Part shown: one piece after another, positions 1 to 64,000 of the stretch | Position numbering within the stretch: the first letter of the stretch is position 1 | How the letters are laid out: each line of letters opens with the position of its first letter | Source of the DNA: Polyangiales bacterium | Lineage (GTDB): Bacteria; Myxococcota_A; Polyangia; Polyangiales; Houyiibacteriaceae | Assembly: GCA_046351215.1 (NCBI GenBank) | Contig: JAXLYX010000019.1 | Location: 1-64,000 of the forward strand | Direction of reading: 5' to 3' | Length of the DNA stretch: 64,000 bases | Program-made: the position numbers and the translations under genes | Notes under the pieces: model-generated | What the model saw: only the letters and a program-made list of their open reading frames with translations | Database searches by the model: none | Told to the model about the DNA's origin: nothing

Positions 1-2011
1 CGCCGCGATCCCGGCGGCCTTCGAGTCGGACGAGTACCGGACGCGCCGCGAGGCGATCGAGGCCCCGTTCAAGGACCGGGGCGAGACGGCCGTCGACTCC
101 GTGGCCACGCTGGCGGCCGCGCGCTCGATCGCGTTCGAGGAGACCGACACCGGCTTCCAGATCCAGGCGATGAAGGACGGCGAGAAGCTCTCGGACGAGG
201 AGGCCGAGAAGCTCCCCGAGGCCGAGAAGCAGCGGCTCGACGAGGCCATGGACGAGGTGGGGGCCCAGATCGAGAAGCTCTTCGACGAGGTGCCGCGCTG
301 GCAGAAGGACCTCCGCGACGCCGTGCGCGTGCTCGACCGGCAGACGGTGAAGACCGTCGTCGACCACCACATCGAGGACGTCCGCCGCCACCACGACGAT
401 CTGCCCGAGGTGAAGGCCTTCCTCGACCGCGTGTACCAGGACCTGCTCGAGGAGCTGCCCGACGTCGTCGGGGCCGCGGCCGCGCCCTCCGAGGGAGGGC
501 CGTCCGAGCCCGAGGCCCAGGTCCTCTCGCGATGCCGGATCAACGTGCTCGTCGAGCACGGGGGCAAGACGGGCGCGCCCGTCGTCGTCGAGGACCATCC
601 GACGATCTCGAACCTCTTCGGTCGCATCGAGCACGTCTCGCGGCAGGGCGCCCTCTCGACCGACTTCGCGCTGATCAAGGCCGGCTCCCTCCACCGCGCG
701 AGCGGGGGCTACCTCATCGTCGACGTCGAGAAGCTGATCGAGACCCCGAACGCCTGGGACCAGCTCAAGCGCGCCTTCCGTGCCCAGGAGGTGCGGATGG
801 AGATCCCGGACGAGATCTTCCTCGCCCAGGGAGGCGCCGTCTCGCTCACGCCGGAGCCGATCCCCTTCGACGTGAAGATCGTCTTCGTCGGCGAGCGCGC
901 GACCTACTACGTCATGGCCGAGCTCGATCGCGAGCTCGACGAGCACGTGAAGGTCATCGCGGACTTCGAGGACGACGTGCCCCGCACGGCGGAGACCGAG
1001 CTCGCCTACGCGCGCCTCTGCGCGAAGCTCATCAAGCAGAAGTCGCTCCGGCCCTTCGATCGGACCGCGGTGGCGCGGGCCGTCGAGCGCGCGGCCGAGC
1101 GGGCGGAGGACGCCTACCGGCTCACCACGAACCTGAGGTGGCTCGCGGACCTGCTCGTCGAAGCCGACCACCACGCCGAGCTCGCGGGTCGGGACGTCGT
1201 CGTCCGCGCCGACGTCGAAGCCGCGCTCGAGGGGCGCGCGAGCCGTGCAGGCCGCCTCCGGGCGATCTCGCTCGAGCAGGTCCGGAACGGGATCGTGACG
1301 CTCGACGTGAACGGATCGATCGTCGGGCAGATCAACGCGCTCGCCGTCATCTCGCTCGGCGACTTCGCGTTCGGCCGCGCGTCGCGGGTCACCTGCCGCG
1401 TGCGCGTCGGTCGCGGCCAGGTGGTCGACATCGATCGCGAGGTCGCGCTCACCGGTCCGATCCACTCGAAGGGCGTGCTGATCCTCCAGGGCTATCTCGG
1501 TGGGACGTACGGCCACGACCACCCGCTCTCGGTCGCCGCGAGCCTGGTCTTCGAGCAGAACTACGAGGGCATCGAGGGCGACAGCGCGTCGCTGGCCGAG
1601 CTGCTCTGCCTCCTCTCGGCGCTCGCCGACATCCCCGTCCGGCAGCAGATCGCGGTCACCGGCGCCATCGACCAGCGCGGTCGGGTGCAAGCGGTCGGCG
1701 GGCTGAACGAGAAGATCGAGGGCTTCTACGACTCCTGCCGGGAGCTCGGGGGCGTCGACGGACATGCCGTCGCGATCCCGGCCTCGAACGTCCGCCACCT
1801 CATGCTTCGCCCCGACGTCGTCGAGGCCGCCCGGGCCGGTCGCTTCCAGGTCATCCCCGTGACCACGGTGGACGAGGCGATCGAGCTCGTGACCGGCGTC
1901 CCCGCGGGTCGGCCATCCCCCGATGGGCGCTACCCGGACGGCAGCTTCCACGCGCGGGTGGCGACGAGGCTCCGCGGCTTCGCGAAGGCCGGGGGCGGCG
2001 CCTTGGGCTGA
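1..2011 (+). CDS. Lon-like (S16 family) protease, 5'-truncated by the window edge. The frame is open to position 2.
   Basis: C-terminal Lon proteolytic domain motifs: 'EGDSASLAELLCLLSAL' (Ser nucleophile) and 'TGAIDQRGRVQAVGGLNEKIEG' (Lys of the Ser-Lys dyad). No in-frame stop upstream of the GTG at 101, so the gene continues beyond the window. Confidence 0.7.
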   Translation, partial: AAIPAAFESDEYRTRREAIEAPFKDRGETAVDSVATLAAARSIAFEETDTGFQIQAMKDGEKLSDEEAEKLPEAEKQRLDEAMDEVGAQIEKLFDEVPRWQKDLRDAVRVLDRQTVKTVVDHHIEDVRRHHDDLPEVKAFLDRVYQDLLEELPDVVGAAAAPSEGGPSEPEAQVLSRCRINVLVEHGGKTGAPVVVEDHPTISNLFGRIEHVSRQGALSTDFALIKAGSLHRASGGYLIVDVEKLIETPNAWDQLKRAFRAQEVRMEIPDEIFLAQGGAVSLTPEPIPFDVKIVFVGERATYYVMAELDRELDEHVKVIADFEDDVPRTAETELAYARLCAKLIKQKSLRPFDRTAVARAVERAAERAEDAYRLTTNLRWLADLLVEADHHAELAGRDVVVRADVEAALEGRASRAGRLRAISLEQVRNGIVTLDVNGSIVGQINALAVISLGDFAFGRASRVTCRVRVGRGQVVDIDREVALTGPIHSKGVLILQGYLGGTYGHDHPLSVAASLVFEQNYEGIEGDSASLAELLCLLSALADIPVRQQIAVTGAIDQRGRVQAVGGLNEKIEGFYDSCRELGGVDGHAVAIPASNVRHLMLRPDVVEAARAGRFQVIPVTTVDEAIELVTGVPAGRPSPDGRYPDGSFHARVATRLRGFAKAGGGALG

Positions 2012-2063
2012 GGCCCCTCCCCAGGCGCCGGGGGCGTGGTTATCGATCGGGAACGAGGTTCCC

Positions 2064-2486
2064 GTGATCGTCGTCTGTCCGTCCTGCCAATCGAAGGTCC
2101 GAGTGCCCGAGAGCCGTCTCGGGGAGACGTCGCGGTGCGCGCGCTGCAAGGGCTCGCTGACGCCCCTCGAGCGCCCGATCGCCATCGCGAGCGAAGCGGA
2201 GTTCGAGGCGCTCGTCCGCGAGTCGTCGCTGCCCGTGATCGTCGACTTCTGGGCGCCCTGGTGCGGTCCGTGCCGCATGGTCGCGCCCGAGATCGAGAAG
2301 CTCGCGCTGGCGCGCAAGGGGAGGGCGGTCGTCGTGAAGGTGAACACCGACGAGCTCCCGACGCTCGGTCAGCGCCATGCGATCGCGAGCATCCCGACCG
2401 TGGCGGTCTTCCACCACGGCCGGGAGAAGCATCGGATCAGCGGCGCGATGAGCGCGGGCCAGATGGCGAGCGCGCTCGGCCTCTAG
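2064..2486 (+). CDS. trxC: Thioredoxin 2-type thioredoxin with N-terminal zinc-ribbon
   Basis: N-terminal 'CPSCQ...CARCK' double CxxC; 'WAPWCGPCR' thioredoxin active site. GTG start at 2064 preceded by 'GGAACGAGG'. The ORF-track frame starts at 1923, but that N-terminus is low-complexity. Confidence 0.8.
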   Translation: MIVVCPSCQSKVRVPESRLGETSRCARCKGSLTPLERPIAIASEAEFEALVRESSLPVIVDFWAPWCGPCRMVAPEIEKLALARKGRAVVVKVNTDELPTLGQRHAIASIPTVAVFHHGREKHRISGAMSAGQMASALGL

Positions 2487-2492
2487 CCGCGG

Positions 2493-4022
2493 TCAGTGCA
2501 GGACCGCGGGCTTGCGCGCGGCCGTGCTCTCGGGTGACGCCGCCTCGCGGGCGCCGACGCGGACCTTGGCCTTCTCGAACTCCATCACGCCGTCGTCGAC
2601 CGGCCCGTTGCGGAGCTTCACGACGTCGACGAGGTAGTTCATGCCGAGCTTCCAGGGCCACTTCGAGCCCTGGCGCGGCAGGCCGCCGATCGAGCGTTGG
2701 ACGTAGCCGGCGCCGAAGTCGAGGAGCGGGGTGCGCTTCATCGACGCGTCGCGGTTGCGCGGCACGAAGACGTCGTACCCCTTCTCGTCCATGTGATGGA
2801 GGAGCCGGCAGAAGTACTCCGAGACGAGGTCCGCCTTCAGCGTCCACGACGAGTTCGTGTAGCCGATCGTGAAGCAGGAGTTCGGCACGTCGCTCAGCAT
2901 CATGCCCTTGTAGGTCATGGTGTCGGCGAGGCTCACCAGGCGCCCGTCCACCCGGAGCTCGGCGCCGCCCATCATCTGGAGCGTGAAGCCCGTGGCGGAG
3001 ACGATGATGTCCGCCTCGAGCTCCTGGCCCGACGCGAGCTTCACGCCCTTCTCGGTGAACGTCTCGATGGTGTCCGTGACGATCGAGACCTTGCCCTCGC
3101 GGATCGTGCGGAACAGGTCGCCGTCGGGAACGGCGCAGAGCCGCTGATCCCACGGGTTGTACCGGGGCTTGAAGTGCGTATCGATGTCGTAGCCGGGCGG
3201 GAGCTGCTGCTCGAGCATCTTCCGGATGCCCTTCTTCACGAGCTCCGGACGCCGCTGGCTCATCTGGTAGACGGCGAGGTTCAGGAGCACGTTCTTCCAG
3301 CGCGTGATCGAGTAGGCGACCTCCTCGGGGAGGACCTTCCGCATCGCGCCGGCGAGCGGATCCTTGCCCGGCACCGTGACGATGTACGTCGGCGAGCGCT
3401 GGAGCATCGTCACGTGCGCGGCCTCGTCGGCCATCGAGGGCACGAGGGTGACGGCCGTCGCACCGCTGCCGATCACGAGGACCTTCTTGCCGCGGTAGTC
3501 GAGCTTGTCCGGCCAGAACTGCGGGTGGATCAGCTGTCCCTGGTAGCGGGCCATGCCGGGCCAATCGGGCGTGTAGCCCTTGTCGTAGCGGTAGTAGCCG
3601 CTGCAGTTGTAGACGAAGCTCGCCGTGAGCTTCACCCGCTCGCCGGTGTCGGTGCGCTCGGCCTCGACGGTCCAGCGACGGTCGGCCGACGACCAATCCG
3701 CACGCACGACCTTGTGGTGGAAGCGGATCTTCCGATCGATGCCGGCCTCGCGCGCCGTGTCGCGGATGTACTCGAGGATCGTCGGCCCGTCGGCGAGCGC
3801 CTTCTCGCCCGTGTAGGGACGGAAGCGGTAGCCGAGCGTGTACATGTCGGAGTCGGAGCGGATGCCCGGATAGCGGAAGAGATCCCACGTGCCTCCGATC
3901 ACGTCGCGCGCCTCGAGGATGGCGTACGACTTCGTGGGGCAATCGTGCTGGAGCTGATGCGCGGCTCCGATGCCCGAGAGTCCCGCGCCCACGATCAGCA
4001 CGTCGACGTGTTCTTGGCCCAT
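2493..4022 (-). CDS. FAD-dependent flavin-containing / Baeyer-Villiger-type monooxygenase
   Basis: 'VLIVGAGLSGIGAA' FAD dinucleotide fold and a second 'VLVIGSGATAV' NADPH fold. 'FxGxxxHxxxW'-like region 'FRYPGIRSDSDMY'. ATG at 4022 preceded by AAGGAG. Confidence 0.8.
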   Translation of the reverse strand: MGQEHVDVLIVGAGLSGIGAAHQLQHDCPTKSYAILEARDVIGGTWDLFRYPGIRSDSDMYTLGYRFRPYTGEKALADGPTILEYIRDTAREAGIDRKIRFHHKVVRADWSSADRRWTVEAERTDTGERVKLTASFVYNCSGYYRYDKGYTPDWPGMARYQGQLIHPQFWPDKLDYRGKKVLVIGSGATAVTLVPSMADEAAHVTMLQRSPTYIVTVPGKDPLAGAMRKVLPEEVAYSITRWKNVLLNLAVYQMSQRRPELVKKGIRKMLEQQLPPGYDIDTHFKPRYNPWDQRLCAVPDGDLFRTIREGKVSIVTDTIETFTEKGVKLASGQELEADIIVSATGFTLQMMGGAELRVDGRLVSLADTMTYKGMMLSDVPNSCFTIGYTNSSWTLKADLVSEYFCRLLHHMDEKGYDVFVPRNRDASMKRTPLLDFGAGYVQRSIGGLPRQGSKWPWKLGMNYLVDVVKLRNGPVDDGVMEFEKAKVRVGAREAASPESTAARKPAVLH

Positions 4023-4072
4023 CCCCGACTCCTTGGCTGGGTCCCCTCGGGGACCGACCGATTCCTGTGCTA

Positions 4073-4087
4073 TTGACTTATAGTCAA
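4073..4087. promoter_or_regulatory. AT-rich 6-3-6 inverted repeat TTGACT-tat-AGTCAA, about 50 bp upstream of the monooxygenase start. Candidate operator/promoter element.
   Basis: Perfect 6-bp arms in an otherwise about 70% GC region. It sits in the flotillin-terminator / monooxygenase-promoter intergenic space. Confidence 0.3.
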
Positions 4088-4122
4088 CGGCGGCGGGCGT
4101 CAAGGGGGCGGTCCGAGGGCGG

Positions 4123-4156
4123 GGCGGGAAAGGCCGGCCGCCGCACCCGAGGATGC
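4123..4156 (-). terminator. Stem-loop (13-bp perfect inverted repeat GCCGGCCGCCGCA / TGCGGCGGCCGGC, 8-nt loop) immediately downstream of the flotillin stop
   Basis: Perfect inverted repeat seen directly in the sequence 16 bp after the stop codon of the minus-strand flotillin gene. There is no U-tract, but GC-rich genomes often lack one. Confidence 0.45.
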
Positions 4157-4171
4157 GGCGGCCGGCACGGT

Positions 4172-6013
4172 TCAGGCGGCTCGATCGTCACCGTCGGAGG
4201 GGGCCCGGACCTCGGGGATCGGACGGCTCTCCTCCTCGCCGCGGCTCACGGTCGGCTCCTCGACCACCTGGGTCGGGCCCGGCCCCGCGGTGGAGCCGAG
4301 CCGGGCGGCGGCCGCCGTGGCGAGGGTGCCGAGCCCCGCGACGAGCTCCCGCGTGCCGTCTCCGGCCTGCGCGAAGAAGCCGTTCACGACCTCGGCCGCC
4401 GACTGGCCCCGGATCAGCGACTCGGCGATGCGGGCGACGTCGTCGGTCGTTCCGTACAGGTTCGCCTGCATCTTCGTGAAGAGGCTGGCCTGCGCGTTGG
4501 CGACCGCCACCCGGACCTCCTTCTCGGCTTCGATGCGGAGCTTCGCGAGCTCGAACTCCTGGGCGACGCGACCGTGCTGCTCCCGGGCCTCGAGCTCGCG
4601 GCGCACGACGGTGTCGATGCGATCGCGCTCGACCTCGACCTCCGCGCGGCGCACCTCGATCGGGATCATCGCACGGACCTTCTCGCCGCCCGCCCGCAGC
4701 CTCTCGGCCTCGGCGTCCGCTTCGGCGCGCTTGCGCGTGGCCTCGGCCTCCGCGTCGGCCGCGACGCGGCGCGCTTCCGCCTGCTTCGCGAGCGTGTAGG
4801 CCTCGGCGTCCGCGCGGCGCTGCTCACCGACGTACGCCATCTCGGCCTCCGCCTCGGCGGCGAGCACCTTCTGCACCTTGCCTCGCTCGGCGTCCTCGCG
4901 GACGCGGACGGTCTCGACCTGCTGGCGCGCACGCTCGCGCAGCGCCTCCGCCTCGGCGAGGGCCTGCTCCGCAGCCGCACGACGACGCTCGGCCTCCGCG
5001 ATCCGCTCCTGCTTCTCGCGCTCGGCCACCTCGATCGCCTGCTCCTCGGCGCGAGCGGCGATCGCGAGCGCCTGCCGCTTCTCTAGGTCCGCGAGGTCCA
5101 TCTGGCGCCGCGCCGCGATGGTCTCGAGGTGGGCGTCACGGGTGGTCGACGCACGGACCCTCTCCACCTCGGCCCGCTGCCGGGCCTCGGCCTCGTTCTC
5201 CACGCGCTCGAGCTCGAGCACCTGGCTGCGGGCCACGACGTCCTGCTCCTTGCGCACCTTCTCTCCTTCCCGCACGAGGCGGTTCCTCTCCGTGAGGTTC
5301 AGCTGGGTGATCTCGGCGATCTTGCGGCGACCCTGGGCGTCGAAGATGTTGCCGTCCCGGAGGAAGCTCTCGTCGGTCTGGTCGAGGCGAGAGATCGTGA
5401 CCGTCTCGAGCACGAGACCGTTGCTCCGGAGGTCCTCGCCGACGAGACGGACGACCTCGTTCAGGAACTCGTCACGCTCCGAGTTGAGCTCTTCGAGCGT
5501 GCGGCTCGCGGCGGCCGTACGGAGCGCCGAGACCAGCTTGTCCTCGACGAGGGCCTTCACCTCCGGCGAGCGGCTCATGCGGTCGCCGAGCGAGCGAGAG
5601 GCCTGGAGGATGCTCTCGGCGTCCGGCTGCACTCGGACGAAGAACTCCGCGCGGACGTCCGCACGGAGCTTGTCGCTCGTGATGAGGGCGTCCTCGTTCT
5701 CGCGGCAGACCTCGAGCTTGATCGTCTGGAGCGAGACACGTACGAGCTCGTGGACGAACGGCACGACGAGCGCGCCGCCGTCGCGCACGACGCGCGCTCC
5801 TCCGAGGCCCGTCCGGACGAAGGCCTCGTTGGCCTTCGTGCGCTGGAAGAGCTTCGTGATGGTGGCGAGCACGGTCGTGGCGGCGAGCACGAGCGTGCCC
5901 GTGCCGGCGAAGACCGCGGTCTCCGCCGCGCCGAGGGGTTGTCCCACCACACGCGCGATCACGGGCGTCGCGACCAACGCGATACCGAAGAGAGTGGCGA
6001 GCCAGGCTGTCAT
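4172..6013 (-). CDS. Flotillin-like SPFH/band-7 domain protein (YqiK/FloA family) with a long Ala/Glu/Arg-rich coiled-coil region
   Basis: N-terminal TM segment, SPFH domain ('ETVTISRLDQTDESFLRDGNIFDAQGRRKIAEITQ'), then EA-repeat coiled-coil ('AEAEARQRAEVERVRA...'). ATG at 6013 overlaps the NfeD stop (ATGA). The rest of the 1021-aa ORF-track frame upstream is an artefact. Confidence 0.8.
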   Translation of the reverse strand: MTAWLATLFGIALVATPVIARVVGQPLGAAETAVFAGTGTLVLAATTVLATITKLFQRTKANEAFVRTGLGGARVVRDGGALVVPFVHELVRVSLQTIKLEVCRENEDALITSDKLRADVRAEFFVRVQPDAESILQASRSLGDRMSRSPEVKALVEDKLVSALRTAAASRTLEELNSERDEFLNEVVRLVGEDLRSNGLVLETVTISRLDQTDESFLRDGNIFDAQGRRKIAEITQLNLTERNRLVREGEKVRKEQDVVARSQVLELERVENEAEARQRAEVERVRASTTRDAHLETIAARRQMDLADLEKRQALAIAARAEEQAIEVAEREKQERIAEAERRRAAAEQALAEAEALRERARQQVETVRVREDAERGKVQKVLAAEAEAEMAYVGEQRRADAEAYTLAKQAEARRVAADAEAEATRKRAEADAEAERLRAGGEKVRAMIPIEVRRAEVEVERDRIDTVVRRELEAREQHGRVAQEFELAKLRIEAEKEVRVAVANAQASLFTKMQANLYGTTDDVARIAESLIRGQSAAEVVNGFFAQAGDGTRELVAGLGTLATAAAARLGSTAGPGPTQVVEEPTVSRGEEESRPIPEVRAPSDGDDRAA

Positions 6014-6672
6014 CGATGGTTCTCCGTTTCTGGATCGACCGGGGGCGAGAGCGCCTCCGGTGGAAGGGGGACGACGAGGTCGCGGTGCCGGCTCCGGTCG
6101 TGGTCGACCACCAGCACGTGCGCGCCCACGGGCGGCAGCGGCTCCTCGCTCTCGACGGGGACGCGCAGCTCCGTTCCGTCGTCGTGGCGGACGCGGATCA
6201 CGCCTTCCGAGGCCGAGAGACGCAGCACGACCACGCCGACGCGTCCGCGCCGCTCGGAAGGGGACGAAGCGTAGGTCTCGACGCTCGGGATCATGGAGGC
6301 CACGAGTCGGGTGAAGACCGGATTCACGGTCACCGCGAGCACCGATGCGAGGACGACCGACACCCACGCATCGATCGGTCTCGGCAGGAACGACGGGGTC
6401 ACGGTCGCGAGCAACCAGCCGCTCGCGCCGAAGAGGGCCGAGAGGCCGAAGAGACCCACGACCACCGGCACGCGTCCGAGGCCGACGATCGACAGCAGGG
6501 CTGGCAGCGGGGACGAGCCCGCACCGTCCGCGTCGCCGTCGCCGTCGCCGTCGCCATCCGCGTCGCCATCCGCGTCGCCCGTGGCCGCGCCGAGCACCGC
6601 GCCGACGGAGAGGAGGACCGAGGCGGCGAGCGCGATCGCGAAGAGCCATTCGTGCGCACGGAGGGGATGCAT
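6010..6672 (-). CDS. NfeD-like membrane protein (YqiJ family), partner of flotillin
   Basis: Hydrophobic N-terminus 'EWLFAIALAASVLLSVGAVLGAA', OB-fold-like C-terminus, and position immediately upstream of and translationally coupled to flotillin. Contains a (DG/DA) repeat 'DADGDADGDGDGDGDADG'. ATG at 6672 with a GAGGT Shine-Dalgarno sequence. Confidence 0.6.
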   Translation of the reverse strand: MHPLRAHEWLFAIALAASVLLSVGAVLGAATGDADGDADGDGDGDGDADGAGSSPLPALLSIVGLGRVPVVVGLFGLSALFGASGWLLATVTPSFLPRPIDAWVSVVLASVLAVTVNPVFTRLVASMIPSVETYASSPSERRGRVGVVVLRLSASEGVIRVRHDDGTELRVPVESEEPLPPVGAHVLVVDHDRSRHRDLVVPLPPEALSPPVDPETENHR

Positions 6673-6694
6673 GGAGACCTCGACTCCCGACTGA

Positions 6695-6711
6695 GCAAGC
6701 GCGATGCCAAG
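6695..6711 (-). promoter_or_regulatory. Sigma-54 (-24/-12) type promoter for the NfeD-flotillin operon
   Basis: The minus strand reads CTTGGCATCGCGCTTGCTCAG. TGGCAT-N5-TTGCT matches the TGGCAC-N5-TTGCW consensus with exact GG-N10-GC spacing. Lies 20-40 bp upstream of the NfeD start, divergent from a sigma-54 activator gene. Confidence 0.45.
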
Positions 6712-6782
6712 CGATGAGAGCTCTTCGTGTCTGCTGAATCCGCCTAGAGAAGGTCGACGCGCGTTCGATTCGCCTAGGTGGA

Positions 6783-8195
6783 ATGCATCGTCCGATGCAA
6801 GATGCACGGATGCCGCGAGCCGTCCCCCGTTCCGTCGCACGCAGCGTCGAGAGGCTGCTCGGCAATCCACTCGATGTCCCCGCGGACGAGCGGGAGGAAG
6901 CCGTCCGGACGATCTCCCGAGCGTCGCCGTCCGGCCTCTCGGAGTGGGCCGCGGCGCTCGGCGCCGAGCCGGTCGCGCTCGCGGTCGCGGTGTCCGCCAT
7001 CGGAGCCGGCCGGGAGCCCTCCGAGGCCCTCGTGGCCGCGAGGTCGGTCCTCCGCGAGCCGAAGTCCGCGCCGCTCGCCTCCGAGCTCGTGCGGATCGCG
7101 TCCGCGTCGAGCCGGTGCACGTCGGCCCTCGCGGCGATCGCGGGCGAGAGCGACGCGCTCACGGAGCTCCGTCGGGCCACGTGGGGGGCCTGTTTCGGGC
7201 GCTCGATGCTCCACGCCCGCCACGTCGCCCGCGTCATCCGCGATCACGACGTGCTCGTCACCGGGGAGACCGGCACGGGCAAGGAGCTCGTCGCCGAGGC
7301 CATCCTCGCGGGGGCCTTCGGGCCGGTCGACGCGGGGCCTCCGCCGAGGGCGGCGCTCAACGTCGCGGCCGTCCCCGAGACGCTGGTGGAGAGCGAGCTC
7401 TTCGGGCACCGACGCGGGGCGTTCACGGGCGCGACAGCCGATCGCCGCGGTCTGATCCGCTCGGTCGACGGGGGCTGCCTCTTCCTCGACGAGGTCGGCG
7501 AGCTCCCGCCGACCGTGCAGGCGAAGCTCCTCCGCGTCATCGAGACCGACCGAGTCCAGGCGATCGGCTCGGACGTCACGCATGCGGTCGACGTCCGCTT
7601 CGTCGGGGCCACGCACCGGGATCTCCGGGCGGCGATCGAGGCCGGCACGTTCCGCGAGGACCTCTACCAGCGCCTCGCGGGCACCGTCCTCCACGTGCCG
7701 CCGCTGCGCGAGCGCCCCGGGGACGTCGTGGCGATCGGCGAGCGGTTCCTCGAAGAGATCCCCCTCGGTGGTCCCATGGCGGCGGAGATCGCTCGAGTGC
7801 GCCGCTGGCTCCACGGCGACGAAGCCCGCCGCCACGCCTATCCCGGCAACGTCCGCCAGCTCAAGAACGCGCTGCGGAACCTCCTGCTCGGGCTGCCGCA
7901 CGCCCTCTCCGAGGCGCCCGCGTCGCCCGCCCTCCGGGCCTCCTTCGCGGGCGAGGTCGTGCCGGAGCGGATCCGGGGCGGCAGCGCGACGTTGGCCGAG
8001 GTGGAGGCTTGGTACGCGCATCGGGCGCTCGAGGCCTCGCGCGGGAACGTCGCGGCCGCCGCCCGTCTCCTCGGCATCGACCGGACCACCCTCGCCCGCA
8101 AGCAGCGGAGCTTCGCGGGAGCCGGCGTCGGGGGCTCGGAGACGGGCGGAGGGGAGCTCAGGGGACGAGGGAGACCCGGAACCTCCGGCCCTTGA
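6783..8195 (+). CDS. Sigma-54-dependent transcriptional activator (AAA+ enhancer-binding protein with C-terminal Fis-type HTH). N-terminal domain of unknown sensory type.
   Basis: 'VLVTGETGTGKELVA' Walker A, 'GAFTGA' sigma-54 contact motif ('RRGAFTGATAD'), 'GNVRQLKN' sensor II region, C-terminal HTH. The start could be the ATG at 6783, 6795 or 6810. Confidence 0.8.
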   Translation: MHRPMQDARMPRAVPRSVARSVERLLGNPLDVPADEREEAVRTISRASPSGLSEWAAALGAEPVALAVAVSAIGAGREPSEALVAARSVLREPKSAPLASELVRIASASSRCTSALAAIAGESDALTELRRATWGACFGRSMLHARHVARVIRDHDVLVTGETGTGKELVAEAILAGAFGPVDAGPPPRAALNVAAVPETLVESELFGHRRGAFTGATADRRGLIRSVDGGCLFLDEVGELPPTVQAKLLRVIETDRVQAIGSDVTHAVDVRFVGATHRDLRAAIEAGTFREDLYQRLAGTVLHVPPLRERPGDVVAIGERFLEEIPLGGPMAAEIARVRRWLHGDEARRHAYPGNVRQLKNALRNLLLGLPHALSEAPASPALRASFAGEVVPERIRGGSATLAEVEAWYAHRALEASRGNVAAAARLLGIDRTTLARKQRSFAGAGVGGSETGGGELRGRGRPGTSGP

Positions 8196-9561
8196 TGCGC
8201 CCGTTCGAGAGACTCTCGAGGGCCCGCCCGGAGACGCGCTTCGAGACCGCGACGTAGGCGAAGTGGTCGTGGATCTCGATCTTCCCGACGTCGCTCGCGT
8301 CGAGCCCGCCGGCCTCGCCCGTCAGCGCGCCGAGGATGTCCCCGGGCCGGACTTTCTCCTTCCGACCCCCCGAGATGCGGAGGGTGTCCATGCGGGCCTC
8401 CCCTGGCTCGACGGACGCCGTGTCCCCTTCGTCGCGTGCCTCGCCCGTGCCGAGCGGGGCGCGCTCGATCGCGAGGCCGAGCCGCTCCTCGAGCGCCGCG
8501 AGCTTCGAGGCTTCGCGAGGCGTGACCAGCGAGATCGCGAGCCCTTCCTTCCCGGCCCGACCGGTGCGGCCGATCCGATGCACGTAGACCTCGGGCTGCG
8601 GGGCCAGCTCGTAGTCGACCACGAGGTCGAGCCCCTCGATGTCGAGACCGCGCGCGGCGACATCGGTGGCGACGAGGATGCGCGTGCTCCCGTTGCGGAA
8701 CTTCGCCATCACCGTGTCGCGCTGGAACTGCTCGAGGTCGCCGTGCAGGCCCTCGGCGCTCCGTCCCGCGCGGCGGAGCGCGGCCTCCACCTCCACGACG
8801 GTCGCCTTGAAATTGCAGAAGACGAGAGCCGATTCGTGGGGATGCGCCGCGAGCACGTCGATCAGCGCGCCGAGCTTCCGGTCCGCGGGCACGACGTGGG
8901 CGCGTTTCTCGATGTGGGCTCCCTGGCCCGCTTCGTCCTCGACCGTGACGCGCACCGGATCGCGCTGGAACGCCCGGCTCATCGCGTCGAACGAGGGCGG
9001 GAACGTCGCCGAGAAGAAGACGCTCTGACGCGCCCTCGGGAGGGCGTCGAGCACCTCGTTCATGTCGCGCTCGAACCCCATGTCGAGCATCCGGTCGGCC
9101 TCGTCGAGCACGACGGTCGCGACGTTCCGGGCATCGAGGGTGCCCCGACGGAGGAGGTCGAGGACGCGGCCCGGCGTGCCCACGGCGACGTGCGCCCCCT
9201 TCTCGAGCGCGCTCTCCTGCGGCCTGATCGGCTGGCCCCCGGCGAGCACGAGGACCTGCAGCCCGGGGAGCCGGCGCCCGAACGTGCGCATCGCGCGAGC
9301 GACCTGCGCGCAGAGCTCGCGCGTCGGACAGAGCACGAGCGCCTGAAGCTCGCGACCCTCGAGCCGGACCTTCTCGAGGATCGGGAGGGCGAAGGCGGCC
9401 GTCTTGCCGCTGCCCGTCCGCGACCGCCCGACGAGGTCCCTTCCCGCGAGCAGCGGCGGGATGCTCTGCTCCTGGATGGGCGTGAGTCGCTCGAATCCGA
9501 GCTCCTCCAGCACCGAGAGCAGCGGCGGTGAGAGGGGAAGCGTCCGGAATTCGCTGGGCAT
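8158..9561 (-). CDS. dbpA: DEAD-box ATP-dependent RNA helicase with C-terminal DbpA-type RNA-binding domain
   Basis: Q-motif/'GSGKT' Walker A, 'DEAD', 'SAT', 'HRIGRTGRAG' motifs. C-terminal domain 'LRISGGRKEKVRPGDILGAL...' resembles the DbpA RNA-binding domain. ATG at 9561. The remaining 700 aa of the ORF-track frame is antisense to ilvD. Confidence 0.85.
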   Translation of the reverse strand: MPSEFRTLPLSPPLLSVLEELGFERLTPIQEQSIPPLLAGRDLVGRSRTGSGKTAAFALPILEKVRLEGRELQALVLCPTRELCAQVARAMRTFGRRLPGLQVLVLAGGQPIRPQESALEKGAHVAVGTPGRVLDLLRRGTLDARNVATVVLDEADRMLDMGFERDMNEVLDALPRARQSVFFSATFPPSFDAMSRAFQRDPVRVTVEDEAGQGAHIEKRAHVVPADRKLGALIDVLAAHPHESALVFCNFKATVVEVEAALRRAGRSAEGLHGDLEQFQRDTVMAKFRNGSTRILVATDVAARGLDIEGLDLVVDYELAPQPEVYVHRIGRTGRAGKEGLAISLVTPREASKLAALEERLGLAIERAPLGTGEARDEGDTASVEPGEARMDTLRISGGRKEKVRPGDILGALTGEAGGLDASDVGKIEIHDHFAYVAVSKRVSGRALESLSNGRIKGRRFRVSLVP

Positions 9562-9768
9562 CGTGGCGGAGGGTAGCGCGCCCGGGATCCCGGCGCCTTC
9601 GCGGGGCCTCGACGGAGGGCGGGAAGGCCTGCCCGATCCCACGGAAAACCCGAACCTCCCCCGTCGCCTGGCTTCCGTCGCCGTCTCGTGAATCCTATAT
9701 GTCCCCCTGCGGACCTCCCGCCTGCCCGAGGCCGGGTACGTCCGCCCACCCGAGACCGCGAGATCGAG

Positions 9769-11598
9769 ATGCCTGCCTACCGTTCCAAGACCTCCACGTT
9801 CGGCCGCAACATGGCGGGGGCCCGCGCCCTCTGGCGCGCCACCGGCATGAAGGACGGAGACTTCGGGAAGCCCATCATCGCGGTCGTCAATTCGTTCACC
9901 CAGTTCGTCCCGGGCCACGTCCACCTCAAGGACCTCGGCCAGCTCGTCTGCCGCGCCGTCGAGGACGCCGGCGGCGTCGCCAAGGAGTTCAACACGATCG
10001 CCGTCGACGACGGCATCGCGATGGGCCACGACGGCATGCTCTACAGCCTGCCCTCGCGCGACGTGATCGCGGACTCGGTCGAGTACATGGCGAACGCCCA
10101 CACGGCCGACGCCCTCGTCTGCATCTCGAACTGCGACAAGATCACCCCGGGCATGCTCATGGCCGCGATGCGCCTGAACATCCCGGCGATCTTCGTGTCC
10201 GGCGGTCCGATGGAGGCCGGCAAGACGAAGCTGTCGAAGCATCGCCTCGACCTCGTCGACGCGATGGTCATGGCCGCCGATCCGAAGGTCGACGACGCGA
10301 CGGTCGCCGAGGTCGAGCGCAGCGCGTGTCCGACCTGCGGCTCCTGCTCCGGCATGTTCACCGCCAACTCGATGAACTGCCTGACGGAGGCCCTCGGCCT
10401 CTCGCTGCCGGGCAACGGCACGACGCTCGCGACGCACTCGGACCGCAAGCGCCTCTTCCTCGAGGCCGGCGCGCGCATCGTCGAGCTCGCGCGTCGCTAC
10501 TACGAGCAGGGGGACACGAGCGTGCTCCCGCGCTCGATCGGCAGCTTCCAGGCGTTCGAGAACGCGATCGCGCTCGACATCGCGATGGGCGGCTCGACCA
10601 ACACGATCCTCCACCTCCTCGCGGCGGCGCAGGAGGCCGAGGTCCCGTTCACGATGACCGACATCGATCGCATGTCGCGTCGCGTGCCGAACCTCGCGAA
10701 GGTCGCACCGGCCACGCAGAAGTACCACATCGAGGACGTGCACCGCGCGGGCGGGATCATGGCCATCCTGGGCGAGCTCGATCGCGCCGGCCTCCTCCAC
10801 CGCGACGTCCCGACGGTGCACTCGCGCACGCTCGGCGAGGCGATCGATCGCTGGGACGTGAAGCGCACGGACGACCCGGCCGTGCACGAATTCTTCCGCG
10901 CGGGACCCGCGGGCATCCCGACGCAGGTCGCGTTCAGCCAGTCGACGCGCTGGCCGGACCTCGACCTCGATCGCGCCGAGGGCTGCATCCGCGACCTCGA
11001 GCACGCGTACTCGAGGGACGGCGGCCTCGCGGTGCTCTACGGCAACCTCGCGCCGGACGGCTGCGTCGTGAAGACGGCGGGCGTCGACGAGGGCAACCTC
11101 TTCTTCGAGGGGCCCGCGCACGTCTGCGAGAGCCAGGAGGACGCGGTCGCGGACATCCTCGAGGATCGCGTGAAGGCGGGCGACGTCGTCGTCGTGCGCT
11201 ACGAGGGCCCGAAGGGCGGCCCCGGCATGCAGGAGATGCTCTATCCGACGAGCTACCTGAAGTCGAAGGGCCTCGGGAAGGCCTGCGCGCTCGTCACCGA
11301 CGGGCGCTTCTCGGGAGGCACGAGCGGCCTCTCGATCGGCCACGTCTCGCCCGAGGCCGCGAGCGGCGGGAACGTCGCCCTCGTGCGCGATGGCGATCCG
11401 ATCCGCATCGACATCCCGAACCGGAGGATCGAGCTGCTCGTCTCCGCGGAGGAGCTCGAGGCGCGTCGCAAGACCTGCGCCTTCAAGCCCTCGAAGGTCC
11501 GTCCGCGCAAGGTCTCGGCCGCGCTCAAGGCCTACGCCCTGCTCGCGACGAGCGCCGACAAGGGCGCCGTCCGCGACCTCTCGAAGCTCGAGGGCTGA
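9769..11598 (+). CDS. ilvD: Dihydroxy-acid dehydratase
   Basis: N-terminus '[27 protein letters not shown]...[21 protein letters not shown]' is near-identical to the canonical IlvD N-terminus. '[11 protein letters not shown]' and 'SGGTSG' Fe-S ligand regions are present. Confidence 0.9.
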
Positions 11599-11635
11599 GC
11601 GGCTCGGACCGTCGGCGGGTCGGACCGTCGGCGGC

Positions 11636-12640
11636 TCAGACCGCCGGCGGCTCGGAGCGCCTCGCCACGTGGGCGCGCTCCTTCGCCGCATACATGCGCT
11701 GGTCCGCGAGCGCGATCAGCATGTCGACGCTGCCGACCTCCGCGCTGTTCGCGAGGCCGATGCTGAGCGTCGGCGCGTCGGGGAGCCCCTCGAGGTTCTT
11801 CGAGACGCGCTCGCGGATACGTTCCGCGATGTTCTCCGCGTGGGCATAGTCGGTGTCGACGACGACGACGAGGAATTCGTCGCCGCCGTACCGGCCGACG
11901 AAATCGCCCGGACGAAGGGCGTCGCGGATGCCGCGGGCCACGAGTCGGAGGACCTCGTCGCCCCGGGCGTGCCCGTAGCGATCATTGATCTCCTTGAAGC
12001 GGTCGAGGTCGACGAAGAGGAGCGTGAGCGGCCGACCGTTGCCCTTCGAGTGCGCGAGCATCTCGGTCAGGCCCTCGACCACGTACGGGCGGCTCGCCAC
12101 GCCCGTGAGCTCGTCCGTCTGCACCTTCGCGAGCAGCGCCTCGCGTCCCGACGCGTGGTACGTCTCGAGCGCGAGCTCGAGGTCGAAGGCGACCACGCGG
12201 CCGAGCGTCACGAGCAGCTCGGCTGCCCGTCCCGGCTCCGCACGGACGAGGGATTGCGCGAGCAACGCCTCGAGCTTGGCGAAGGCCCCGACGTAGAAGC
12301 TCGGAGCGATGCCGAGCAAGGCGTGCGTCTTGCCGACGCGCAGACGGGTCTCGACGTAGTCGAGGCGGTCGATGCCCTTGCCGAGCGTGCGGAGGTAGCG
12401 GCGGAGGTGCCTACGGAGCGTCGCGCGGCGATGCGACTCCGCGAGATGCGGGGCGAGCGCCGTCTCGGTCGCGACGTGGTCGAGGAACGCCCCGATGGTC
12501 GAGTCGAGCTCCGCCTCGTACGCCGCGCGGATGCGATCGAGGCGCTCCTGGTCGGTGCGCTCGAAACCGAAGAACGAGAGTCGCCGCCGGAGCTCCTCGT
12601 CGGAGATCCCGTGGCGCTCGCACTCCGAGAAGCCGCTCAT
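11636..12640 (-). CDS. Diguanylate cyclase (GGDEF) with N-terminal globin-coupled-sensor-like domain
   Basis: C-terminal 'RYGGDEF' active site with 'LLFVDLDRFKEIND' upstream. The N-terminal about 160 aa contains 'VGKTHALLGIAPSFYVGAF', resembling the proximal-His region of globin-coupled sensors (HemAT/DosC-like). Confidence 0.7.
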   Translation of the reverse strand: MSGFSECERHGISDEELRRRLSFFGFERTDQERLDRIRAAYEAELDSTIGAFLDHVATETALAPHLAESHRRATLRRHLRRYLRTLGKGIDRLDYVETRLRVGKTHALLGIAPSFYVGAFAKLEALLAQSLVRAEPGRAAELLVTLGRVVAFDLELALETYHASGREALLAKVQTDELTGVASRPYVVEGLTEMLAHSKGNGRPLTLLFVDLDRFKEINDRYGHARGDEVLRLVARGIRDALRPGDFVGRYGGDEFLVVVVDTDYAHAENIAERIRERVSKNLEGLPDAPTLSIGLANSAEVGSVDMLIALADQRMYAAKERAHVARRSEPPAV

Positions 12641-12660
12641 GGTCGAAGCCTACCACCGTC

Positions 12661-13692
12661 TCAGGGGGAGTCCGGCCCCCACGGCAGGGGCCCGAGGAGT
12701 TCGCGGAACGGTGCGCCCCAGCCCCTCATCTCCTGCGTCTCCACTCCACGGGCCGCGAGCCAGCGGGAGACGAAGGCCTCGTCGGCAGCGCGCGCCGTGC
12801 CCGGCGCGCTCGCCGTGCGGACGAACGTGTGCCGGCGAAGCGCGCGATCGAGCGAGCGCCGACGCTTCTCCGGGTCTTCCCCGTTCCACTGGCGCTCCTT
12901 GTCCGCGACGAAGAGGTGGCGCCGGACCCCGAGCCACCGGGCCAGGTTCACGTCGGTCATCGAGAGCCCGACGAAGACGCAATGGCTGTCGTGGAGCGCC
13001 TCGAGGAGCACCCGGTTCGGGAAGGAGCTCGGGGAGGCGACCGTGGCCCAGTACTGCTCGTCGGTGAAGACGAGGCAGTCGGGAGCGTCGGGATAGGAGC
13101 GCGGCTCCCCGGGGAGGAAGCCGTGGACGTGGTAGACGGGGATCGGGGGCCGGCCGCCGAAGCCCCGCTCCCGGCGGATGTGGGCGCTCTCGCGCGAGAT
13201 CGGCCAGAGGACCGGGGCCGATTTCGAGCGGCCCTTCGCGTTCGCCGCCCGCTCGAGGAGGTCGTCCGCGTTGAAGGTGATGACGCGCGTGACGTGGCGT
13301 TCGGGCCGCGCCTGATCCCGGGCGAGCGTCTCCACCAGCGCCGAGAGCGTGCTCCCCTTCGGCCCCTTCACGTCGGCGTACATGGCGTCCGCGAGGAGCT
13401 TCGCGAAGGCGGAACGCCCCGTCGCGGGCGCGGCCTTCCGGGCACGGCGTTCCTTCCGCTCGAGCTCGTCCTCGAGCGCCTCGAACGCGATCTGCAGGGC
13501 GAGCGGATGCGGAGCGGGATGTGCCCAGGGCTCGCTCACCCAGGCGGGAGGCTCTTCGCCGCGAATTTCCCGGAAGACCCGCCCCACGAGGGCGGGCCAG
13601 GACGGGATCCCGCTCTCCATCGAGACGCCGGCTCCGAGCACGAGCGTGACGGGGCTCTCGGGCAGGCTGCGGGAGACGAGGGGCTTGTGCAT
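12661..13692 (-). CDS. Stand-alone SIR2-like domain protein (SIR2_2 / DHS-like NAD-binding family)
   Basis: 'VTLVLGAGVSMESGIPSWPAL' (GAG-S...P-W), 'VITFNADDLLE' (VITTNYDxLLE-like) and 'VYHVHGFL' (catalytic-His-like HG). ATG at 13692. Ends 20 bp upstream of the GGDEF gene start. Confidence 0.6.
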   Translation of the reverse strand: MHKPLVSRSLPESPVTLVLGAGVSMESGIPSWPALVGRVFREIRGEEPPAWVSEPWAHPAPHPLALQIAFEALEDELERKERRARKAAPATGRSAFAKLLADAMYADVKGPKGSTLSALVETLARDQARPERHVTRVITFNADDLLERAANAKGRSKSAPVLWPISRESAHIRRERGFGGRPPIPVYHVHGFLPGEPRSYPDAPDCLVFTDEQYWATVASPSSFPNRVLLEALHDSHCVFVGLSMTDVNLARWLGVRRHLFVADKERQWNGEDPEKRRRSLDRALRRHTFVRTASAPGTARAADEAFVSRWLAARGVETQEMRGWGAPFRELLGPLPWGPDSP

Positions 13693-13754
13693 CGTGCCCG
13701 AGGCTATCCCCCCGCGGGGTGGGGGTCGAGCGTCCGGCGCCGACGCGGCTCCTC

Positions 13755-16114
<2,360 letters not shown>

Positions 16115-16145
16115 CTCCCGCGAATCCCCCGAAAAACCCCAAGGA

Positions 16146-16864
16146 ATGCCGTGCCCCGCGGTTGACATCGCAGGGGCACGGCGCTTGACTCCGACCGTGC
16201 CGCGTTCCCCGAAGCCCATCCGCATCGCCCCCTCCATCCTCTCGGCCGACTTCGGTCGCCTCGCCGAGGAGGTCGCCGCCGTCGATCGCGCCGGAGCCGA
16301 CTGGATCCACGTCGACGTGATGGACGGGCGCTTCGTCCCGAACATCACGATCGGGCCGCTGGTCGTCGAGGCGGTGCGCCGCGCCACGACGAAGCCGCTC
16401 GACGTCCACCTGATGATCGTCGAGCCGGAGAAGTACGTCGAGGACTTCGCCAAGGCGGGCTCGGACATCATCACCGTGCACGCCGAGGCCTGCACCCACC
16501 TCCACCGCACGCTCCAGCAGATCAAGTCCCTGGGGAAGCGCGCCGGCGTCTCGCTGAATCCGCACACCTCCGAGGACTGCCTCCGCTACGTGATGGACCT
16601 GGTCGACCTCGTCCTCGTGATGAGCGTGAACCCGGGCTTCGGAGGCCAGGCCTACATCCCCTCGGCGGGCGAGAAGCTCGCTCGCATCCGCGCCATGATC
16701 GACGCCACCGGCCGCGACATCGACCTCGAGGTCGACGGCGGCGTGAAGCCCGGCACCGCGCACCGCGTGATCGAGGCCGGCGCCGACGCCATCGTGGCCG
16801 GCTCCGCGGTGTTCGGGGCGAAGGACTACGCCGCGGCGATCCGAGCCATCCGAGAGGACCGCCC

Positions 16865-16868
<4 letters not shown>
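16146..16868 (+). CDS. rpe: Ribulose-phosphate 3-epimerase
   Basis: '[13 protein letters not shown]', '[12 protein letters not shown]', 'VDGG' motifs. True start may be the in-frame TTG (16185) or GTG (16197) downstream of the hairpin. Confidence 0.85.
16148..16182. terminator. 10-bp perfect inverted repeat GCCGTGCCCC / GGGGCACGGC with a 15-nt loop containing TTGACA, between metY and rpe. Could be a terminator-like hairpin or a protein-binding site.
   Basis: Inverted repeat seen directly in sequence, 34 bp after the metY stop and overlapping the first possible rpe start. Confidence 0.35.
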
Positions 16869-18249
<1,381 letters not shown>

Positions 18250-18253
<4 letters not shown>

Positions 18254-19200
18254 AGATCCTCGTCCTCGGGGCCGGGGCGGTGGGGCAGGTCTTCGCGACG
18301 CACCTCCGCCGCAGCGGTGCGTACGTCGCCCTCTACGTGAAGCCGAAGCATGCCGAGGCCTGCCAGCGCGGCCTCACGCTCTACAGCCATCGGCTCTTCC
18401 GCCGGCACACGGTCGAGACCCTGCACCCCGACGACGTCTACACGACGCTCGACGAGGTCGCGGGGCAGCGCTGGGATCAGGTCTGGCTCTGCGTCTCGAC
18501 CGCCGCGCTCGAGGGCGAATGGCTCGATCCGCTGCTCGAGGCGATCGGCGACGCGACCCTCGTCTGCCCACAGCCGGGCCTGCACGTGCTCGAGAGGGTC
18601 TCGCACATCGTGCCGCCCCAGCAGGTGGTCTCCGGCACGATCGGGTTCATGAGCTACCAGGCGCCGCTGCCCGGCGAGGCGCTCGATCCCGGCGTCGCCT
18701 ACCTCTTCCCGCCGCTCGGTGCGAGCCGCTTCAGCGGCCATCCGGATCGCGTGGATCCGGTCGTCGCGGCGCTCCGGCGCGGCGGATGCCCGGCGCGCGT
18801 CGTGCGCGACGCGCGGGCGACGCTCGCCTATTCCTCGGCCTTCCTCCTGCCCCACGTCGCCGCGCTCGAGGGCGCCGGTTGGACCTTCGAGGATCTCCGG
18901 CACGGCCCGTGGCTCCGCCTCGCTTCGCGCGCATGCGCCGAGGCCATGCGGGTGGTGCGCACCGAGCTCGGCGTACGCCTCCCCTGGTACCGGATCTTCG
19001 CCCAACCGACGCTCGTGCGGATCGCGACGTTGGTCCTGCCGATCCTCCTGCCCTTCGACGTCGAGCGCTTCGCCCGGTACCACTTCACGAAGATCGGGGA
19101 TCAGAACCGCCTCGTGATGCAGGGTCTGTACGAAGGCGCACGTCAGCACGGCATCGAAGCTCCGGGGCTCACCGAGCTCTACGAGCGCGTCTACGGCTGA
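18250..19200 (+). CDS. Ketopantoate reductase (ApbA/PanE) family oxidoreductase
   Basis: N-terminal Rossmann 'MKILVLGAGAVGQVFA'. Size and overall pattern fit the KPR family. ATGA overlap with the upstream activator. Confidence 0.6.
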
Positions 19201-19295
19201 GGGGGCGCCGAGTCGCGTCGACGGCCGGCCCGCGCCCTTCCTCCTGACGGAAGGGGCCGTCCCGTGCGACCCTTCGAGGGGACCGGAGGATCGAC

Positions 19296-21716
19296 GTGAG
19301 GACTGGCCGGGCGGCCTATGTTCGAGAGGGGCTCCTCTTGGCCGTGACGTACTTCGTCTCGGGGTACCTCGGGCTGCGCCTCGCGACCATCGGGGGCGCC
19401 GTCACGCTCTTCTGGCCGCCGACCGGCCTCTCCATCGCGGTGCTCACCGCGCGCGGCCTCGGGCTCTTCCCCTTCGTCATGGTCGGCTCGTTCGCGGTGA
19501 ACCTCGTCGCGATGGGCGACGTGCCGACGAGCCTCTTGGTCTGCGTCGGGAACACGCTCGAGGCGGTGCTCGGCGCGACGTTGCTCCGGGGCCCCTTCGC
19601 GATCCGTCCGGACTTCGGCCGACAGCGCGACGTCCTCGCGCTCGGCGCCGCGACCGCGCTCGCTTCGCTGGTCGCCGCCGCCATCGGCGCGACGGCCCTT
19701 CGCATGCGTGGGGTCTCCCTGCCGTTCGAGCAGATCGCGCGCGTGTGGTGGATGGGGGACGCCGCCTCGGGCCTCGCGGTCGCGCCGGCCGTGCTCACCT
19801 GGCTCGCGCCGGAGACGGAGATGCGCCGCGTCTCGAGGCGTTTCCTCGTCCTCTTCGGCCTCGGCGTCGCCGTCAGCATCGCGTTCGTCTTCCTGATCCG
19901 GTTCGCCGAGCCGCGCACCGCGCACCCCTTCCTCTCGCTGCCCTTCGGCTTCGTCGTGGTCGCCGCGCTGCGGCTCGGACCGCGCGGCGCGACGACGACG
20001 CTCCTCGCGGTCGCCGCGGTGGCCGTCGTCGGCACGGCCGACGGCCGTGGGCCCTACGCGGACGCCGATCCCCAGGTCTCGATGCGACTCGTCTGGAGCG
20101 GTATCGCGATCGCGTCCGTGGCCATGCTCCTCCTCTCGTCGGTGGTCGCCGAGCGCGTCCGCGCCCAGGCGGCCCACGAGGCGGTGCAGGCGCGCTTCGC
20201 GGCGGCGTTCGAGCACGCGCCCGTCGGCATCGCGCTCGTGGATCTCGGTCCTCGGTTCGTGCTCGTGAACTCGAGGCTCGCGGAGATCCTCGGCCGACGG
20301 CCCGACGAGCTCGTGGGCACCTCGGTCGACGACGTGCTCGGGCGCGGCGTCCGCCGGGAGATCGCCCACGCCCTCTCGGACGCCATCGCGGCCGGGGCTC
20401 CGTACGCCGAGGCCAGCGTCGAGGTCGTGGGCGCCCACGGGGTCAAGCACCGCTGCGACGTCCGCTTCACCGTGCTCAGCGAGGCGGACGAGGTCGTCGG
20501 CTTCGTGGCGCACGTCGAGGACGTCACCGATCGCGACAAGGATCGCCGCGAGCGCGCCGCCCTCGAGCGCCGCGTGGTCGAGGCGCAGCGCATGGAGAGC
20601 ATCGGCAGCCTCGCGGGGGGCGTCGCGCACGACTTCAACAACATGCTCCAGGCGATCCTCGGGAACATCGATCTGGCGCGGGCGGCGATCCGCCGCGGAC
20701 AGGAAGCGGAGCGCTACCTCGTCCGCGCCTCCGATGCGGGCGATCGGGCGGCACGGCTCACGCAGCAGCTCCTCACCTTCAGCCGGCGACGCCCGGCGGA
20801 GCTCGAGGTCCTCGATCTCGCCGAGACCGTGGAGTCCGTGAGCTCGATGATCCGTCGTCTCCTCCCCGAGAGCATCCACCTCGAGCTCGAGCTCCCGCCC
20901 AAGCCGGTCTGGGTGCGCGCGGACGCGGGGCAGGTCGAGCAGGTCGTCATGAACCTCGTAGTGAACGCGCGGGACGCGATGCCGTCGGGAGGGCGCGTCG
21001 TCGTCTCCGTCGCCGAGCTCGTGGGCGGCCCGAAGCCGGTAGCCGAGCTGCGCGTGGAGGACGAAGGAGAGGGCATCGCTCCCGCCGTGCGGCAGCGGAT
21101 GTTCGATCCCTTCTTCACGACCAAGCCGCTCGGAAAGGGCACGGGTCTCGGCCTCTCCGTCGTCTACGGGATCGTGACGGATCACGGAGGGACGGTCGAC
21201 GTCGACTCGACCTACGGGAAGGGGGCCGCGTTCGTCGTGCGTCTGCCGATGACGGGACCTCCCGAGCGACGCGAGCGTCCGCGCTCGGAGCGGCCGAAGA
21301 CCGAGACGGGCGTCGAACGGATCCTCGTCGTCGAGGACGAGGAGGTCGTCCGCAACGTCGTCCACTCGATCCTCGAGGACGCCGGCTACGACGTGGTCGT
21401 CGCGTCGAACGGGAAGGAGGCCCTGGAGCTCCTCGCGCAGGATGCCGAGGTCGATCTCGTGGTCCTCGACGTCGTCATGCCCGTGCTCGGCGGGAGGCCC
21501 ACGTACGAACGCCTGCGCGTCCTGCATCCGACGATCCCCGTCCTCTTCACGAGCGGCTACGCGGACGACGAGCTCGGGCCGGACTTCCTCGAGCACGAGA
21601 AGATCCGCATCCTCCGCAAGCCCTACGATCGGAGCACGCTGCTCGCGCGGGTCCGGGAGCGCCTCGACTCCGCGGCGGCCGAGGCGCCGTCCGACTCCGT
21701 GCCGCCTCCGGCCTGA
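19296..21716 (+). CDS. Hybrid sensor histidine kinase: N-terminal multi-TM (MASE1-like) domain, PAS, HisKA, HATPase_c and C-terminal receiver
   Basis: About 8 predicted TM helices, then 'HDFNNMLQAI' H-box, 'DEGEGI'/'GTGLGLS' ATPase motifs. Receiver with 'LVVLDVVMP' and 'LFTSGY'. GTG start. Confidence 0.8.
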   Translation: MRTGRAAYVREGLLLAVTYFVSGYLGLRLATIGGAVTLFWPPTGLSIAVLTARGLGLFPFVMVGSFAVNLVAMGDVPTSLLVCVGNTLEAVLGATLLRGPFAIRPDFGRQRDVLALGAATALASLVAAAIGATALRMRGVSLPFEQIARVWWMGDAASGLAVAPAVLTWLAPETEMRRVSRRFLVLFGLGVAVSIAFVFLIRFAEPRTAHPFLSLPFGFVVVAALRLGPRGATTTLLAVAAVAVVGTADGRGPYADADPQVSMRLVWSGIAIASVAMLLLSSVVAERVRAQAAHEAVQARFAAAFEHAPVGIALVDLGPRFVLVNSRLAEILGRRPDELVGTSVDDVLGRGVRREIAHALSDAIAAGAPYAEASVEVVGAHGVKHRCDVRFTVLSEADEVVGFVAHVEDVTDRDKDRRERAALERRVVEAQRMESIGSLAGGVAHDFNNMLQAILGNIDLARAAIRRGQEAERYLVRASDAGDRAARLTQQLLTFSRRRPAELEVLDLAETVESVSSMIRRLLPESIHLELELPPKPVWVRADAGQVEQVVMNLVVNARDAMPSGGRVVVSVAELVGGPKPVAELRVEDEGEGIAPAVRQRMFDPFFTTKPLGKGTGLGLSVVYGIVTDHGGTVDVDSTYGKGAAFVVRLPMTGPPERRERPRSERPKTETGVERILVVEDEEVVRNVVHSILEDAGYDVVVASNGKEALELLAQDAEVDLVVLDVVMPVLGGRPTYERLRVLHPTIPVLFTSGYADDELGPDFLEHEKIRILRKPYDRSTLLARVRERLDSAAAEAPSDSVPPPA

Positions 21717-21718
21717 GG

Positions 21719-24436
21719 TCAGCCGGTGTTGCGGAGGCCTGCCGCGATGCCGTTGATCGTCAGCAGGATCGCCCGGTCGAGGCTCTCGGGCACGGCCTCG
21801 CCCTTCGACGCGAGCTCCCGCTTGCGTCGCAAGAGCTCGACCTGCACGAAGCTCATCGGATCCACGTAGGGGTTCCGGAGCTCGATGGAGCGGGCCAGCA
21901 CGGGCTGCTTGGAGAGGAGCGAGTCGGTGTCCTCGATGCGCTCGATCGCTCGCACGGCGCGCGTGTGATCGAGGGCGATCCGGCCGAACATGCGAGCGCC
22001 GAGCTCGCGGTCCGGCACGAGCGAGGCGTAGTGCTGGGCGATGCGCATGTCGGCCACGGCGAGGGCCACCGCCATCGCGTCGACCGTCGTCGCGAAGAAG
22101 GGCCAGCGTGCCTTCATCCGACGGGCGAAGTCGACGCCTCGGGTGGAGAGCAGGTGCTCGAGGGCCTCGCCGCCGCCGAACCAGCCGGGTACGTTCTGTC
22201 GGGACTGCGTCCAGGCGAAGACCCACGGGATCGCGCGCAGGTCCTCGAGGGAGGCCGCGCCCGTCCGTCGCGCGGGACGGGAGCCGATCGGGAGCGCGCC
22301 GATCTCCGAGAGCGGCGTGGAGGCCGTGTAGTACTCGAGGAAGTCGGGATCGCGCACGAGCCCTCGGTACGCTGCGAGCGCGACCTTCGACAGCTCGGCG
22401 AACGCCGACTCGTACTCGGCGAGCTCGCTCTCGTCGGGATAGTCGGTCACGAGGGAGGCGACGATCACGCCGCCCGCCGTCTGCTCGAGGTTCCGCTCGG
22501 CGACCTCCGGCAGGAGGTACTTCCAGCCGATGACCTCGCCCTGCTCGGTGATCTTGAAGCGGCCGGCGATCGACCCGGGTGGAAGACCCTCGATCGCGCG
22601 GCGCGAAGGCCCTCCGCCGCGGCCGATCGACCCTCCGCGGCCGTGGAAGACGCGGATCGCGATGCCGTGGCGATCGCCCACGTCGACGAGCCGCTTCTGG
22701 GCCTCGTAGAGGGCGAACGAAGACGAGAGGATGCCCGCGTCCTTGTTCGAGTCGGAGTAGCCGATCATCACCTCCTGCACGTTCCCGCGCAGCCCGAGGT
22801 AGGTCCGGTACACCGGATCCGCGAACGCGGTGTCGAGCTCGCGGGGGCAGCGTTCGAGGTCGTCGAGGGTCTCGAAGAGAGGGACGACGGAGACGTCCGC
22901 GATGCCTTCCTCGGGCCGGTACACGCCGGCGATCCGCGCGAGCACGAGCGTCGCGAGAAGGTCCTCGTGGCCGTGGGCCATGCTGAGGATGAAGGACTCG
23001 GCGCTCTCCCGCGTGACCCGGGCGCGCATCGCGGAGACCGCTTCGAGCGCGCGCATGCCCGGGCAGTCGGGGCGGGCGGGGACGCGCCTCTCGACCAGCG
23101 CGGCATGGAGCGTCCCGGCGTCCGCGGTGCGCCCTTCCGGGAGCCAGAGGGCCCTCGCCACGGCCTCGCGCACCCAATGCGAGCCCACCCGGATGTCGAG
23201 GCGCGCGAAATGGAAGCCGAAGACCTCGACCTGGCGCCTCAGCGAGCGCACCTGCCGGAGGCCCGCGTTCGTGCCGCGGTTCGCGGCGAGCGAGCGCTCG
23301 ATCACGCGCAGGTCCGCCACGAGCTCGGCCGGCGACGCGTAGCCGTGGGAGGCCTCGACCTTCTCGCCCGCGCGACCGCGGACGAAGCCGTCCCTCGTCG
23401 CCCGGAGGCGGGCTTCCATCCAGCGCAGCTTCCGGCGGTAGGGCTCCCGATCCGTGCGCGGATCCTGGTAGGCCGCGAGCTCCGGGAGCGCGTCGTGATC
23501 GGCGGCGATCGAGGCCCTCAGCTCGTCGCTCACGTCGACGCGGACGAGGCTCTGGGAGAGGACCTCGCCGAGCTCCTCGAGCCGCGCGAGGTGCTGACCC
23601 GTGGCGCGGGCCGCGAACGCGTAGGCGGTGTCGAGCGCGACCTCGGGAGTGACGTTCGGATTCCCGTCCATGTCGGCTCCGACCCACGAGCCGAAGCGGA
23701 GGAACGACGGGATCTCGAGGGTGCCCCCGAACGCGCCGGAGAGGCTCTCCTCGACCGACTCGTAGAAGCGGGGCACGAGCGGGTAGAGGATCTCCTCGAG
23801 GTAGAAGAGGACGTTCTTCACCTCGTCGCCGACGCGGGGCTTCGCATGCCTGATCTCGTCCGTCTGCCAGAGGATCGCGATCTCCTCCCGGAGCCTCCGC
23901 TCGACGTCGCGGCGCTCGGCCGGCGTCAGCGCGACGAGCTCGAGCCGCTCGAGCAGGTCGGTGATGCGCCGATGCTTCTCGAGGACCGTGCTCCGCTGCG
24001 CCTCGGTGGGATGGGCCGTGAAGACGAGCTCGATCGAGAGGTCCCGGAGGGTCTCCTCGAGCGTCTCCCGCGAGACGCGGCCCGAGAGCCGGCGGAAGTG
24101 ATCGGCGAGGTCCCCGGCCTGGGTCGTCCCCGCGTGGCCGTGGGCGCGGCGGCGCCGCACGCGGTGGTACTGCTCGGCCAGGTTCACGAGCTGGAAGTAG
24201 TGGGCGAACGCCCGTGCCACGCGCTCGGCGGTCGCGACGTCGAGCTCCGCGACCGCCGCTCGGAGGGCGTCGTCGAGCGCGTCCTCGCGCTCCGTCGTCC
24301 GACGTTCCTTCGCCAGGCCGCGGAGGCGCTCCTCGAGGGCGAGGAGCCCGTCCCCCTCGAGCTCGACCAGGGTGTCGCCCAGGATCGTCCCGAGGAAGGA
24401 GACGTTCCGTCGCAGGGGTTCGAACGCGTCCGTCAT
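21719..24436 (-). CDS. ppc: Phosphoenolpyruvate carboxylase
   Basis: 'VFTAHPTE', 'GYSDSNKDAG', 'FHGRGGSIGRGGGP' signature motifs and terminal 'NTG'. Convergent with the kinase with a 2-bp gap. Confidence 0.9.
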   Translation of the reverse strand: MTDAFEPLRRNVSFLGTILGDTLVELEGDGLLALEERLRGLAKERRTTEREDALDDALRAAVAELDVATAERVARAFAHYFQLVNLAEQYHRVRRRRAHGHAGTTQAGDLADHFRRLSGRVSRETLEETLRDLSIELVFTAHPTEAQRSTVLEKHRRITDLLERLELVALTPAERRDVERRLREEIAILWQTDEIRHAKPRVGDEVKNVLFYLEEILYPLVPRFYESVEESLSGAFGGTLEIPSFLRFGSWVGADMDGNPNVTPEVALDTAYAFAARATGQHLARLEELGEVLSQSLVRVDVSDELRASIAADHDALPELAAYQDPRTDREPYRRKLRWMEARLRATRDGFVRGRAGEKVEASHGYASPAELVADLRVIERSLAANRGTNAGLRQVRSLRRQVEVFGFHFARLDIRVGSHWVREAVARALWLPEGRTADAGTLHAALVERRVPARPDCPGMRALEAVSAMRARVTRESAESFILSMAHGHEDLLATLVLARIAGVYRPEEGIADVSVVPLFETLDDLERCPRELDTAFADPVYRTYLGLRGNVQEVMIGYSDSNKDAGILSSSFALYEAQKRLVDVGDRHGIAIRVFHGRGGSIGRGGGPSRRAIEGLPPGSIAGRFKITEQGEVIGWKYLLPEVAERNLEQTAGGVIVASLVTDYPDESELAEYESAFAELSKVALAAYRGLVRDPDFLEYYTASTPLSEIGALPIGSRPARRTGAASLEDLRAIPWVFAWTQSRQNVPGWFGGGEALEHLLSTRGVDFARRMKARWPFFATTVDAMAVALAVADMRIAQHYASLVPDRELGARMFGRIALDHTRAVRAIERIEDTDSLLSKQPVLARSIELRNPYVDPMSFVQVELLRRKRELASKGEAVPESLDRAILLTINGIAAGLRNTG

Positions 24437-24495
24437 GGAAGACGCGTAGGGCCGCGCCGCGAGGGCCGCAACTCGTCGCGCGGAAGGCGGCCGCC

Positions 24496-24945
24496 TCAGC
24501 CCTCGACGCCGCGCCCGGTCCTCGCGCGATCGGCGAACGGGGTCTCGCGCCCGTCCTCCGGACGCCGATAGCGCATCGATCCGGCGCGGTCGGAGCTCGG
24601 CCCCGTGTCGCTGTCGCCTTGGACGGGGGGACGCGGACCCCTCCTTCCCCGGGCCGGATCGGCGTCGGGGCCCGTGTCCGTGTCGGACACGCTCGAGCCC
24701 CCGTCGGGCGTCGTTCCCGCGTCCGGCGGAGCGCCGCCGGTCGGGGCCGCGCCCGCATCCGGCGTACCCGCTCGCCTCCGCCGCGAGGGGGCGGCCTGCG
24801 CGGGCGAGGCGACGCTCGCGAGACCCACCGCCGCGGCCGCGGCCCCGAGGACGGTGGCGCCGACCAAGGACAGCGCGGTGCGCCTTCCGACGTGCGTGGA
24901 GGATTCGATCTCGTCCGGGTGGAGGGTCTTCGTCGTGCGAGGCAT
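24496..24945 (-). CDS. Hypothetical small secreted protein (signal/TM then Pro/Gly/Asp-rich disordered tail)
   Basis: 'GRRTALSLVGATVLGAAAAAVGLASVASPAQAA' signal-like segment. Located 60 bp upstream of ppc on the same strand. The low-complexity tail makes the call weak. Confidence 0.3.
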   Translation of the reverse strand: MPRTTKTLHPDEIESSTHVGRRTALSLVGATVLGAAAAAVGLASVASPAQAAPSRRRRAGTPDAGAAPTGGAPPDAGTTPDGGSSVSDTDTGPDADPARGRRGPRPPVQGDSDTGPSSDRAGSMRYRRPEDGRETPFADRARTGRGVEG

Positions 24946-24995
24946 CGCGCGACGCTACCAGAGCCGCCTCGGCGCCGACATCCCCGGGGAGGGGC

Positions 24996-26243
24996 TCAGT
25001 GGAGGGGGATCTCGCCGTGGACCTTGCGCTCGTGCTTCAGCATCTGCTGCACGGCCAGCATGGTCCCCGCCACGAACGAGCCGAAGATCGCGATGATCAC
25101 GTAGATCGAGAGCTCCGCGTAGAGCAGGGCCGAGTAGCCGGCCGTCATCGCGATGATGCTCAGGTTCTCGTTGAAGTTCTGGACCGAGATCGACTGTCCG
25201 GCGTTCATCAGAACGTGGCCGCGGTGCTGGAGCAGCGCGTTCATCGGCACGACGAAGAAACCGCCTAGCCCGCCGACGATCACCATCAGCACGAGGGCGA
25301 CCGCCACGCTCTTCACGGGGATCATCAGGATGACGAAGAGGCCCATGAAGATCCCGACCGGGACCACCTTCACGGCGTCTTTCAGCGAGAGGCGGCGGGC
25401 CGCGACGACCGCGCCGAGCGCGACGCCGACCGCGACGACCGCCTGGAGCTTGCTCGCCTTGGCGAGCGGTATGCCCATCGCGATCTCGAGCCAGCGGATC
25501 ACGATGAACTGGAGGGTGGCGCCCGCGCCCCAGAAGAGCGTGGTCACGGTGAGCGAGATGCGGCCGTAGGGATCGCGCCAGAGCGCGAGGAAGCAGTGGC
25601 CGAACTCCTTCAGCATCGTGCCGGGGTGCCGGAGGAAGGGGCGCATCTCGACGCCCGTGAGGGGGACGAAGAGGTTGATGATCGCCGCCACGATGTACAC
25701 GAAGGCGAGCGCGCCGATCGCGAGCTGGGCTCCGCTCGTGATCCCCGTGTCGAAGCCGGGGAGATCGATCGACTGCAGGAAGAGGATCGCGTCCTCGCCG
25801 ATGAGCATGCCGCCCGTCACCACGCCGAGGATGATCGCGGCGACCGTCAGGCCCTCGATCCATCCGTTCGCGACGACGAGCTGCTCCGCCGGGAGCAGCT
25901 CGGTGAGGATGCCGTACTTGGCCGGCGAGTACGCGGCCGCGCCGAAGCCGACCACCGCGTACGCGGCGATCGGCGAGACCCCGAAGTACATCGCGAGGCA
26001 GCCGACGATCTTGATGCCGTTCGAGATGAACATCACACGGCCCTTGGGCTGCGAGTCCGCGAACGCGCCGACGAAGGGCGCGAGCACGACGTACGACACC
26101 GTGAAGAAGAGCTTCAGGTGGGGCGTGAGCCACGGGGCCGCGGCCTGCTCCTCGAGCATCTTCATGGCAGCGACCAGGAGGGCGTTGTCGGCGAGCGCGG
26201 AGAAGAACTGCGCCGCCATGATCGTGTAGAAACCGCGCTTCAT
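24996..26243 (-). CDS. lplT: Lysophospholipid transporter (MFS)
   Basis: Strong similarity to canonical LplT, from 'IMAAQFFSALADNALL' through 'AAYSPAKYGIL' and 'FWGAGATLQF' to 'GGFFVVPMNALLQ'. Start at the M of 'MKRGFYTIM'. Alternative ATGs at 26261 and 26312. Confidence 0.8.
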   Translation of the reverse strand: MKRGFYTIMAAQFFSALADNALLVAAMKMLEEQAAAPWLTPHLKLFFTVSYVVLAPFVGAFADSQPKGRVMFISNGIKIVGCLAMYFGVSPIAAYAVVGFGAAAYSPAKYGILTELLPAEQLVVANGWIEGLTVAAIILGVVTGGMLIGEDAILFLQSIDLPGFDTGITSGAQLAIGALAFVYIVAAIINLFVPLTGVEMRPFLRHPGTMLKEFGHCFLALWRDPYGRISLTVTTLFWGAGATLQFIVIRWLEIAMGIPLAKASKLQAVVAVGVALGAVVAARRLSLKDAVKVVPVGIFMGLFVILMIPVKSVAVALVLMVIVGGLGGFFVVPMNALLQHRGHVLMNAGQSISVQNFNENLSIIAMTAGYSALLYAELSIYVIIAIFGSFVAGTMLAVQQMLKHERKVHGEIPLH

Positions 26244-26316
26244 CGGGGAGGGCGCCCGCATCCTGACCCAGATCGGGGCGGGAGGCGACCTGCGCCGGGA
26301 AAAGGCGGTCACGCCG

Positions 26317-27567
26317 GTGAGCGGCTATACTCGGCGGGCCGTGCGCGCCTCGACGATCCCCCCGATCCTCGCCCTCGTCTCCGCGCTCGCCTTCGTCCCG
26401 CGCCTCGGCGCCGAGGACCTCGTCCCCGCACCCCCCTCCACCCGCTCGGTCGAGCTCGTCGACCGGCACGTGCCCGTCTACGCCGAGCCCCGCGACGGCG
26501 CTCGCAGGCGCGGGACCGTGGCCCTCGGGACGCGCCTGCCCTACCTGCGCCGCGTGTCCGGCTCCGGCTGCGAGACCGGGGTCTGGGTCGAGGTCGGGCC
26601 CTCCCTCTTCGCCTGCGAGGAGCTGGTTCGATACTCCGCCCTCGAGCCCGCCGGCGTGCCCCAGCCGCCGATGGCGGCGGGTGCGCTCCTGCCGTTCCAG
26701 TACGTCTTCGTCCGTGACGACGGCGCGCATGGGTATGCCGAGCCGAGTCACTATTTCGCGGACGATTTCGTCGAGACCTTCGGCGAGGGCTTCGGCCTCG
26801 TGATGCTCGGACAGCGCACGCTCGAGGGCGTCTCCTTCGTGAGACTCCACCGGGGCACGTGGGTCTCCTCCGAGTCGGTGTCGCGCGTGCGCGGGAGCAG
26901 CTTCGAGGGCACGGCCCTCTCGGAGGGAAAGCCGCTCGACTTCGCCTTCGTCCGCACTCCACGCGCGATCGTCGCGAGCGCGCCCGGCGGACGCACCATC
27001 CGTCGGGCCGGGCGCCGCGAGATCGTCACCGTCGCCGCGGTGGAGGGCGCGTGGGCGCTGCTCGCCGACGGGACCGCGATCCGCCTCGAGGATCTGAACC
27101 GCCCCGAGCTCGCCCAGCGACCCGAGGGCGTCGAGGGCCACGAGCGTTGGATCGACGTCAGCGTCTCGGAGCAGGTGCTCGTGGCCTACGAAGGCGATCG
27201 TCCCGTCTTCGTGACGCTCGTCTCCACCGGCGCGCGGAGGCCCCACAGCGAGACCCCGATCGGCACCTTCCGCATCTGGGCCAAGCTGGCCACGTCGGAC
27301 ATGGGGAACACCGAGGATGCGGGCGCCGAGTCCTACTACCTGATCGAGAACGTGCCCTGGGTGCAGTTCTTCGAGGGCGCCAACGGCCTCCACGCCGCCT
27401 TCTGGCACGACGACTTCGGCCATCGCCGCAGCCACGGCTGCGTGAACCTCTCGCCGAAGGACGCGCGCTTCCTCTTCGGCTTCACCGCACCCACGGTTCC
27501 GGACGGGTACGAGGCCTACCTACCCACCGCCGACGAGCGACCGACCGTCGTCCGCGTCCGGGAGTGA
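26317..27567 (+). CDS. L,D-transpeptidase (YkuD domain) with signal peptide
   Basis: Catalytic 'SHGCVNLSPKDARFLF' motif (His/Cys). N-terminal signal sequence. GTG start. Confidence 0.75.
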   Translation: MSGYTRRAVRASTIPPILALVSALAFVPRLGAEDLVPAPPSTRSVELVDRHVPVYAEPRDGARRRGTVALGTRLPYLRRVSGSGCETGVWVEVGPSLFACEELVRYSALEPAGVPQPPMAAGALLPFQYVFVRDDGAHGYAEPSHYFADDFVETFGEGFGLVMLGQRTLEGVSFVRLHRGTWVSSESVSRVRGSSFEGTALSEGKPLDFAFVRTPRAIVASAPGGRTIRRAGRREIVTVAAVEGAWALLADGTAIRLEDLNRPELAQRPEGVEGHERWIDVSVSEQVLVAYEGDRPVFVTLVSTGARRPHSETPIGTFRIWAKLATSDMGNTEDAGAESYYLIENVPWVQFFEGANGLHAAFWHDDFGHRRSHGCVNLSPKDARFLFGFTAPTVPDGYEAYLPTADERPTVVRVRE

Positions 27568-27631
27568 CGCATTCCTGTGGAACCGCCCAGGTCCTGCCTG
27601 TAAATTCGCGAGCCTGGTCACGGAGCGCGCC

Positions 27632-28483
27632 TTGGAACTGCGGTTCGAGAAGTACGAAGGCATCGGCAACGACTTCCTCGTCGTCGACGGGAACGACGAG
27701 GCCGCGCGGGCGCTCTCGCCCGAGGTCGTCCGCGCGCTCTGCGATCGCCATCGCGGCGTGGGAGGCGACGGCGTCCTGATCGTCGGGACGACCCCTCGGC
27801 TCTCGATGCGTGTCATCAACGCCGACGGCTCGATCCCCGAGATGTGCGGCAACGGTCTCCGCTGCGTCGCGCTGCACGTGCGACGCGCCGGCCTCTCGGC
27901 CTCGCCCTCGTTCGTCGTCGACACGGACGCGGGCCCGCACGAATGCCACGTCTCTTCCGCGGACGTGGAGGCCCTCGTCGAGGTCGAGATGCGCGTGCCG
28001 ACGCTCGTGCCCTCCGCCGTGCCCGTGGTCTCGGACGGGCCGCTCGTCGACGGGACCTTCCCGGTCGACGATCGTTCCCTCGCCGTCACCTGCGTGTCGA
28101 TGGGCAATCCGCACGTCGTCACCTTCGACGACGTGGGCGACGCCCGCTTCTCGCTCGGCCCCCGCCTCGAGCGCGATCCGCGCTTCCCCGAGGGCGTGAA
28201 CGTCGGCTTCGCGCGCCCGCGCGGCGACGGAGGCCTCGTCCTCCACGTCTTCGAGCGCGGCGCGGGCTGGACCGAGGCGTGCGGCACCGGCGCGTGCGCG
28301 GCGGCCGTCGCGGCGGTCGAGACCGGTCGCGCGGCGCGCGGCACGCCCATCCCCGTGCGCCTCCCGGGCGGCGAGCTCGTGATCCGCGTGGGCGCCGAGG
28401 GCGAGCGCGTGCGCATGACCGGCCCGGCCCGTCACGTCTTCTCCGGGCGCGTCGACCTCTCGCGCTTCGGCGGAGGCCGATGA
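27632..28483 (+). CDS. dapF: Diaminopimelate epimerase
   Basis: 'GIGNDFLVVDG', 'EMCGNGLRCV' and 'CGTGACAAA' (two catalytic Cys). TTG start at 27632 is the most upstream in-frame start. Confidence 0.85.
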   Translation: MELRFEKYEGIGNDFLVVDGNDEAARALSPEVVRALCDRHRGVGGDGVLIVGTTPRLSMRVINADGSIPEMCGNGLRCVALHVRRAGLSASPSFVVDTDAGPHECHVSSADVEALVEVEMRVPTLVPSAVPVVSDGPLVDGTFPVDDRSLAVTCVSMGNPHVVTFDDVGDARFSLGPRLERDPRFPEGVNVGFARPRGDGGLVLHVFERGAGWTEACGTGACAAAVAAVETGRAARGTPIPVRLPGGELVIRVGAEGERVRMTGPARHVFSGRVDLSRFGGGR

Positions 28484-30339
28484 CCACGCCGAAGCTGCGC
28501 ATCCTCCTCGTCGCCGCGAGCCCCCAGGACGCGCGCTTCGCGCAGCGCGTGCTCGAAGACCACGGCGACGAGGTGCGCATCTCGGACGAGGCGAAGGACG
28601 CGCTCGCGCACCTCGCCCGCCAGCACTTCGACGTCGCGATGATCTCCCTCTCGCTCCCGAGGGGCGACGGGCTCGCGCTCGTGCACCACGTCCGCGCGCT
28701 CCATCCGAACGTCGACGTCATCGTGATGAGCCCGCCCACGGCGATCGAGGAGACCGCGCATGCGATCGCGCTCGGCGTGCTGCAGAGCGTGCTGCTCCCG
28801 CTCTCGGGCGATGCCGTGCTCGTCGCGGCCGATCGCGCCCGCGAGCGACGCATCCTCGTCGCCGAGCGCGCGCGCCTCGCGGCGCAGGAGGCCATGAGCC
28901 GGCGCCGCACGGCGACCTACGCGCGATGCGCCGCCTTCGTCGCCGAGACCGACGTGCGCGAGGTGGCGCAGCTCGTCCTCGACGCCTGCGCGGGCGAGCT
29001 CGATTGCAGCGCGGCCGGCGCGTACGTCGCTTCCCACGGCGGCGACGGCTTCTTCCTCGCCGCGACGCTCGGGAAGGCGGACGACCTTCCTCGGCGGCTC
29101 GAGGATCGCGAGCTCGCCTCCATCGATCCGACGGTTCCCGTCGTCGAGGAGGAAGGGCGCGTGCGGCTCGTCCTGCTCGGAGACTCCGATCTCGTCGGCG
29201 TGATCGAGCTCGTGCCCCGCACCTTCCCGATCGCGGACGAGCCTCGCGAGGGGCTCGAGATCATCGCCGGGCTCGGGACCGCGGCCCTCGTCGCGGCGCG
29301 CAAGGTCGACGCCATCGCGCGCACGGGCATCAAGGACCCGGACACGAGCGCCTACACCTTCGCGTACTTCGGCGAGGTGGCGGGTCGCGAGATCGACCGG
29401 GCCGCCCGCTACAAGCGTCGCTTCGCGCTGCTCACGCTCTCGTTCGACGCGCTCGAGGAGCGTCGGGACCGCCTCTCGCCGAAGGATCTCGTCGCCTTCC
29501 GCCGTGCCCTCACGGACTCCATCCTCGAGGCCGTGAAGGACTCCGACGTCGTCGCGCGCGTCGAGGACGACGAGTACTACGTGCTCCTCCCCGAGACGGG
29601 CCTGCTCGGAGCGCTCTCGACGCGGCGCCGGATCCGCGCGCGCTGCGCGGCGCTCGCCCTCTCCGACGGCCTCGCGCGCGACGCCTACGAGCCGATGGTC
29701 GGCATCGCGACCTACCCGGCCGACGGCCTCGACCTCGGTCGTCTCCTCCGCCTGAGCCGGCGGCGCGCCGAGCGCTCGCGTCGTGGCGTCTTCCGCCGCC
29801 TCGGCTTCGCCGACCGTCCGTTCTGGGAGTGCATCGACCAGTTGCTCGACCACGCCTCGCAGGTCGGCGCCGGCGCCGACATGATGCCCGACTCGATCCG
29901 TCGCGCGCAGGACGAGGTCTCGCTCTCGCGCCATGCGCAGATGAACCCCACGCTCCTGCTCCGCCTCGCGAGCCAGCTGGCCGGCGACGCCGTCCGCTTC
30001 CGAGCGCCGGGCACCATCTACGTCTCGGGCGACTCCCAGGTCGCGCAGGCCGTCGCCCAGGCCGTCGACGTGAAGGACGCCGGCTCGATCCGCGTCTGGG
30101 CCGTCGGGAGCGATCCCAGCGGACCGGTCGGTCGCATCGCGCTCCCGGTCGACGATCGGCGGATCGGCGACCAGGTCCTCTTCCTCTCGCTCACCGAGCT
30201 CGGAGGCTACGTGCTCGCGGCGCGCCCGCTCGCCCAGGGCGGCTTCGTCGCCTTCCACTCCTCCGATCTCGACCTCGTCGACGGGCTCGTCACGCAGTTC
30301 CAGGCCGCCTACCACCTGCAGCCGGAGGTCGGCGAATGA
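28480..30339 (+). CDS. Response regulator: receiver domain plus degenerate GGDEF-like domain
   Basis: Receiver 'LRILLVAASPQDARF...DVAMISLSLPRGDG'. C-terminal GGDEF fold with 'RVEDDEYYVLLPETG' in place of GG[DE]EF. ATG overlaps the dapF stop (ATGA), GGAGG Shine-Dalgarno sequence. Confidence 0.7.
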   Translation: MTTPKLRILLVAASPQDARFAQRVLEDHGDEVRISDEAKDALAHLARQHFDVAMISLSLPRGDGLALVHHVRALHPNVDVIVMSPPTAIEETAHAIALGVLQSVLLPLSGDAVLVAADRARERRILVAERARLAAQEAMSRRRTATYARCAAFVAETDVREVAQLVLDACAGELDCSAAGAYVASHGGDGFFLAATLGKADDLPRRLEDRELASIDPTVPVVEEEGRVRLVLLGDSDLVGVIELVPRTFPIADEPREGLEIIAGLGTAALVAARKVDAIARTGIKDPDTSAYTFAYFGEVAGREIDRAARYKRRFALLTLSFDALEERRDRLSPKDLVAFRRALTDSILEAVKDSDVVARVEDDEYYVLLPETGLLGALSTRRRIRARCAALALSDGLARDAYEPMVGIATYPADGLDLGRLLRLSRRRAERSRRGVFRRLGFADRPFWECIDQLLDHASQVGAGADMMPDSIRRAQDEVSLSRHAQMNPTLLLRLASQLAGDAVRFRAPGTIYVSGDSQVAQAVAQAVDVKDAGSIRVWAVGSDPSGPVGRIALPVDDRRIGDQVLFLSLTELGGYVLAARPLAQGGFVAFHSSDLDLVDGLVTQFQAAYHLQPEVGE

Positions 30340-31742
30340 GCCAGGACGGCGGACGGATCCTCGTGGTCGATTCCGACTACGACACGCTCGATGCCCTGGC
30401 CACGGCGCTGCGCGGGCGCGGACACCACGTGGCCCTCGCCACCGACGGACGGCTCGGTCTGCAGAGCGCCGTCGAGATCGCGGCCGAGGTGATCATCGTC
30501 GACCGCGACGTGCAGGTCTTCGACATCCGCACCTTCCTCGACGTGCTGCGGGACAACCCGAAGACGGCCCACGCCCGCATGTTCGTCATGGGCAAGGGCG
30601 ACGTCGCGCACATCGCGTCGATCGACGGACGCGCCGAGCCGTTGGTCAAGCCCTTCAACGCCAACGAGATCTCCGCGCGCATCGACGAGATCCTCCGCGC
30701 GAAGCGGGCGCCGAAGCGCGAGCCCGAGCTCAAGGGCGACCTCTCGCAGGTCGCGCTCTTCGACCTGCTCCAGGTGTTCGCCGTGAACCACCGCACGGGC
30801 AAGCTCCGCGTCGAGAGCGAGAGCGCGGCCGGCGAGATCTGGCTGCGCGACGGTCGGATCGTCGACGCGACCCAGGGCTACGCCACCGGAGAGAAGGCCT
30901 TCTACCGGATCCTCGCCGTGACACGCGGGCAGTTCGTCTTCCTGCCCGGGCTCGAGCACAGCGAGGCCCGCATCGAGGCGAGCACCGAGTCGCTCCTGAT
31001 GGAGGGCGCGCGGCGCGTGGACGAGGTGGCACGGCTTCGATCGCAGCTGCCCGAGCTCTCGGCGACGATCACCGTCGGCGCCATGACGTCGATCCCGCCC
31101 GGCCTCTCGGCCGACGTCGCGCTCCGCCTCGACGAGCCGCGCGCGATCGAGGAGCTGCTCGACGTGCTGCCCGAGCACGATCTCGAGATCCTCGCGGCGG
31201 TGCGCGATCTCCTCGCCGGCGGGCAGGTCGTCGTCCACGACGTGAACGCGAAGGTCGCGTTCTGCGACCCGGACGAATTGACGGCCCTCTCGGCCGCGAC
31301 GCTCCGCATCCGTCGAGGCGGCGCGGAGGGACCGGCCCGCGTCGGCGTGATCGCACCCCGCGCCCTCGATCTCGGTCGATTCGCGCGGGCGCTCGCCTCG
31401 GTCCGGGAGTACCTGCCGAGCGCCGAGCCTCCCGTCCTCGTCGGCTCCGGCCCGATGGGTGTGATGGGCACGGTCCGGCTAGGGACGACGGAGCTCGAGC
31501 TCTTCGCGCTCCCCTACGAGTCGCCCTACCGCCCCCTGTGGGGCGCGCTCCTCGGATCCTCCACGGTCGTCGTGCACCTCGGCGTCGAGGTCGTCGCGGA
31601 CGACGTGAACGAAGCGCTCCGCGACCTCGACATCCGCATCGTTCGCTCGAAGTCGGGCTACGAGCGCGTGTCGGGGGCCATCGATCTCCTCCGCGACGCG
31701 CTCGGCGCCGCGGCGGGACGGGCCTACGCCGCCCCGAGGTAG
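30336..31742 (+). CDS. Response regulator receiver protein with DUF4388 domain
   Basis: Receiver 'RILVVDSDYD...EVIIVDRDV', followed by 'GDLSQVALFDLLQVFAVNHRTGKLRV', typical of DUF4388. ATGA overlap with the upstream gene. Confidence 0.7.
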   Translation: MSQDGGRILVVDSDYDTLDALATALRGRGHHVALATDGRLGLQSAVEIAAEVIIVDRDVQVFDIRTFLDVLRDNPKTAHARMFVMGKGDVAHIASIDGRAEPLVKPFNANEISARIDEILRAKRAPKREPELKGDLSQVALFDLLQVFAVNHRTGKLRVESESAAGEIWLRDGRIVDATQGYATGEKAFYRILAVTRGQFVFLPGLEHSEARIEASTESLLMEGARRVDEVARLRSQLPELSATITVGAMTSIPPGLSADVALRLDEPRAIEELLDVLPEHDLEILAAVRDLLAGGQVVVHDVNAKVAFCDPDELTALSAATLRIRRGGAEGPARVGVIAPRALDLGRFARALASVREYLPSAEPPVLVGSGPMGVMGTVRLGTTELELFALPYESPYRPLWGALLGSSTVVVHLGVEVVADDVNEALRDLDIRIVRSKSGYERVSGAIDLLRDALGAAAGRAYAAPR

Positions 31743-33301
31743 ATCTTCAGCGTGTCCGCCGCGGCCTTCCGGTCGAAGGGCGAATCGGCGAGCTCGGAGC
31801 GCGTCGAGATCTTCGCGAAGAGCTCGTCGAGGTAGTGGTAGAAGTCCGTGCACTCGGCCACGGATTCGTCGAGGCGCGCCGGGTCGAGCAGGTCCACGTC
31901 GCGGAGCGACTCGAGCGCCGCGAGGAAGCGATCGAGACGCTGGTAGTCGGAGAGCCTCACGAGCTGGTAGCCGATCGCGCGGAAGTGCACCAGGAATTCG
32001 CGGACGAACTGGAAGCTCGCCGAGCCCACCCACCGGTCCGGATCGGACGGCGCCGCGTGGGCCTTCGCGAGGAAGGCGCGGAGGATCTGCGTGAACATCC
32101 AGACGTCACGGCGCAGCCGCTCGCTCGTCGCGCGTCGCACGCCGAGGTCGTCGTCGAGGATGGGCGGAGGCCGCGTCGGCTCGAGCTCCCGGCAGAGCGT
32201 CGCGATCGCGTGGTGGATCGCGCTGCGGAGGCTCGCGGAGGCCAGGCGGAGCTGCCGAGCGAGCTCGTCGTCGGCGACCGCGTCGTCCGGAGCCGGGAGA
32301 TCCCGTTCGAAGACGCGGCGCACCTCGACGCGCAGCGTGGTCGCGAGGCTCTCGAGCGAGCGGCGTAGCGAGACGAGGTCGCTCGCCTGCGAGACCAGGA
32401 GGTCGTAGCGCTCGTGCATGAGGGAGGCGGGCGTCGCGAGCAGCTCCCGCTCGAAGCCCGCGGCCATGCGATCCCCGGCGCGACCCGTGAGGAAGCGGGC
32501 GAGCGCGCGGAGGTCGCTGCGCAGCACCGAGAGCACCACGTACGAGCGACGCGTGGTCTCCGGCTTCTCGGCGTATTCCTCGACGAGGCGCAGGTAGCGG
32601 AGCGCCCGGAAGAGGGCGAGGAAGCAGAGGGCCGAGACGCGGTGCGCGGCGTCGTTCTCGACGCGGTGCAGGATCTCGAGGACCTCGGCGTTCCGTATCC
32701 GGTCGAACTCCGTGCGGAACTCGAGCGTGACGAGGGGGTTGAAGTAGGTGTTGCGCCCGATCTCCCGGACGACGGTGCCGAGCAGGGCGACGTAGAGACG
32801 ATGCGGGATGCGGCCGAGGCGGAGCATGCCGTCGGCCATCTCGAGGAAGCTCGAGAAGGTGTTCCGCAGGAGGAAGAGCGACTCCTCCGGCGTGTCCTGC
32901 GTGAGCTGCTCCTGGATCAGTCGGCTGCGCTCGGAGTCCTCGGGCAGGACCGACTCGAGGTAGCGGCTGAAGACGTAGGCGCGATCCTTCGGTCCGAGCA
33001 GCGCGCGGACCTGCGTGATCGATTCGTCGAGCGCGTCGCGGACGATCCGCAGCTCGTCGTGGAAGTCGTGCGCGACGGCCGCGGTCTTGCGCACCGGACC
33101 CGGATGGTTCCTCGGGTTCCCGAAGCAGGCGAAGCCCTTGAGGAGCATCTCGAGCTCGAAGAGGGTCTCCTCCTTCCGATCCCAGGGAAGGGAGGTGTAC
33201 CAACTGTCGCGGATCTCTCCCTGTTCGCGACGGAGGCCGCGGGTGTCCCGGAGCAGGTTCGCGTAGACGTCGCGGGACGGCAGCGAGATGGCGCGCGGCA
33301 T
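31724..33301 (-). CDS. Hypothetical protein (525 aa, predicted all-alpha), no recognisable motif
   Basis: Long ORF with non-repetitive, non-low-complexity sequence. Same strand as and 17 bp downstream of the SRPBCC-domain gene. 19-bp convergent overlap with the DUF4388 response regulator gene. Confidence 0.5.
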   Translation of the reverse strand: MPRAISLPSRDVYANLLRDTRGLRREQGEIRDSWYTSLPWDRKEETLFELEMLLKGFACFGNPRNHPGPVRKTAAVAHDFHDELRIVRDALDESITQVRALLGPKDRAYVFSRYLESVLPEDSERSRLIQEQLTQDTPEESLFLLRNTFSSFLEMADGMLRLGRIPHRLYVALLGTVVREIGRNTYFNPLVTLEFRTEFDRIRNAEVLEILHRVENDAAHRVSALCFLALFRALRYLRLVEEYAEKPETTRRSYVVLSVLRSDLRALARFLTGRAGDRMAAGFERELLATPASLMHERYDLLVSQASDLVSLRRSLESLATTLRVEVRRVFERDLPAPDDAVADDELARQLRLASASLRSAIHHAIATLCRELEPTRPPPILDDDLGVRRATSERLRRDVWMFTQILRAFLAKAHAAPSDPDRWVGSASFQFVREFLVHFRAIGYQLVRLSDYQRLDRFLAALESLRDVDLLDPARLDESVAECTDFYHYLDELFAKISTRSELADSPFDRKAAADTLKIYLGAA

Positions 33302-33317
33302 GGGGGCCGCGATCCTA

Positions 33318-34397
33318 TCAATGCAGGCTGGCCCCGGCTACGGGCGTCGCGAAGGGGGCGACACCGCGGTCGAAGCCCTGCCGCACGGCACGGACCAGGG
33401 CCGCGTCCGGCTCGGGCCGTGGTGCGAAGGGACGCCGGGACGGAGGCTCGACGAGGACGGCCGCGAGGTGCTCGCCGAGCTCGTAGACGTCGGCCCGGAA
33501 TCGCGCGGGATCGCAGAGCCCGCGGTAGCTGGCCGCGTGGAGCTCGAGCACGAGCTTCGGCAGCTCGCCGTCCGCGAACGCCGCGAGGGCTCGCCGGCCC
33601 AGCTGGGCCACGGTGTCTTCGGGGCGCACGGTGGCGAAGGCGCGGGCGTACGCCGGAGCCACCGCGCCGCTCGAACGCCCGAGGCTGCGCGCGAGGCTCG
33701 CCTCGAAGCCCTGCGCGATCGGCGGCAGGAGCCGGAGGACGAAGCCGGGCTGGAGATAGACCTCGCCCCGGCGGACCTCGTCGACCACGGCGTGGATCGC
33801 GAGGGCGAGGCCGGTCGCCATGCCGGCGCGGTCGTCGTTCGTGGCGCGGAGCTCCTCGGCCAGGGCGACGAGCCGCTCCTCGGCGCGTTCCGCCTCGAGC
33901 CGGAGGGCCGGGAGCCGGGGGGCCTCGTCGAGATCCCGTCGCGGGGGGTACGGGCTCGCCGTCCGCACCTGGGAGGAGAGCTCGACCAGGCGATCCAGGC
34001 TCGACGCGAGCTCGTGGCCGAGGTGCAGACGGGCCGGGAGCGAGAGCAGGGGGCCGCGGAGGTCGACCTCGACCTTCCACTCCACGCGGGTCCGGTTCGG
34101 GCCGAGGGGTCGGAGGACGACCTCCGTGCGATGCCCGCGTATCACACCCGAGCCCACGGCCCGGAACCCGAGGCGCCGCCCCGGCTCCGCATCGACCACC
34201 ACCTCCTCGAGGCTGCCGTGCCGGCCGGGGAGCCCGACGGAGCGGAGGGCGCCGATACCGTTCGGATGCCCGCCGTCCCCCGGCGCGACCGTGCGGATGG
34301 GCGAGGTCGACCAGCGGTTCAAGGCCGACGGGTCGACGAGGAGCCCGAAGGCCACGGCCGGGCTGCAGGCGAGATCGCGATGGAGCTGGAAGAGCAT
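33318..34397 (-). CDS. SRPBCC (START/Bet v1/polyketide-cyclase-like) ligand-binding domain protein with C-terminal helical extension
   Basis: N-terminal about 150 aa 'SPAVAFGLLVDPSALNRWST...RLGFRAVGSGVIRGHRTEVVLRPLGPNRTRVEW' is typical of the SRPBCC fold. Located downstream of squalene monooxygenase. Confidence 0.5.
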   Translation of the reverse strand: MLFQLHRDLACSPAVAFGLLVDPSALNRWSTSPIRTVAPGDGGHPNGIGALRSVGLPGRHGSLEEVVVDAEPGRRLGFRAVGSGVIRGHRTEVVLRPLGPNRTRVEWKVEVDLRGPLLSLPARLHLGHELASSLDRLVELSSQVRTASPYPPRRDLDEAPRLPALRLEAERAEERLVALAEELRATNDDRAGMATGLALAIHAVVDEVRRGEVYLQPGFVLRLLPPIAQGFEASLARSLGRSSGAVAPAYARAFATVRPEDTVAQLGRRALAAFADGELPKLVLELHAASYRGLCDPARFRADVYELGEHLAAVLVEPPSRRPFAPRPEPDAALVRAVRQGFDRGVAPFATPVAGASLH

Positions 34398-34693
34398 CGG
34401 CGACCGAGGTTAGCGCGATCGCGGCCCCTCATCCCGTCCCGACGGCCCGTCGCTCAGCCGCCGAGCTGGCAGAAGGCGTGGACGACGGCGAGGCCGGACG
34501 AGAAGAGGAGGAGGGCCAGCGCGACGCGGGGCATGGGAACCGGGCACTTCTTGGCGCTGGGTTCGACCTGGGGGAGCTCGAGGGCTTCTTGCGTCAGGGT
34601 CATGGCCACCTCGCGACCCAGAGGGTCACGCGCGGAGAACTGGGCCCAGCCGCCCCGATCGGCAAGGGGAGGCTCGGCCGAGGTCCACGAGGG

Positions 34694-36223
34694 TCACGAA
34701 ATTCCGGCCGGGGTGGGGCGCGCCGTGACGCTCCGCTCCACCGGCACCCTGCGTTTCGCCCCGGCCGGCGCGGGAGGAGGGAGGCTCCCTCGGGCCGCGA
34801 CGGCGGCGGCGACCGCGAGAGCGCTCGCCTCGACTTTCTCGGTGGTCAAACGAATCAGGGAGAGGAGGGTGGCGAGCCGGTCGAGGAGCGCCCCCTGCTC
34901 GCGTACGACGGCATAGTACGCGGCGAGGCCGAAGACGCGGACGTACTCCTCGGCGAAGTGGGTGACCGCGACGTCGTCCCCCGAGAGCAGCGCCATGGAA
35001 GCGCGTCGCGCGCGTTCGCTGCGTCGCCAGTAGGCGAAGATCCCCTCGCGCATCGCTCGCGTCGCCGGGGACGCCGCGAGGAAGACCTCGTAGAGCGCGT
35101 CCGTGAGGATCTCGCGCGTCCGCACGAAGGGCGTGCGGGCTTCTTCGTACGCGAGCAGCGCGTCGGCCTGCGTGGGCTCGTCCGCGAGCGCTTCGACCAG
35201 CGCGACGACGTCGTTCGCGCAGACCGTCATGCCGGAGGCCGTGAGCGGATGCGAGCAGCCGGCCGCGTCTCCCACGAGCGCCGCGCCGTCGACCACGGCG
35301 CGCGGCACGCGGATCTTGTGGTTGCCGCAGACCTCGAGCTCGCCCGCGTCGATCGCACGGAGCATGGAGCTCCGCAGCGGCTCCGGCACGACGGGCACGT
35401 AGCGGGCTCGGAGCGTGTCGGCGAGCGCCTTCCGATCCTTGTCGAGCGAGGAGGGGACGTCGATGCACATGCGGACGCGCCCTCCGCCGATCGGATAGGC
35501 GAGCACGGGCCCGGGTGCCCCGAGGAATACGTGGCCGTGTCCCTCGAGGGGGAGCTCGGTGTCCTCGCAGAGCACGGCGACGGTGAACGAGAGCAGCTCG
35601 CTCTTCTCGTCGAGGCCGAGCAGCCCGCGCAGCCGTGAGTGCCTCCCTTCGGCCACGACGACGAGGGGTGCGCGGAGCTCCCGCCCGTCGGCGAGACGCA
35701 CGCCGACGACCCGGCCTCGTTCGCGGAGGACATCGGCGACCTTGGTCCCGAGCTCCATCGACACTCCGTCGAGCGCCGAGACCACGCGGCGCAGGGTCGA
35801 GACCATGTCGCGATGATCCATCGCGATCCCGGTCGCCTCGCCTGTGCCCGAGGCGGGGTACGGAAGCGGCAGCGGGGCCTCGTCCGGTCGCGTCGCGACG
35901 GCGAATCCGACGACGGGCACGCCGCCCGCCCCGAGCATCGGCGCGTGCAGCCCGAGGGACGCGAGCACGCGAGCCCCGCGCGGATGGATCAGCTCGCCGC
36001 GGAAGCGCGGGTCCGGGCCCCTGCGTGCCTCGATCAACGTGACGTTCGTGCCCCGCTTCGCGAGCGCGGCCGCCGCCACGAGTCCCGTGAACCCGCCTCC
36101 GACCACGATCGCCGTGCTCGTCTCCCCACGTCCGCGTCCTTCGTCCGAGCTCGAGAAATCCACGTGCACCTCGCCTTCGTTCGTCGAGAAAAGCGATTGA
36201 AAGGCTACGCACGTCACGGGCAT
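34694..36223 (-). CDS. Squalene monooxygenase (squalene epoxidase)-like FAD-dependent oxygenase
   Basis: 'IVVGGGFTGLVAAAAL' FAD fold, 'GDAAGCSHPLTASGMTVCANDV' (squalene-epoxidase-type GD...HP-L-T-G-G-M-T-V motif). Start taken as the ATG at 36223 ('MPVTCVAF'). The TTG at 36247 or an internal GTG are alternatives. The 748-aa overlapping frame is an artefact. Confidence 0.7.
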   Translation of the reverse strand: MPVTCVAFQSLFSTNEGEVHVDFSSSDEGRGRGETSTAIVVGGGFTGLVAAAALAKRGTNVTLIEARRGPDPRFRGELIHPRGARVLASLGLHAPMLGAGGVPVVGFAVATRPDEAPLPLPYPASGTGEATGIAMDHRDMVSTLRRVVSALDGVSMELGTKVADVLRERGRVVGVRLADGRELRAPLVVVAEGRHSRLRGLLGLDEKSELLSFTVAVLCEDTELPLEGHGHVFLGAPGPVLAYPIGGGRVRMCIDVPSSLDKDRKALADTLRARYVPVVPEPLRSSMLRAIDAGELEVCGNHKIRVPRAVVDGAALVGDAAGCSHPLTASGMTVCANDVVALVEALADEPTQADALLAYEEARTPFVRTREILTDALYEVFLAASPATRAMREGIFAYWRRSERARRASMALLSGDDVAVTHFAEEYVRVFGLAAYYAVVREQGALLDRLATLLSLIRLTTEKVEASALAVAAAVAARGSLPPPAPAGAKRRVPVERSVTARPTPAGIS

Positions 36224-36258
36224 TCGCCACGAGAATCGGTGTAGCAAGCGTTCGCCTC

Positions 36259-36345
36259 GAAACGTGTTCCTCGGCCCTGTCGGACAGGATGAATGTGCAT
36301 CGAAACGTGTTCTCTCGCGCGTCCGGTCGTCCGTGGAACGTGTTC
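36259..36345. promoter_or_regulatory. Three direct copies of GAAACGTGTTC (third copy GGAACGTGTTC) at 36259, 36302 and 36336, in the divergent squalene-monooxygenase / squalene-synthase promoter region
   Basis: Repeats seen directly in sequence, spaced 43 and 34 bp apart, in the 230-bp divergent intergenic region. Candidate transcription-factor binding sites. Confidence 0.35.
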
Positions 36346-36475
36346 ACCGGATCTGCCTCGGAACCGCCCGCCGGATGACACCGGTTCAATCGTGTATCCC
36401 GACGGCTCGCCCGCGTCTTCCGCGGTTCGCCCGAATCCCCGGAGGGGCGTCTTGAAGACGGGCTCGCGGCGGACG

Positions 36476-37417
36476 ATGAGAGGGGCGCTCGCAACGAGAG
36501 GGGAACCCGTGGCCGACCTCGACCAGCTCCTGAAAGAGACCAGCCGTACCTTCGCGCTCGCCATCCCGCTCCTTCCGGAGCCGTACCGGCGCGAGGTGAC
36601 GATCGCGTACCTGCTCTTCCGGATCGCCGACACCTTCGAGGACGCGACCCACTGGGCGCGCGAAGAGCGGATCGCGGCCCTCGAGCGCTTCGTCGAGCTC
36701 CTGCGCGCCCGCGATCGCGACGGGCTCGTGGCCGCCACGAAGCAGTGGCTCGAGCGGAGCCCCAGCGACCACGCGGGCTACCTCGAGCTCCTCGCGGAGA
36801 CGCCCGCGGTCTACGACGCCCTCGAGGCGGTCCGCTCCGAGGCGCGCGTCGCGATCGTGCACCACACGGCACGCACCGCCCTCGGCATGGCGGACGTCGT
36901 CCGCAGGGCCGATGCGCGCGGCTCGCTCGCCCTCGACGATCTCGAGGACCTCCGCCACTACTGCTACCTCGTGGCCGGCATCGTGGGCGAGCTGCTCACC
37001 GATCTCTTCGTCATCCCGCCGAGCCCGGCGGCTCGCGTCTCGCGCATCCTCCGGGAGCACGACGTCGCGTTCGGCGAGGGGCTGCAGCTCGTGAACATCC
37101 TCAAGGACGCCGACGACGACGCGAAGGAAGGCAGGACGTACCTGCCCGCCGGGGTCGCCCGGAGCGAGGTGCTCGGGCTCGCTCGCGCCGACCTCGAGCG
37201 CGCCCGTCTCTACGTCCTCGCCCTGCAGGCGGCGAAGGCCGAGCCTGGCGTCGTCGCCTTCACCGCGCTCCCGGTCCTCCTCGCCCGCGCGACCCTCGAC
37301 AAGTTGGAGGTCGAAGGACCCGGAGCGAAGATCCCGAGGTCCGAGGTCGTCGAGCTGCTCTTCGGGCTGCAGGGGGCGTTGTCGCGGGGAGAAGAGGCGA
37401 TACCCCTCAAGAACTGA
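36476..37417 (+). CDS. Squalene synthase (trans-isoprenyl diphosphate synthase, head-to-head; eukaryotic-type)
   Basis: 'LLKETSRTFALAIPLLPEPYRREVTIAYLLFRIADTFED' (domains I/II, close to the eukaryotic 'SRSFAAVI...YLVLRALDTVEDD'), 'YCYLVAGIVGELLT' and 'GEGLQLVNILKDADDDAKEGRTYLP'. Start ATG at 36476. The ORF-track frame opens at 36293, but that N-terminus is Pro/Arg-rich. Confidence 0.8.
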   Translation: MRGALATRGEPVADLDQLLKETSRTFALAIPLLPEPYRREVTIAYLLFRIADTFEDATHWAREERIAALERFVELLRARDRDGLVAATKQWLERSPSDHAGYLELLAETPAVYDALEAVRSEARVAIVHHTARTALGMADVVRRADARGSLALDDLEDLRHYCYLVAGIVGELLTDLFVIPPSPAARVSRILREHDVAFGEGLQLVNILKDADDDAKEGRTYLPAGVARSEVLGLARADLERARLYVLALQAAKAEPGVVAFTALPVLLARATLDKLEVEGPGAKIPRSEVVELLFGLQGALSRGEEAIPLKN

Positions 37418-37425
37418 GGGAAGAG

Positions 37426-37548
37426 ACGTGCACGTGCACGATCCTCGTTCACGTGCACGGGCCGTCGTGCACGTGCACGTGCACGGTTCGCGTGCACGTG
37501 GACGGTTCGCGTGCGCGTGCACGATTTGCGTGGACGTGCACGCATCTC
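37426..37548. repeat. Dense tandem array of GTGCACG / CACGTG units: (CGTGCA)n followed by about three imperfect 19-bp units of the type GTTCGCGTGCACGTGGACG
   Basis: Directly visible: 'gacgtgcacgtgcacg...cacgtgcacgg...cgtgcacgtgcacgtgcacggttcgcgtgcacgtggacggttcgcgtgcgcgtgcacgatttgcgtggacgtgcacg'. Lies between the squalene synthase stop and the start of the GST-fusion gene. Confidence 0.6.
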
Positions 37549-37567
37549 GGGGTGCTAGCGTCGAGCG

Positions 37568-38572
37568 ATGTCCTCCCTCGAGCTCCTGATCGCGAACAAG
37601 AACGTCTCCTCCTGGTCGCTGAGGGCGTACCTCGCGCTCTCCGTGGCAGGGATTCCCTTCCGGGAGACGAGGATCCCCGAGCACCTCGACGAGTCGCGGA
37701 AGTGGCTCGACGCGAAGAGCCCGTCGGGGAAGGTGCCCGTGCTGATCGACGGGGACCTCGTGATCCACGAGTCGCTCGCGATCCTCGAGTACCTCGCCGA
37801 GCTCTTCCCCGAGAAGAAGCTCTGGCCGGAGGATCGGAAGGCACGAGCCTGGGCGCGGGCGATCGCCTCCGAGATGCACGGGGGCTTCGGCGAGCTCCGG
37901 CGGAACCTGACGATGAATCTCGCGCGGCGCGAGGTCCGGGGGGAGCTCGATCCGGGCACGCAGCGCGAGGTCGATCGGATCGGGGAGATCGTCCGCGAGA
38001 CGCGTGCGAGGTTCGGCGAGGGCGGTCCGTTCCTCTTCGGCGCCTTCACGAACGCGGACGCGATGTTCGCTCCCGTCGCGTGCCGGTTCCGGACCTACGG
38101 CCTCCCGCTCGATCCCGTCACGAAGGCGTGGTGCGAGGCGATCTACGAGCTGCCGGCGCTCCGGCGGTGGGAGGCGGACGCGCTCCGCGAGGCCGAGACC
38201 GAGCCGATGATCCTCGGCGTCGGTCAGCGCGTGGACGTGCGGCCGGCCGACTACGAGCATCCGCGTCCTTCGTGGGCCGTGATCTTCGCGTCGAAGCTGA
38301 GGCAGGGGGACCCCGACTACGCCGGAGTCGCGGCGCGCATGGTCGAGCTCGCGAAGTCGTCTCCGGGCTGCCTCGGGATGGAGAGCGCGCGTGGCCCCGA
38401 CGGTCTCGGGATCACGGTCTGCTACTGGTCCTCGCCCGAGGCGATCGCCGCGTTTCGGGCGGACCTCGAGCACGCCGAGGCGCAGCGCAAGGGACGCGAG
38501 CGGTTCTACGAGGGCTTCCACCTCGTCGTGGCACGCGTGGACCGCGAGTCGCGCTTCGGAAGCCTCGCCTGA
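37568..38572 (+). CDS. Glutathione S-transferase fused to a C-terminal ABM (antibiotic-biosynthesis-monooxygenase / Dabb-like) domain
   Basis: GST N-domain 'SSWSLRAYLAL...GKVPVLIDGDLVIHESLAILEYL'. C-terminal about 100 aa 'GCLGMESARGPDGLGITVCYWSSPEAIAAFRADLEHAEAQRKGRERFYEGFHLVVARV' is ABM-like. Confidence 0.65.
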   Translation: MSSLELLIANKNVSSWSLRAYLALSVAGIPFRETRIPEHLDESRKWLDAKSPSGKVPVLIDGDLVIHESLAILEYLAELFPEKKLWPEDRKARAWARAIASEMHGGFGELRRNLTMNLARREVRGELDPGTQREVDRIGEIVRETRARFGEGGPFLFGAFTNADAMFAPVACRFRTYGLPLDPVTKAWCEAIYELPALRRWEADALREAETEPMILGVGQRVDVRPADYEHPRPSWAVIFASKLRQGDPDYAGVAARMVELAKSSPGCLGMESARGPDGLGITVCYWSSPEAIAAFRADLEHAEAQRKGRERFYEGFHLVVARVDRESRFGSLA

Positions 38573-38636
38573 AGGGGGGCGCGCGAGCCGCTCGTTCCCC
38601 CTCTGGCGGCCCGCCGTCTCCCGACTACGATGCGGC

Positions 38637-40742
38637 ATGCCCAGGGAAGCCCGTTCGAAGCAGGAGAAGGAGCTCGAGACCCTCGCCGAGGAGATCCGGT
38701 ACCACGAGGCCGCGTACCGTCGCGGCGAGCCCGAGATCCCGGACGGAGCCTTCGACGACCTCGTCGATCGCTACGAGCAGCTCGCCGAGTCGCTCGGGGT
38801 GCCACTCGCGCAGCGGGTCACGGCGAGGCCGGGCGCCGAGCACACGGAGGGCTTCGAGCAGGTCGCGCACCGCGTGCCGATGCTCTCGCTCGAGAAGCTC
38901 ACGCCGAGCAAGAAGGACGGGAGCGGGGGCTCCCTCGGGCTGCGCGAGCAGCTCCTGCAATGGGTGACGAGGCGGCGCAAGGACCTCGAGCTCGCGGCGC
39001 ACGGACGGCTCGAGCTCTGCGTCGAGCCGAAGATCGACGGGATCTCGATGTCCCTCCTCTACCAGGACGGGAAGCTCGTCCGCGCCGTCACGCGCGGCGA
39101 CGGAGAGAAGGGCGACGTGATCACGGCCCAGGTGCGGGCCGCCCGCGCCGTCCCCGAGCGTCTCGAGGGCACGAGCCGCGGCGAGGTCGAGATCCGTGGC
39201 GAGCTCTACTTCCCGCTCGACGCCTTCCACCGCCACAACGAGGCGCTCGCGGCACGCGGCGAGAAGACGCTCGTGAATCCCCGCAACGGCTGCGCGGGGC
39301 TCATGAAGCGTAAGGATCCCTCGGGGCTCGAGGGGATCGGCATCCGCTCGTTCCTCTACCAGGTCCCCTGGGCCCAGGGAGTCCATCTGCCCCCGACCCA
39401 GCACGCGACGCTCGAATGGCTCCGCGCGCACGGAGGCGACGTCTACCTCGACCTCGTGCACGTGACCGACGACGTGGACGCCGCGCTGGCGTTCTGCGAG
39501 GGCTTCGCCGAGAAGCGCGGCACCCTGCCCTACGACATCGACGGGATGGTCCTGAAGGTCGACGAGCTCAAGCACTACGGCGCGCTCGGCATGACCGGAC
39601 ACCATCCGCACTGGGGCGTCGCCTACAAGTTCCCGCCCGAGCGGAAGGCGACGAAGCTCGAGGACATCGTCGTGCAGGTCGGGAAGTCGGGGAAGCTCAC
39701 GCCGGTCGCCGTGCTCGAGCCGGTCTTCGTCGCCGGCACGACCGTGAGCCGCGCCTCGCTGCACAATTTCGTCGAGCTCGCGCGCAAGGACGTGCGCGTC
39801 GGCGATCGCGTCTTCGTCGAGAAGGCCGGCGAGATCATCCCCCAGGTCGTCGGCGTCGACCTCGAGGCGCGGCCCCACGGGACGCACGAATTCCATCCGC
39901 CCACGAAGTGCCCGACCTGCGGGACGCCCGTCGTCGCCGAGGACATCTTCGTCTACTGCCCGAACCCCGCCTGCCCCGATCAGGTGCGTGAGCGTCTCGT
40001 CCACTTCGCGAGCCGGCATGCGATGGACATCGACGGGCTCGGCGAGGCGGTCGTGAACCTCCTCGTCGACGAGCTCGGCGTGCGCTCGCCCGACGACATC
40101 TACCGGCTCGACGCGGCGAAGGTCGCGGAGCTCCCGCGCATGGGGAAGAAGAGCGCAGCCAACCTGATGCGCGCGATCGAGACGTCGAAGTCGAGGGGTC
40201 TCGCGCGCGTCCTCGTCGCCCTGGCCATCCGCCACGTCGGCGAGACGATGGCGGAGGAGCTCGCACGCTACTTCGGCTCGATGGTCGCGCTCCTCGAGAT
40301 GGCGCATCGATACGACTCCGGGGACGCCGAGGCGGTGCGTCTCTTCGCGCCCGAGAAGTCGGGAGAGCGCGGAGCCATCGAGGGGCTCGCGAAGAAGAGC
40401 GCCGACAGCATCTTCCGCGAGCTCTCGTCCCCGCAGGTCCGTCGCGTCATCGCGGGCCTCGCCGAGGCGGGCCTCGTGATGACGGCGGAGAAGCGCTCGG
40501 TGGTCGCCGTCGAAGGGGTGGCGGGCAAGGCCTTCGTCCTCACGGGCACGCTGCCCACGCTGAAGCGCGACGAGGCCGCCGCGAAGATCAAGCAAGCGGG
40601 CGGCAAGGTCTCCGGCTCGGTGTCGAAGAAGACGAGCTACGTCGTCGTCGGCGCCGAGGCCGGCAGCAAGCTCGCCGACGCCGAGGCGCTGGGAATCCCG
40701 ACGATCGACGAGGCCGAGCTCCTCCGCATGTTGGGGGAGTGA
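38637..40742 (+). CDS. ligA: NAD-dependent DNA ligase
   Basis: Adenylation 'EPKIDGISMSLLY' (KxDG), 'CPTCGTPVV...CPNPACP' Zn finger, HhH and C-terminal BRCT ('FVLTGTLPTLKRDEAAAKIKQAGGKVSGSVSKKTSYVVVG'). Confidence 0.9.
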   Translation: MPREARSKQEKELETLAEEIRYHEAAYRRGEPEIPDGAFDDLVDRYEQLAESLGVPLAQRVTARPGAEHTEGFEQVAHRVPMLSLEKLTPSKKDGSGGSLGLREQLLQWVTRRRKDLELAAHGRLELCVEPKIDGISMSLLYQDGKLVRAVTRGDGEKGDVITAQVRAARAVPERLEGTSRGEVEIRGELYFPLDAFHRHNEALAARGEKTLVNPRNGCAGLMKRKDPSGLEGIGIRSFLYQVPWAQGVHLPPTQHATLEWLRAHGGDVYLDLVHVTDDVDAALAFCEGFAEKRGTLPYDIDGMVLKVDELKHYGALGMTGHHPHWGVAYKFPPERKATKLEDIVVQVGKSGKLTPVAVLEPVFVAGTTVSRASLHNFVELARKDVRVGDRVFVEKAGEIIPQVVGVDLEARPHGTHEFHPPTKCPTCGTPVVAEDIFVYCPNPACPDQVRERLVHFASRHAMDIDGLGEAVVNLLVDELGVRSPDDIYRLDAAKVAELPRMGKKSAANLMRAIETSKSRGLARVLVALAIRHVGETMAEELARYFGSMVALLEMAHRYDSGDAEAVRLFAPEKSGERGAIEGLAKKSADSIFRELSSPQVRRVIAGLAEAGLVMTAEKRSVVAVEGVAGKAFVLTGTLPTLKRDEAAAKIKQAGGKVSGSVSKKTSYVVVGAEAGSKLADAEALGIPTIDEAELLRMLGE

Positions 40743-40849
40743 GGGGCGGGCGAGCGACGATCTTCGTCCGTGCCCGAGGAGGGGTGGCCTTGTCGGCCAG
40801 TCGGCCGACCCTAACGTGTAGGGAAACGTAGCATTCAGCCGGTTTTCCG

Positions 40850-41659
40850 ATGCGCCCCCTCCTCGCCGTCGTCCTCGCCTTCCTCTTCCTCGCCGTCCAC
40901 GCCTACGCCCAGGTCCCTCCCACGACCACGGATCCCCGGGCCGTGATGGAAGCCTCGTACCGTCTCGACGCGGGCGATCGCCTGGTCGCCCGCGTCCGGA
41001 TGACGATCACCGACGCGCAGGGCCGTGCCCGCGTTCGCGAGGTCGTGCTCCGCGCGATGGAGTTCCAGGGCGGTCGCAAGACGCTCATGCTCTTCGAGAG
41101 CCCGGCGGACGTCCGCAACACGGGGCTGCTCTCGATCGACCACGACGAAGGCTCCCGGCGCGACGAGCAATGGCTCTACCTCCCGAGCCTGCATCGCGCG
41201 ACGCGCATCGCGGCCTCGCGTCGCTCCGGCTCCTTCGTCGGCTCCGACTTCAGCTTCGCGGATCTCACGGCGGCCGATCCCGACGAGTACGAGCTGCGCA
41301 TGGTGCAGGCGGACGTCGCGGTGAACGGCGAGCCCTGCTGGCGCATCGAGGCCACGCCGCGCACGCCCGCCATCCGCGAGGAGACGGGCTACGAGAAGAT
41401 CGAGGTCTGGATCTCGAAGCGCAGCCTGCTGGCGATCCGGACGAAGGCGACGATGGGGCAGGGGAGGGCGAAGTACGTCGCGCTCGAGGACGTGCGCCGC
41501 GTCGACGGCATCTGGACCGCGCATCGGGTCGTCGCCCGCACCGTCCGCAACGACCAGCTCGAATCGCAGACGGTGCTCGAACGCCGCGACGTGCGGTACG
41601 GTGATGCGACCGTGACCGAAGCCGACTTCACCGTGCAGCGCCTCGAGCGGGGACTCTAG
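40850..41659 (+). CDS. Secreted LolA-like / outer-membrane-lipoprotein-sorting-family protein
   Basis: Signal peptide 'MRPLLAVVLAFLFLAVHAYA'. Size (269 aa) and pattern are typical of small LolA-fold proteins encoded beside MMPL/RND exporters. Family assignment by recall only. Confidence 0.5.
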   Translation: MRPLLAVVLAFLFLAVHAYAQVPPTTTDPRAVMEASYRLDAGDRLVARVRMTITDAQGRARVREVVLRAMEFQGGRKTLMLFESPADVRNTGLLSIDHDEGSRRDEQWLYLPSLHRATRIAASRRSGSFVGSDFSFADLTAADPDEYELRMVQADVAVNGEPCWRIEATPRTPAIREETGYEKIEVWISKRSLLAIRTKATMGQGRAKYVALEDVRRVDGIWTAHRVVARTVRNDQLESQTVLERRDVRYGDATVTEADFTVQRLERGL

Positions 41660-41664
41660 CGTCC

Positions 41665-43170
41665 ATGCGCCTCGGTGCGCTCCTCCCCCCGCTGCTCGTC
41701 GCGGCGTGCTTCGTGTCGTCCGCCGCTCGCGCGCAGACGGTGGAGAGCGCGAGCGATGCCGTCGGCTGGGGCGAGAGCGCGTCCGACGAGAGCGCGGGCG
41801 ATGCGGTCGGCTGGGGCGGGGGCGAGGCCACGACCGCCGAGTCGCCTTCCGAGCCCGTCGACGAGGCTTCCGCGGAGCGTGCGACCTCCGTCGGAGGCAC
41901 GGTCCGCGGCGACGGCGCGATGTGGACCGAGCGTCTCGGCGACAACGGCTTCGCGAAGGCGCGATTCTCCTACGATCTCTGGCTCCGCCATCGGCTGCGG
42001 CGAGGTCGGCTCGTCCTCGGGCTGCACGGCGAGCAGGACTTCGCCTACCTCTACGAGCCCGAGACCTACGATCAGCCGACGATCGACGTCTACGGGTCGG
42101 TGATCCGTGCGGGGGAGAGCTACCTCGCGCTCGAGACCGCGAACGCCGAGCTCGCGATCGGCACGCAGGTCGTCAATTGGGGCCACGGCGAGATGCTCTC
42201 GGTCGTCGATCTCGTGAATCCGCGCGACATGCGCGAGCCCGGCTTGATGGACCCGATGGACGTGCGCATCCCGGCCCTGATGAGCCGAGGCTCGTGGACG
42301 AACGGCCGCACGCGGCTCGAATTCCTCTGGCTCCACGAGGCCTACTTCCGCCTGCGCCCGCCGCCCTTCGGGACGTGGAGCCTCGTCCGCACGGCCGTGC
42401 TCACGGATCCGACCATCGCGATGACGCCGTTCCCTTCCTACGTCGACACCCGCGACGTCTACTGGCAGCAGAGCCCGCGACGCGTGTCGGTGGAGAGTCA
42501 GCAGGTGTTCGCGCGGGTGACACGGACGCTCGGACCGGTCGACCTCGGCTTCTACGCGGCCGACTACCTCGACCCGATCGGCACGGCGACGTTGCCCGAG
42601 GCGAGCGCCTGGGCGAACGCGGCCGTGTACGTGCCCCTCGACCATCTGCGCACGAACACGATCGGCGCCTCCGTCTCGTTCGTGCACCGGGATCTCTCGG
42701 GCTGGCTCGAGGTCGGCTGCGACATCCGGCGCCCGGTGAACACGGTGGATTTCGCCACGTTCGGCATCGGCACGGAGCGGCGCACGCTCTTCCGCTGGAC
42801 GCTCGGCGTCCGCTACCAGGGGCTCCGCGACACGACGATCGCCCTCGAATACGGGCAGGGAACGCAGCAGGGGCCCGGCGGGAGCGACTACCCGCTGCTC
42901 GTGCCGATCTTCCCCGCGACGCTCGCCGCGCGCGTCGAACGGAGCTTCGCACGGGAGCGATTGCGCGCGATGATCGTGGCCGCGCTCAACGGCGAGCACT
43001 TGGCGGGAGGTGGCTTCGCGCGCGCGCAGCTCGCCTACGTGCCGATCGACGGACTGACTCTCTCGATCGGCTACGCGATCTACTTCCCGACCGACACACC
43101 GTCCCTCGTCTGGGGCTTCACGACGAACGATCGCTTGATGGTCGGAGTCCGTTACGATTTCGCTCGTTGA
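41665..43170 (+). CDS. Secreted protein, probable outer-membrane beta-barrel (DUF1302-like?)
   Basis: Signal peptide 'MRLGALLPPLLVAACFVSSAARAQ'. Alternating beta-strand-like composition. The C-terminus 'GVRYDFAR' lacks a terminal Phe, so the barrel call is tentative. Confidence 0.45.
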   Translation: MRLGALLPPLLVAACFVSSAARAQTVESASDAVGWGESASDESAGDAVGWGGGEATTAESPSEPVDEASAERATSVGGTVRGDGAMWTERLGDNGFAKARFSYDLWLRHRLRRGRLVLGLHGEQDFAYLYEPETYDQPTIDVYGSVIRAGESYLALETANAELAIGTQVVNWGHGEMLSVVDLVNPRDMREPGLMDPMDVRIPALMSRGSWTNGRTRLEFLWLHEAYFRLRPPPFGTWSLVRTAVLTDPTIAMTPFPSYVDTRDVYWQQSPRRVSVESQQVFARVTRTLGPVDLGFYAADYLDPIGTATLPEASAWANAAVYVPLDHLRTNTIGASVSFVHRDLSGWLEVGCDIRRPVNTVDFATFGIGTERRTLFRWTLGVRYQGLRDTTIALEYGQGTQQGPGGSDYPLLVPIFPATLAARVERSFARERLRAMIVAALNGEHLAGGGFARAQLAYVPIDGLTLSIGYAIYFPTDTPSLVWGFTTNDRLMVGVRYDFAR

Positions 43171-43281
43171 CCTTGCTTTCCCGACTCCGGCCACTTGTCC
43201 GGATGTAGGTATGGCTCCTACGTGGTGGCACGAGCCGAGCCGACGCGGCTCCTCGCGTGGAACGCACGGGAAAGGAATTCC

Positions 43282-43569
43282 ATGACCGGCAGCCCCATCC
43301 ATCCGACGGACGACGGCCTCGCGGTCGAATGGCTGATGTCGCTCCTCGCTTCCACCGGGGACATCTACGTCCGTCCCATCGCCGGCGGTCCGACGATGGA
43401 GACGTCGCTGCGCGAGGAGCTCGGGCTCGACTCCATCGGGATGGTGGGCGTCTTCTACGCGGTGGTCGACGAGCTCGGTCTCGACGCCGACGAGCGCGTC
43501 GTGGCGGACTGGCGCACGGTCGCCGACGTGGTGCGCTTCGCACGGAGCGGAGCCGAAGGAGCGGCATGA
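43282..43569 (+). CDS. Acyl carrier protein
   Basis: 'LGLDSIGMVGV' phosphopantetheine-attachment (DSx) motif, 95 aa, strong Shine-Dalgarno GGGAAAGGAA. Stop overlaps the next gene (ATGA). Confidence 0.75.
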   Translation: MTGSPIHPTDDGLAVEWLMSLLASTGDIYVRPIAGGPTMETSLREELGLDSIGMVGVFYAVVDELGLDADERVVADWRTVADVVRFARSGAEGAA

Positions 43570-44981
43570 CGAACGCGCCTCCGTGGAAGACGGTCGCGCT
43601 CGATCCCGATGGACGTCGGCGCAGCGAGCCGATCCTCGCAGGGCTCCCCGAGGTGCCTCCGCTCTCGGTCGTCGTGCTCGCCGTCGCCGATCCCGCGTTC
43701 CTGGTGGCGGGCTACGAAGCGGTGCTCGCCCGGGAGGCGATCCCGCTGCTCCTGCACGGCACCACGCCGCTCGCGCTCGCGCGGCGGATGGTCGAGCGGG
43801 TCGGCGCCGCGGCCCTCCTGCATGCGCCCCTCGAGGGGGATCCCCACGTCGAGACCGCCCCGGCGGGAAAGGCCCGACTGCCGGAGCGCGGACATCTGCT
43901 CTGCACGAGCGGCACGACGAGCAAGTCGGGCGAGCCGAAGGTCTACTTCTTCCCCGAGGCCCGGGCCGAGGCGAACGCCCGCGCGCATCTCGCTTCCCTC
44001 GGCCTCGCCGACGCGCGCGGTCTCCGCATCCTCCTGCCGCTGCCCGTGAGCCACGCGTTCGGTCTCGTCTGCGGACATCTCGCGGCGCGGGCGACGGGCT
44101 CGACGCTCCTCGCGTTCACGAGCACGCCCGATCCCGCGACGTTGCTCGAGGTCGCGGCGCGCGAGCAAGCCCAGGTGCTCCACCTGACCCCGCCCATGGT
44201 GCGACTGCTCGCGCGGCGTCACGCGCGCAGAGCCGCCCCCGCGCTGCCCGAGCTCTCGCTCGTCGGCGTGGGCTCGGCGCCGAGCACGGCGGGCGAGATA
44301 CGAACGCTCCACCGGCTCTTCCCCGCGTCGCGCATCGTCGCGACGTACGGGCTCACGGAATGCGGACCCCGCGTGGCGACGTTCCAGGCCGGGACCGCCG
44401 AGCATCCCTCGATGCTCCTCGACGTCGACGACGCCGCGCAGGTGCCCCTCGGCGAGCCGCTCGCGGGCGTCCGGCTCGCGCTCGAGGACACAGGCTCCGA
44501 TGGCGTCGGAGAGCTCGTCGTGCACACGCCTTACGTCGCCACCGGACGCCTCGTCGACGGCGCGCTCGAGCCCATGCCCGCCGGTCCCTTCCGGACGCGA
44601 GACGCCGCGCGTCGCGAGGCCTACGGCGGGATCACCCTCCTCGGTCGCATGGACGGAACCATCGTCCGAGGCGGGACCAACGTGTATCCGACGAACGTCG
44701 AGCCGCTCGTCGAGGACGTGGCAGGCGTCACCGGCGTCTGCCTCGTCGGTCAGCGCTCCCCGACCTACGGAGAGGTCCCCGTGCTCGTCTGCGAGGTCGC
44801 GGCCGGGACGCACGAAGAAGAGCTCCGTCGGTCGATCGAGGCGCGGCTCGCCGACGAGCTCCCGCCGACCGATCGCCCCGTCGAGATCCGCTTCGTGCGC
44901 ACGCTGCCGCGCACCTCGCTCGGCAAGGTGATCCGCGCCGAGGTGAAGTCCAGGCTGGAGGCCCCGCATGGCTCTTGGTGA
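43566..44981 (+). CDS. AMP-dependent synthetase/ligase (adenylate-forming enzyme, short form)
   Basis: 'LLCTSGTTSKSGEPK' (AMP-binding motif I), 'ATYGLTECG', 'GELVVHTPYVATG', 'TRDAARREAYGGITLLGRMD' (motif with hinge Asp), 'SLGKV' terminal Lys. Confidence 0.75.
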   Translation: MTNAPPWKTVALDPDGRRRSEPILAGLPEVPPLSVVVLAVADPAFLVAGYEAVLAREAIPLLLHGTTPLALARRMVERVGAAALLHAPLEGDPHVETAPAGKARLPERGHLLCTSGTTSKSGEPKVYFFPEARAEANARAHLASLGLADARGLRILLPLPVSHAFGLVCGHLAARATGSTLLAFTSTPDPATLLEVAAREQAQVLHLTPPMVRLLARRHARRAAPALPELSLVGVGSAPSTAGEIRTLHRLFPASRIVATYGLTECGPRVATFQAGTAEHPSMLLDVDDAAQVPLGEPLAGVRLALEDTGSDGVGELVVHTPYVATGRLVDGALEPMPAGPFRTRDAARREAYGGITLLGRMDGTIVRGGTNVYPTNVEPLVEDVAGVTGVCLVGQRSPTYGEVPVLVCEVAAGTHEEELRRSIEARLADELPPTDRPVEIRFVRTLPRTSLGKVIRAEVKSRLEAPHGSW

Positions 44982-45999
44982 TCGGCACGCCTCGCTCGGC
45001 GGGAAGGGCGTCGCGATCCGCGGCATCGCCCATCGCCTCGGCTCGCGGAAGGTGACGAACCAGGACATCATCGACGAGCATCGCATCCGCCTGAAGGACG
45101 CGTGGGTGCGCGAGAACATCGGCATCTCCGAGCGCCATTGGGTCGGGCCGCACGAGTCGACCGCGACGATGGCGGCGGAGGTCTGCGCCGAGCTCGTCGG
45201 GAACGCGGGGCTCGCGCCGGCGGCAGTCGATCGCCTGATCGTGGCGACCGTCTCTCCCGAGGTGATCACGCCCTCGACCGCCTGCATCACGCAGTCGATC
45301 TTCGCGCCGGGCACGGCCTTCCCCTGCATGGATCTCGTCGCCGCCTGCGGAGGCTTCCTCTACGCGCTCGACGTCGGCAGGCGCTGCGTACAGACGGGCG
45401 ATCGGAACGTCCTCGTCGTCGCCTCGGAGGTGCGGAGCGCCTTCCTCGACAAGCAGGATCGGCGCACGGTGATGCTCTTCGGCGACGGCGCCGCGGGCGT
45501 GCTCCTCACGCCGGCCCGAGAGGGCGAGGTCGGCATCGTCGACACCCGCCTCTTCGCGGACGGTCGCTTCTGGGAGGCGATCTCGGTGCCGGCAGGCGGC
45601 GTGCGGCGGCCTGCGTCCGCGGAGACGGTCGCGGAGAAGGCCCACTCGATCACGATGAAGGACGGAGCCGCGATCTTCGAGCGAGCCGTCGCCGAGATGA
45701 CGGAGCTCGTGAAGGCGATGGTGCTCGGCCACGGCGCCACGCTCGACGAGGTCGACTTCTTCGTCTTCCACCAGGCCAGCGTGAACATCGTGAGGCGCGT
45801 GCTCGAGGCCCTCGGGATCCCCGAGGAGAAGACCTGGATCAACTTCCCCCGCGTCGGGAACTGCACCGCCGCTTCCGTGCCGATCGCGCTCTCCGAGGCC
45901 GTGCGCGCAGGTCGGGTGAAGCGGGGCGATCTCGTGTGCTCCGTCGCGACCGGAGGTGGGTTCACCGCCGGGACGGCGCTCTTCCGCTGGGAGGTCTGA
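44968..45999 (+). CDS. FabH-like 3-oxoacyl-ACP synthase III / OleA-like thiolase-fold condensing enzyme
   Basis: Cys-His-Asn triad contexts 'MDLVAACGGFLYAL', 'FVFHQASVNI', 'RVGNCTAASVPIAL'. 343 aa. Confidence 0.85.
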   Translation: MALGDRHASLGGKGVAIRGIAHRLGSRKVTNQDIIDEHRIRLKDAWVRENIGISERHWVGPHESTATMAAEVCAELVGNAGLAPAAVDRLIVATVSPEVITPSTACITQSIFAPGTAFPCMDLVAACGGFLYALDVGRRCVQTGDRNVLVVASEVRSAFLDKQDRRTVMLFGDGAAGVLLTPAREGEVGIVDTRLFADGRFWEAISVPAGGVRRPASAETVAEKAHSITMKDGAAIFERAVAEMTELVKAMVLGHGATLDEVDFFVFHQASVNIVRRVLEALGIPEEKTWINFPRVGNCTAASVPIALSEAVRAGRVKRGDLVCSVATGGGFTAGTALFRWEV

Positions 46000-46000
46000 C

Positions 46001-46828
46001 ATGAAGGGAACGCGACGCATCGAGGACTGTCGGGTGTGGGTGACGGGCGGGCGCCGCGGTCTCGGATACGCGTTCGCCGCGCATTTCGCCTCGCTCGGAG
46101 CCGAGGTCCACATCACCTCCCGCGAGCCGGGGAGCGCGGCCGCCGTCGAGGCCGTCGACTCCCTCGCCCACGCGGCGCGCGCCCACGCGGTCGGCCACGG
46201 CACGCAGGCGAAGCCCGTCACGGTCCACGGCCTCGACATGGCCGATCCCGCGAGCCTCGACGCGCTCTCGGACGCGATCCGCCACCATCCGCCGCACGTC
46301 CTCGTCCACGCGGCCCACGTCTTCGCCGACCACGTGCCGATCGTCGGTCGGAAGCCGGAGGACTTCGCCCGAGGTCTCTCGTCGAACGTCGTCTCCGCCT
46401 ACACGATCCTCCGCTCCGCGGCGCGCGCCATGGCGCGCGAGGGGCTCGGACGCATCCTCGTCGTGGGCAGCTTCGCGACGGTGAAGCCGGGCCTCGGACA
46501 GGTCGGCTACGTGACGGAGAAGGCGGCGCTCGAGGGCATGGTCCGCTCCTTCGCCGCGGAGTTCGCGGCGCGCGGCGTCCACGTGAACGTCGTGCATCCG
46601 GGCATCTGCGACACCGAGAACGTCCGCGACCGCGTGCCCGAGGTGATCCGCGACGCGTACGCCGCACGGACCAGCGCCGGGAGGCTGCTCTCGCCGAAGG
46701 AGGTCGTGCTCGCGTCGTTCTCGCTGTGCGATCCCCGGCACGCCGGGATCACGGGCCAGTCGCTCGCGATCACGGGCGGCGCCGATCTCGCGGGCCTCGT
46801 GGCCGGCACCTCGGGGGCGGAGACGTGA
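46001..46828 (+). CDS. Short-chain dehydrogenase/reductase (SDR), ketoreductase-like
   Basis: 'VWVTGGRRGLGYAFA' dinucleotide fold, 'YVTEKAALEGM' (YxxxK), 'VHPGICDT'. GGGAGG Shine-Dalgarno sequence, 1-nt gap after the KAS III stop. Confidence 0.8.
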   Translation: MKGTRRIEDCRVWVTGGRRGLGYAFAAHFASLGAEVHITSREPGSAAAVEAVDSLAHAARAHAVGHGTQAKPVTVHGLDMADPASLDALSDAIRHHPPHVLVHAAHVFADHVPIVGRKPEDFARGLSSNVVSAYTILRSAARAMAREGLGRILVVGSFATVKPGLGQVGYVTEKAALEGMVRSFAAEFAARGVHVNVVHPGICDTENVRDRVPEVIRDAYAARTSAGRLLSPKEVVLASFSLCDPRHAGITGQSLAITGGADLAGLVAGTSGAET

Positions 46829-47637
46829 GCACGCGCGGCGCGATCGTCCGCTCCATCGTGCTCTTGCCCCCGCTCGGCCACGACGCGGCGCTCTACGCGC
46901 CGCTCGCGCGCGCGATCGGCGATCGGCTCGAGGTCGTCGCGCTCGACTATCCCGGCTTCGGCGAGGAGCCACAGGGCTTCGACTACGAGGCTCCCGAGCT
47001 CCTCGAACGGCTCGCCGGGCACTTCGCCCAACGCATCGACTCGCTCGGGATCGAGCCGGTCTTCCTCGGCGGCGTCTCGCTCGGCGGCACGCTCTCCTTC
47101 CCCCTGGGCTCGAGGCTCGCGCGAGCGCCCGAGGGAAGGCTCCTCCTCGCGTCGGGAGGTCTTCCCGTGGCGATGGTCCGGAAGGACGCCGTGCGCACGG
47201 CGATGAACGAGCTCGGCGCCGTCGGCTTCGCGCGCAGGCACCTCGGGCTCGACCATCCGGACCTCGACGCGTCGAGCCTGCGGACCCACATCGGTCGCAT
47301 GACGGAAGACGTCGCGCGCTACTTCGAGCACTACTTCCACACGACGTGGGAGGGTCCGGCGTTCGAAGCCCGCGCGAACGCCTCCGTCGCGATGCTGAGA
47401 GCCGCCCTCGACGTCGACTTCCGCGAGGCGATGCGCGATCCACGCCCCCGTTCGGTGGTGATCTGGGGCGACCGCGATCGGATCTTCTCGCGATCGTTCG
47501 TCGACCGTCTCGTCGCGACGCTCGCACGCCCTTCGCTCCACGTCCTCGACGGCGTGGGGCACTACCCCCCGCTCGAGGCTCCCGACGAGGTCGCACGGAT
47601 CGTCGTCGAGGCCCTAGAAGGAAAGGCAGAAGCATGA
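46825..47637 (+). CDS. Alpha/beta-hydrolase fold protein (thioesterase/OleB-like?)
   Basis: 'FLGGVSLGG' nucleophile elbow (GxSxG), C-terminal 'LDGVGHYPPLE' His. GTGA overlap with the SDR gene. Confidence 0.7.
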   Translation: MSTRGAIVRSIVLLPPLGHDAALYAPLARAIGDRLEVVALDYPGFGEEPQGFDYEAPELLERLAGHFAQRIDSLGIEPVFLGGVSLGGTLSFPLGSRLARAPEGRLLLASGGLPVAMVRKDAVRTAMNELGAVGFARRHLGLDHPDLDASSLRTHIGRMTEDVARYFEHYFHTTWEGPAFEARANASVAMLRAALDVDFREAMRDPRPRSVVIWGDRDRIFSRSFVDRLVATLARPSLHVLDGVGHYPPLEAPDEVARIVVEALEGKAEA

Positions 47638-48326
47638 CCGACCACAGCAGCCATCCCGTGATCGCCCGGTTCGATCGCGTCCTCGAGGAGGCGGTCGGCC
47701 GGATCGAGGACAGTCCCTTCGTGAAGGACCTCGCCGCCGGCAAGCGCGTGCTCCCCCTCTACGAGGCCTATCTGCGCGAGGCGTACCATTTCGTGCGCCT
47801 GACCTCGTCGTTCACGCCGCTCGCGGCGCGGCGCATGGATCCGGAGCTCCTCGGCCTCCGCCAGTGGATCCTCCACCACTCGGCCCACGAGATGGGTCAC
47901 GAGCTGATGGCGCTCCAGGACCTCGAGCTCCTCGGCCAGTCGCGCGAGTCGGTGAAGGCGAGCCAGCCGCGCCCCGGCACCTGGCAGTGGGTCCACTTCT
48001 TCTACTACCAGGTCGTCGAGCGTCCGCCGTTCGCCGCCATGGGCGTCCTCTACTTCCTCGAGGGGATGGCCGCGAAGCTCGCGCCCATCGTCGTGCAGCA
48101 GGTGCTGCCCTCGCTCGAGGGCGAGAAGAAGCGGGCGACGCTCTTCGTGCGCGAGCACGGCGAGCTCGACCTCGAGCACACGGACGAGCAGAAGGACGTG
48201 CTCGTGAAGTACTGCACGAATCCGTTCGACCAGGACGTCGTCTGCGAGACGATCCTGCAGGCCAGCTACGCCAAGCGCGCGATGATCGATCACATCGCCG
48301 AGACCGTGGGGAACCGAGCGCCATGA
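47634..48326 (+). CDS. Heme-oxygenase-like fold protein (TenA/PqqC/CADD-type; candidate HO-like non-heme di-iron oxidase)
   Basis: 230 aa, all-helical composition with carboxylate/His pairs 'HHSAHEMGHE', 'YFLEGMAAK', 'VREHGELDLEHTDE'. ATGA overlap on both sides. Family call is pattern-based and tentative. Confidence 0.5.
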   Translation: MTDHSSHPVIARFDRVLEEAVGRIEDSPFVKDLAAGKRVLPLYEAYLREAYHFVRLTSSFTPLAARRMDPELLGLRQWILHHSAHEMGHELMALQDLELLGQSRESVKASQPRPGTWQWVHFFYYQVVERPPFAAMGVLYFLEGMAAKLAPIVVQQVLPSLEGEKKRATLFVREHGELDLEHTDEQKDVLVKYCTNPFDQDVVCETILQASYAKRAMIDHIAETVGNRAP

Positions 48327-48559
48327 CCGTCACCGAATCCGACCTCAAGAAGATGATCTCGGCGATCTGCCGCGTGCCCGAGGAACGCATCGCGCGCGAG
48401 ACGCGCTTCGTCGCCGACCTCCACATGGACTCGCTCGCGAGCCTCGATCTCCTCACGGAGCTCGAGGAGGTCCACGGCGTCGTGATCACGCAGGAGGAGG
48501 CACGCCACCTCCAGACCTTCGGTCACCTGCTCGATTTCCTCGAGAAGCGCGAAGACTGA
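48323..48559 (+). CDS. Acyl carrier protein (second copy)
   Basis: 'ADLHMDSLASLDLLTELEE' DSL motif, 78 aa. ATGA overlap with the upstream gene. Confidence 0.75.
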   Translation: MTVTESDLKKMISAICRVPEERIARETRFVADLHMDSLASLDLLTELEEVHGVVITQEEARHLQTFGHLLDFLEKRED

Positions 48560-48563
48560 GCCC

Positions 48564-51140
48564 GTGTCGTCCCTCGATCCCACGAGCGTGCTCGGACGCG
48601 CGGAGAGCTTCTTCCGCGCCTGGGCGCGCGTGGTCGTCCGCCATCCGAAGCTGGTGCTCTTCCTCTCCCTGCTCTTCACGGCGGGCATGGGGGTGCTCGC
48701 CGGGACGAGGCTGCGCGTCGACAACAGCACGGAGGGATTGCTCGGCTCCGATTCGCCGTCGATGGGCGTGCTCGACGCCCTCACGCGCGACTTCGGACCG
48801 GACAAATCCTTCGTGATCGTGGTCGAGGGCGACGTCTTCTCGAGACCCTTCCTCGAGAAGCTGAGCCGATTCCACCATGCGCTCGAGGGGCTCGAGCTGG
48901 AGCTCCCGACGCTCGGCCTCGACCGGCAGGCGCGGCGTGCGCTCGCGCGCGGCGAGGCCGTCGAGGCACGGGTCGTGCGGGAGCGCAGCGAGCCGGTCGC
49001 GGCCTCCGACGATCCCTTCGCCGGTATCGAGGGTTTCGACGCGCCCGCGGCCGGAGCGGCTCCCGCCGTGCCCCGTCCGACCCGCGGCGCCCACGTCGTC
49101 TTCGAGGACGTGACCTCGCTCGTGAACGTCCGCGACACCTCGTGGCAGGACGGTTCGCTCGCGATCGAGGAGCTGCTCGAGACCATCCCGTCCGACGGCG
49201 AGCTCCCCGCGTTCCGTCGTCGTGTGCTCGCAAACCCCTCCTTGGTCGGCGAGGTGGTCGATCGCGGGGGGAGGAACGCCGTCCTGCTCGTCCGCCTCCG
49301 TCCGATGGACGAGAAGGACTCCGCGAAGGTCCGGGACCGCCTCGGCGCTCTCGCGCGCTCGTACGAGGCGCCCGGGTTCCACGTCCGGATCGGCGGCATC
49401 GCCTCCCTCGAGGTCGCGCTGAACCGGATCATGGAGCGCGACATCTCGGTGGTCTTCTCGGCCGCGCTCGTCGTGATGCTCGGCCTCCTCTACTTCCTCT
49501 TCCGCAGCGTCTACGGCGTCGTCGGTCCCATCCTCGTCGTGCTCCTCTCGGTGGTCGCGACGCTCGGAGCGATGGCCCTCTTCGACGCGCCGATGACGGG
49601 CGTGACGAGCGTGCTCTCGTCCTTCCTCCTCATCATCGGCCTCGCGGATGCCGTCCACGTGCAGACGGCCTATCGCGACCTGCGGCGGAAGGGGGCCGGC
49701 AACGAGGACGCGATCGTCGAGGCGATCGCCGAGGCCGCCTGGCCGATCGCCTTCACGGCGATCACCGACGTCGCCGGTCTCCTCTCCTTCCGCACCTCGA
49801 GCCTCCGCTCGGTGCAGGACATGGGGACCTACGCCTCCTTCGGCATCACGGTGGCGTTCGTCCACTCGCTCTGCTTCCTGCCGGCCTTCCTCACCTTCCA
49901 TCGGAAGGCGACGCTCGGCGAGGAGCGGTCCGCCGCGAAGAAGGACGCTCTCGATCGCTTCCTCGGGCGCTGCGAGGCGGCGTCGCGGCCGGTGTACCGC
50001 GACGGTGTGGTCTCGCGTCGGCGCAGGAACCTCGTGCTCTTCGCGACCGCGGGGCTCACCGTCCTCGCGCTCTTCGGCTCGGCGAGGATCCGCGCCCACC
50101 ACGATCCCCTGAGCTGGCTCCCTCGCTCGAACCCCGACCGGCAGATCACCGAATACCTCGACCATCACCTCGGAGGCTCGGGCACGGTCTCGATCGTGGT
50201 GACGGCCGCGCCGGGGCATACCGTGCGCGAGCGCGACCTCTTGCTCCGCCTCGAGCGTCTCGAGCGTCACGTGCTCGCGTATCGGGCCGCGGACGATCAC
50301 CGTCCGATCGCGACGCACGTCTCGAGCGTCCTCGACCTCGTCCGCGAGAGCTGGATGGCGGTGCACGACGACGAGGCCAGGTACCGTGTCCTCCCCGATA
50401 CGCAGCAGGGCGTGAGCGACACCTTCACGCTCATCGAGGGCGCGGGTCCGCACGAGCTCTCGAAGATCGTGACGGCCGATTTCGAGAAGACGGTGATGAC
50501 GGTCCGCGTCCGTTGGCGCGAGGCGGGGGCGTACATCCCCTTCACGAGGCATGTCGAAGAGGGCGTCCGCCGCTACGTCGGGAATGCCGCACGCATCGAG
50601 CTCACGGGTACGGTGCCCGCGAACTACGAGGTCGTCTCCTCGCTGAACTCGGACCTCCTCTCGAGCTTCGGGACGGCCCTCCTCAGCATCGCGATCACGA
50701 TGATCCTCGTCGTCTGGGACGTGAAGCTCGGGCTGCTCTCGCTCGTGCCGAACCTCCTCCCGATCCTGATGATGTCCGGCCTGATGGGAGCGCTCGGGAT
50801 CCCACTCGACCTCATGAGCCTGCTCGTCGGCTCGATCGCGATGGGCCTCGTCGTGGACGACACGATCCACGTGCTCCACTACTACACGATGAAGAAGGAC
50901 GAGCTCGGTCCCGAGCGGGCGGTCCGCTTCCTCTTCGAGTCGACCGGGAGGGCCCTCGTCGGCACGAGCGTGACGCTCTCCGCGGGCTTCCTGCTCTACG
51001 TGCTCGCGACGATGAGCAACGTGCAGCGCTTCGGCGGGCTGCTCGGCGCGACGATCCTCCTCGCGCTCTTCGGCGACCTCCTGATCACGCCGGCGCTCCT
51101 GCGCACGATCGCGGAGGGCGAGCCGCTGCCGGAGGACTAG
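48564..51140 (+). CDS. MMPL/RND-superfamily lipid exporter (12 TM, two periplasmic loops)
   Basis: Two blocks of about 6 TM helices each ('VVFSAALVVMLGLLYFLF...LIIGLADAVHV' and 'LLSIAITMILVVWDV...VDDTIHVLHYY'), about 860 aa. GTG start 5 bp after the ACP stop. Confidence 0.8.
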   Translation: MSSLDPTSVLGRAESFFRAWARVVVRHPKLVLFLSLLFTAGMGVLAGTRLRVDNSTEGLLGSDSPSMGVLDALTRDFGPDKSFVIVVEGDVFSRPFLEKLSRFHHALEGLELELPTLGLDRQARRALARGEAVEARVVRERSEPVAASDDPFAGIEGFDAPAAGAAPAVPRPTRGAHVVFEDVTSLVNVRDTSWQDGSLAIEELLETIPSDGELPAFRRRVLANPSLVGEVVDRGGRNAVLLVRLRPMDEKDSAKVRDRLGALARSYEAPGFHVRIGGIASLEVALNRIMERDISVVFSAALVVMLGLLYFLFRSVYGVVGPILVVLLSVVATLGAMALFDAPMTGVTSVLSSFLLIIGLADAVHVQTAYRDLRRKGAGNEDAIVEAIAEAAWPIAFTAITDVAGLLSFRTSSLRSVQDMGTYASFGITVAFVHSLCFLPAFLTFHRKATLGEERSAAKKDALDRFLGRCEAASRPVYRDGVVSRRRRNLVLFATAGLTVLALFGSARIRAHHDPLSWLPRSNPDRQITEYLDHHLGGSGTVSIVVTAAPGHTVRERDLLLRLERLERHVLAYRAADDHRPIATHVSSVLDLVRESWMAVHDDEARYRVLPDTQQGVSDTFTLIEGAGPHELSKIVTADFEKTVMTVRVRWREAGAYIPFTRHVEEGVRRYVGNAARIELTGTVPANYEVVSSLNSDLLSSFGTALLSIAITMILVVWDVKLGLLSLVPNLLPILMMSGLMGALGIPLDLMSLLVGSIAMGLVVDDTIHVLHYYTMKKDELGPERAVRFLFESTGRALVGTSVTLSAGFLLYVLATMSNVQRFGGLLGATILLALFGDLLITPALLRTIAEGEPLPED

Positions 51141-51144
51141 CCGA

Positions 51145-52584
51145 TCAGAACTCGAGCGAGCTTCCGAGGTAGAGGCTCACGGCGTACGTGGAGCTCTTCG
51201 TGGTCTGGCCGGGCAGGGCGCAGAAGTTCACGCCGACGGCGGCGAGGCAGCGCGTGTCGTAGCCGACGGCGAGGCTGCGGACCGAGCCGGATCCGCCCGC
51301 GAAGCGGAGGGAGAGCGTCGTGCCGAACACGAGCGGCTTCTCGCGAGGCGCGGGCGCTCCCTCGGCGGGCGGCTCGACCGGGTCCGGGCTCCCTCGGAGG
51401 TAGGTGCGGGTCTGGAGGCCCACGGTGAAGCCGTAGAGGCTCACCGGGCTGTTGAGCCCTCCGTTGGGTTGATCGGTGCGATTGGTGAACACGCCGCCGC
51501 CGATCGAGAGGCCGCGGCTCACCTCGTGGATCATTCCCGCACGTACGTTCCACGTGGGCGAGAGGTCGACGAGGAGCTCCTTGTTCTCGAGACCCATGCG
51601 GTACTCGAATTCCACGTCGATCCAGCCGTGGTCGTAGTACCACGCGAAGCCGCCCGTGATCTGGAGCGGCTGGAGCAGACCGAAGCCCCCGTTGGGACGC
51701 ACGGGAGAGACCGACGAGGTCGAGACTGCCGCGCCGGGATCGCCGGGATAGAGGACATTCGGCGGCGCGACGAACGACACGGTCGTCGCGATGCGTTGCT
51801 CGGGCGTCTCGGCGATCACCATGGCGGGGCCCCGCAGCATCAGACCGAAGCGGAGCTGCGGGAGGATCTCCCACTGCAGGCCGACTCCCGGCTGGATGCC
51901 CCAGCGGATGGGGGAATCCTTGATCTGCTCCGTGACGCCCGCCTGGTACCCGCCCGTGACGCTCATCGTCACGACCTGGTTGTTCACGTAGCTCTCGTAG
52001 ATCCCGTAGAGGTGGAATCCGAGGCGGAGCTTCGGAGTGACGGACCATCCGAGGGTCGGCCCGACGTGGTAGCGCACCCGGTTCTGATCCGAGTCGTAGT
52101 ACGAGAGGATGTCGAGCTGGCCGTAGTAGGGATCCTCGACCTGCGCCGAGAAATCCGCCGACAGCCAGCCGTAGCCGTATTGGGTCACGAAGACGCCGAG
52201 CCCGAGCGTCAAGCCCGGCTTCAGCGCCGTCGCCATCACGACGCTCGGCGAGAGGATCAGTACCTGCGTCGACGAGAGGTCCTGGGCCTCGAGCTGCTGG
52301 CCGTCGATCTGGAACGCGAAGCCATCGTCGACGTGGTCGAAGCGGATCCCGTAGAGCGACGCGCTCACGTTGAACTTCGTGCGTCGGTTCAGGGCGAGGC
52401 CCGCCGGGTTGTACCAGGCCGAGCCGGGATCGCTCGACGTCGCCACGACGGCTCCGGCGGCGACCGCGCCCTCGTCGCCCTGCGCGAAGGAATAGCCGTC
52501 GGCGCGCGCGATGGCGGGAGCCGTCACGCACGACGCCGCCGCGAGGGCGATGGCCGCCCACCTCCCGATCCGCTTTCCGTGCAT
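51145..52584 (-). CDS. FadL/OmpP1-like outer-membrane hydrophobic-compound transport protein
   Basis: Signal peptide 'RWAAIALAAASCVTAPAIARA', beta-rich sequence, C-terminal '...LYLGSSLEF' ending in Phe. Convergent with the MMPL gene (4-bp gap). Confidence 0.6.
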   Translation of the reverse strand: MHGKRIGRWAAIALAAASCVTAPAIARADGYSFAQGDEGAVAAGAVVATSSDPGSAWYNPAGLALNRRTKFNVSASLYGIRFDHVDDGFAFQIDGQQLEAQDLSSTQVLILSPSVVMATALKPGLTLGLGVFVTQYGYGWLSADFSAQVEDPYYGQLDILSYYDSDQNRVRYHVGPTLGWSVTPKLRLGFHLYGIYESYVNNQVVTMSVTGGYQAGVTEQIKDSPIRWGIQPGVGLQWEILPQLRFGLMLRGPAMVIAETPEQRIATTVSFVAPPNVLYPGDPGAAVSTSSVSPVRPNGGFGLLQPLQITGGFAWYYDHGWIDVEFEYRMGLENKELLVDLSPTWNVRAGMIHEVSRGLSIGGGVFTNRTDQPNGGLNSPVSLYGFTVGLQTRTYLRGSPDPVEPPAEGAPAPREKPLVFGTTLSLRFAGGSGSVRSLAVGYDTRCLAAVGVNFCALPGQTTKSSTYAVSLYLGSSLEF

Positions 52585-52705
52585 CGCTCGCCTCCCGTCG
52601 GAGGAACGGTATCCGAGTCCGCGTCGGGTGTCGTGGGCGGAGAAGGGCGCGACCGTCGCCCGGCGGACCCAAGAGGGTTCGAGCCGCCGGCGGACTCCTG
52701 AGCCC

Positions 52706-53170
52706 TCAGCCGATCCGCGCCAGCAAGCCCCCCTTCGAGACGGGCTCGCCGGCGGCGACCGGCAGCGCGATCACCGTGCCCGCCGTCGGAGCGGCGATCT
52801 CGAGCTCCATCTTCATCAGCTCGACGACGAGGAGCGGCTGACCCTTCGTCACGACGTCGCCGACCGCGACGAGGAGGCGCGCGACCGTGCCGGCGGTCTT
52901 CGCCTTCACGGTCCCGTCGCTCGACTCGCCCGAGGCGCGTGCGCCGGGGCCCGCGCCGCCGCCCGGCTCGAGCGGACCGAACCGACGCGTCGCGGAGCCG
53001 GTCTGCTCGACGTCGAGCCAGAGCTTGCCGTGGGCGTCCCGCGAGGCCCGCGTCCGACGTCCGTCCGCGTGGAAGAGCAGGAACGCGCTCGGCCCGAGCC
53101 GGAGCACCCGGAGGACACCCGGGAGACGAGCGAGCTCGGAATCGCTCAGGATCGATGCGCGAGCTTCCAT
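52706..53170 (-). CDS. Biotinyl (biotin carboxyl carrier) domain ORF, probably the C-terminal part of the acyl-CoA carboxylase alpha subunit, displaced into another frame
   Basis: 'PLLVVELMKMELEIAAPTAGTV' (E-[AL]-M-K-M biotinylation motif) at the C-terminus. First ATG at 53170 overlaps the biotin-carboxylase ORF by 25 nt in another frame. Confidence 0.5.
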   Translation of the reverse strand: MEARASILSDSELARLPGVLRVLRLGPSAFLLFHADGRRTRASRDAHGKLWLDVEQTGSATRRFGPLEPGGGAGPGARASGESSDGTVKAKTAGTVARLLVAVGDVVTKGQPLLVVELMKMELEIAAPTAGTVIALPVAAGEPVSKGGLLARIG

Positions 53171-54612
53171 CGCAGCCCTCCTCCGGGATGGCCCGTCGTT
53201 CGCGTGGGTTCGTGCAGATCCTCGACGAGGAGCGACTCGGCGGCGAAGCCCGGCGGCGTGCTCTCTTCCGTCAGCGCTCCGAGGTCCTTCTCGAGCGTGC
53301 GCGTGTCGTGCACGTCGCCCGCGAAGGGCGGATGCGCGGCGAGCGCGCGCAGGAGGTCGAGGTTCGTCCGCACCCCGTGCACGTGCGCGTGATCGAGCGC
53401 GTGGGCGAGGCGCGAGAGCGCGTCGGCGCGGTCGTGTCCCTGCACGATCAGCTTCGCGATCATCGGATCGTAGTGGGGCGCGATGCTCGCTCCCTCGCGC
53501 ACAGCGAGGTCCCAGCGGACGAAGGGCATCGAGGGGAGGTCGAGGTGGTGCACGAGGCCGGCATCGGGCGCGAAGCCGTTCGCGGGATCCTCGGCATAGA
53601 GCCTCGCCTGGATCGCGTGCCCGCGCGGCGCGAGCGGATGCATCATCAGCTCCTCGCGACGGATGCCGAGGGCCTCGCGGAGCTGCCATTCGACGAGGTC
53701 GATGCCGAGGCGGAGCTCCGTGACGGGATGCTCCACCTGGATGCGCGGATTCATCTCGAGGAAGTAGATCCGGCCTTCGTCGGGCGCGTGGAGCAGCTCG
53801 ATCGTCCCCGCGTTCCGGTAGCCGCGCCTCGCGAGCGCCGCTGCGAGCGCTCCGTACACCGGCTCGAGGAGGGCGAGCGCAGCGTCCGAGGCGGGCCCCT
53901 CCTCGATGACCTTCTGGTGGTTGCGCTGCAGGCTGCAGTCGCGGCTGTCGAGGATGCGGACCCCGTCGCCGAGCACGCCGAAGACCTGCAGCTCCACGTG
54001 GCGCGCGTGGACGAGGTAGCGCTCGGCGAGCAGCGAGTCGTCCGAGAAGAGCTCCTTCGCCCGACGCCGCAGCTTCGCCACGGCCTCGTCGAAGCCCTCG
54101 GGGCGCTCGACGACGAGGTTGCCGCGGCCTCCGCCGCCCGCGCTCGCTTTGAGCAGCAAGGGAAACGCCTCCGCCGGAGGCCGGACGAAGCCGCCCGCGC
54201 CGTCGGGCTCGAGAGGGATCCCGAGGTCGGCGAGGCCCGCGTCGCGCGCGAGCGCCTTCGCCGTGACCTTGTGGGCCATCTCCTCGAGGACCTCGGCGGG
54301 AGGTCCGACGAAGACCGCTCCCGCTTCGGCGACCGCTCGCGCGAGCGAGGCCGATTCCGAGAGGAAGCCGTAGCCCGGATAGACGTGGGTCGCCCCGGTC
54401 GCGGCGATCGTCGCGCGGAGCACGTCGAGGTCGTTGAACGAGCGCGAGGCCTCGGACGCGCCGTGGAGATGGAGGGCGTCGGCGACGCGGGCCGCCGGCG
54501 TTTCGACGTCGGCGGGCGTGAGGAAGAGGACGGTCGGCACGCCGAGGCGACGGGCCGCGAGGCAGGCGCGGAGCGCGATCTCGCCACGGTTCCAGACGAG
54601 GAGGCGCGTCAT
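53146..54612 (-). CDS. Biotin carboxylase (ATP-grasp) component of an acyl-CoA carboxylase
   Basis: 'MTRLLVWNRGEIALR', 'HVYPGYGFLSE', 'GGGGRG' (here 'ASAGGGGRGN'), 'EMNPRIQVEHPVTE'. ATGA overlap with the upstream acyl-CoA dehydrogenase stop. 488 aa, ends where the biotinyl-domain ORF begins. Confidence 0.85.
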   Translation of the reverse strand: MTRLLVWNRGEIALRACLAARRLGVPTVLFLTPADVETPAARVADALHLHGASEASRSFNDLDVLRATIAATGATHVYPGYGFLSESASLARAVAEAGAVFVGPPAEVLEEMAHKVTAKALARDAGLADLGIPLEPDGAGGFVRPPAEAFPLLLKASAGGGGRGNLVVERPEGFDEAVAKLRRRAKELFSDDSLLAERYLVHARHVELQVFGVLGDGVRILDSRDCSLQRNHQKVIEEGPASDAALALLEPVYGALAAALARRGYRNAGTIELLHAPDEGRIYFLEMNPRIQVEHPVTELRLGIDLVEWQLREALGIRREELMMHPLAPRGHAIQARLYAEDPANGFAPDAGLVHHLDLPSMPFVRWDLAVREGASIAPHYDPMIAKLIVQGHDRADALSRLAHALDHAHVHGVRTNLDLLRALAAHPPFAGDVHDTRTLEKDLGALTEESTPPGFAAESLLVEDLHEPTRTTGHPGGGLRWKLAHRS

Positions 54613-56393
54613 GCGAGCGAGACCTCGGGCGCGAAGCCGAACGAGCGCCCGCCGGCGACGTGGAAGGGGACGAACGAGAAGAGCCGAGCGTCGTCCGCGA
54701 GGAGGACGAGGAGCCGATCGACCTTCGCCTCCGAGTCGCGATCGACGGGATCCTCGAGGAACGCGGTCGGCTCCCGGCGCACGAGCCCGCTCTCCTCGAG
54801 CAGGAGGCGGAGCGCGAGCGAGGCGACGTCGGCCTCCCCGAGCCCGGCCTCGAGGCGTGGACCCGCCGCCGCCGCGAGGTGCACGAGACACGCGCCCGCG
54901 AAGAGGTAGGCGTAGCGGCTCGCGAGGACGGCGAACGCGGGCGAGGAGGGCTCCACGTTCCTCGACTCGAGCACCCGGACCTCCGCGTCGAGCGCCCTGC
55001 GCGCGGAGAGCAGCTCGCGCGCACGCTCGGCGAGGCGGTACTCGGCGTCCTGCCCGGCTCGGCCCGTCAGGATCTCCACGGACTCGTCGAGCCCGCCGAG
55101 CACGTCGTCGGAGCCCCGGTTGCTCGTGCGGAGGCGCGAGCGATCGAAGGGCTCGAGCGGCGCGTGCACGTCGGCGGCGGTGCGCGCGCGCGTGCCCATC
55201 GCCGGGCCGAGGTTCTTGCGTTCCTCGGCGCGGGCGGCCGCGATGCGCGGGAGCTGCGCGGCGACGATCGAGCGGTTCACGCTCGAGCTCCCGTCGAAGA
55301 GGGGGATGAGCTGCGCGTCGCGCGAGAGCTTCGTGAAGGCCGCGTACGGCCCCTCGCGGAAGTAGTGGCGGGCCCCGAGGACGACGGAGCACTCGCGGAT
55401 CGCCTCGTTCGCGAGCTCGGGGACCAGCATCTTCACGATGGCGCTCGTCACGCTCATCTGCTCGGGCAGGACCGAGAGCGAGCGCGTGCCGACGGTCGCG
55501 AGCGCGTCGGCGACGAGGATCCGGAGGAACGAGTCCCGGAGGCTCGTCCGCACCGTCTCGAGCGCGTAGACGTGCGCACCGTAGAGGTGCCGGCGTCGGG
55601 CGAAGTCGAGCGTCATGCGGAGCGCCGTGTCGGCGGCCCCGAGCGAGAACGCCGCGCACATCGTGCGGGAGACCTGCATCGTCTTCAGCACGAGGTCGAG
55701 GCCGTGGCCCTCCTTGCCCACGATCGCGGTCTCGGGGACGAAGGTCCCGCGGAAGCCGAGCCCGCTGATGTCGGCGCCGCGGATGCCCTGCGTCTTGATC
55801 TTCGGCACGGCGACGAGCGAGGTGGGATCGACCTCTTCCTTGTCGACGAAGACGATCGAGAAGCCGCGGTTCCCACCGTCGGCGCTCGTCCTCGCGTGGA
55901 CCGAGAGGTACCGACCGCGCGTCGCGTTGTTGATCGCCCACTTCGTCCCGTCGAGCACGTAGCCGTGCGGGACCTTGCGCGCCGTCACGCGGTTGCCGTT
56001 CAGGTCGCTCCCGTGGTCCTCCTCGGTGAGCGCGAGCGAGCCGCTGTGACCTGCGAGCAGGAGCGAAGCGAGGTGCGCGCGCTGTGCGTCCGTGCCGCCG
56101 AGCCAGACGGGGAGGGCTCCGAGGAGGCATTGACCCGCCGCGATCGCCGCCGCGAGGTCACGACGCGCGACGACGCGGCCGAGCGCGAGGAGGTGATCGA
56201 AGCGGGCGAGCCTTCCGCCGACGTCGACGGGGACGAAATTGCGGAAGTAGCCGGACTCGACGAGCGCGTCGAACGCGGCCTGCGGGAAGCGATCGGCCTC
56301 GTCGGCCTCGAGGGCGGCCGCGAAGCCAGAGGGCCCTGCGGCCGAGGGATCGCCGAGGGCGCTCTCGAGCGCCTCGGCCTCGTCACGGATGGG
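54609..56393 (-). CDS. Acyl-CoA dehydrogenase family protein (long form, about 594 aa)
   Basis: ACAD middle/C-terminal patterns 'GTKWAINNATRGRYLSV', 'VPKIKTQGIRGADISGLGFRGTFVP', 'LGAADTALRMTLDFARRRHLYG'. C-terminal extension present. Confidence 0.75.
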   Translation of the reverse strand, partial: PIRDEAEALESALGDPSAAGPSGFAAALEADEADRFPQAAFDALVESGYFRNFVPVDVGGRLARFDHLLALGRVVARRDLAAAIAAGQCLLGALPVWLGGTDAQRAHLASLLLAGHSGSLALTEEDHGSDLNGNRVTARKVPHGYVLDGTKWAINNATRGRYLSVHARTSADGGNRGFSIVFVDKEEVDPTSLVAVPKIKTQGIRGADISGLGFRGTFVPETAIVGKEGHGLDLVLKTMQVSRTMCAAFSLGAADTALRMTLDFARRRHLYGAHVYALETVRTSLRDSFLRILVADALATVGTRSLSVLPEQMSVTSAIVKMLVPELANEAIRECSVVLGARHYFREGPYAAFTKLSRDAQLIPLFDGSSSVNRSIVAAQLPRIAAARAEERKNLGPAMGTRARTAADVHAPLEPFDRSRLRTSNRGSDDVLGGLDESVEILTGRAGQDAEYRLAERARELLSARRALDAEVRVLESRNVEPSSPAFAVLASRYAYLFAGACLVHLAAAAGPRLEAGLGEADVASLALRLLLEESGLVRREPTAFLEDPVDRDSEAKVDRLLVLLADDARLFSFVPFHVAGGRSFGFAPEVSLA

Positions 56394-57360
56394 GTCCACC
56401 ATCGTCCACGTCCTCCGAGAAGAGAGAGGGGAGCTCGGCGCCGAGCGTCGCGGAGGCGGCGCGGGCGAGACCCTCCCAGAGATCCGAGCGTCGCCCCGCG
56501 ACGTGCGGCGTGAGCAGCACGCGGGGATGGGCGAGGAGCGCGCCGTCGGCCGGGTAGGGCTCCGGCGTCGCGACGTCCGCGAGGTAGCGCGCCTCCGGGG
56601 CACGCTCGAGGAAGGCGAGCAGGTCGTCTTCGCGGAGCAGATCGCCGCGGGCGACGTTCACCACGATCGCTCCCCGAGGGAGGCGCTCGAAGAAGCGCTC
56701 GGTCGAGAAGAGCGCGCGCGACTCGCCGGTGCTCGGCAGCGCGAGGACGACGACGTCCCCGTGCGCGACGACCGCCTCCGTCTCGTCGAAGCCGTGGATC
56801 CGGGGCTCGTGCGCGCTCGCCTCGTGGGGCGTGTGCGAGACGACGTGGACCTCGCGGAAGAGGGGGCGGAGGCGGGCGACGACGCCTCGGCCGACGTGCC
56901 CGTGTCCGAAGACGACGGCTTCCATCGTGCGTGGATCGCGCGCGACCTCGTGCGCGGCCGGAGCCCAGCCGGCGCCGAGGCTGCCCGAGAGGACGCCGCG
57001 GAGCCCGGCGAGCACGAGGAAGAGCGCGTGGTCCGCGACCGAGTCCGCGTTCACGCCCGCGGCGGAGTCGAAGCGGATGGCGAGGCCCGCCTTGTTCGTG
57101 GCGGTCTCCCAGCCTTCCGGCACTCCGGCCTGGAGGAAATACGCATAGCGGAGACGCTCCGAACGCTTCGCGAAGCTCGGTGGGAGCGCCCAGCCGACGT
57201 AGACGTCCGCGTTCCGGAGCGCGGCGCCGAGCCCCGCGACCTCGCGAACGACCTCGAGCGCGAAGCCCGCGGGCAGGGCGGCCCGGAGCGCCGCCTCGAA
57301 GGAGGCGGGCAGGTCGAAGAAGGGGTCGCGGCTCGACGCGTGGAGGACGACGTTCGGCAC
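56383..57360 (-). CDS. D-isomer-specific 2-hydroxyacid dehydrogenase family protein
   Basis: 'VVFGHGHVGRGVVARL' NAD fold, 'VNVARGDLL', 'LLTPHVAGRR' (catalytic His). Confidence 0.8.
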   Translation of the reverse strand: MPNVVLHASSRDPFFDLPASFEAALRAALPAGFALEVVREVAGLGAALRNADVYVGWALPPSFAKRSERLRYAYFLQAGVPEGWETATNKAGLAIRFDSAAGVNADSVADHALFLVLAGLRGVLSGSLGAGWAPAAHEVARDPRTMEAVVFGHGHVGRGVVARLRPLFREVHVVSHTPHEASAHEPRIHGFDETEAVVAHGDVVVLALPSTGESRALFSTERFFERLPRGAIVVNVARGDLLREDDLLAFLERAPEARYLADVATPEPYPADGALLAHPRVLLTPHVAGRRSDLWEGLARAASATLGAELPSLFSEDVDDGGPHP

Positions 57361-57414
57361 TTTACGCCTTTGAGGGAATGCGGAGTAATCCTATCGGGTC
57401 GCCAGTGTAGGTTC

Positions 57415-58830
57415 ATGACTTCGCCGAAGACACTCCCCATGCGTCCGGAAGCCTGGATCGACGCCCTCGTCGATCCGGGCTCCTTCCTGCCCATCCAATC
57501 CGCTCCCCCGGGCGCCGAAGGCTGTGCGTACGGTCCCGAGGTGGTGACGGGCCTCGCGCGCGTGCGCGGCCGACCGATCGCCGTCTACGCGATCGATCCC
57601 CAGGTCGACAAAGGCTTCGTCACGTCGCGGGGCGCGATCAAGATCCGCTCCTTGATGGATCGGGCCGAGCAGCTCGGGGTGCCGATCGTCGCCTTCCTCG
57701 CCTCGGCGGGCGTCTCGGTCGAGGAGGGCCTCGCGAGCGGCGATGCCTACACGCGCGTGATCACGGCGAACATCCGCCTCTCGGGCGTCGTCCCGCAGCT
57801 CGCCGTCGTGATGGGCGTGACGATGGGCGCGCCCGCGTACTCCGCGACGCTCATGGACTTCGTGCTCTTCCACAAGTCGCGGAGCCATCTGATGGTCACG
57901 GCGCCCGCGGTCGTGCAGCGCATGCTCGGTCAGAGCCCCACGCTCGCCGAGCTCGGTGGCGCGGACTTGCACGCGACCAAGACCGGAATCGTCGACTTCG
58001 TCGATCCGGCTCCGCTGGTGCAGATCGAACGCACGAAGGAGCTCCTCGCCTACCTTCCGTCGAATCGACTCGAGGACGTGCCTCCGCGCTCCGCACGCGA
58101 GCCGAGCGAGGCCCTTCCGGCGATCCCGTCGCGCCCCGACGTCGCCTTCGATGCGACGACGATGCTCGCCGGGCTCCTCGACGGCTCGCGCTTCTTCGAG
58201 GTCGGCGAGGGCATCGGAGGCGCGATCCTCGTCGGCTTCGGCAGCCTCGGAGGCCACGTCGTCGGTCTCGTCGCGAACCAGAGCCTCGTCGGCAGCGGCG
58301 CGATCGACGCGGATGCCGCACGGAAGGCCGCTCGCTTCCTGCGGATCTGCGACGCGTACAACGTCCCGGTGCTGAACCTCATCGACGTGCCGGGCTTCAT
58401 GCCCGGGGCCGAGGAGGAATCGAAGGGCCTGCTCCGCCATGGCGCGGCGCTCTGCCAGGCGATGTACACCTCGGTTCCCCGCCTGAGCGTCGTGGTGCGC
58501 AAGTGCTACGGCGCGGCGGCCTTCGTGATGCTCCAGACGAAGAGCCAGGAAGGGGACGTCGTCCTCGCCCTCGAGGGGAGCCGCATCGCCGTGATGGGCT
58601 TCGACGCGGCGAAGCACGTCGTCTACCCGGACGCGACGGAGCCCGAGGACGAGCTCCGCGAGCGCTACTACCGCGACTACGAATCCCCCGCGAACGCCTT
58701 CCGCCAGGGGCTCGTCGACGAGATCGTCGCTCCGCAGGCGATCCGCGAGCGCCTCGTCCAACACCTCGGCTGGCTCGCGCGCAAGAAGGACCGGCCCCAG
58801 GTCGCGCGTCGCCACCTCATCGCGCCCTGA
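57415..58830 (+). CDS. Acyl-CoA carboxylase carboxyltransferase subunit (propionyl-/methylmalonyl-CoA carboxyltransferase family)
   Basis: Two crotonase-like halves with 'GGADLHATKTGIVDFV', 'GGAILVGFGSLGG', 'PVLNLIDVPGFMPG'. Divergent from the biotin carboxylase / acyl-CoA dehydrogenase operon across a 54-bp intergenic region. Confidence 0.85.
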   Translation: MTSPKTLPMRPEAWIDALVDPGSFLPIQSAPPGAEGCAYGPEVVTGLARVRGRPIAVYAIDPQVDKGFVTSRGAIKIRSLMDRAEQLGVPIVAFLASAGVSVEEGLASGDAYTRVITANIRLSGVVPQLAVVMGVTMGAPAYSATLMDFVLFHKSRSHLMVTAPAVVQRMLGQSPTLAELGGADLHATKTGIVDFVDPAPLVQIERTKELLAYLPSNRLEDVPPRSAREPSEALPAIPSRPDVAFDATTMLAGLLDGSRFFEVGEGIGGAILVGFGSLGGHVVGLVANQSLVGSGAIDADAARKAARFLRICDAYNVPVLNLIDVPGFMPGAEEESKGLLRHGAALCQAMYTSVPRLSVVVRKCYGAAAFVMLQTKSQEGDVVLALEGSRIAVMGFDAAKHVVYPDATEPEDELRERYYRDYESPANAFRQGLVDEIVAPQAIRERLVQHLGWLARKKDRPQVARRHLIAP

Positions 58831-58836
58831 GGAGCC

Positions 58837-60333
58837 TCACCAGGGGACGGGCTTGTAGTCCTTGAGGAAGAGGCCGTAGAAGTGCTCGCCCGTGTTCGCC
58901 CCGTGGAAAATCGGGTCGACGATGCGGGCGGCTCCGTCGACGATGTCGAGCGGGGGATGGAAGCCGGTCTCGACCGTCTTCCGCTCCGCGAGGTGCGCCG
59001 GATCCTCGTCCGTCACCCAGCCCGTGTCGACGCTGTTCATGTGGATCCCGTCCTTCACGTAATCGTGCGCGGAGGTGCGGGTCATCATGTTGAGCGCGGC
59101 CTTCGCCATGTTCGTGTGCGGATGGCGATCGGTCTTGTACGTCCGGTAGAACTGCCCCTCCATCGCCGAGACGTTGACGATGTGCTTGTCCCGCTCGGGC
59201 GTGCGGAGCATCAGGGGCTTGAGCCGGGCGTTCATCACGAAGGGCGCGATCGCGTTCACGAGCTGCACCTCGAGCAGCTCCACCGTGGGCACCTCGGCGA
59301 GGGTGAGGCGCCAGCTGTTCACGCGGCGGAGGTCGCGCTGCTGGAGGTCCGCGTCGAGCGAGCCTTCGGGGAAGATCGCCCCTCCCCGCAGGTGGTCCTC
59401 GTCGAGGAGCGCGAGCTGCGAGAGCTCGGCCGCATGCGTGAGGCCGACCGCCAGGGGCGCGCTGCCGGCGACGGAGAGCGAGGCTCCCTCCACCATGTCG
59501 GGCGCGGCCAGCGTCCCCCGGACGTCCGCGGGGAGCGCCTCGGCCGATTGCCGCTCGGCTTCGAGCAGATGCGCGTAGAAGCCCGCCGGCCGACGCACGG
59601 TCTGGCAGGCGTTGTGGATGACGTGATCGAGCCTCGGCTCGGTCTCGAGCAGGTGCGCACAGAAGGCCTCGACGCTCGGCGTGTGCCGCAGATCGAGGCC
59701 GTGGATCGAGAGCCGATCGCGGAATCCCGCGTAGTCCGGCTCGCGCGCGTAGCGGAGCGCGGCGTCCTTCGGGAAGCGCGTCGTCACGATCACGCGGGCT
59801 CCCGCGCGGAGGAGGAGCATCGACGCCTGGTAGCCGATCTTCACCCGGGCGCCGGTGATCAGCACGGTGCGGCCGCGCAGATCGGCGGTCTGGCTCCGCT
59901 TCGCGAAGTTGAAGTCACCGCACTCGCCGCACATCTGATCGTAGAAGGAATGCGCCGTGCGGTAGCGGACCTTGCAGACGTAGCACTTCCGCTCTTCGAA
60001 CAGCTCGCGCTCCTCCTCGGCCTCCACGGGCGGAGGGAGGATCGGTCCCGGCCCCGGCGTCACGAAGACGGGCGCGCTCCTGAGGGTGCGGATGCCCGTG
60101 GACGAGAGGACGCGCTCGTCCGCGTCCTTCACGCGCTGCTTGTCGCGCTTGCGGAAGGCCTTCGCCGTCGCCCGCTTCGCCTGGGCATCCGGGAAGAGGA
60201 ACTCCCCGGCGGCGTGCATCAGCCGATGGCGCGTCTCGTCGTCGATGCCCACGAGACGCGTGCGGTCCTCCGCCATCGCCTCGAGGAAGGCGAGGGCGGC
60301 TTCGGCCTGCGCTTGCAAGGGCGGCTTCGTCAC
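58837..60333 (-). CDS. SDR-family oxidoreductase with N-terminal Cys4 zinc-ribbon extension
   Basis: 'CYVCKVRYRTAHSFYDQMCGECGDFNFAKR' (CxxC...CxxC), then 'VLITGARVKIGYQASMLLL' Rossmann and 'YRTYKTDRHPHTNMAKAALN' (YxxxK). Confidence 0.7.
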   Translation of the reverse strand: MTKPPLQAQAEAALAFLEAMAEDRTRLVGIDDETRHRLMHAAGEFLFPDAQAKRATAKAFRKRDKQRVKDADERVLSSTGIRTLRSAPVFVTPGPGPILPPPVEAEEERELFEERKCYVCKVRYRTAHSFYDQMCGECGDFNFAKRSQTADLRGRTVLITGARVKIGYQASMLLLRAGARVIVTTRFPKDAALRYAREPDYAGFRDRLSIHGLDLRHTPSVEAFCAHLLETEPRLDHVIHNACQTVRRPAGFYAHLLEAERQSAEALPADVRGTLAAPDMVEGASLSVAGSAPLAVGLTHAAELSQLALLDEDHLRGGAIFPEGSLDADLQQRDLRRVNSWRLTLAEVPTVELLEVQLVNAIAPFVMNARLKPLMLRTPERDKHIVNVSAMEGQFYRTYKTDRHPHTNMAKAALNMMTRTSAHDYVKDGIHMNSVDTGWVTDEDPAHLAERKTVETGFHPPLDIVDGAARIVDPIFHGANTGEHFYGLFLKDYKPVPW

Positions 60334-60360
60334 GCGCGCGGGCTAGCACGATCGGAGGGG

Positions 60361-60792
60361 CTAGGCCCGGGGACACCATCCGCCGCCGCGTTGGCGCGTC
60401 CGATGCTCGGGACGCAGCTCGCTCCGCGCGTCGGCCGAGAGCAGCTCGCAGGGCTCGAACCAATGGAGGGTGCGCGCCTCCTCGAGGAGGGGAGGGATCT
60501 CGCCCTCGAACTCGGCGATCTCGGGACAGCGTGCATGCCAGAGCGCGAGCGGATCGGGCACGTCGGCGAAGCAGAGGACCTCCTTCACGCCGCCGTTGCA
60601 GTTCGTCGCGACGACGAGGACGGGGCCGGGAAGGAGGCTCGGGGGCTGCGCGACGCGGAGGATCACGTCGTGGTGGAACTCGCCCTGCGCGTGGTGGGCG
60701 ACGAGGTCGAAGCGGCCGACGTGGGCGTGGAGAAGCTCGAGCAACGAGCCGAGGGTCAGGGTGGAAGCGAGGGTTTCGACGAAGGAAGGCAT
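60361..60792 (-). CDS. Hypothetical protein (143 aa)
   Basis: Non-repetitive ORF upstream of the zinc-ribbon SDR on the same strand. No recognisable motif. Could be a GC-driven artefact. Confidence 0.3.
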   Translation of the reverse strand: MPSFVETLASTLTLGSLLELLHAHVGRFDLVAHHAQGEFHHDVILRVAQPPSLLPGPVLVVATNCNGGVKEVLCFADVPDPLALWHARCPEIAEFEGEIPPLLEEARTLHWFEPCELLSADARSELRPEHRTRQRGGGWCPRA

Positions 60793-61058
60793 GTCCCGAT
60801 CTACGTCCGACGCCTCGCCGGCATTCCCGTAGCGCAGGATACGGACACCGCGTCATCCGAGAGTTACGACGCACGGACGAGGACGAGCGGCCGACGAATC
60901 CCCCAATCATTCCGATGGCAATTGACCGGGACGGACAGGAAATCCCAGCCCTGGGGTGTTCCTGTCGACGACACGGTCCTACACGGTCACCAGCGCCTCG
61001 GGGGCCCCGGCCCCCCGCGCGAACGACGGCCTCGCGGCCGTATCCTCGATCGAGACCG

Positions 61059-61859
61059 ATGAACAAGGCCCTCCCGATCGTCTTCGACGTCCTCTACTGG
61101 CTCTTCTTCGTCGTCGTGTACACGGCGGCCGGGGCCGCGGGGCTCGGCGTCGCCTCGGCGCTCTGGGGCTCGTCGCTCGGTGCGCACGCCTTCGCGATCG
61201 CGCTCGGGTGGATCGTCTTCCTCCACGCGTTCGTCGTCGTCCTCGGCCTGCTCCGGCTCCTCGTGCAGCCCGCGCTCGAGGAAGGCGTTTCGCCGATCGG
61301 CGCGAACAAGGGCTACGTGGCCTGGGGCTTCCACTCGGTCTTCCAGGGCCTCTACCTCGCGGCGCCGTTCCGCGAGCAGATCCACTTCCTCTTCACGCTG
61401 CGCTACCTGCACTACCGCCTCTCGGGGATGAAGCTCCATCTCTCGAACGTGATCGGCACGGGCGCCGAGCTCCGGCAGGTCGAGCTGATCGAGATCGGCG
61501 AGAAGACGGTGATCGGCATCCGCGCGGCGATGAGCTGCCACCTCAACGCCGACGGGAAGTCGCATCGTCAGGCGCGCATCCGCGTCGGGCGCGAGAGCCT
61601 GATCGGTGCGCTCGCGCAGATCGGTCCGGGCGTCACGATCGGCGATCGCTGCGTGATCGGGGCCTCGAGCACGATCTCGCCCGACGTGCGGATCGGGAAC
61701 GACGTGAAGATGGGGCCCGGGTGCATCGTGCGCTCGGGCCTGACGGTCGGTGACGGTGCGCGCCTCGCCGCCGGCTCGATCGTCGTCTCCGACGTGCCGG
61801 CCGGAGCCTCGCTCGCCGGCAATCCCGCGGTGCCGCTCGTCAAGGAGGCCTCGCGATGA
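61059..61859 (+). CDS. Membrane-anchored hexapeptide-repeat (left-handed beta-helix) acyl/acetyltransferase
   Basis: Two N-terminal TM helices, then hexapeptide repeats 'IGEKTVIGIRAAM', 'IGDRCVIGASSTI', 'IGNDVKMGPGCIV', 'VGDGARLAAGSIV'. Confidence 0.7.
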   Translation: MNKALPIVFDVLYWLFFVVVYTAAGAAGLGVASALWGSSLGAHAFAIALGWIVFLHAFVVVLGLLRLLVQPALEEGVSPIGANKGYVAWGFHSVFQGLYLAAPFREQIHFLFTLRYLHYRLSGMKLHLSNVIGTGAELRQVELIEIGEKTVIGIRAAMSCHLNADGKSHRQARIRVGRESLIGALAQIGPGVTIGDRCVIGASSTISPDVRIGNDVKMGPGCIVRSGLTVGDGARLAAGSIVVSDVPAGASLAGNPAVPLVKEASR

Positions 61860-63397
61860 GCCTTCGTCCTCCTCCCTTCGTGCTCCGCTTCGTCGCGCGC
61901 CGCCTCGAGGCCGAGCAGGCACGCCTGCACGCGGATGCCGAGCGCTCGCAGGACGCGCTGCTCCGGAAGATCCTGCGCCTCGCGCGCGACACCGAGCTCG
62001 GCCGCATGCTCGGCATCGCCGACGTGCGCGACTCGGCGGACTTCGCCGCGCGCATCCCGGCGCGCACGGCGAAGGATTTCCTCTCCCTCTGGGATCGCGC
62101 GGCCCGCGAGAACCCGCCAGGCGTCGTCCATCCGAAGAAGCTCGAGTACGTCGCGCTCTCGGGCGGCACGAGCGGCGTCGACAAGCTCATCCCCTTTCCG
62201 GACGAGCATTTCGCGACGATGCGTCGGTTCACGAACCACGCGTTCTTCCACGCCTTCCACGCCCTCGACGACTACACGCTGCTCTCGTCGAACATCCTCG
62301 TCACCTCGGGGCCGCCGATCCGCGAGGTCCTCCCGAGCGGCGTCACCGTGGGCTACGGCAGCGGGCTCGCGAGCGTGAAGTCGCCTCGCTTCGCACGCTC
62401 CGTGATCCGCCCCACGCCCGAGGTCCTCGGGATCCCGGGTTGGCAGGAGAAGATCGCGGGGATGGTCGACGAGAGCCTCGACCTCGACATCCGGGCGCTC
62501 ACCGGGATGCCGAACGCGGTCGTGCCGCTCCTCGAGCAGCTCCTCGCGACGGCCAGGGCGAGGGGCCGCAAGGCCGAGGTCGCGACCGACGTCTGGCCGA
62601 ACCTCCGCCTCTACGCCTTCTCCGGCTCGTCGCTCGTGCCCTGGGAGTCGCGCATCCGCGCCCTGCTCGGCGAGCGCGTCCACACCTTCGAGGTCTATTC
62701 GTCGTCCGAGGCTCCGATCGCCTTCCAGCATCGGATCGGCGAGCCGGGCCTCCTCGTCGACCTCTCCGCGACGTACCTCGAGTTCGAGCCCGTCGACGGT
62801 CCGAAGCTCCCGCGCAAGCGGATCCACGAGGTCGAGGTCGGCGTGACCTACGACATCGTCGTCACCTCCTTCGCCGGCTGCATCGCCTACAAGCTCGGCG
62901 ATCGCGTCGAGTTCCTCTCGACGGATCCCTACGTGCTCCGCTTCGCCGGTCGCGATCGCGAGGAGATGAACCTCGTGGCGGAGCATCTCGCGCTCCCGGG
63001 CTTGCGGACGGCGCTCCACGACACGGCGGCGGAGCACGGCGTACGCGTGCACCAATTCTTCGTCTGCCCTTCGAAGCCCGCCGACGAGGGCTCGGTCACG
63101 TACGAGTGGGTCGTCGAATTCGACGGTGCCGAGCCGGCCGATCGCGGAGCCTTCGTCGCCTCGCTCGATCGCCGCGTCGCGGACGGAAGCAAGATCTACG
63201 CGGCCGCGCGCAGGAACGATTCGCTCCTCGCGATGCCCCTCGTCACTGTCTTGCCGAAGGGGACGATCGAGTCCTACGTGCTCGACCGCCTCGCGTTCGG
63301 TCAATCGAAGGTCGTGCACACGTACGCCGACCGACGCGTCCCCGACGCGCTCCTCGCCTACGCGGCGGAGCGCCCTCCCGGAGCTCTTCATGGATGA
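61856..63397 (+). CDS. GH3-family (auxin-responsive-promoter-type) acyl acid amido synthetase-like adenylating enzyme
   Basis: 'YVALSGGTSGVDKLIPF' (GH3/ANL 'SSGTSG' motif), 'FFVCPSKPADEGSVTYEWVVEF', about 513 aa. ATGA overlap with the upstream transferase. Confidence 0.7.
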   Translation: MSLRPPPFVLRFVARRLEAEQARLHADAERSQDALLRKILRLARDTELGRMLGIADVRDSADFAARIPARTAKDFLSLWDRAARENPPGVVHPKKLEYVALSGGTSGVDKLIPFPDEHFATMRRFTNHAFFHAFHALDDYTLLSSNILVTSGPPIREVLPSGVTVGYGSGLASVKSPRFARSVIRPTPEVLGIPGWQEKIAGMVDESLDLDIRALTGMPNAVVPLLEQLLATARARGRKAEVATDVWPNLRLYAFSGSSLVPWESRIRALLGERVHTFEVYSSSEAPIAFQHRIGEPGLLVDLSATYLEFEPVDGPKLPRKRIHEVEVGVTYDIVVTSFAGCIAYKLGDRVEFLSTDPYVLRFAGRDREEMNLVAEHLALPGLRTALHDTAAEHGVRVHQFFVCPSKPADEGSVTYEWVVEFDGAEPADRGAFVASLDRRVADGSKIYAAARRNDSLLAMPLVTVLPKGTIESYVLDRLAFGQSKVVHTYADRRVPDALLAYAAERPPGALHG

Positions 63398-64000
63398 GAC
63401 GTTCTGCCGCATCGCCCTCCTGACGGGGCTCGTGGTCTTCACCCTCCTCGCCGTCGTGCTGCCCGTGATCCGCCATCGGATCCGCCACGGCTCCGGCACC
63501 GGCTTCGTGCTCGCCCAGGTCACGGATCCCGTCGGCAAGGTCGTCGGCGTCGCGATCACGACGAACACGAACCTCGTCGGTCTCTTCGGCTTCGTCTTCT
63601 TCTTCTTCGGCCCGGGGCCGGTCCAGGTCTGGACGTGGGTCCCCTCGGCCGTCTCCTACCTCGGCGTCGCGTGCATGGTCGCGTCGACCGCCGTGATCGT
63701 CACGGCCCAGGCGCAGATGGGGAAGCACTGGCGGATGTGCATCGACAACGTGCCGACCGGGCTCGTGACGAGCGGTCTCTTCGGCTTCGTCCGCAACCCG
63801 ATCTACCTCGGCACCATCCTCTTCAACACGGGCGTCGCGCTCCTCGCCCCGAGCCCTTGGACGCTCTGCTTCCTCTGGATGGGCGGGACGCTCGTCGCGC
63901 TCCAGGCCCGGCTCGAGGAGAAGCATCTGCTCGCGCTCCACGGCGATGCGTACCGTGCCTACGCCGCCTCGGTCGGCCGTTTCTTCCCGGGCCTCGGCAC
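63390..64000 (+). CDS. Isoprenylcysteine carboxyl methyltransferase (ICMT/PEMT) family membrane methyltransferase, 3'-truncated by the window edge
   Basis: Multi-TM protein with 'LVTSGLFGFVRNPIYLG' (ICMT/PEMT signature) and 'EEKHLLALHGDAYRAY' (conserved E...H...Y region). Start ATG overlaps the GH3 stop. No stop before position 64000. Confidence 0.7.
   Translation, partial: MDETFCRIALLTGLVVFTLLAVVLPVIRHRIRHGSGTGFVLAQVTDPVGKVVGVAITTNTNLVGLFGFVFFFFGPGPVQVWTWVPSAVSYLGVACMVASTAVIVTAQAQMGKHWRMCIDNVPTGLVTSGLFGFVRNPIYLGTILFNTGVALLAPSPWTLCFLWMGGTLVALQARLEEKHLLALHGDAYRAYAASVGRFFPGLG

Follow-up and report, generated by a model that had tools for sequence, protein, structure and literature searches.

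The window analysed here, a stretch of DNA of 64,000 nucleotides, carries a real gene for a stand-alone SIR2-like protein, which is probably an active, single-domain enzyme able to cleave NAD, as judged from its sequence and predicted structure. It is proposed that this enzyme acts as a solo NADase, that its adjacency to a globin-coupled diguanylate cyclase gene is incidental, and that its role is probably related to stress or infection, a reading to which a probability of roughly 55% is assigned. The protein is a member of a small, uncharacterised subfamily within the known SIR2_2 enzymes, and comparison of 32 loci gives no sign of a new multi-gene system around it. The features that bear on this reading are collected in Table 1.

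Table 1. Positions of the features discussed, in the window unless another locus is named
Feature	Position	Strand	Basis
Stand-alone SIR2_2 (SIRim-type) protein, 343 aa	12661..13692	-	Pfam + motifs
Globin-coupled diguanylate cyclase (Protoglobin + GGDEF)	11636..12640	-	Pfam E=7e-25 / 2e-37, NCBIfam
PD40-repeat lipoprotein	13755..14735	-	Pfam PD40 + lipobox LGAC
Block MetY, Rpe, FHA-sigma54 activator, ApbA, MASE1-PAS hybrid kinase, PEP carboxylase	14843..24436	.	Pfam
Rpe-to-PEP-carboxylase part of the block	16146-24436		
Band_7/SPFH gene and YqiJ_N-type membrane protein gene	4172-6672	-	
Sigma-54-dependent activator	6783-8195	+	
Sigma-54-dependent activator	16865-18253	+	
MASE1-PAS hybrid histidine kinase	19296-21716		
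P0002, SIR2 gene call in L001	L001 8001-8936		
D12-class N6-adenine DNA methyltransferase	L014 10542-11357	+	Pfam 1.4e-52
First gene of tandem SIR2_2 pair, 341 aa	L023 4849-5874	+	
Second gene of tandem SIR2_2 pair, 419 aa	L023 5969-7228	+	Pfam SIR2_2 3e-12
~500-aa SIR2_2 protein WP_032434307.1	L089 5425-6939	+	

The open reading frame of 343 codons plus a stop yields exactly the 343-aa protein described in the original prediction, with the motifs GAGVSMESGIPSWPAL, VITFNADDLLE, and YHVHGFL. The identical sequence is held at NCBI as MFO0696284.1, "SIR2 family protein [Polyangiales bacterium]", and is present on 16 contigs; the gene already carries this generic annotation. SIR2_2 (PF13289) is the sole Pfam domain of the protein (residues 136-254; E=8.6e-10; 39.3 bits vs a gathering cut-off of 24.5), and the Pfam scan gives no match to canonical SIR2 (PF02146), even at E<=0.1. 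Thus, the earlier assignment to the SIR2_2 type rather than to the canonical sirtuins holds, as does the statement that there is no added effector or sensor domain. None of the PADLOC or NCBIfam defence models matches the protein beyond the NAD loop: the PADLOC ThsA match is limited to residues 9-43, and NCBIfam Dsr1 reaches 12.8 bits vs a cut-off of 1400. The composition of the gene is like that of its host (GC3 of 0.92, with a window GC of ~71%). Public gene calls of some subfamily members begin after the GAGVS loop, giving 308 aa for the window gene (P0001) and 311 aa for its counterpart (P0002) in L001, the locus of the closest relative. The frame upstream of these late starts is conserved, as BLAST aligns the window with L001 over 339 aa at 67% identity; consequently, both starts are probably mis-annotated.

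The sites of interest in the protein are the NAD loop (G20-A-G-V-S24), W32, N141 and D143 (FNADD), H190 (YHVHG), and D247 (GLSMTD). An alignment of 26 homologues with 35-67% identity to the query contains 28 invariant columns, which include N141 and D143; Y187, H188, H190, and G191 (YHxHG); C238, F240, G242, S244, M245, and D247 (CxFxGLSMxD); and R252 and W253, while the GAG part of the loop is nearly invariant. The catalytic His and Asn, on which the original prediction depended, are therefore both present and unchanged in all 26 homologues. In a profile alignment, D247 (GLSMTD247) lies opposite D194 of KomC (GYSLSD194), a residue that a 2026 structural study found to be essential for the NADase activity of KomBC (PMC13454610). 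The same study reports this Asp as a conserved residue of immune SIR2 NADases that deacetylases lack (PMC13454610). By its predicted fold and active-site residues, the protein is an enzyme of the SIR2_2/SIRim type and bears the hallmarks of those members that hydrolyse NAD+.

The same positions bear on the idea that the protein is a canonical sirtuin-type protein lysine deacylase. The general SIR2 fold and the Asn/Asp/His triad are common to sirtuins. However, PF02146 is without a match, the Asp reported to be NADase-specific is conserved, and the protein has just two cysteines (C206 and C238) and no CxxC pairs, so that it lacks the Cys4 zinc-binding module that canonical sirtuins require (PMC12700824). 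Given these features, the housekeeping deacylase that was originally offered as an alternative is weak, and a deacylase of any canonical type is hardly credible.

The predicted model of the monomer is confident (pLDDT 89.8, pTM 0.90), and when this model is used in a Foldseek search, the best 50 matches are all ThsA, KomC, or DSR2. Structural comparison gives the highest scores with KomC (22.5), KomBC (21.7), and SeThsA (21.5), followed by FAM118B (16.6), Avs5 (16.6), PsSIR2 (15.1), SIR2-HerA (about 13), canonical sirtuins (10-12), and SirTM (8.7); sequence identity to the structural relatives compared is just 14-18%. The four nearest structural relatives, KomC, ThsA, FAM118B, and Avs5, have all been solved as helical or filament assemblies. 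KomBC needs to form filaments in order to be active, and with FAM118B, activity and filament formation go together (for FAM118B, PMC12700824).

Taken together, these features suggest how the enzyme might work. In this model, a self-contained SIR2_2 enzyme would bind NAD+ in its Rossmann pocket via the GAGVS loop, and N141/D143, H190, and D247 would most likely cleave the nicotinamide-ribose bond in the manner of an NAD+ glycohydrolase, a chemistry suggested by the invariant Asn/Asp/His/Asp set together with the fold. Because there is no sensor or partner and the nearest structural relatives were solved as helical or filament assemblies, homo-oligomerisation would probably control the activity, in place of a sensor fused to the enzyme or a partner from the operon. 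Depletion of NAD+ triggered by stress or infection is the leading guess for what such activity would achieve. The apparent lack of a sensor or partner also counts against a solo NADase, since it leaves the restraint of a potentially toxic enzyme unaccounted for. To our knowledge, the bacterial SIR2_2 NADases characterised so far all possess a sensor domain or a partner. Perhaps, then, the protein is a catalytically silent NAD-binding scaffold or sensor: an obvious safeguard against toxicity is missing, and FAM118B, which likewise has SIR2_2 and nothing else, shows minimal activity as an NADase when alone (PMC12700824). However, the catalytic positions are all invariant over 35-67% identity, which argues for retained chemistry, and a silent role appears improbable.

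The immediate surroundings of the gene had suggested a different kind of partner. The cyclase gene lies 20 nt downstream of the SIR2 gene (gap 12641-12660) and the gene for a PD40-repeat lipoprotein lies 62 nt upstream (gap 13693-13754), both on the same strand as SIR2; the coordinates and the Pfam matches agree with the original description. This arrangement had raised the possibility of a three-gene PD40/SIR2/globin-GGDEF module that ties SIR2 activity to c-di-GMP or the sensing of O2. The single strand and the short gaps fit such a module, as do the lack of any predicted terminator between the three genes (a promoter/terminator scan that is uninformative at 71% GC) and a cyclase that looks catalytically competent, its sequence itself showing both an RxxD I-site and a GGDEF motif that is intact. 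However, both neighbours are absent beside the closest orthologue (L001, ~66% identity), even though synteny on the rpe side is kept. Furthermore, of 85 related loci, one has a GGDEF homologue nearby and none has a PD40 homologue, and both families fall outside the 25 commonest Pfam families of 134 pooled neighbours. Comparative genomics thus largely refutes the three-gene module, which is now very improbable, and the proposed coupling to c-di-GMP or O2 sensing is not supported. The tight spacing of SIR2, cyclase, and PD40 genes would be a lineage-specific accident of gene order; at most, the SIR2 and cyclase genes could possibly be co-transcribed in this organism, an arrangement that is not conserved. 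The message for annotation is negative: the link between SIR2, c-di-GMP, and oxygen is an adjacency in one genome, which annotations should not pass on as if it were a system. Rfam and tRNA scans, like the promoter scan, found nothing around the SIR2 gene or in the window.

Farther out, the SIR2 gene is flanked by genes for Band_7/YqiJ, sigma-54 activators, DbpA, IlvD, MetY, Rpe, ApbA, and a MASE1-PAS histidine kinase. Up to ~8 kb away there is no known partner of SIR2 proteins, be it TIR, HerA, Argonaute, or another, in agreement with the earlier remark that such partners are not adjacent. The block from MetY to PEP carboxylase (Table 1) is of a housekeeping and regulatory kind, and its part that runs from Rpe to PEP carboxylase is syntenic with L001, in which the SIR2 gene lies beside Rpe, an FHA-sigma54 activator, ApbA, a hybrid histidine kinase, and PEP carboxylase. 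In L001, there is no adjoining MetY, PD40, or GGDEF gene, and a convergent Lon_C gene lies downstream instead. Identities between the window and L001 are 87% for Rpe, 84% for ApbA, 73% for PEP carboxylase, 69% for the sigma-54 activator, 67% for SIR2, and 59% for the histidine kinase. The kept synteny, together with an identity for SIR2 of 67% vs 59-87% for its flanks, indicates that the gene is an old resident of this locus. Thus, SIR2 is a long-standing chromosomal gene, and its immediate neighbours have changed around it.

Two further features of the window may be mentioned. The Band_7/SPFH gene (flotillin-like, 613 aa) and the gene for a YqiJ_N-type (NfeD-like) membrane protein overlap by 4 nt and look like a typical SPFH-NfeD pair, unrelated to the SIR2 finding. 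In addition, two sigma-54-dependent activators flank the SIR2 region within 10 kb; one of them has an N-terminal FHA domain, with the MASE1-PAS hybrid histidine kinase adjoining, and both strongly match the PADLOC RtcR/PspF models, a match of the false-positive type.

Beyond L001, six further contexts with Pfam labels all differ and are mostly metabolic, including methylmalonyl-CoA mutase/DUF1152, ECF sigma/DUF1501, GH92/sulfatase, FKBP, TonB receptor/peptidase S9, and LysR/sulfatase; the labelled gene maps differ from one another in seven cases out of seven. When the six-frame ORFs of 85 related loci, 32 of them from the subfamily, were compared all against all by BLAST, no neighbour family proved common to at least four of the 32 subfamily loci, apart from out-of-frame shadows of SIR2 and generic sigma-54/kinase families. 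A conserved operon partner was rejected, because these shadows and generic families were the only cross-family clusters. Real synteny occurs solely among close relatives (window/L001, L014/L015, L022/L025/L026, L027/L028, and L030/L031). An apparent excess of Ser/Thr kinases, seen in five of the seven annotated contexts, was dismissed because Pkinase is not recurrent among the 134 pooled neighbours and such kinases are very abundant in the phyla that carry the subfamily.

The subfamily itself is small. At least 120 full-length homologues are present among 5.8 billion clustered proteins, nearly all of them 300-430 aa in length with PF13289 as the sole annotation. A profile search of 1.84 billion representatives at 50% identity yields 4,019 matches at E<=1e-3 and 188 at E<=1e-30, and the subfamily proper comprises ~95 clusters at 50% identity (E below about 1e-40), fragments counted. 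Its full-length members have 320-430 aa and are SIR2-only. Domain fusions were considered as a hint to function and dropped, since no extra Pfam domain was found in the longest outliers (413-579 aa). With each GTDB species represented by one genome, a pattern-limited scan finds ~31 subfamily loci, in hosts from the Myxococcota, Planctomycetota (Engelhardtia mirabilis), Acidobacteriota, Gemmatimonadota, Nitrospirota, Verrucomicrobiota, Chloroflexota, and several classes of Pseudomonadota. The spread is sparse, over about 10 phyla, and identity to the window protein is higher for a Gammaproteobacteria MAG (46%) than for the Myxococcaceae (38-40%). A tblastn search of 72,556 plasmids and 50,697 phages, both collections being poor in Myxococcota, gave distant SIR2_2 relatives only and no member of the subfamily. 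The gene is therefore a sparse, horizontally scattered accessory gene. As for whether it is a syntenic core gene, its synteny is stable in close relatives, but the gene is patchy and does not belong to the core.

Members of the subfamily are single-copy, with the sole exception of a tandem pair of SIR2_2 genes in an Anaerolineales MAG (L023, SOIH01000270.1). Here, the subfamily member is followed after 95 nt by a longer paralogue, an arrangement reminiscent of FAM118A/B, in which strong NAD processing needs both paralogues.

For the SIR2_2/SIRim clade as a whole, a 12-fold enrichment with defence systems has been reported (bioRxiv 10.1101/2024.09.18.613514). The subfamily was examined with PADLOC and Pfam using 134 pooled neighbour proteins from within +/-4 kb at 31 loci. 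In this set, enrichment near defence genes is not seen, at a sensitivity limited by gene calling on ~70% GC DNA, which gave one gene per ~1.9 kb; this is about half of the expected number, and a weak neighbour association could consequently have been missed. No Pfam family is dominant among the 134 neighbours. The positive control consisted of 142 neighbours of more distant SIR2_2 relatives, mostly of about 500 aa. By PADLOC family counts, which are semi-quantitative and inflated by generic proteins (a single DbpA helicase accounts for 30 families), the subfamily neighbours match 71 families and the control neighbours match 314, including GajA, AriA, Old, HEC-01, DolB, and PDC-S34/35. The 71 families appear to be traceable to a few generic proteins, among them sigma-54 activators (RtcR/PspF models); one apparent Ser/Thr kinase matches many PD-T4-6 models, and there is one D12 Dam methylase (L014). 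In the window, the 10 genes flanking SIR2 give only generic PADLOC cross-matches (from the two sigma-54 activators and DbpA, plus a single weak match from the histidine kinase). The neighbours of the subfamily are housekeeping genes, not defence islands. Thus, the survey of orthologue neighbourhoods that the original prediction had called for reveals neither an association with defence islands nor, beyond the single locus among 85, one with GGDEF genes.

The methylase in L014, a D12-class N6-adenine DNA methyltransferase encoded ~0.6 kb downstream of SIR2, is the only defence-like neighbour in the subfamily and may be an orphan Dam. Its region is syntenic in L015, and the two loci come from related Polyangiaceae/Myxococcota MAGs.

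The lack of defence enrichment and the absence from plasmids and phages count against the solo-NADase reading. It has to be considered, then, that the protein is a physiological NAD-dependent enzyme kept as an ordinary chromosomal gene, such as a regulator of NAD+ turnover, or an ADP-ribosyltransferase whose target is one specific protein or small molecule of the cell. Such an enzyme would be consistent with the housekeeping neighbourhoods found throughout the annotated contexts, with a defence-island signal that is missing while the positive control shows one, with the results for the plasmid and phage collections, with stable synteny and host-like composition, and with a rate of divergence like that of neighbouring regulatory proteins (67% vs 59-87%). 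The 28 invariant columns across phyla point in the same direction, as several of them lie outside the NAD-site motifs (W32, E71, Y105, R252-W253, H288, and R315-G316 in the 26 homologues); these many residues could just as well reflect a conserved partner or substrate within the cell. However, so sparse a spread over ~10 phyla, with a closer match in a Gammaproteobacteria MAG than in the Myxococcaceae, is atypical for housekeeping, the characterised close structural relatives are all NADase effectors, and the NADase-linked Asp is conserved. Furthermore, no conserved neighbour hints at a substrate pathway. A physiological enzyme is thus possible, if on balance unlikely. The solo NADase remains the preferred reading, and a role for it in conflict or stress fits both the SIR2_2 clade and the patchy distribution.

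Somewhat doubtful, though worth stating, is the broader proposal that this protein is the founding example of a strictly single-domain family of bacterial SIRim NADases that works outside defence islands. If so, a one-gene system is possible, in which the helical sub-domain would sense a trigger and drive filament activation. Alternatively, the protein would serve as an NAD+-depleting switch in host physiology, e.g., in stress dormancy, and a role in developmental cell death is conceivable in Myxococcota and other bacteria with complex lifestyles. Intact NADase residues without a sensor, a partner, or a defence island raise the questions of how such an enzyme is kept harmless and what it is for. 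The subfamily would offer a compact model for the regulation of SIR2 proteins by self-assembly, parallel to the human FAM118 proteins.

Among known systems, the protein fails the defining features of Thoeris, Kongming, HerA, pAgo/APAZ, DSR, and Avs. KomC, the SIR2 NADase effector of Kongming (PDB 8zsf, 9v0g), is like the window protein in fold, with 17% identity. However, KomC has 264 aa, the window protein being about 80 aa longer, and it acts as part of an obligate filament that includes KomB, in dependence on KomA and dITP signalling; KomA/KomB-like genes (deaminase / inactive ITPase-like) are found neither in the window nor near any homologue (32 loci). The fold of Thoeris ThsA (SIR2-SLOG; PDB 7uxt, 8bto) is also alike, but the SLOG/STALD or Macro sensor domain and the ThsB/TIR neighbour of that system are missing from the window protein and its locus. 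DSR1/DSR2, SIR2-HerA (Nezha), SIR2-APAZ/pAgo, and Avs5 have large sensor domains or obligatory partner genes, whereas the window protein has neither; no HerA, Argonaute, or fused sensor/STAND domain is found in the seven annotated contexts or in the window.

The next-closest tier consists of N-terminally extended SIR2_2 proteins of ~500 aa (480-530 aa; E about 1e-37 to 1e-32), which share 24-33% identity with the window protein over residues 15-256 and in which the SIR2 part begins near residue 175. They have an unannotated N-terminal region of ~175 aa and occur in defence-island/mobile-element contexts, whereas the window subfamily has neither. The tier comprises loci L035-L085 and L089, the last on the Klebsiella pneumoniae plasmid NZ_CP129856.1; this Klebsiella representative lies in a CP4-57-like island beside YeeU, RadC, an antirestriction protein, and a WYL protein. 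Strong membership of a PADLOC family is absent throughout the tier, the best match being a partial one to ThsA (1e-15), and these proteins could be an unclassified single-gene defence family.

Outside the bacteria, FAM118A and FAM118B are non-canonical sirtuins that form a vertebrate-specific clade, and their similarity to the window protein is remote (E=1e-3). Strong NAD processing by FAM118B depends on the paralogue FAM118A, whereas the window subfamily is single-copy except in L023. In architecture, the FAM118 proteins and the window protein are nevertheless alike, since both are SIR2_2 proteins of about 350 aa that stand alone.

Follow-up and report, generated by a model that had tools for sequence, protein, structure and literature searches.

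Sterol synthesis is well documented across the phylum Myxococcota (PMC8237579; bioRxiv 10.1101/2024.11.01.621555; PMC10202945). Most myxobacteria combine a one-step squalene synthase with a squalene monooxygenase and an oxidosqualene cyclase (PMC8237579), and the last two enzymes, Smo and Osc, have been used as the committed steps of the bacterial pathway (PMC10202945). Osc is not always colocalized with Smo, and it is reportedly sparse in the Polyangiaceae and Sandaracinaceae (bioRxiv 10.1101/2024.11.01.621555). In the Osc-Sqs-Smo cluster of the Myxococcaceae/Archangiaceae type, represented here by two Archangium loci (L021 and L030), the squalene synthase (Sqs) and Smo genes form a divergent pair, with a cyclase of the cycloartenol-synthase type (bioRxiv 10.1101/2024.11.01.621555) directly beside Sqs. 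Minicystis rosea DSM 24000 (CP016211.1, about 3.5229 to 3.5256 Mb; P0151 and P0119) also carries a divergent Sqs/Smo pair around a long spacer, with no cyclase within 10 kb, yet this organism makes cholesterol (bioRxiv 10.1101/2024.11.01.621555).

Our analysis of a 64-kb stretch of DNA from a Polyangiales bacterium (the window) revealed, at 34694..37417, two intact genes transcribed divergently from a 345-bp spacer, an arrangement similar to that of M. rosea. The minus-strand gene (34694..36163; 489 amino acids; GTG start) encodes a squalene monooxygenase (squalene epoxidase; EC 1.14.14.17) homolog, Smo, and the plus-strand gene (36509..37417; 302 amino acids; GTG start) encodes Sqs, a homolog of the one-step squalene synthases of the FDFT1/Erg9 type (EC 2.5.1.21). 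Sqs and Smo are 59% and 51% identical, respectively, to their M. rosea counterparts and 54% to 58% and 46% to 50% identical to those of the Archangium-type cluster, known in the literature as the Stigmatella/Cystobacter type. While that cluster has its cyclase next to Sqs, the window contains none for at least 27 to 34 kb on either side of the pair. We consider it likely that the two proteins, expressed from a shared control region, catalyze the first two dedicated steps of triterpenoid/sterol synthesis and that their oxidosqualene goes to a cyclase encoded elsewhere in the genome.

The first-pass annotation had located both open reading frames on the correct strands, and each peptide block that it quoted is present in the translations. 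Its stop ends, 34694 and 37417, also hold, but its starts are probably too far upstream. The ATG codons at 36223 and 36476 would give proteins of 509 and 313 amino acids, whereas gene callers place the starts on identical public contigs 60 and 33 nucleotides farther downstream, at 36163 and 36509, and the onset of coding potential fits these shorter calls. These public contigs, none longer than 45 kb, stem from activated-sludge assemblies. Both genes have a coding-type composition (GC3 of 0.86 to 0.93, with a window GC content of 71%) and are free of frameshifts and premature stops.

The earlier assignment of the minus-strand protein to the squalene epoxidases was supported by both sequence and fold. 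The Pfam profile PF08491 (SE) matched Smo with 141.3 bits, far above its gathering cut-off of 20.1 (E of 4e-41; profile positions 2 to 267 of 276), and human SQLE was its best PDB relative by sequence, with 129.5 bits versus 64.7 for the runner-up. In a fold search, the AF2 model of Smo (pLDDT of 82.8) matched SQLE from end to end, the C-terminal helical domain included, with a TM score of 0.80 to 0.87 over about 455 columns and an E value of 2e-32, compared to 7e-22 for the runner-up, PqsL. A grouping with UbiH-type hydroxylases, which the first-pass annotation had named as the outcome that would speak against its assignment, was not seen, as the UbiH-family NCBIfam models reached at most 97 bits against cut-offs of at least 224.

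At the level of individual residues (human numbering), Smo keeps the GxGxxG and GD408 motifs, E153, E165, R234, and Y335, along with the majority of the pocket residues. GxGxxG, E153, Y335, and D408 are also kept in all or nearly all of 81 other Smo-family sequences where the position is covered. In human SQLE, E153 is the acidic residue that ends beta-2, and Y335 is the tyrosine that forms a water bridge to the flavin N5. Smo has in common with human SQLE (PDB 6C6N, 6C6P, and 6C6R) and fungal Erg1 a three-domain fold. Besides the FAD-binding and GD motifs and Y335, the hydrophobic substrate tunnel of the human enzyme is also largely retained. The two proteins are nevertheless only 29.5% identical, and Smo, unlike SQLE, lacks an N-terminal regulatory or membrane domain and carries the changes F166L, I162F, G418A, F495W, and P505S. 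No cytochrome P450 reductase that might serve as its electron donor was evident. By homology, the minus-strand gene is predicted to encode a squalene monooxygenase that converts squalene to (3S)-2,3-oxidosqualene.

One active-site difference deserves separate mention. At the positions of the hydrogen-bonded pair Gln168/Tyr195 of the human enzyme, the window Smo has H60 and F87, and human SQLE loses more than 90% of its activity when Y195 is changed to Phe (PMC6327030). Yet most representatives of the bacterial Smo family, 112 of 149 sampled without bias, carry the His/Phe pair, which also occurs in M. rosea and in members that are linked or fused to cyclases. The Gln/Tyr pair thus characterizes the eukaryotic enzymes rather than the whole family. 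To judge from these alignments, the replacement lowers the detailed mechanistic identity with human SQLE but not the family membership of Smo.

The plus-strand protein was likewise placed with the eukaryotic-type squalene synthases. It matched PF00494 (SQS_PSY) with 117 bits (E of 1.4e-33), and TIGR01559 was its best NCBIfam model (87.8 bits), ahead of HpnD (60.4), HpnC (48.2), and CrtB (40.5). The TIGR01559 score lies below the equivalog cut-off of 286.75 bits, with profile positions 8 to 202 of 337 matched, and no NCBIfam model claims Sqs at its own cut-off. The first-pass annotation had also asked whether this protein groups with the phytoene/dehydrosqualene synthases. When a profile of the Sqs family was searched, eukaryotic squalene synthases scored 66 to 84 bits (from profile positions 6 to 7 up to 221 to 233), whereas CrtM and phytoene synthase scored 44 to 49 bits over positions 143 to 226 only. 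In the fold search with the Sqs model, ranks 1 to 41 were all squalene synthases, and CrtM appeared from rank 42. The family profile and the fold search together overrule a pairwise phmmer search in which the CrtM-like 8is6 emerged, with 49.6 bits, marginally ahead of the squalene synthases.

Sqs and human FDFT1 (PDB 1EZF and 3VJ8), as well as the fungal and trypanosomal enzymes, have an all-helical fold in common (TMq up to 0.77). The Asp-rich, Mg2+/diphosphate-binding motifs DTFED and DADDD, which correspond to human D80 to D84 and D219 to D223, are invariant in 24 family members. For the residue comparison with FDFT1, PDB alignments confirm residues 46 to 242 of the human sequence. In human numbering, Sqs keeps S51, R52, and F54 of the SRTF flap, Y73, R77, D80/D84, Y171, Q212, N215, D219/D223, R228, and F288. 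The identity to FDFT1 is 28.7%, and the protein differs from it by the absence of the C-terminal transmembrane anchor at a length of 302 residues, a Lys for R218, an insertion near residues 60 to 80, and a shorter JK-loop region of uncertain alignment. There, the NADPH-binding K315/R317, which the reductive second half-reaction requires, fall opposite a gap in the MAFFT alignment, and a match by eye suggests that 'GAKIPR' of Sqs, in which K274 is near-invariant and R277 invariant, could correspond to human 'GAVKIRK'. The three-step HpnC/HpnD/HpnE route to squalene and CrtM/CrtB have the PF00494 superfamily and the head-to-head prenyl condensation chemistry in common with Sqs. HpnC, HpnD, CrtM, and CrtB nevertheless score lower at every level, and we reject them as its identity; the partner genes for HpnE and CrtI are absent from the 64-kb window.

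The first-pass annotation saw no oxidosqualene cyclase in the window, and none emerged when every credible gene was annotated with Pfam or when the sequence was scanned for motifs and searched by tblastn with three cyclases from myxobacteria. Neither was CYP51 or any other sterol-tailoring gene found in the 64 kb. The context of the pair in relatives comes from a survey of 80 other Myxococcota loci or genomes. The divergent Sqs/Smo pair occurs in 43 of these, including M. rosea, and a cyclase lies within 10 kb in 30. Of 22 pair-bearing loci whose flanks extend for 8 kb or more in both directions, 18 have a cyclase within 10 kb. This linkage supports the proposal of the first-pass annotation that the pair marks the entry into a sterol-type pathway. 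A simple neighbor-joining tree groups about 27 of the 80 loci into an orphan Smo subclade with neither Sqs nor cyclase nearby; the open reading frames of its lower-GC loci were taken with a simple ORF picker. Of all 34 loci flanked by 8 kb or more in each direction, 9 have neither Sqs nor cyclase. The window Smo, on a long branch, falls outside the orphan subclade and beside a clade that includes M. rosea as well as Polyangia loci with a linked cyclase. Within the collection of species-representative genomes, the best match reaches 53% identity.

Among the called proteins of metagenomic relatives, we furthermore found in-frame Smo-cyclase and Smo-Sqs fusions, and one fusion relative is clustered with a cyclase gene and with Rieske and 3-beta-HSD genes resembling SdmA/SdmB. 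Our literature search returned no report of natural bacterial Smo-Osc or Smo-Sqs fusions, although one may exist. Loci L011, L022, and L085 also seemed to encode Smo-cyclase fusions (single open reading frames of 1073 to 1151 amino acids), but these were discarded, as the Smo part lies in another frame; these long frames are artefacts because stop codons are scarce at high GC.

The spacer between the two genes (36164..36508; 345 bp) presumably holds both promoters. Scans of the locus for sigma-70 promoters and terminators and against Rfam yielded no credible match in it, whether to a sigma-70 consensus, a terminator, or an Rfam family. It does contain three plus-strand copies of an operator-like inverted repeat with half-sites GAAC and GTTC, namely, GAAACGTGTTC at 36259..36269 and again at 36302..36312, and GGAACGTGTTC at 36335..36345. 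These are the only occurrences in 64 kb, where 0.33 would be expected, and all lie inside the Sqs/Smo spacer. Aligned with the spacer of a relative of about 90% identity, the spacer is 85% identical overall with a diverged center, and the motif stands out as a conserved island within the diverged part; copy 3 reads GAACGCGTTC in the relative, a perfect palindrome. The M. rosea spacer, at 421 to 424 bp, lacks the GAAACGTGTTC motif. The triple repeat is lineage-specific and probably binds a regulator.

The neighboring genes are specific to this lineage as well. On the minus strand, 90 nucleotides downstream of Smo, a 49-amino-acid open reading frame with a hydrophobic C terminus (34454..34603), called on all near-identical contigs and in the relative of about 90% identity, is possibly cotranscribed with Smo. 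It is followed on the same strand by a gene for a 359-amino-acid SRPBCC/START-like protein (Polyketide_cyc2; 33318..34397; PF10604, E of 4.9e-15) with no PDB relative by sequence, which may be an operon partner of Smo. Downstream of Sqs, a plus-strand gene (37568..38572) encodes a glutathione S-transferase fused to a YqjZ/ABM-like domain, whose position next to Sqs is conserved only in the relative of about 90% identity and the near-identical contigs. As conserved pathway partners, all three were rejected, since no homologues stand beside Smo in the 80 other loci. They are also missing at the M. rosea pair, whose neighbors are wholly different and include a geranylgeranyl-reductase-like gene 2.3 kb downstream. 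A 525-amino-acid protein without a Pfam match (31724..33301) was considered as the missing cyclase and dismissed as a conserved hypothetical backbone gene; its homologues in Sandaracinaceae and other Myxococcota (60% to 70% identity) adjoin RuvABC or unrelated genes, not Smo.

From the observed family membership, fold, and catalytic residues and the linkage in relatives, we infer the two enzymatic activities, a regulator, and a cyclase in the genome, and we propose the following model for this uncultured, Sandaracinaceae-like member of the Polyangia. Sqs would condense two molecules of farnesyl diphosphate to presqualene diphosphate and, by an NADPH-dependent rearrangement and reduction, form squalene, which FAD-dependent Smo would epoxidize to (3S)-2,3-oxidosqualene. 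The shared 345-bp control region would drive both genes divergently, with a regulator probably binding the three inverted repeats. Oxidosqualene would most likely pass to a cyclase encoded elsewhere, as in M. rosea, and on to lanosterol- or cycloartenol-derived sterols.

In a different scenario, the enzymes are genuine but the lineage has no oxidosqualene cyclase, so that oxidosqualene or squalene has a non-sterol fate or the pathway is a relic. Possible fates include 3-hydroxylated hopanoid-type compounds made via squalene-hopene cyclase, an arborane-type triterpenol, and the product of an unrecognized cyclase. The lack of a cyclase in 64 kb, the patchy occurrence of Osc in the Polyangiaceae and Sandaracinaceae (bioRxiv 10.1101/2024.11.01.621555), the orphan subclade, and the well-flanked loci without Sqs and cyclase are all compatible with this, as is the lack of synteny between the Sqs/Smo module and related genomes, which means that the module may be mobile. 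However, neither gene is damaged, the catalytic residues are all in place, the models are confident, most comparable pair-bearing loci have a cyclase nearby, M. rosea makes cholesterol with none near its pair, and an absence from 64 kb carries little weight when the whole genome probably measures some 10 Mb or more. We therefore regard this scenario as unlikely. In its more specific form, an intact, selectively maintained, and specifically regulated module without a canonical cyclase anywhere in the genome, whose oxidosqualene is the end product or feeds a non-sterol or unrecognized cyclization, the proposal is quite improbable; if it were true, the SRPBCC/START-like protein and the 49-amino-acid membrane peptide might handle the epoxide lipid.

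It is very doubtful that the pair is a recently acquired, nonfunctional or silent cassette, a remnant of horizontal transfer without a role in its host. The module does sit between backbone genes that are arranged otherwise in relatives, and its three neighbors have so narrow a distribution, but composition and GC3 match the host, the reading frames are undisturbed, and two lineages about 10% apart in protein sequence have both kept the pair along with the motifs in its spacer, which argues for purifying selection. Least credible is a misassignment of both enzymes, with the synthase being of the carotenoid type (dehydrosqualene/phytoene) or an HpnC/HpnD protein and the flavoprotein a generic UbiH-type aromatic/prenyl hydroxylase or a carotenoid-modifying enzyme. 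The marginal lead of 8is6 over squalene synthases in the pairwise search, the many subthreshold UbiH-family matches, and the TIGR01559 score below cut-off could be cited in its favor. Yet the profile and fold searches rank all eukaryotic squalene synthase structures above CrtM and phytoene synthase, Sqs keeps the squalene synthase-specific Y171, F288, and flap, and no CrtI, CrtY, or HpnE is encoded in the window. Likewise, the UbiH models all stay below half of their cut-offs while PF08491 scores seven times its own, and cyclases are found linked or fused in relatives. Profile, fold, residue, and linkage evidence thus largely refutes this assignment.

Taken as a sterol-pathway entry module, the pair extends the known carriers of the first steps of sterol synthesis by a further uncultured Myxococcota lineage, this one associated with wastewater. 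The first-pass annotation had described bacterial squalene epoxidation as confined to a few lineages; myxobacteria do carry the trait, as it stated, but within the Myxococcota, with sterol producers throughout the phylum, it is not rare. As this first stage is already well documented in the phylum, our finding is real but ordinary, and it contributes modestly to the map of where sterol genes occur in bacteria. The distribution of these genes bears on the reading of sterane biomarkers, and a myxobacterial origin of eukaryotic sterol synthesis has been proposed (PMC8237579). Specialists may be interested in by-products of the survey, namely, the Smo-cyclase and Smo-Sqs fusions, the bacterial His/Phe in place of the human Gln/Tyr, and the large orphan Smo subclade, which leave that ordinary status unchanged.

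Finally, the spacer after Sqs is filled by an array of GTGCAC-type palindromic repeats (37426..37542, plus strand; unit CGTGCACGTGCACGGTTCG) that forms a long hairpin, with a folding energy of -90.6 kcal/mol (z of -4.65), and is mostly missing from the relative of about 90% identity. Subthreshold miRNA-type matches, the sole hits of the Rfam, sigma-70, and terminator scans, were set aside as products of this palindromic repeat. The hairpin may terminate transcription after Sqs or insulate this gene from the glutathione S-transferase gene.

The divergent gene pair at 34694-37417 is a known module, correctly identified, in a new uncultured lineage, since Myxococcota are already documented as phylum-wide sterol producers, with one-step squalene synthase (SQS), squalene monooxygenase (SQMO), and oxidosqualene cyclase (OSC) in most of them (PMC8237579). 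SMO and OSC have been reported from 103 isolates and 21 MAGs (PMC10202945), and 121 Osc sequences have been detected in Myxococcota MAGs (bioRxiv 10.1101/2024.11.01.621555). Because the window has a G+C content of about 71%, mechanical ORF lists are crowded; codon-position composition nonetheless singled out two real genes in this interval (GC3 of 0.86 to 0.93). The peptide blocks quoted in the first-pass annotation are all present in their translations, and its stop-codon ends hold, but its starts need to be moved downstream by 60 and 33 nt. Gene calls on identical public contigs give a 489-aa squalene monooxygenase (Smo; 34694..36163, minus strand) and a 302-aa squalene synthase (Sqs; 36509..37417, plus strand), both with GTG starts and both in agreement with the onset of coding potential. 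The two genes are transcribed divergently from a 345-bp spacer.

Several lines of evidence confirmed the proposed assignment of the flavoprotein to the squalene epoxidases rather than to the generic UbiH type. The squalene-epoxidase domain PF08491 matches Smo over nearly the entire profile at 141 bits (cut-off, 20.1), while the only NCBIfam matches, to UbiH-family and other hydroxylase models, each remain below half of their cut-offs. Among all PDB sequences, human squalene monooxygenase (SQLE) ranks at the top (129.5 bits), followed by PqsL (64.7 bits). An AlphaFold model built with 15 family members as input (pLDDT 82.8) superimposes on three human SQLE structures with TM scores of 0.80 to 0.87 (E value of 2e-32) over about 455 columns, including the C-terminal helical domain, a match ten orders of magnitude better than those to PqsL and kynurenine monooxygenase. 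Smo also retains the GxGxxG motif, E153, E165, R234, Y335, the GD motif, and the majority of the residues that line the inhibitor/substrate tunnel.

In human SQLE, Q168 and Y195 are hydrogen bonded, and the Y195F replacement abolishes more than 90% of activity (PMC6327030). The window Smo differs in carrying H60 and F87 at these positions (codons within 34694-36163). As one of the two peptide patterns used in our genome scan included this histidine, we recounted the residues in an exhaustive, pattern-free search. At the positions of Q168, Y195, and Y335, 112 of the 149 nearest cluster representatives have H/F/Y, 11 of 149 have Q/F/Y, and only 2 of 149 have the eukaryotic Q/Y/Y; the His/Phe pair is thus the normal state of this bacterial Smo family. 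The pair also occurs in relatives adjacent to, or fused with, a cyclase. The sequences suggest that it may be a compensated alternative arrangement of the active site.

For the plus-strand protein, the question was whether it is a eukaryotic-type squalene synthase, as first proposed, or a synthase of the phytoene/dehydrosqualene type. PF00494 matches Sqs, and the top-scoring NCBIfam model is TIGR01559, for eukaryote-type squalene synthases (87.8 bits, far under its equivalog cut-off), ahead of HpnD (60.4) and HpnC (48.2) of the three-step route and of carotenoid-type CrtB (40.5). A pairwise search of the PDB gave an ambiguous order, which was settled by a profile of 24 family members: eukaryotic squalene synthases fill its first ten places (66 to 84 bits, profile positions 6-7 to 221-233), and matches to CrtM and phytoene synthase reach only 44 to 49 bits, confined to positions 143-226. 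Consistent with this decision in favor of squalene synthase, the 41 best fold matches of the Sqs model (pLDDT 92.9) are squalene-synthase chains, with CrtM appearing from rank 42. Conserved residues comprise S51, R52, and F54 of the flap, Y73, R77, both Asp-rich motifs, Y171, Q212, N215, R228, and F288, the comparison being made to the human sequence (FDFT1), of which residues 46-242 were confirmed by PDB alignments; the NADPH-loop region can be aligned only tentatively. In contrast to the eukaryotic enzymes, the window Sqs has no C-terminal anchor. Taken together, sequence comparison and structure modeling leave us highly confident in the predicted identities of both enzymes.

As initially noted, there is no oxidosqualene cyclase in the window: Pfam searches of all credible genes, motif searches, and tblastn across the 64 kb detected neither a cyclase nor CYP51 nor any sterol-tailoring gene. 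We consider it quite probable that a cyclase encoded elsewhere in the genome turns the product into sterols. The main alternative, a lineage that has no cyclase and puts oxidosqualene to a different use, seems improbable to us. Gene context in relatives bears on both readings. Across 80 loci, drawn from Minicystis rosea, other Myxococcota genomes, and unclassified MAGs, a divergent Sqs adjoins Smo in 43, a cyclase gene (DCTAE or DCTSE motif) lies within 10 kb of Smo in 30, and both are present in 24. At the 34 loci flanked by 8 kb or more on each side, the pair occurs in 22, 18 of which also have the cyclase. M. rosea, a cholesterol producer (bioRxiv 10.1101/2024.11.01.621555), is one of the four pair-bearing loci without it, and Osc and Smo are co-localized in Myxococcaceae but not in Nannocystaceae (bioRxiv 10.1101/2024.11.01.621555). 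At the M. rosea locus, a geranylgeranyl-reductase-like flavoprotein (13695-14891 of L003) is encoded 2.3 kb downstream of Smo.

About 27 orphan Smo genes from Myxococcota (L032, L039, L041, L048, L050, L056, L060, L063, L068, L070-L073, L075-L077, L080, L081, L084, L086, L088, and others) form a subclade whose members have neither Sqs nor cyclase within 10 kb and are surrounded by housekeeping genes (E1 dehydrogenase, TPR protein, peptidases). These may be sterol enzymes with unlinked partners or enzymes with another substrate. In a neighbor-joining tree rooted on human SQLE, which is indicative only, the window Smo falls outside this subclade; together with a relative whose proteins are about 90% identical, it forms a long branch beside the clade of M. 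rosea and cyclase-linked Polyangia loci. The MAG of uncultured Archangium Ja1_bin-1494 carries two Smo loci, one with Sqs and cyclase and the other with neither (L023 and L044), so Smo paralogs exist within single genomes.

Natural gene fusions, as read from sequence, are an independent tie of this Smo family to both Sqs and cyclase. An exhaustive search recovered in-frame Smo-cyclase (P0460, P0503) and Smo-Sqs (P0404, P0456, P0428, P0439, P0451) fusions from metagenomic bacteria; some of the latter retain, between the Smo and Sqs domains, a weak remnant that resembles a cyclase. At one locus (L093, 7623-11150), the gene after Sqs is a Smo-cyclase fusion. Another (L092, 8001-11402) is a compact sterol cluster in which Rieske and 3-beta-HSD genes, resembling the bacterial C-4 demethylation pair, precede a Smo-Sqs fusion and then a cyclase. 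We found no report of such natural bacterial Smo fusions in the literature searched.

Identical Smo and Sqs proteins recur in activated-sludge metagenomes, and samples in which the organism is present include DRR046817/ERZ937806, SRR30909870, SRR30909877, DRR545330, and ERZ27282941. The lineage with about 90% protein identity retains the entire neighborhood, whereas the locus is absent from the species-representative genomes, among which the closest Smo is 53% identical. Within the Sqs-Smo spacer, which gave no match to a sigma-70 consensus or to a known RNA family, the inverted-repeat motif GAAACGTGTTC (half-sites GAAC/GTTC) occurs at 36259-36269, 36302-36312, and 36335-36345. These are its only three matches in the 64 kb (0.33 expected), and in the alignment with the approximately 90% identical relative they stand as conserved islands where the spacer has diverged most. 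The motif is absent from the Sqs-Smo spacers of all other lineages. We infer that the copies are candidate operators, putative sites of a lineage-specific regulator. The spacer between Sqs and the following GST-ABM fusion gene is filled by an array of GTGCAC-type palindromic repeats (37426-37542; unit CGTGCACGTGCACGGTTCG, period 19, also 6) with a predicted hairpin of -90.6 kcal/mol (z of -4.65). Seven of the eight matches to the repeat core in the window lie inside the array, which is mostly missing from that relative, where the spacer measures 73 nt.

Smo is followed on its own strand by a 49-aa ORF, an SRPBCC protein gene, and a gene for a 525-aa hypothetical protein; neither these nor GST-ABM adjoin Smo in the other lineages among the 80 loci. 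The 525-aa protein (31724-33301), all-helical and without a Pfam or NCBIfam match, is 60 to 70% identical across Sandaracinaceae (including Sandaracinus amylolyticus) and other Myxococcota (713 matches) and is, judged by alignment, an unusually well conserved unknown. Its identity to the Sandaracinaceae proteins points to a probable Polyangia/Sandaracinaceae-like source organism. Its gene belongs to the backbone, the other side of which (PatA_N, GGDEF, DapF, YkuD, sigma-54 activator, Rpe) is syntenic with relatives. There, it abuts RuvABC, not the Smo module; it adjoins RuvABC in L091 and lies near RuvC in S. amylolyticus (L090).

A lipid-type cluster at 40850-52575 encodes LolA-like and DUF1302 outer-membrane proteins, an acyl carrier protein (43282-43569), an acyl-AMP ligase, KAS III, an SDR, an alpha/beta hydrolase, a Haem_oxygenas_2-like iron enzyme, and an MMPL-type RND transporter with a sterol-sensing domain (48558-51140), with a FadL-like porin encoded next in the opposite orientation. 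Synthesis and export of an acyl lipid are possible roles of this cluster. Unrelated to the Sqs-Smo pair, a globin-coupled diguanylate cyclase (Protoglobin plus GGDEF) adjoins a SIR2_2-domain protein (11636-12640 and 12661-13692).

Follow-up and report, generated by a model that had tools for sequence, protein, structure and literature searches.

A conserved array of three KstR-like repeats between divergent squalene-pathway genes as a putative multi-site operator

Three copies of an 11-mer that are built around the palindromic core AAC-NN-GTT were identified between a squalene-epoxidase-family gene and a squalene/phytoene-synthase-family gene. The two genes are transcribed divergently in the window, which denotes the whole 64-kb stretch of DNA that was analysed. 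The copies are clustered non-randomly, both the sites and their spacing are under purifying selection, and the 11-mers are identical to parts of sites that are bound by the mycobacterial repressor KstR. Judged from the comparison with a sister species, the repeats are a real and selectively maintained cis-regulatory array. We propose that they form a phased three-site array for one regulator, which may belong to any protein family, and that this regulator would co-ordinate both transcription units (probability about 0.8).

Results

Position and clustering of the repeats

The repeats and the features around them are shown in Table 1. The flanking genes had been recognised as divergent squalene-pathway genes in an earlier sequence-only reading of this DNA, and this is borne out by the PF08491 gene on the minus strand and the PF00494 gene on the plus strand. 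The intergenic region had been given as 230 bp, and the non-coding gap was measured here at about 339 bp. The starts of copies 1 and 2 and the 43 bp between them had been placed correctly, whereas copy 3 starts at 36335 and not at 36336, and the second interval is 33 bp and not 34 bp. The start-to-start spacing of the copies is hence 43 and 33 bp, and all three copies are on the plus strand.

The 11-mer has three matches at no more than one mismatch in 64 kb, compared to 0.33 expected, and none of the 100 shuffles reached three matches. When two mismatches were allowed, the extra matches elsewhere in the 64-kb window were only at chance level. The palindromic core AAC-NN-GTT (AACNNGTT) is present exactly three times in the 64-kb window, all of them within the 87 bp of the array. 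Across 563 kb of comparable high-GC loci, the core was counted at 0.07 per kb. A GC content of 71% was measured. Copies 1 and 2 have a longer unit in common, which is GC(C/A)TCGAAACGTGTTC, and the conserved unit around each core is a 13-15-mer, either (T)CGAAACGTGTTCTC or TGGAACGYGTTC. Relaxed motif searches of the 64-kb window gave no further copy above chance level, and the sister contigs of 9-11 kb carry none beyond the array.

Table 1. Features of the intergenic region and of the genes that flank it. Positions are those of the window.
Feature	Position	Strand	Characteristics
525-aa protein gene	31724-33301	minus	End of the epoxidase gene string
SRPBCC-domain protein gene	33318-34397	minus	
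Squalene-epoxidase-family FAD monooxygenase gene	34694..~36169	minus	PF08491 SE, E 3.7e-41
TTCAATCG-N7-CGACG, epoxidase side	36182..36201	minus	13-32 bp upstream of the epoxidase start codon
Repeat copy 1, GAAACGTGTTC	36259..36269	+	14-mer in the KstR-box frame, CGAAACGTGTTCCT, at 36258-36271
Repeat copy 2, GAAACGTGTTC	36302..36312	+	14-mer in the KstR-box frame, CGAAACGTGTTCTC, at 36301-36314
Repeat copy 3, GGAACGTGTTC	36335..36345	+	14-mer in the KstR-box frame, TGGAACGTGTTCAC, at 36334-36347
Two spacers flanking copy 2	36270-36301 and 36313-36334		Length fixed, sequence variable
Conserved non-coding stretch upstream of the synthase gene	36346..36508	+	Identity to the sister species 85%, higher than at neutral sites
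TTCAATCG-N7-CGACG, synthase side	36385..36404	+	40 bp downstream of copy 3
Squalene/phytoene-synthase-family gene, 302 aa	36509..37417	plus	PF00494 (SQS_PSY), E 1.2e-33
CACGTG tandem array	37426-37542		Palindromic, CACGTGCACG-rich; between the synthase gene and a GST-like gene; 6, 19 and 25-nt periods

Conservation of the sites and their spacing

The window was compared with a near-identical strain (L003) and with one sister species that is present on two contigs (L001 and L002). The epoxidase of the sister species is 90% identical to that of the window and the gene order is identical. This lineage or its sister is also present in the Logan assemblies of SRR6837574, SRR14932613 and SRR34691363. 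In the intergenic alignment, the three 11-mers are identical to the sister species at 32 of 33 positions (97%), whereas the spacers between them are identical at 23 of 54 positions (43%; 15/32 and 8/22 individually, ungapped). The Fisher test of this difference gives p = 6e-8 for a footprint that is drawn from two species only. Copies 1 and 2 are each identical at 11/11 positions and copy 3 at 10/11. The sole substitution is a change of T to C in the central NN of copy 3, from GAACGTGTTC to GAACGCGTTC, and the copy of the sister species is a perfect palindrome. The distances of 43 and 33 bp are equal in both species, and small compensating indels inside the spacers are likely.

The neutral benchmark was the four-fold codon sites of five flanking genes, which are 64-73% identical to the sister species. 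The spacers are only 43% identical and have therefore drifted at roughly the neutral pace or above it, whereas the sites have stayed fixed. The conserved repeats, the decayed spacers and the kept spacing together support the view, which had been put forward in the sequence-only reading, that the repeats are a multi-site operator. That view holds in that the sites are of one kind, conserved and phased; one binder for both genes is a proposal. The pattern is characteristic of sites at which proteins bind and whose relative arrangement is important.

The recurrence of ACGTG in the tandem array downstream of the synthase gene had also been pointed out. The recurrence is literally true and has no significance, with the array not conserved in the sister species. 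There, only one unit is left in a gap of 73 bp, and the array was rejected as part of the repeat system. The tandem array draws only spurious microRNA-like matches from Rfam. It is a rapidly evolving palindromic VNTR that is unrelated to the three repeats. The repeats themselves do not behave as a VNTR, as their spacers are unrelated to each other and their copy number and spacing are equal in the sister species.

No intermediate relative with this promoter was found in the collections searched. The motif cluster is missing from the upstream regions (563 kb) of 84 epoxidase genes of greater distance, which comprise four loci from protein look-ups and 80 metagenome loci with epoxidases of at most 54% identity, so the arrangement is lineage-specific. 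In a syntenic Sandaracinaceae-like relative (L136:3128-6109), the squalene genes are replaced by a P450 gene that is divergent from two TetR genes, and the intergenic palindrome at that locus (GAATGCGAGCGATGGCTCGTATTC) differs from the window repeats. The upstream regions of distant epoxidase genes were observed to have their own unrelated tandem arrays, such as about 17 copies of a unit of about 20 nt (L004:5520-5880). A CCCGTT x9 array was observed upstream of a distant myxobacterial epoxidase gene (L007:5730-5790).

Promoter elements and flanking genes

The intergenic region is also conserved on both sides of the array. The stretch at 36170-36258 is 88% identical to the sister species, which is above the neutral level. 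The stretch on the synthase side (Table 1) is probably the promoter plus the 5' leader of the synthase gene. A coding extension upstream of the synthase was rejected, as the substitutions lack codon periodicity (11/7/6) and an in-frame ATG is missing from the sister species. The stretch was also considered as a riboswitch or structured leader, and this was rejected because Rfam gave no match and the fold of 36360-36520 is not more stable than those of shuffled sequences (z = +2.5).

The two TTCAATCG-N7-CGACG elements are the arms of an inverted repeat, and each of them points at its own gene. TTCAATCG is present only twice in the 64-kb window, and both occurrences are conserved in L001, L002 and L003. 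Each element also has (G/C)GAA(C/T) 25 nt upstream. These elements are candidate core promoters or candidate sites of a second factor. If they are the core promoters, the repeats are upstream of both. A consensus scan of the region identified no sigma-70-type promoter. Readings of the repeat motif as a sigma-70, sigma-54, ECF, LexA or LacI-type element were rejected, as no consistent match was obtained by eye or scan.

The best NCBIfam model for the synthase is squalene synthase. The protein is 57% identical to the synthase of a Byssovorax MAG, where the synthase gene is divergent from an epoxidase-oxidosqualene-cyclase pair. This arrangement and the family matches make the sterol-pathway reading of both genes reasonable. 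No oxidosqualene cyclase gene was found in the 64-kb window.

The epoxidase gene is the first gene of a minus-strand string, and it is followed downstream by a small ORF, the SRPBCC-domain protein gene and the 525-aa protein gene. The automatic call for the epoxidase of the sister species (470 aa) begins inside the Rossmann beta-1 strand, and the GTG 63 nt further upstream (36107-36169, minus strand) is the more likely start. The start was thus placed at the GTG at 36169, from the reading frame that is open and conserved in both species. The 525-aa protein has no match in Pfam, NCBIfam or PDB. The sister-species version is 97% identical to it, and homologues with 60-70% identity are found throughout Sandaracinaceae, including Sandaracinus amylolyticus, which puts the organism close to this family of Myxococcota. 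In three relatives (L136-L138), the homologues are not adjacent to squalene-pathway genes.

A lipid-handling cluster was observed at 40832-52770, about 3.4 kb past the 3' end of the squalene synthase gene. The cluster encodes LolA-like, DUF1302-like, AMP-dependent ligase, KAS III, short-chain dehydrogenase and FadL-like outer-membrane proteins, together with an MMPL/RND transporter that matches sterol-sensing-domain and Patched models. The cluster may be a sterol or lipid export system.

Resemblance to the KstR box

The KstR box, TnnAACnnGTTnnA, is the operator of KstR, a TetR-family protein that represses the breakdown of cholesterol in the actinobacteria Mycobacterium and Rhodococcus (Kendall et al., 2007; PMC1995591). 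GAAACGTGTTC is part of some EMSA-positive KstR sites of M. tuberculosis, such as AATGAAACGTGTTCTAGCCT in front of Rv3545c, and the reverse strand of the KstR site ACTAGAACACGTTCCGATTT reads GGAACGTGTTC (PMC1995591). Both 11-mers of the window occur verbatim in these experimentally bound sites. When the full text of the literature was searched with the 11-mers, the KstR paper was the sole regulatory-motif paper among the matches listed, and the other titles were unrelated.

A position weight matrix (PWM) of KstR was built from 47 published sites (PMC1995591). Copy 3 scores 12.9 bits, copy 2 scores 12.3 bits and copy 1 scores 10.7 bits, which are the best, second and third scores in the 64-kb window. 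A match of 9-13.6 bits was found once in shuffled windows. The genuine KstR sites score 13.0-27.2 bits with a median of 24.2 bits, and all window sites are below that minimum. The copy 3 of the sister species, TGGAACGCGTTCTC, scores 18.2 bits and is within the range of genuine sites.

No perfect TnnAACnnGTTnnA is present in the 64-kb window, where copies 1, 2 and 3 match 6/8, 6/8 and 7/8 of the specified positions, respectively. All three copies have the AAC-NN-GTT core, and the sister species retains it. Of the six positions that an outer T or A of TnnAACnnGTTnnA would occupy in the three copies, only one has the expected base, likewise in both species, and the PWM deficit of the window sites is due to these missing bases. 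The missing outer T/A and the scores below those of genuine sites make the repeats KstR-like and not proven KstR sites. They may be KstR sites of low affinity that are filled only co-operatively or, just as well, sites for a paralogous regulator whose outer-base preference has shifted.

Genes for a regulator of this kind were searched for. The Pfam and NCBIfam scans of about 35 window ORFs identified no TetR gene, and the only regulators among them are two sigma-54 activators, response regulators and similar proteins. A tblastn search with three TetR proteins, including a KstR homologue, was negative, and neither the window nor the sister contigs yielded a TetR or KstR gene. No DNA-binding domain was detected in the 525-aa and 359-aa proteins that the epoxidase gene string encodes. 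AibR, the TetR protein of M. xanthus that belongs to the isovaleryl-CoA/mevalonate branch, was considered and rejected, as its operator is unrelated.

KstR-type boxes in other contigs

A total of 185,579 genomes were scanned for pairs of the 11-mer motif. Pairs that match the KstR box were identified in other Myxococcota: one contig has the tandem pair TGAAACGTGTTCTA-N7-TGGAACGCGTTCTA (L009:2549-2583), another has the tandem pair TAGAACGCGTTCCG-N8-TAGAACACGTTTCA (L042:3099-3134), and a third (L019) has two copies of TGGAACACGTTTCA. The L009 and L042 pairs score in the range of genuine sites; three of their four boxes are perfect and the fourth matches at 7/8. Each of these two pairs immediately precedes a P450 gene. 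Among solved structures, the P450s are most closely related to the CYP125 and CYP124 steroid C26-monooxygenases, with E of about 1e-160 to a reconstructed CYP125 ancestor.

Five perfect TnnAACnnGTTnnA boxes were identified in 8.6 kb of a metagenome contig that has no taxon label (L139; JGI contig Ga0558120_06298), and the core that they share with the window lies in TAGAACGTGTTCTA. The first part of this contig (L139:1-4700) encodes a KshA-type Rieske oxygenase, a 198-aa TetR protein, a ferredoxin and a CYP125-like P450. A second TetR gene, a LolA-like gene and ABC-transporter genes are also present on the contig. The best solved relatives of the 198-aa TetR protein are M. tuberculosis KstR structures (full length, E 2e-20), and this protein is 73% identical to the TetR protein of L009, which is a Myxococcales MAG. 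The outer T/A is kept in all boxes beside the CYP125/KshA genes of L009, L042 and L139, except for one box in L042. KstR-type boxes are therefore present in Myxococcota MAGs (L009 and L042), and the closely related contig L139 has both such boxes and a KstR homologue. The KstR-type regulon that appears on these contigs points to steroid catabolism in Myxococcota.

The TetR protein of L009 is encoded divergently from the CYP125-like gene, and it was rejected as a special relative of KstR both over its full length and in its DNA-binding domain. No boxes were found near its more distant homologues (L140 and L141). This protein is therefore a poor proxy for the binder.

Tandem or dispersed repeats with GAAACGTGTTC in the unit were observed in many unrelated bacteria and in one Haloferax (among L008-L055), for example at L027:1-290, L031:4440-4740, L030:2613-2707, L044:4656-4690 and L022:6962-7007. 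The units of these repeats are 12, 21, 29, 42 or 45 nt and their flanks are unrelated. In one Bacteroides MAG, an element with GGGAAC-N4-TTCCC repeats at a spacing of 22 nt is present five times. The widespread occurrence is probably in large part ascertainment, as the search had required two copies of the 11-mer.

Discussion

In the mechanism that we propose, one sequence-specific regulator would bind all three sites and would co-ordinate the epoxidase gene string with the squalene-synthase gene. The centres of the sites, which are 43 and 33 bp apart, are separated by about 4.1 and 3.1 helical turns, so that all three face one side of the helix and co-operative binding of the proteins would be feasible. 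Co-operative binding on one face would explain why the length of the spacers is kept while their sequence is not. The array is between two mirror-image promoter-proximal elements, so its occupancy would affect both transcription units.

The binder would most likely be a dimeric TetR-family repressor, and its ligand would be derived from a sterol or an isoprenoid. That the binder is a TetR-family protein with KstR-like DNA specificity is a tentative assignment to which we give slightly less than an even chance. The one orientation of the sites and their conserved asymmetry count against a TetR protein, as neither is required by a symmetric dimer. If the TTCAATCG elements are the core promoters, the position of the sites upstream of both would also be more typical of activators than of TetR repressors. 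All KstR targets known to us are catabolic, and the biosynthetic targets in the window count against the KstR reading. It is doubtful, in our estimate, that a KstR-type sensor of sterols or steroid-CoA was recruited in one Sandaracinaceae-like lineage and now controls the entry into sterol synthesis via three low-affinity boxes.

The repeats would be upstream activating sites if the binder was a non-TetR regulator (AraC/XylS, LuxR/FixJ, OmpR or sigma-54 enhancer-binding) that switches on both weak divergent promoters. Such an activator is consistent with the direct copies, which are asymmetric beyond the 3-bp palindromic arms in both species, with their conserved helical phasing, and with their location between, hence upstream of, both mirror-image TTCAATCG elements. 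The lack of a detectable sigma-70-like promoter is as expected of activator-dependent promoters, and two sigma-54 enhancer-binding proteins are encoded in the window (6738-8195 and 16166-18253). However, no -24/-12 (GG-N10-GC) element was seen by eye in the conserved blocks, no such gene is adjacent to the locus, and no known activator motif fits the repeats, whereas their 11-mer matches KstR sites exactly. An activator is the main alternative to a TetR-family binder, and we consider it somewhat unlikely on this balance. The repeats also contain G(G/A)AAC, which we take to resemble the ECF-type -35 consensus. They would then be the -35 boxes (GGAAC/GAAAC) of three tandem promoters for an ECF sigma factor, directed toward the synthase gene, which all copies face, and an extra conserved GGAAC is found at 36360. 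This arrangement is improbable: no common or conserved -10-like element is present 16-19 nt after any copy, where the DNA has diverged, and the conserved unit runs on through GTGTTC(TC), which is more than a -35 box needs.

A functionless remnant of local duplication, or a chance cluster, might be suspected from the 16 nt that copies 1 and 2 have in common, from a 19-nt stretch over which copies 1 and 3 are 79% identical, and from the richness of myxobacterial intergenic regions in tandem repeats. Such an origin is very improbable for repeats that are 97% conserved between spacers that are 43% conserved (p = 6e-8) and whose spacing is kept; the adjacent tandem array evolves freely and shows no such conservation. 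The long conserved non-coding stretch before the synthase gene could suggest a role at the RNA level, with the repeats as binding sites for a protein or an sRNA in a long 5' leader. We find this hardly credible. The repeats are mid-way in a divergent intergenic region, their palindromic core and helical-turn spacing are properties of the recognition of double-stranded DNA, no Rfam match was obtained, and 36360-36520, which is downstream of the repeats, is no stabler than shuffles.

Sterol synthesis in Myxococcota attracts study because it bears on how eukaryotic sterols originated. Nothing was found in a literature search on the regulation of bacterial sterol synthesis. The three-site control region between two committing genes is a testable handle, as it provides a bait for the regulator and a PWM for the regulon. 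The KstR-like sites of the window, together with the boxes in Myxococcota and the KstR homologue on the related contig, suggest a link of sterol breakdown to sterol synthesis in these bacteria. If the recruitment of KstR is true, sterol catabolism or uptake would be coupled to synthesis, and this would be the first transcriptional sterol-homeostasis circuit for bacterial sterol biosynthesis. If the binder is an ordinary local regulator with an unrelated ligand, the array would be a routine promoter element.

Comparison with known systems

In animals and fungi, squalene synthase and squalene epoxidase are under one sterol-linked input through SREBP and its SRE sites. The motif, the protein family (bHLH-Zip) and the mechanism of SREBP are unrelated to those of the window, and the likeness is a functional analogy only. 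The CarH/CarA operators that regulate carotenoid synthesis in Thermus and Myxococcus have three 11-bp direct repeats. They are similar to the window repeats as three direct 11-bp units at isoprenoid-pathway genes in related bacteria. However, the CarH repeats are contiguous from head to tail, have another consensus and overlap the promoter, whereas those of the window are spaced at 43 and 33 bp. The locus has no adjacent MerR/B12-binding gene.

The window sites and the KstR box have in common the AAC-NN-GTT core, the free central dinucleotide and the connection to sterols. KstR sites are often located between divergent genes, sometimes with two sites per region, and the window sites are also between divergent genes. 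The window differs from KstR sites in having three sites of the same orientation at distances of 43 and 33 bp. The KstR box is tied to catabolic genes for steroids and lipids (cyp125, kshA and fadE), whereas the genes that flank the window sites are biosynthetic, and this association is absent there.

The boxes of L009, L042 and L139 are similar to the window sites in their multi-site clusters and high-GC background, and their hosts are in or near Myxococcota. Unlike the window sites, nearly all of these boxes are complete 14-bp palindromes that are paired 20-22 bp apart. They precede CYP125-like, KshA and KstR-like genes, and there are no squalene-pathway genes at those loci. What is new in the window is that KstR-like boxes are present in an unusual number, at an unusual spacing and in an unusual gene context.

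Follow-up and report, generated by a model that had tools for sequence, protein, structure and literature searches.

The repeat cluster and its surroundings

The window (the whole 64-kb stretch of DNA that was analyzed) carries a squalene/phytoene synthase family gene (SQS) followed by a GST family gene and ligA. The spacer between SQS and GST is 150 nt long (37418-37567, the SQS stop codon being at 37415-37417) and contains a cluster of short palindromes. The dense array of GTGCAC and CACGTG motifs reported at 37426-37548 in the original prediction is present as described, and so is its location between the two genes: the cluster begins 9 nt past the SQS stop and ends 25 nt ahead of the GST start (Table 1). 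The downstream gene had been called a GST-ABM fusion. Its GST part was confirmed by a GST_N domain; the ABM domain, though found in homologues of the protein, does not reach significance at E<0.001 in the window copy. No GST homologues were found between 51% and 99% identity, and those at 50% are non-syntenic.

Table 1. Positions of the genes and repeat units at the SQS–GST locus
Feature	Coordinates	Strand	Remarks
SQS, squalene/phytoene synthase family, Pfam SQS_PSY, MFO0696302.1 (upstream gene)	36509..37417	+	Alternative start 36293
Whole cluster	37427..37542	.	6 blocks; strongest inverted repeat of the window
Unit 1, CGTGCACGTGCACG	37427..37440	.	Perfect 14-bp palindrome
Unit 2, CGTTCACGTGCACG	37446..37459	.	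"Y4" left partner of the 20-mer; T.G wobble pairing with unit 4
Central 20-mer, (CGTGCA)3CG = CGTGCACGTGCACGTGCACG	37466..37485	.	Symmetry center; once per array of the family
Unit 4, CGTGCACGTGGACG	37491..37504	.	"R11" right partner of the 20-mer
Unit 5, CGTGCGCGTGCACG	37510..37523	.	One G.U when paired with unit 1 (predicted RNA fold)
Unit 6, CGTGGACGTGCACG	37529..37542	.	
CTAG between array and GST start	37554..37557	.	
GST family gene (GST_N; downstream gene)	37568..38572	+	ATG at 37568
ligA, next after the GST gene	38637-40742		

The other neighbors encode a squalene-epoxidase-like monooxygenase, an SRPBCC protein, PEP carboxylase, sensor kinases, an RND/MMPL transporter and fatty-acid-type enzymes, all of them ordinary chromosomal genes. 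Exact look-ups identified the window proteins as MFO0696301-08 of the NCBI MAG "Polyangiales bacterium". At least one sample containing the window species, ERZ937806/DRR046817, is an activated-sludge assembly. In sample L133 the CTAG listed in Table 1 is the insertion site of an element with a DDE_3 transposase; this element is outside the repeat family.

The six blocks of the cluster are all built from the hexamer CGTGCA. Five are perfect or near-perfect 14-bp palindromes of the CGTGCACGTGCACG type and one is the central 20-mer. Unit starts are 19-25 bp apart, mostly 19, with the 25-bp step spanning the 20-mer, and the intervening spacers of 5-6 nt read, in order, ATCCT, GGCCGT, GTTCG, GTTCG and ATTTG. 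This periodicity runs through the entire array, which refines the earlier description of a hexamer run followed by three 19-bp units. Tandem Repeats Finder reported a period of 6 at 37426-37542 (18.5 copies, 67% matches), a period of 19 at 37472-37542 (3.7 copies, 86%) and a period of 25 at 37446-37523.

The 14-mer CGTGCACGTGCACG is matched with at most one mismatch at starts 37427, 37446, 37466, 37472, 37491, 37510 and 37529. Allowing two mismatches raises the count for the whole window to 14, where shuffled sequences give an expectation of 0.66 and none of 100 shuffles reached 14. Of the octamer CGTGCACG, the window contains 15 copies (2.05 expected), nine of which belong to the array. Outside the array the seven 14-mer matches are isolated singles; the three that were read (39455, 53307 and 53376) lie in coding DNA, and the remaining ones are likewise attributed to codon usage. 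Within the 64 kb the array is the sole cluster of its kind. The hexamer alternates perfectly between pyrimidine and purine, and the 20-mer is the longest alternating pyrimidine–purine run in the window.

Several simple readings of the array were rejected. A coding His-rich peptide does not fit, since periods of about 19 and 25 bp are not divisible by three and shift the reading frame along the array; no frame reads through consistently, and none of the three forward frames gives a consistent product. A scan for a hairpin with a T tract found none at the array, where the last unit is followed by CATCTCGGGG. The missing T tract agrees with the original prediction that this is no canonical intrinsic terminator. 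Rfam 15 gave no family at gathering score (best 31.8 bits against 67) and nothing at the arrays of 20 related loci; the sub-threshold hits were chance matches to miRNA hairpin models, and a known RNA family was therefore rejected.

Related arrays at other loci of the same species

Metagenome contigs were scanned for one perfect unit followed by 5-6 nt and CGTGNNCGTG, a unit spacing that excludes hexamer-phase coding repeats, and 102 loci were returned. Multi-unit arrays like that of the window were found on five WBZQ01 metagenome contigs (L145, L159, L184, L219 and L242). The hydrolase at L145 is an exact match to MFO0694354.1, locus tag U0230_12410, on a 457-kb MAG contig, and the PEP synthase at L242 is an exact match to MFO0695202.1 on a 274-kb MAG contig. 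The SDR at L184 shares a 90% cluster with MFO0691921.1 on a 723-kb MAG contig, while L159 and L219 come from the same metagenome and have the same architecture as the window array. Because the flanking proteins match other contigs of the same MAG, a minimum of six arrays on four or more contigs can be counted for the window species, beside unrelated genes; four of these arrays are tied to the MAG by protein matches and the remaining two come from the same metagenome. The search for the repeat elsewhere that had been recommended in the original prediction thus yielded homologous arrays on at least three other MAG contigs, and these support a genome-specific repeat family, one of the options it had listed.

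Arrays were seen at a density of roughly one per 60-120 kb, with one in the 64-kb window and no extra one in about 55 kb of flanks. When genome contigs were scanned with the pattern, the matches listed were mostly chance, coding or hexamer-phase, and the source MAG was absent among them. Many matches to the bare hexamer run in other genomes were coding, for example a HypB-like His-rich stretch (L047), and have no relation to the arrays.

The arrays resemble one another in more than their units. In BLAST, the window array and that of L145 are 90% identical over 91 nt, and 15 of their 20 spacer positions are the same (p about 4e-6). Every array of the species has exactly one central 20-mer, with a unit carrying a pyrimidine at position 4 (CGTYCACGTGCACG) to its left and a unit carrying a purine at position 11 (CGTGCACGTGRACG) to its right. 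Judged by these alignments, the arrays are homologous as wholes, beyond the shared units. In the most economical ancestor, the left unit would have carried C4 and the right unit G11. The flanking units would then have been exact reverse complements, and both would have lost their own internal symmetry. On this reading the relevant symmetry runs between units around the 20-mer, whereas a dimeric binding site would need it inside each unit.

Filled and empty sites in a sister lineage

The representatives of the 90% clusters that contain SQS and the L145 hydrolase led to a sister lineage. Its flanking genes have 87-92% nucleotide identity to those of the window species and an identical gene order. 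At the L145 site the sister (L257) reads TGA-GAGGCC-TCA, a 6-nt gap between convergent stops, and at the filled site (L145/L245) an array of 140 nt is inserted directly after the TGA. Comparison of filled L245 with empty L257 revealed no duplicated flank that would mark a target-site duplication. The sister SQS–GST spacer is shorter, 73 nt against the 150 nt of the window, and has a single ACGTGCACGT where the array begins. This decamer (window 37426-37435, the first bases of unit 1) is the only part of the array that is also in the sister.

The sister lacks the array at both orthologous sites examined, and no arrays were found in about 33 kb of its contigs. On this comparison the array is a recent, lineage-specific gain; less economically, the sister would have lost it precisely at both of them. 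The filled and empty sites are direct evidence of recent gain relative to a sister at about 90% identity. Within the window species, arrays are identical at four loci in independent assemblies and samples. Absence at both sister sites, together with identity across samples, means that the array is neither a conserved regulatory feature nor visibly hypervariable.

The single ACGTGCACGT lies in the sister exactly at the array start, so that growth in situ is conceivable at the window locus: a local micro- or minisatellite would have expanded in place by slippage from this seed and would now be a hypermutable contingency locus. The hexamer is self-complementary and slippage-prone, adjacent spacers within an array are near-duplicates (GTTCG/GTTCG/ATTTG in the window), and L219 contains three tandem 39-bp blocks. 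Nevertheless, the order of unit variants and the spacers are common to other loci, as the comparison with L145 illustrates, and independent local growth would not yield them. The empty site of the L145 locus has no seed. Moreover, the four loci show no copy-number difference across independent assemblies, the only variation being presence or absence between lineages. Local expansion is consequently regarded as unlikely.

Position relative to genes

All six arrays are located outside ORFs supported by third-position G+C and start 7-14 nt after a stop codon. At L145, L184 and L242 the array takes up the space between two convergent genes, ending 5-17 nt short of the opposing stop. Gene orientation was classified at the 39 metagenome loci with unit pairs whose G+C content permitted gene calls: 24 were tandem, 13 convergent and 2 divergent, where the probability of two or fewer divergent loci is 0.0013 under a 25% expectation. 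A Pfam scan of 107 flanking ORFs returned 110 families, none more than three times; among the 25 families listed, mostly those with more than one hit, a Y1 transposase family was absent. Taken together, the orientation counts and the Pfam scan indicate that the elements track gene 3' ends and avoid divergent promoter regions, with no gene association.

These observations bear on the suggestion that the array is a regulatory protein-binding array or insulator tied to SQS and GST. In its most specific form, a dimeric transcription factor would bind the 14-bp palindromes cooperatively and control GST-ligA or SQS. Such a role would suit units that are each a perfect or near-perfect palindrome, a 19-bp spacing close to two helical turns and the short distance from the array to the GST start. 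In addition, on unrelated contigs of 55% GC a pair of these palindromes lies just downstream of a TTGACA-type promoter-like hexamer and upstream of a conserved gene. Nevertheless, homologous arrays of the same genome sit between convergent stops, where there is no promoter, and the array is missing from the orthologous SQS–GST spacer of the sister despite the same gene order. Divergent intergenic regions, of which there were 2 among 39, are avoided. No regulator gene was seen adjoining the array, the flanking genes have no common function, and no sigma-70-like promoter was found at the array. The Y4 and R11 variants, finally, break the palindromy of the single unit and keep the complementarity between units. 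A dedicated operator for the SQS or GST genes is thus not supported, and we consider it very unlikely. For annotation purposes, no regulatory role toward the squalene/sterol-type lipid genes or ligA should be assigned to the array.

The direct repeats, at about 19-20 bp, have a spacing similar to that of iterons, some centromeres look like arrays of palindromes, and CACGTG is the core of canonical parS. A replication or partition element, whether of plasmid-type iterons or a centromere-like (parS/sopC-type) array, is nevertheless extremely improbable. The neighboring genes are ordinary chromosomal ones (SQS, monooxygenase, GST, ligA, PEP carboxylase and sensor kinases), with no Rep, ParA/ParB or DnaA gene among those scanned around the array. 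There is no A+T-rich stretch (G+C 0.63-0.65), the copies are scattered over four different large contigs, and the pattern had no matches in 2.9 million viral contigs. A phage origin was rejected on the same null result.

The chance that the array is an assembly artefact or a chimeric join at a low-complexity repeat is negligible: Logan k=31 contigs repeatedly end inside it (at 37471 and about 37493) and the NCBI protein beside another array is annotated as partial, but the NCBI MAG and two independent ENA assemblies (L002 and L133) all contain the complete array, identical and connecting SQS with GST, and Logan and ENA contigs of different samples run across other arrays. The check for assembly variation that had been advised thus found none among these three assemblies. 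The Logan breaks fit either a k-mer common to other arrays or a drop in coverage at hairpins. In practical terms, the array, which belongs to a genome-wide repeat family, also breaks short-read assemblies.

Folding of the arrays

Since each unit is self-complementary, pairing is possible between any two of them. The predicted RNA fold of the + strand has a minimum free energy of -90.6 kcal/mol (z = -5.3), with unit 1 paired to unit 5, unit 2 to unit 4 (through a T4.G11 wobble) and the 20-mer to itself. As DNA, the minimum is -56.9 kcal/mol (z = -6.2). All six arrays gave z values from -3 to -8 on both strands.

Covariation between paired units was sought in 59 distinct unit-N5-unit pairs, and no compensatory signal emerged. 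The deviating positions comprised 86 mismatches, 11 G.T pairs and 2 Watson–Crick pairs. Because the deviations are mostly uncompensated, covariation does not support a selected hairpin; the one exception is the ancestral C4:G11 flip. In these alignments the copies behave like a decaying repeat population and not like a conserved structured RNA. A G.U signature of the transcript strand was also considered and rejected. The + strand of the window array folds 15.7 kcal/mol better than the - strand, a bias that other arrays do not mirror (at most 7 kcal/mol, in either direction). The polarity of the unit variants does not track the orientation of the arrays deduced from their spacers.

Relation to known repeat families

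REP/REPIN-type elements have been characterized mainly in Proteobacteria such as Gammaproteobacteria. The known elements closest in kind to the window array are the REP clusters or BIMEs of E. coli, Xanthomonas and Stenotrophomonas and the tandem REPINs of Pseudomonas fluorescens. Like these, the arrays consist of short, G+C-rich extragenic palindromes that are able to pair into stem-loops, are present in multiple copies and form regularly spaced composite clusters. They too are found just after stop codons and between convergent genes, are tied to no particular genes and vary from one close lineage to another. Published examples include BIME-2 arrays and tandem arrays with as many as five REPINs (PMC2817692; PMC3337134).

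There are also differences. In REP systems a single-copy RAYT gene, which encodes an HUH/Y1 transposase, is flanked by inverted REPs; no RAYT or other transposase was identified for the array family in the sequences covered here. REPs are defined by a conserved GT(A/G)G head 5' of the palindrome (PMC2817692), whereas the consensus CGTGCACGTGCACG has no such head; GTGG occurs only in the R11 variant (..CGTGGACG), at the 3'-distal end. The array units are perfect 14-bp palindromes built from CGTGCA and are without the unpaired loop of REPs. REP copy number usually exceeds 100 per genome (PMC2817692), compared with at least six arrays here, a lower bound drawn from the metagenome scan and the protein matches. 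BIMEs have regularly spaced units in alternating orientation. Regular spacing is present in the arrays, and the units, being symmetric, have no defined orientation; inversion about the 20-mer is visible solely in the Y4 and R11 variants. The host here is a myxobacterium, whereas a survey of RAYTs and REPs found no homologues outside the Proteobacteria it examined (PMC2817692). With the GT(A/G)G head absent and at least six copies counted, the array was filed as REP-like in kind and not as a demonstrated member of a RAYT–REP system.

MITEs share with the array the character of a small non-coding insertion, an overall inverted symmetry and presence or absence between close lineages. The array differs in having no terminal inverted repeats distinct from its internal units and no target-site duplication; in addition, its length varies with the number of internal units (98-221 bp among the arrays). 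CRISPR arrays, which have repeats of roughly 23-55 bp and spacers of 21-72 bp, are likewise made of regularly spaced palindromic repeats and spacers. The 14-bp units and the 5-6-bp spacers, which are related to one another, agree with the original prediction that this is not a CRISPR array.

Among myxobacteria, Fujitani et al. (1991) reportedly described Mx-rep of Myxococcus xanthus, an intergenic multi-copy repeat with an 87-bp core. Both it and the present arrays are intergenic multi-copy myxobacterial repeats, but Mx-rep is not known to have the CGTGCA hexamer structure. Literature searches on REP elements in myxobacteria, including Mx-rep, found nothing relevant, and searches with the exact array sequence found only eukaryotic E-box and G-box papers. 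As far as these searches found, such clusters are undescribed in this phylum, the Myxococcota. The arrays represent a structurally distinct extragenic palindrome cluster in a myxobacterial lineage, with perfect 14-mers, a 19-bp spacing, a 20-mer at the center and no GTAG head.

Proposed origin and possible effects

We conclude that the window array probably arose by insertion and is one member of a lineage-specific, multi-copy family of extragenic palindromic repeat clusters of the REP/BIME/REPIN-like kind. The occurrence of arrays after stop codons at unrelated loci favors this likeness over a switch for the neighboring genes. The original prediction had named dispersal of a REP-like element over hundreds of loci with no gene association as the finding that would speak against it; the kind of element is the one found here, and the copies number at least six in the species rather than hundreds.

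The master form of such a cluster would be a composite inverted repeat. Its core would be the 20-mer (CGTGCA)3CG, with CGTCCACGTGCACG on the left and the exact reverse complement, CGTGCACGTGGACG, on the right, and its outer part would consist of further 8- or 14-bp CGTGCACG-type units at 19-20-bp spacing. We infer that copies are made by a copy-and-insert process, after which their length would change by slippage at periodicities of 6, 19 and 39 bp.

REPs and BIMEs are reported to bind gyrase, Pol I and IHF, to act in Rho-dependent termination and to form structured mRNA targets of RNase R and PNPase. By analogy, as single-stranded DNA or RNA the array would fold into long, G+C-rich hairpins nested in one another. 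In transcripts, these could serve as 3'-end stem-loops that block exonucleases, damp read-through and insulate SQS from GST-ligA; the hairpins would protect or define the 3' end of the SQS message and reduce read-through into GST-ligA. On DNA, the arrays may provide supercoil-sensitive sites, prone to cruciform or Z-DNA formation, between converging transcription units, and these might attract gyrase. The pair of lineages with filled and empty sites offers a ready system for studying how such clusters spread and whether they affect 3'-end formation or local supercoiling.

Two-unit hairpins in other taxa

A broader reading is that the CGTGCACGTGCACG unit is the building block of a new cross-phylum superfamily of mobile extragenic palindromes, spread by an unrecognized enzyme (not the classical GTAG-recognizing RAYT) or maintained by a widely conserved host protein. 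We regard this as doubtful. Such a host protein might recognize sequence prone to Z-DNA or cruciform formation, for example where transcription induces supercoiling between convergent genes. The superfamily would take the form of multi-unit arrays in Polyangiales and of hairpins and double-hairpin elements of about 200 bp in Thermoflexales (Chloroflexota) and many G+C-rich soil bacteria.

The observations behind this reading come from the 102 metagenome loci, most of which have the form GAT-CGTGCACGTGCACG-TGNCA-CGTGCACGTGCACG-ATC, a palindrome of 33-39 bp. A TGNCA loop was present in 28 of the 59 distinct unit pairs. These hairpins share with the window array the identical 14-mer, the 19-bp unit spacing, the presence of multiple copies per assembly and the location after gene 3' ends. 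They differ in having two units, a TGNCA center and GAT/ATC flanks, and they do not form a multi-unit array around a 20-mer. Moreover, they come from taxa other than that of the window, in soil metagenomes and a Thermoflexales MAG. The hairpins are often paired into elements of about 200 bp with inverted flanks. Many copies are present in a single metagenome (Ga0182021), and the same hairpin was found on two contigs of a Thermoflexales MAG (L087 and L094).

Similar palindromes outside the window

The palindrome GAT-CGTGCACGTGCACG-TGNCA-CGTGCACGTGCACG-ATC, a paired form of the array's unit, is common across G+C-rich soil metagenome contigs (among L143–L244, the 102 loci with unit–spacer–unit pairs) and is also present in a Thermoflexales MAG. 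It often occurs as two inverted hairpins within an element of about 200 bp, the flanks of which, CTAG..CACTCAC..GGACGTTTCG, are likewise inverted repeats. These elements look like a REPIN- or MITE-like family.

In GC-55% contigs from several soils (L164, L167, L179, L192, L195, L212 and L234), a conserved segment, TTGACA-N17-..GAT-CGTGCACGTACACG-ATTAC-CGTGCACGTGCACG, places the unit pair at a promoter-like site or in a 5' UTR, unlike the copies at gene 3' ends. At L195, the one locus inspected closely, an ORF whose start resembles a signal peptide follows the segment at a distance of about 60 nt; the first residues of this ORF would suggest, as a guess, a TonB-receptor-like gene.

Long intergenic palindromes built from other hexamer-phased self-complementary runs (GACGTT, GAACCC, CGAGTA and GAGCAC/GTGCTC types) were also seen in G+C-rich metagenome contigs, and the phenomenon may be broader than the CGTGCA type. 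The array's motif is found within genes as well, as His-rich coding repeats (CAC GTG CAC encoding His-Val-His); in a Sandaracinaceae MAG one such repeat lies upstream of a HypB-like N-terminal sequence. Searches with the hexamer pattern therefore also catch coding microsatellites.

At L145, where an array of the window's own genome adjoins a hydrolase gene, a tRNA gene is located directly upstream of the hydrolase gene (Rfam RF00005, 63.9 bits), with no evident link to the L145 array.

Locations of the features described (L numbers, loci or contigs from other assemblies)
Feature	Location
Paired-unit palindrome, soil metagenomes (examples)	L209:2095-2216; L222:372-466; L183:387-486
Paired-unit palindrome, Thermoflexales MAG	L087:4600-4640; L094:73-110
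TTGACA-type segment	L195:11990-12075
Other hexamer-phased palindromes	L228:1000-1340; L202:745-800; L217:1302-1490; L165; L240
His-rich coding repeats	L047:4300-4560; L022:6831-6860; L032:1955-1985
tRNA gene (- strand)	L145:1626-1699
Logan contig breaks	window 37471; about 37480-37495
CTAG insertion site	window 37554-37557
DDE_3 element	L133:1200-1652
Lipid-related neighbourhood	window 33318-37417; 40850-51140

The array and its surroundings in the window

Many samples have Logan (k=31) contigs whose ends or starts fall within the array at near-constant positions (L001, L003–L005, L007–L009, L130–L137 and L142). No 31-mer is repeated inside the window array. Possible causes are k-mers common to the genome's other arrays, or coverage falling at hairpins.

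Between the array and the start codon of the GST-family gene, one sample (ENA ERZ27268175) carries an insertion at the CTAG: an element with a gene for a DDE_3 transposase that is probably IS630-like. A contig of a different sample, L006, has its first base exactly at this junction. Since the element sits upstream of ligA, read-through from the squalene/phytoene synthase family (SQS) gene is probably not the sole source of ligA expression.

The window also holds a lipid-related gene neighbourhood. The SQS gene is divergent from an FAD monooxygenase with a squalene-epoxidase domain, and is accompanied by a 49-aa ORF and a gene for an SRPBCC (Polyketide_cyc2) protein. The downstream part encodes LolA-like TP_0789, DUF1302, ACP, acyl-AMP ligase, KAS III and SDR proteins, together with an RND/MMPL protein matching the sterol-sensing domain. 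The neighbourhood could be a cluster for sterol- or hopanoid-type synthesis and transport.
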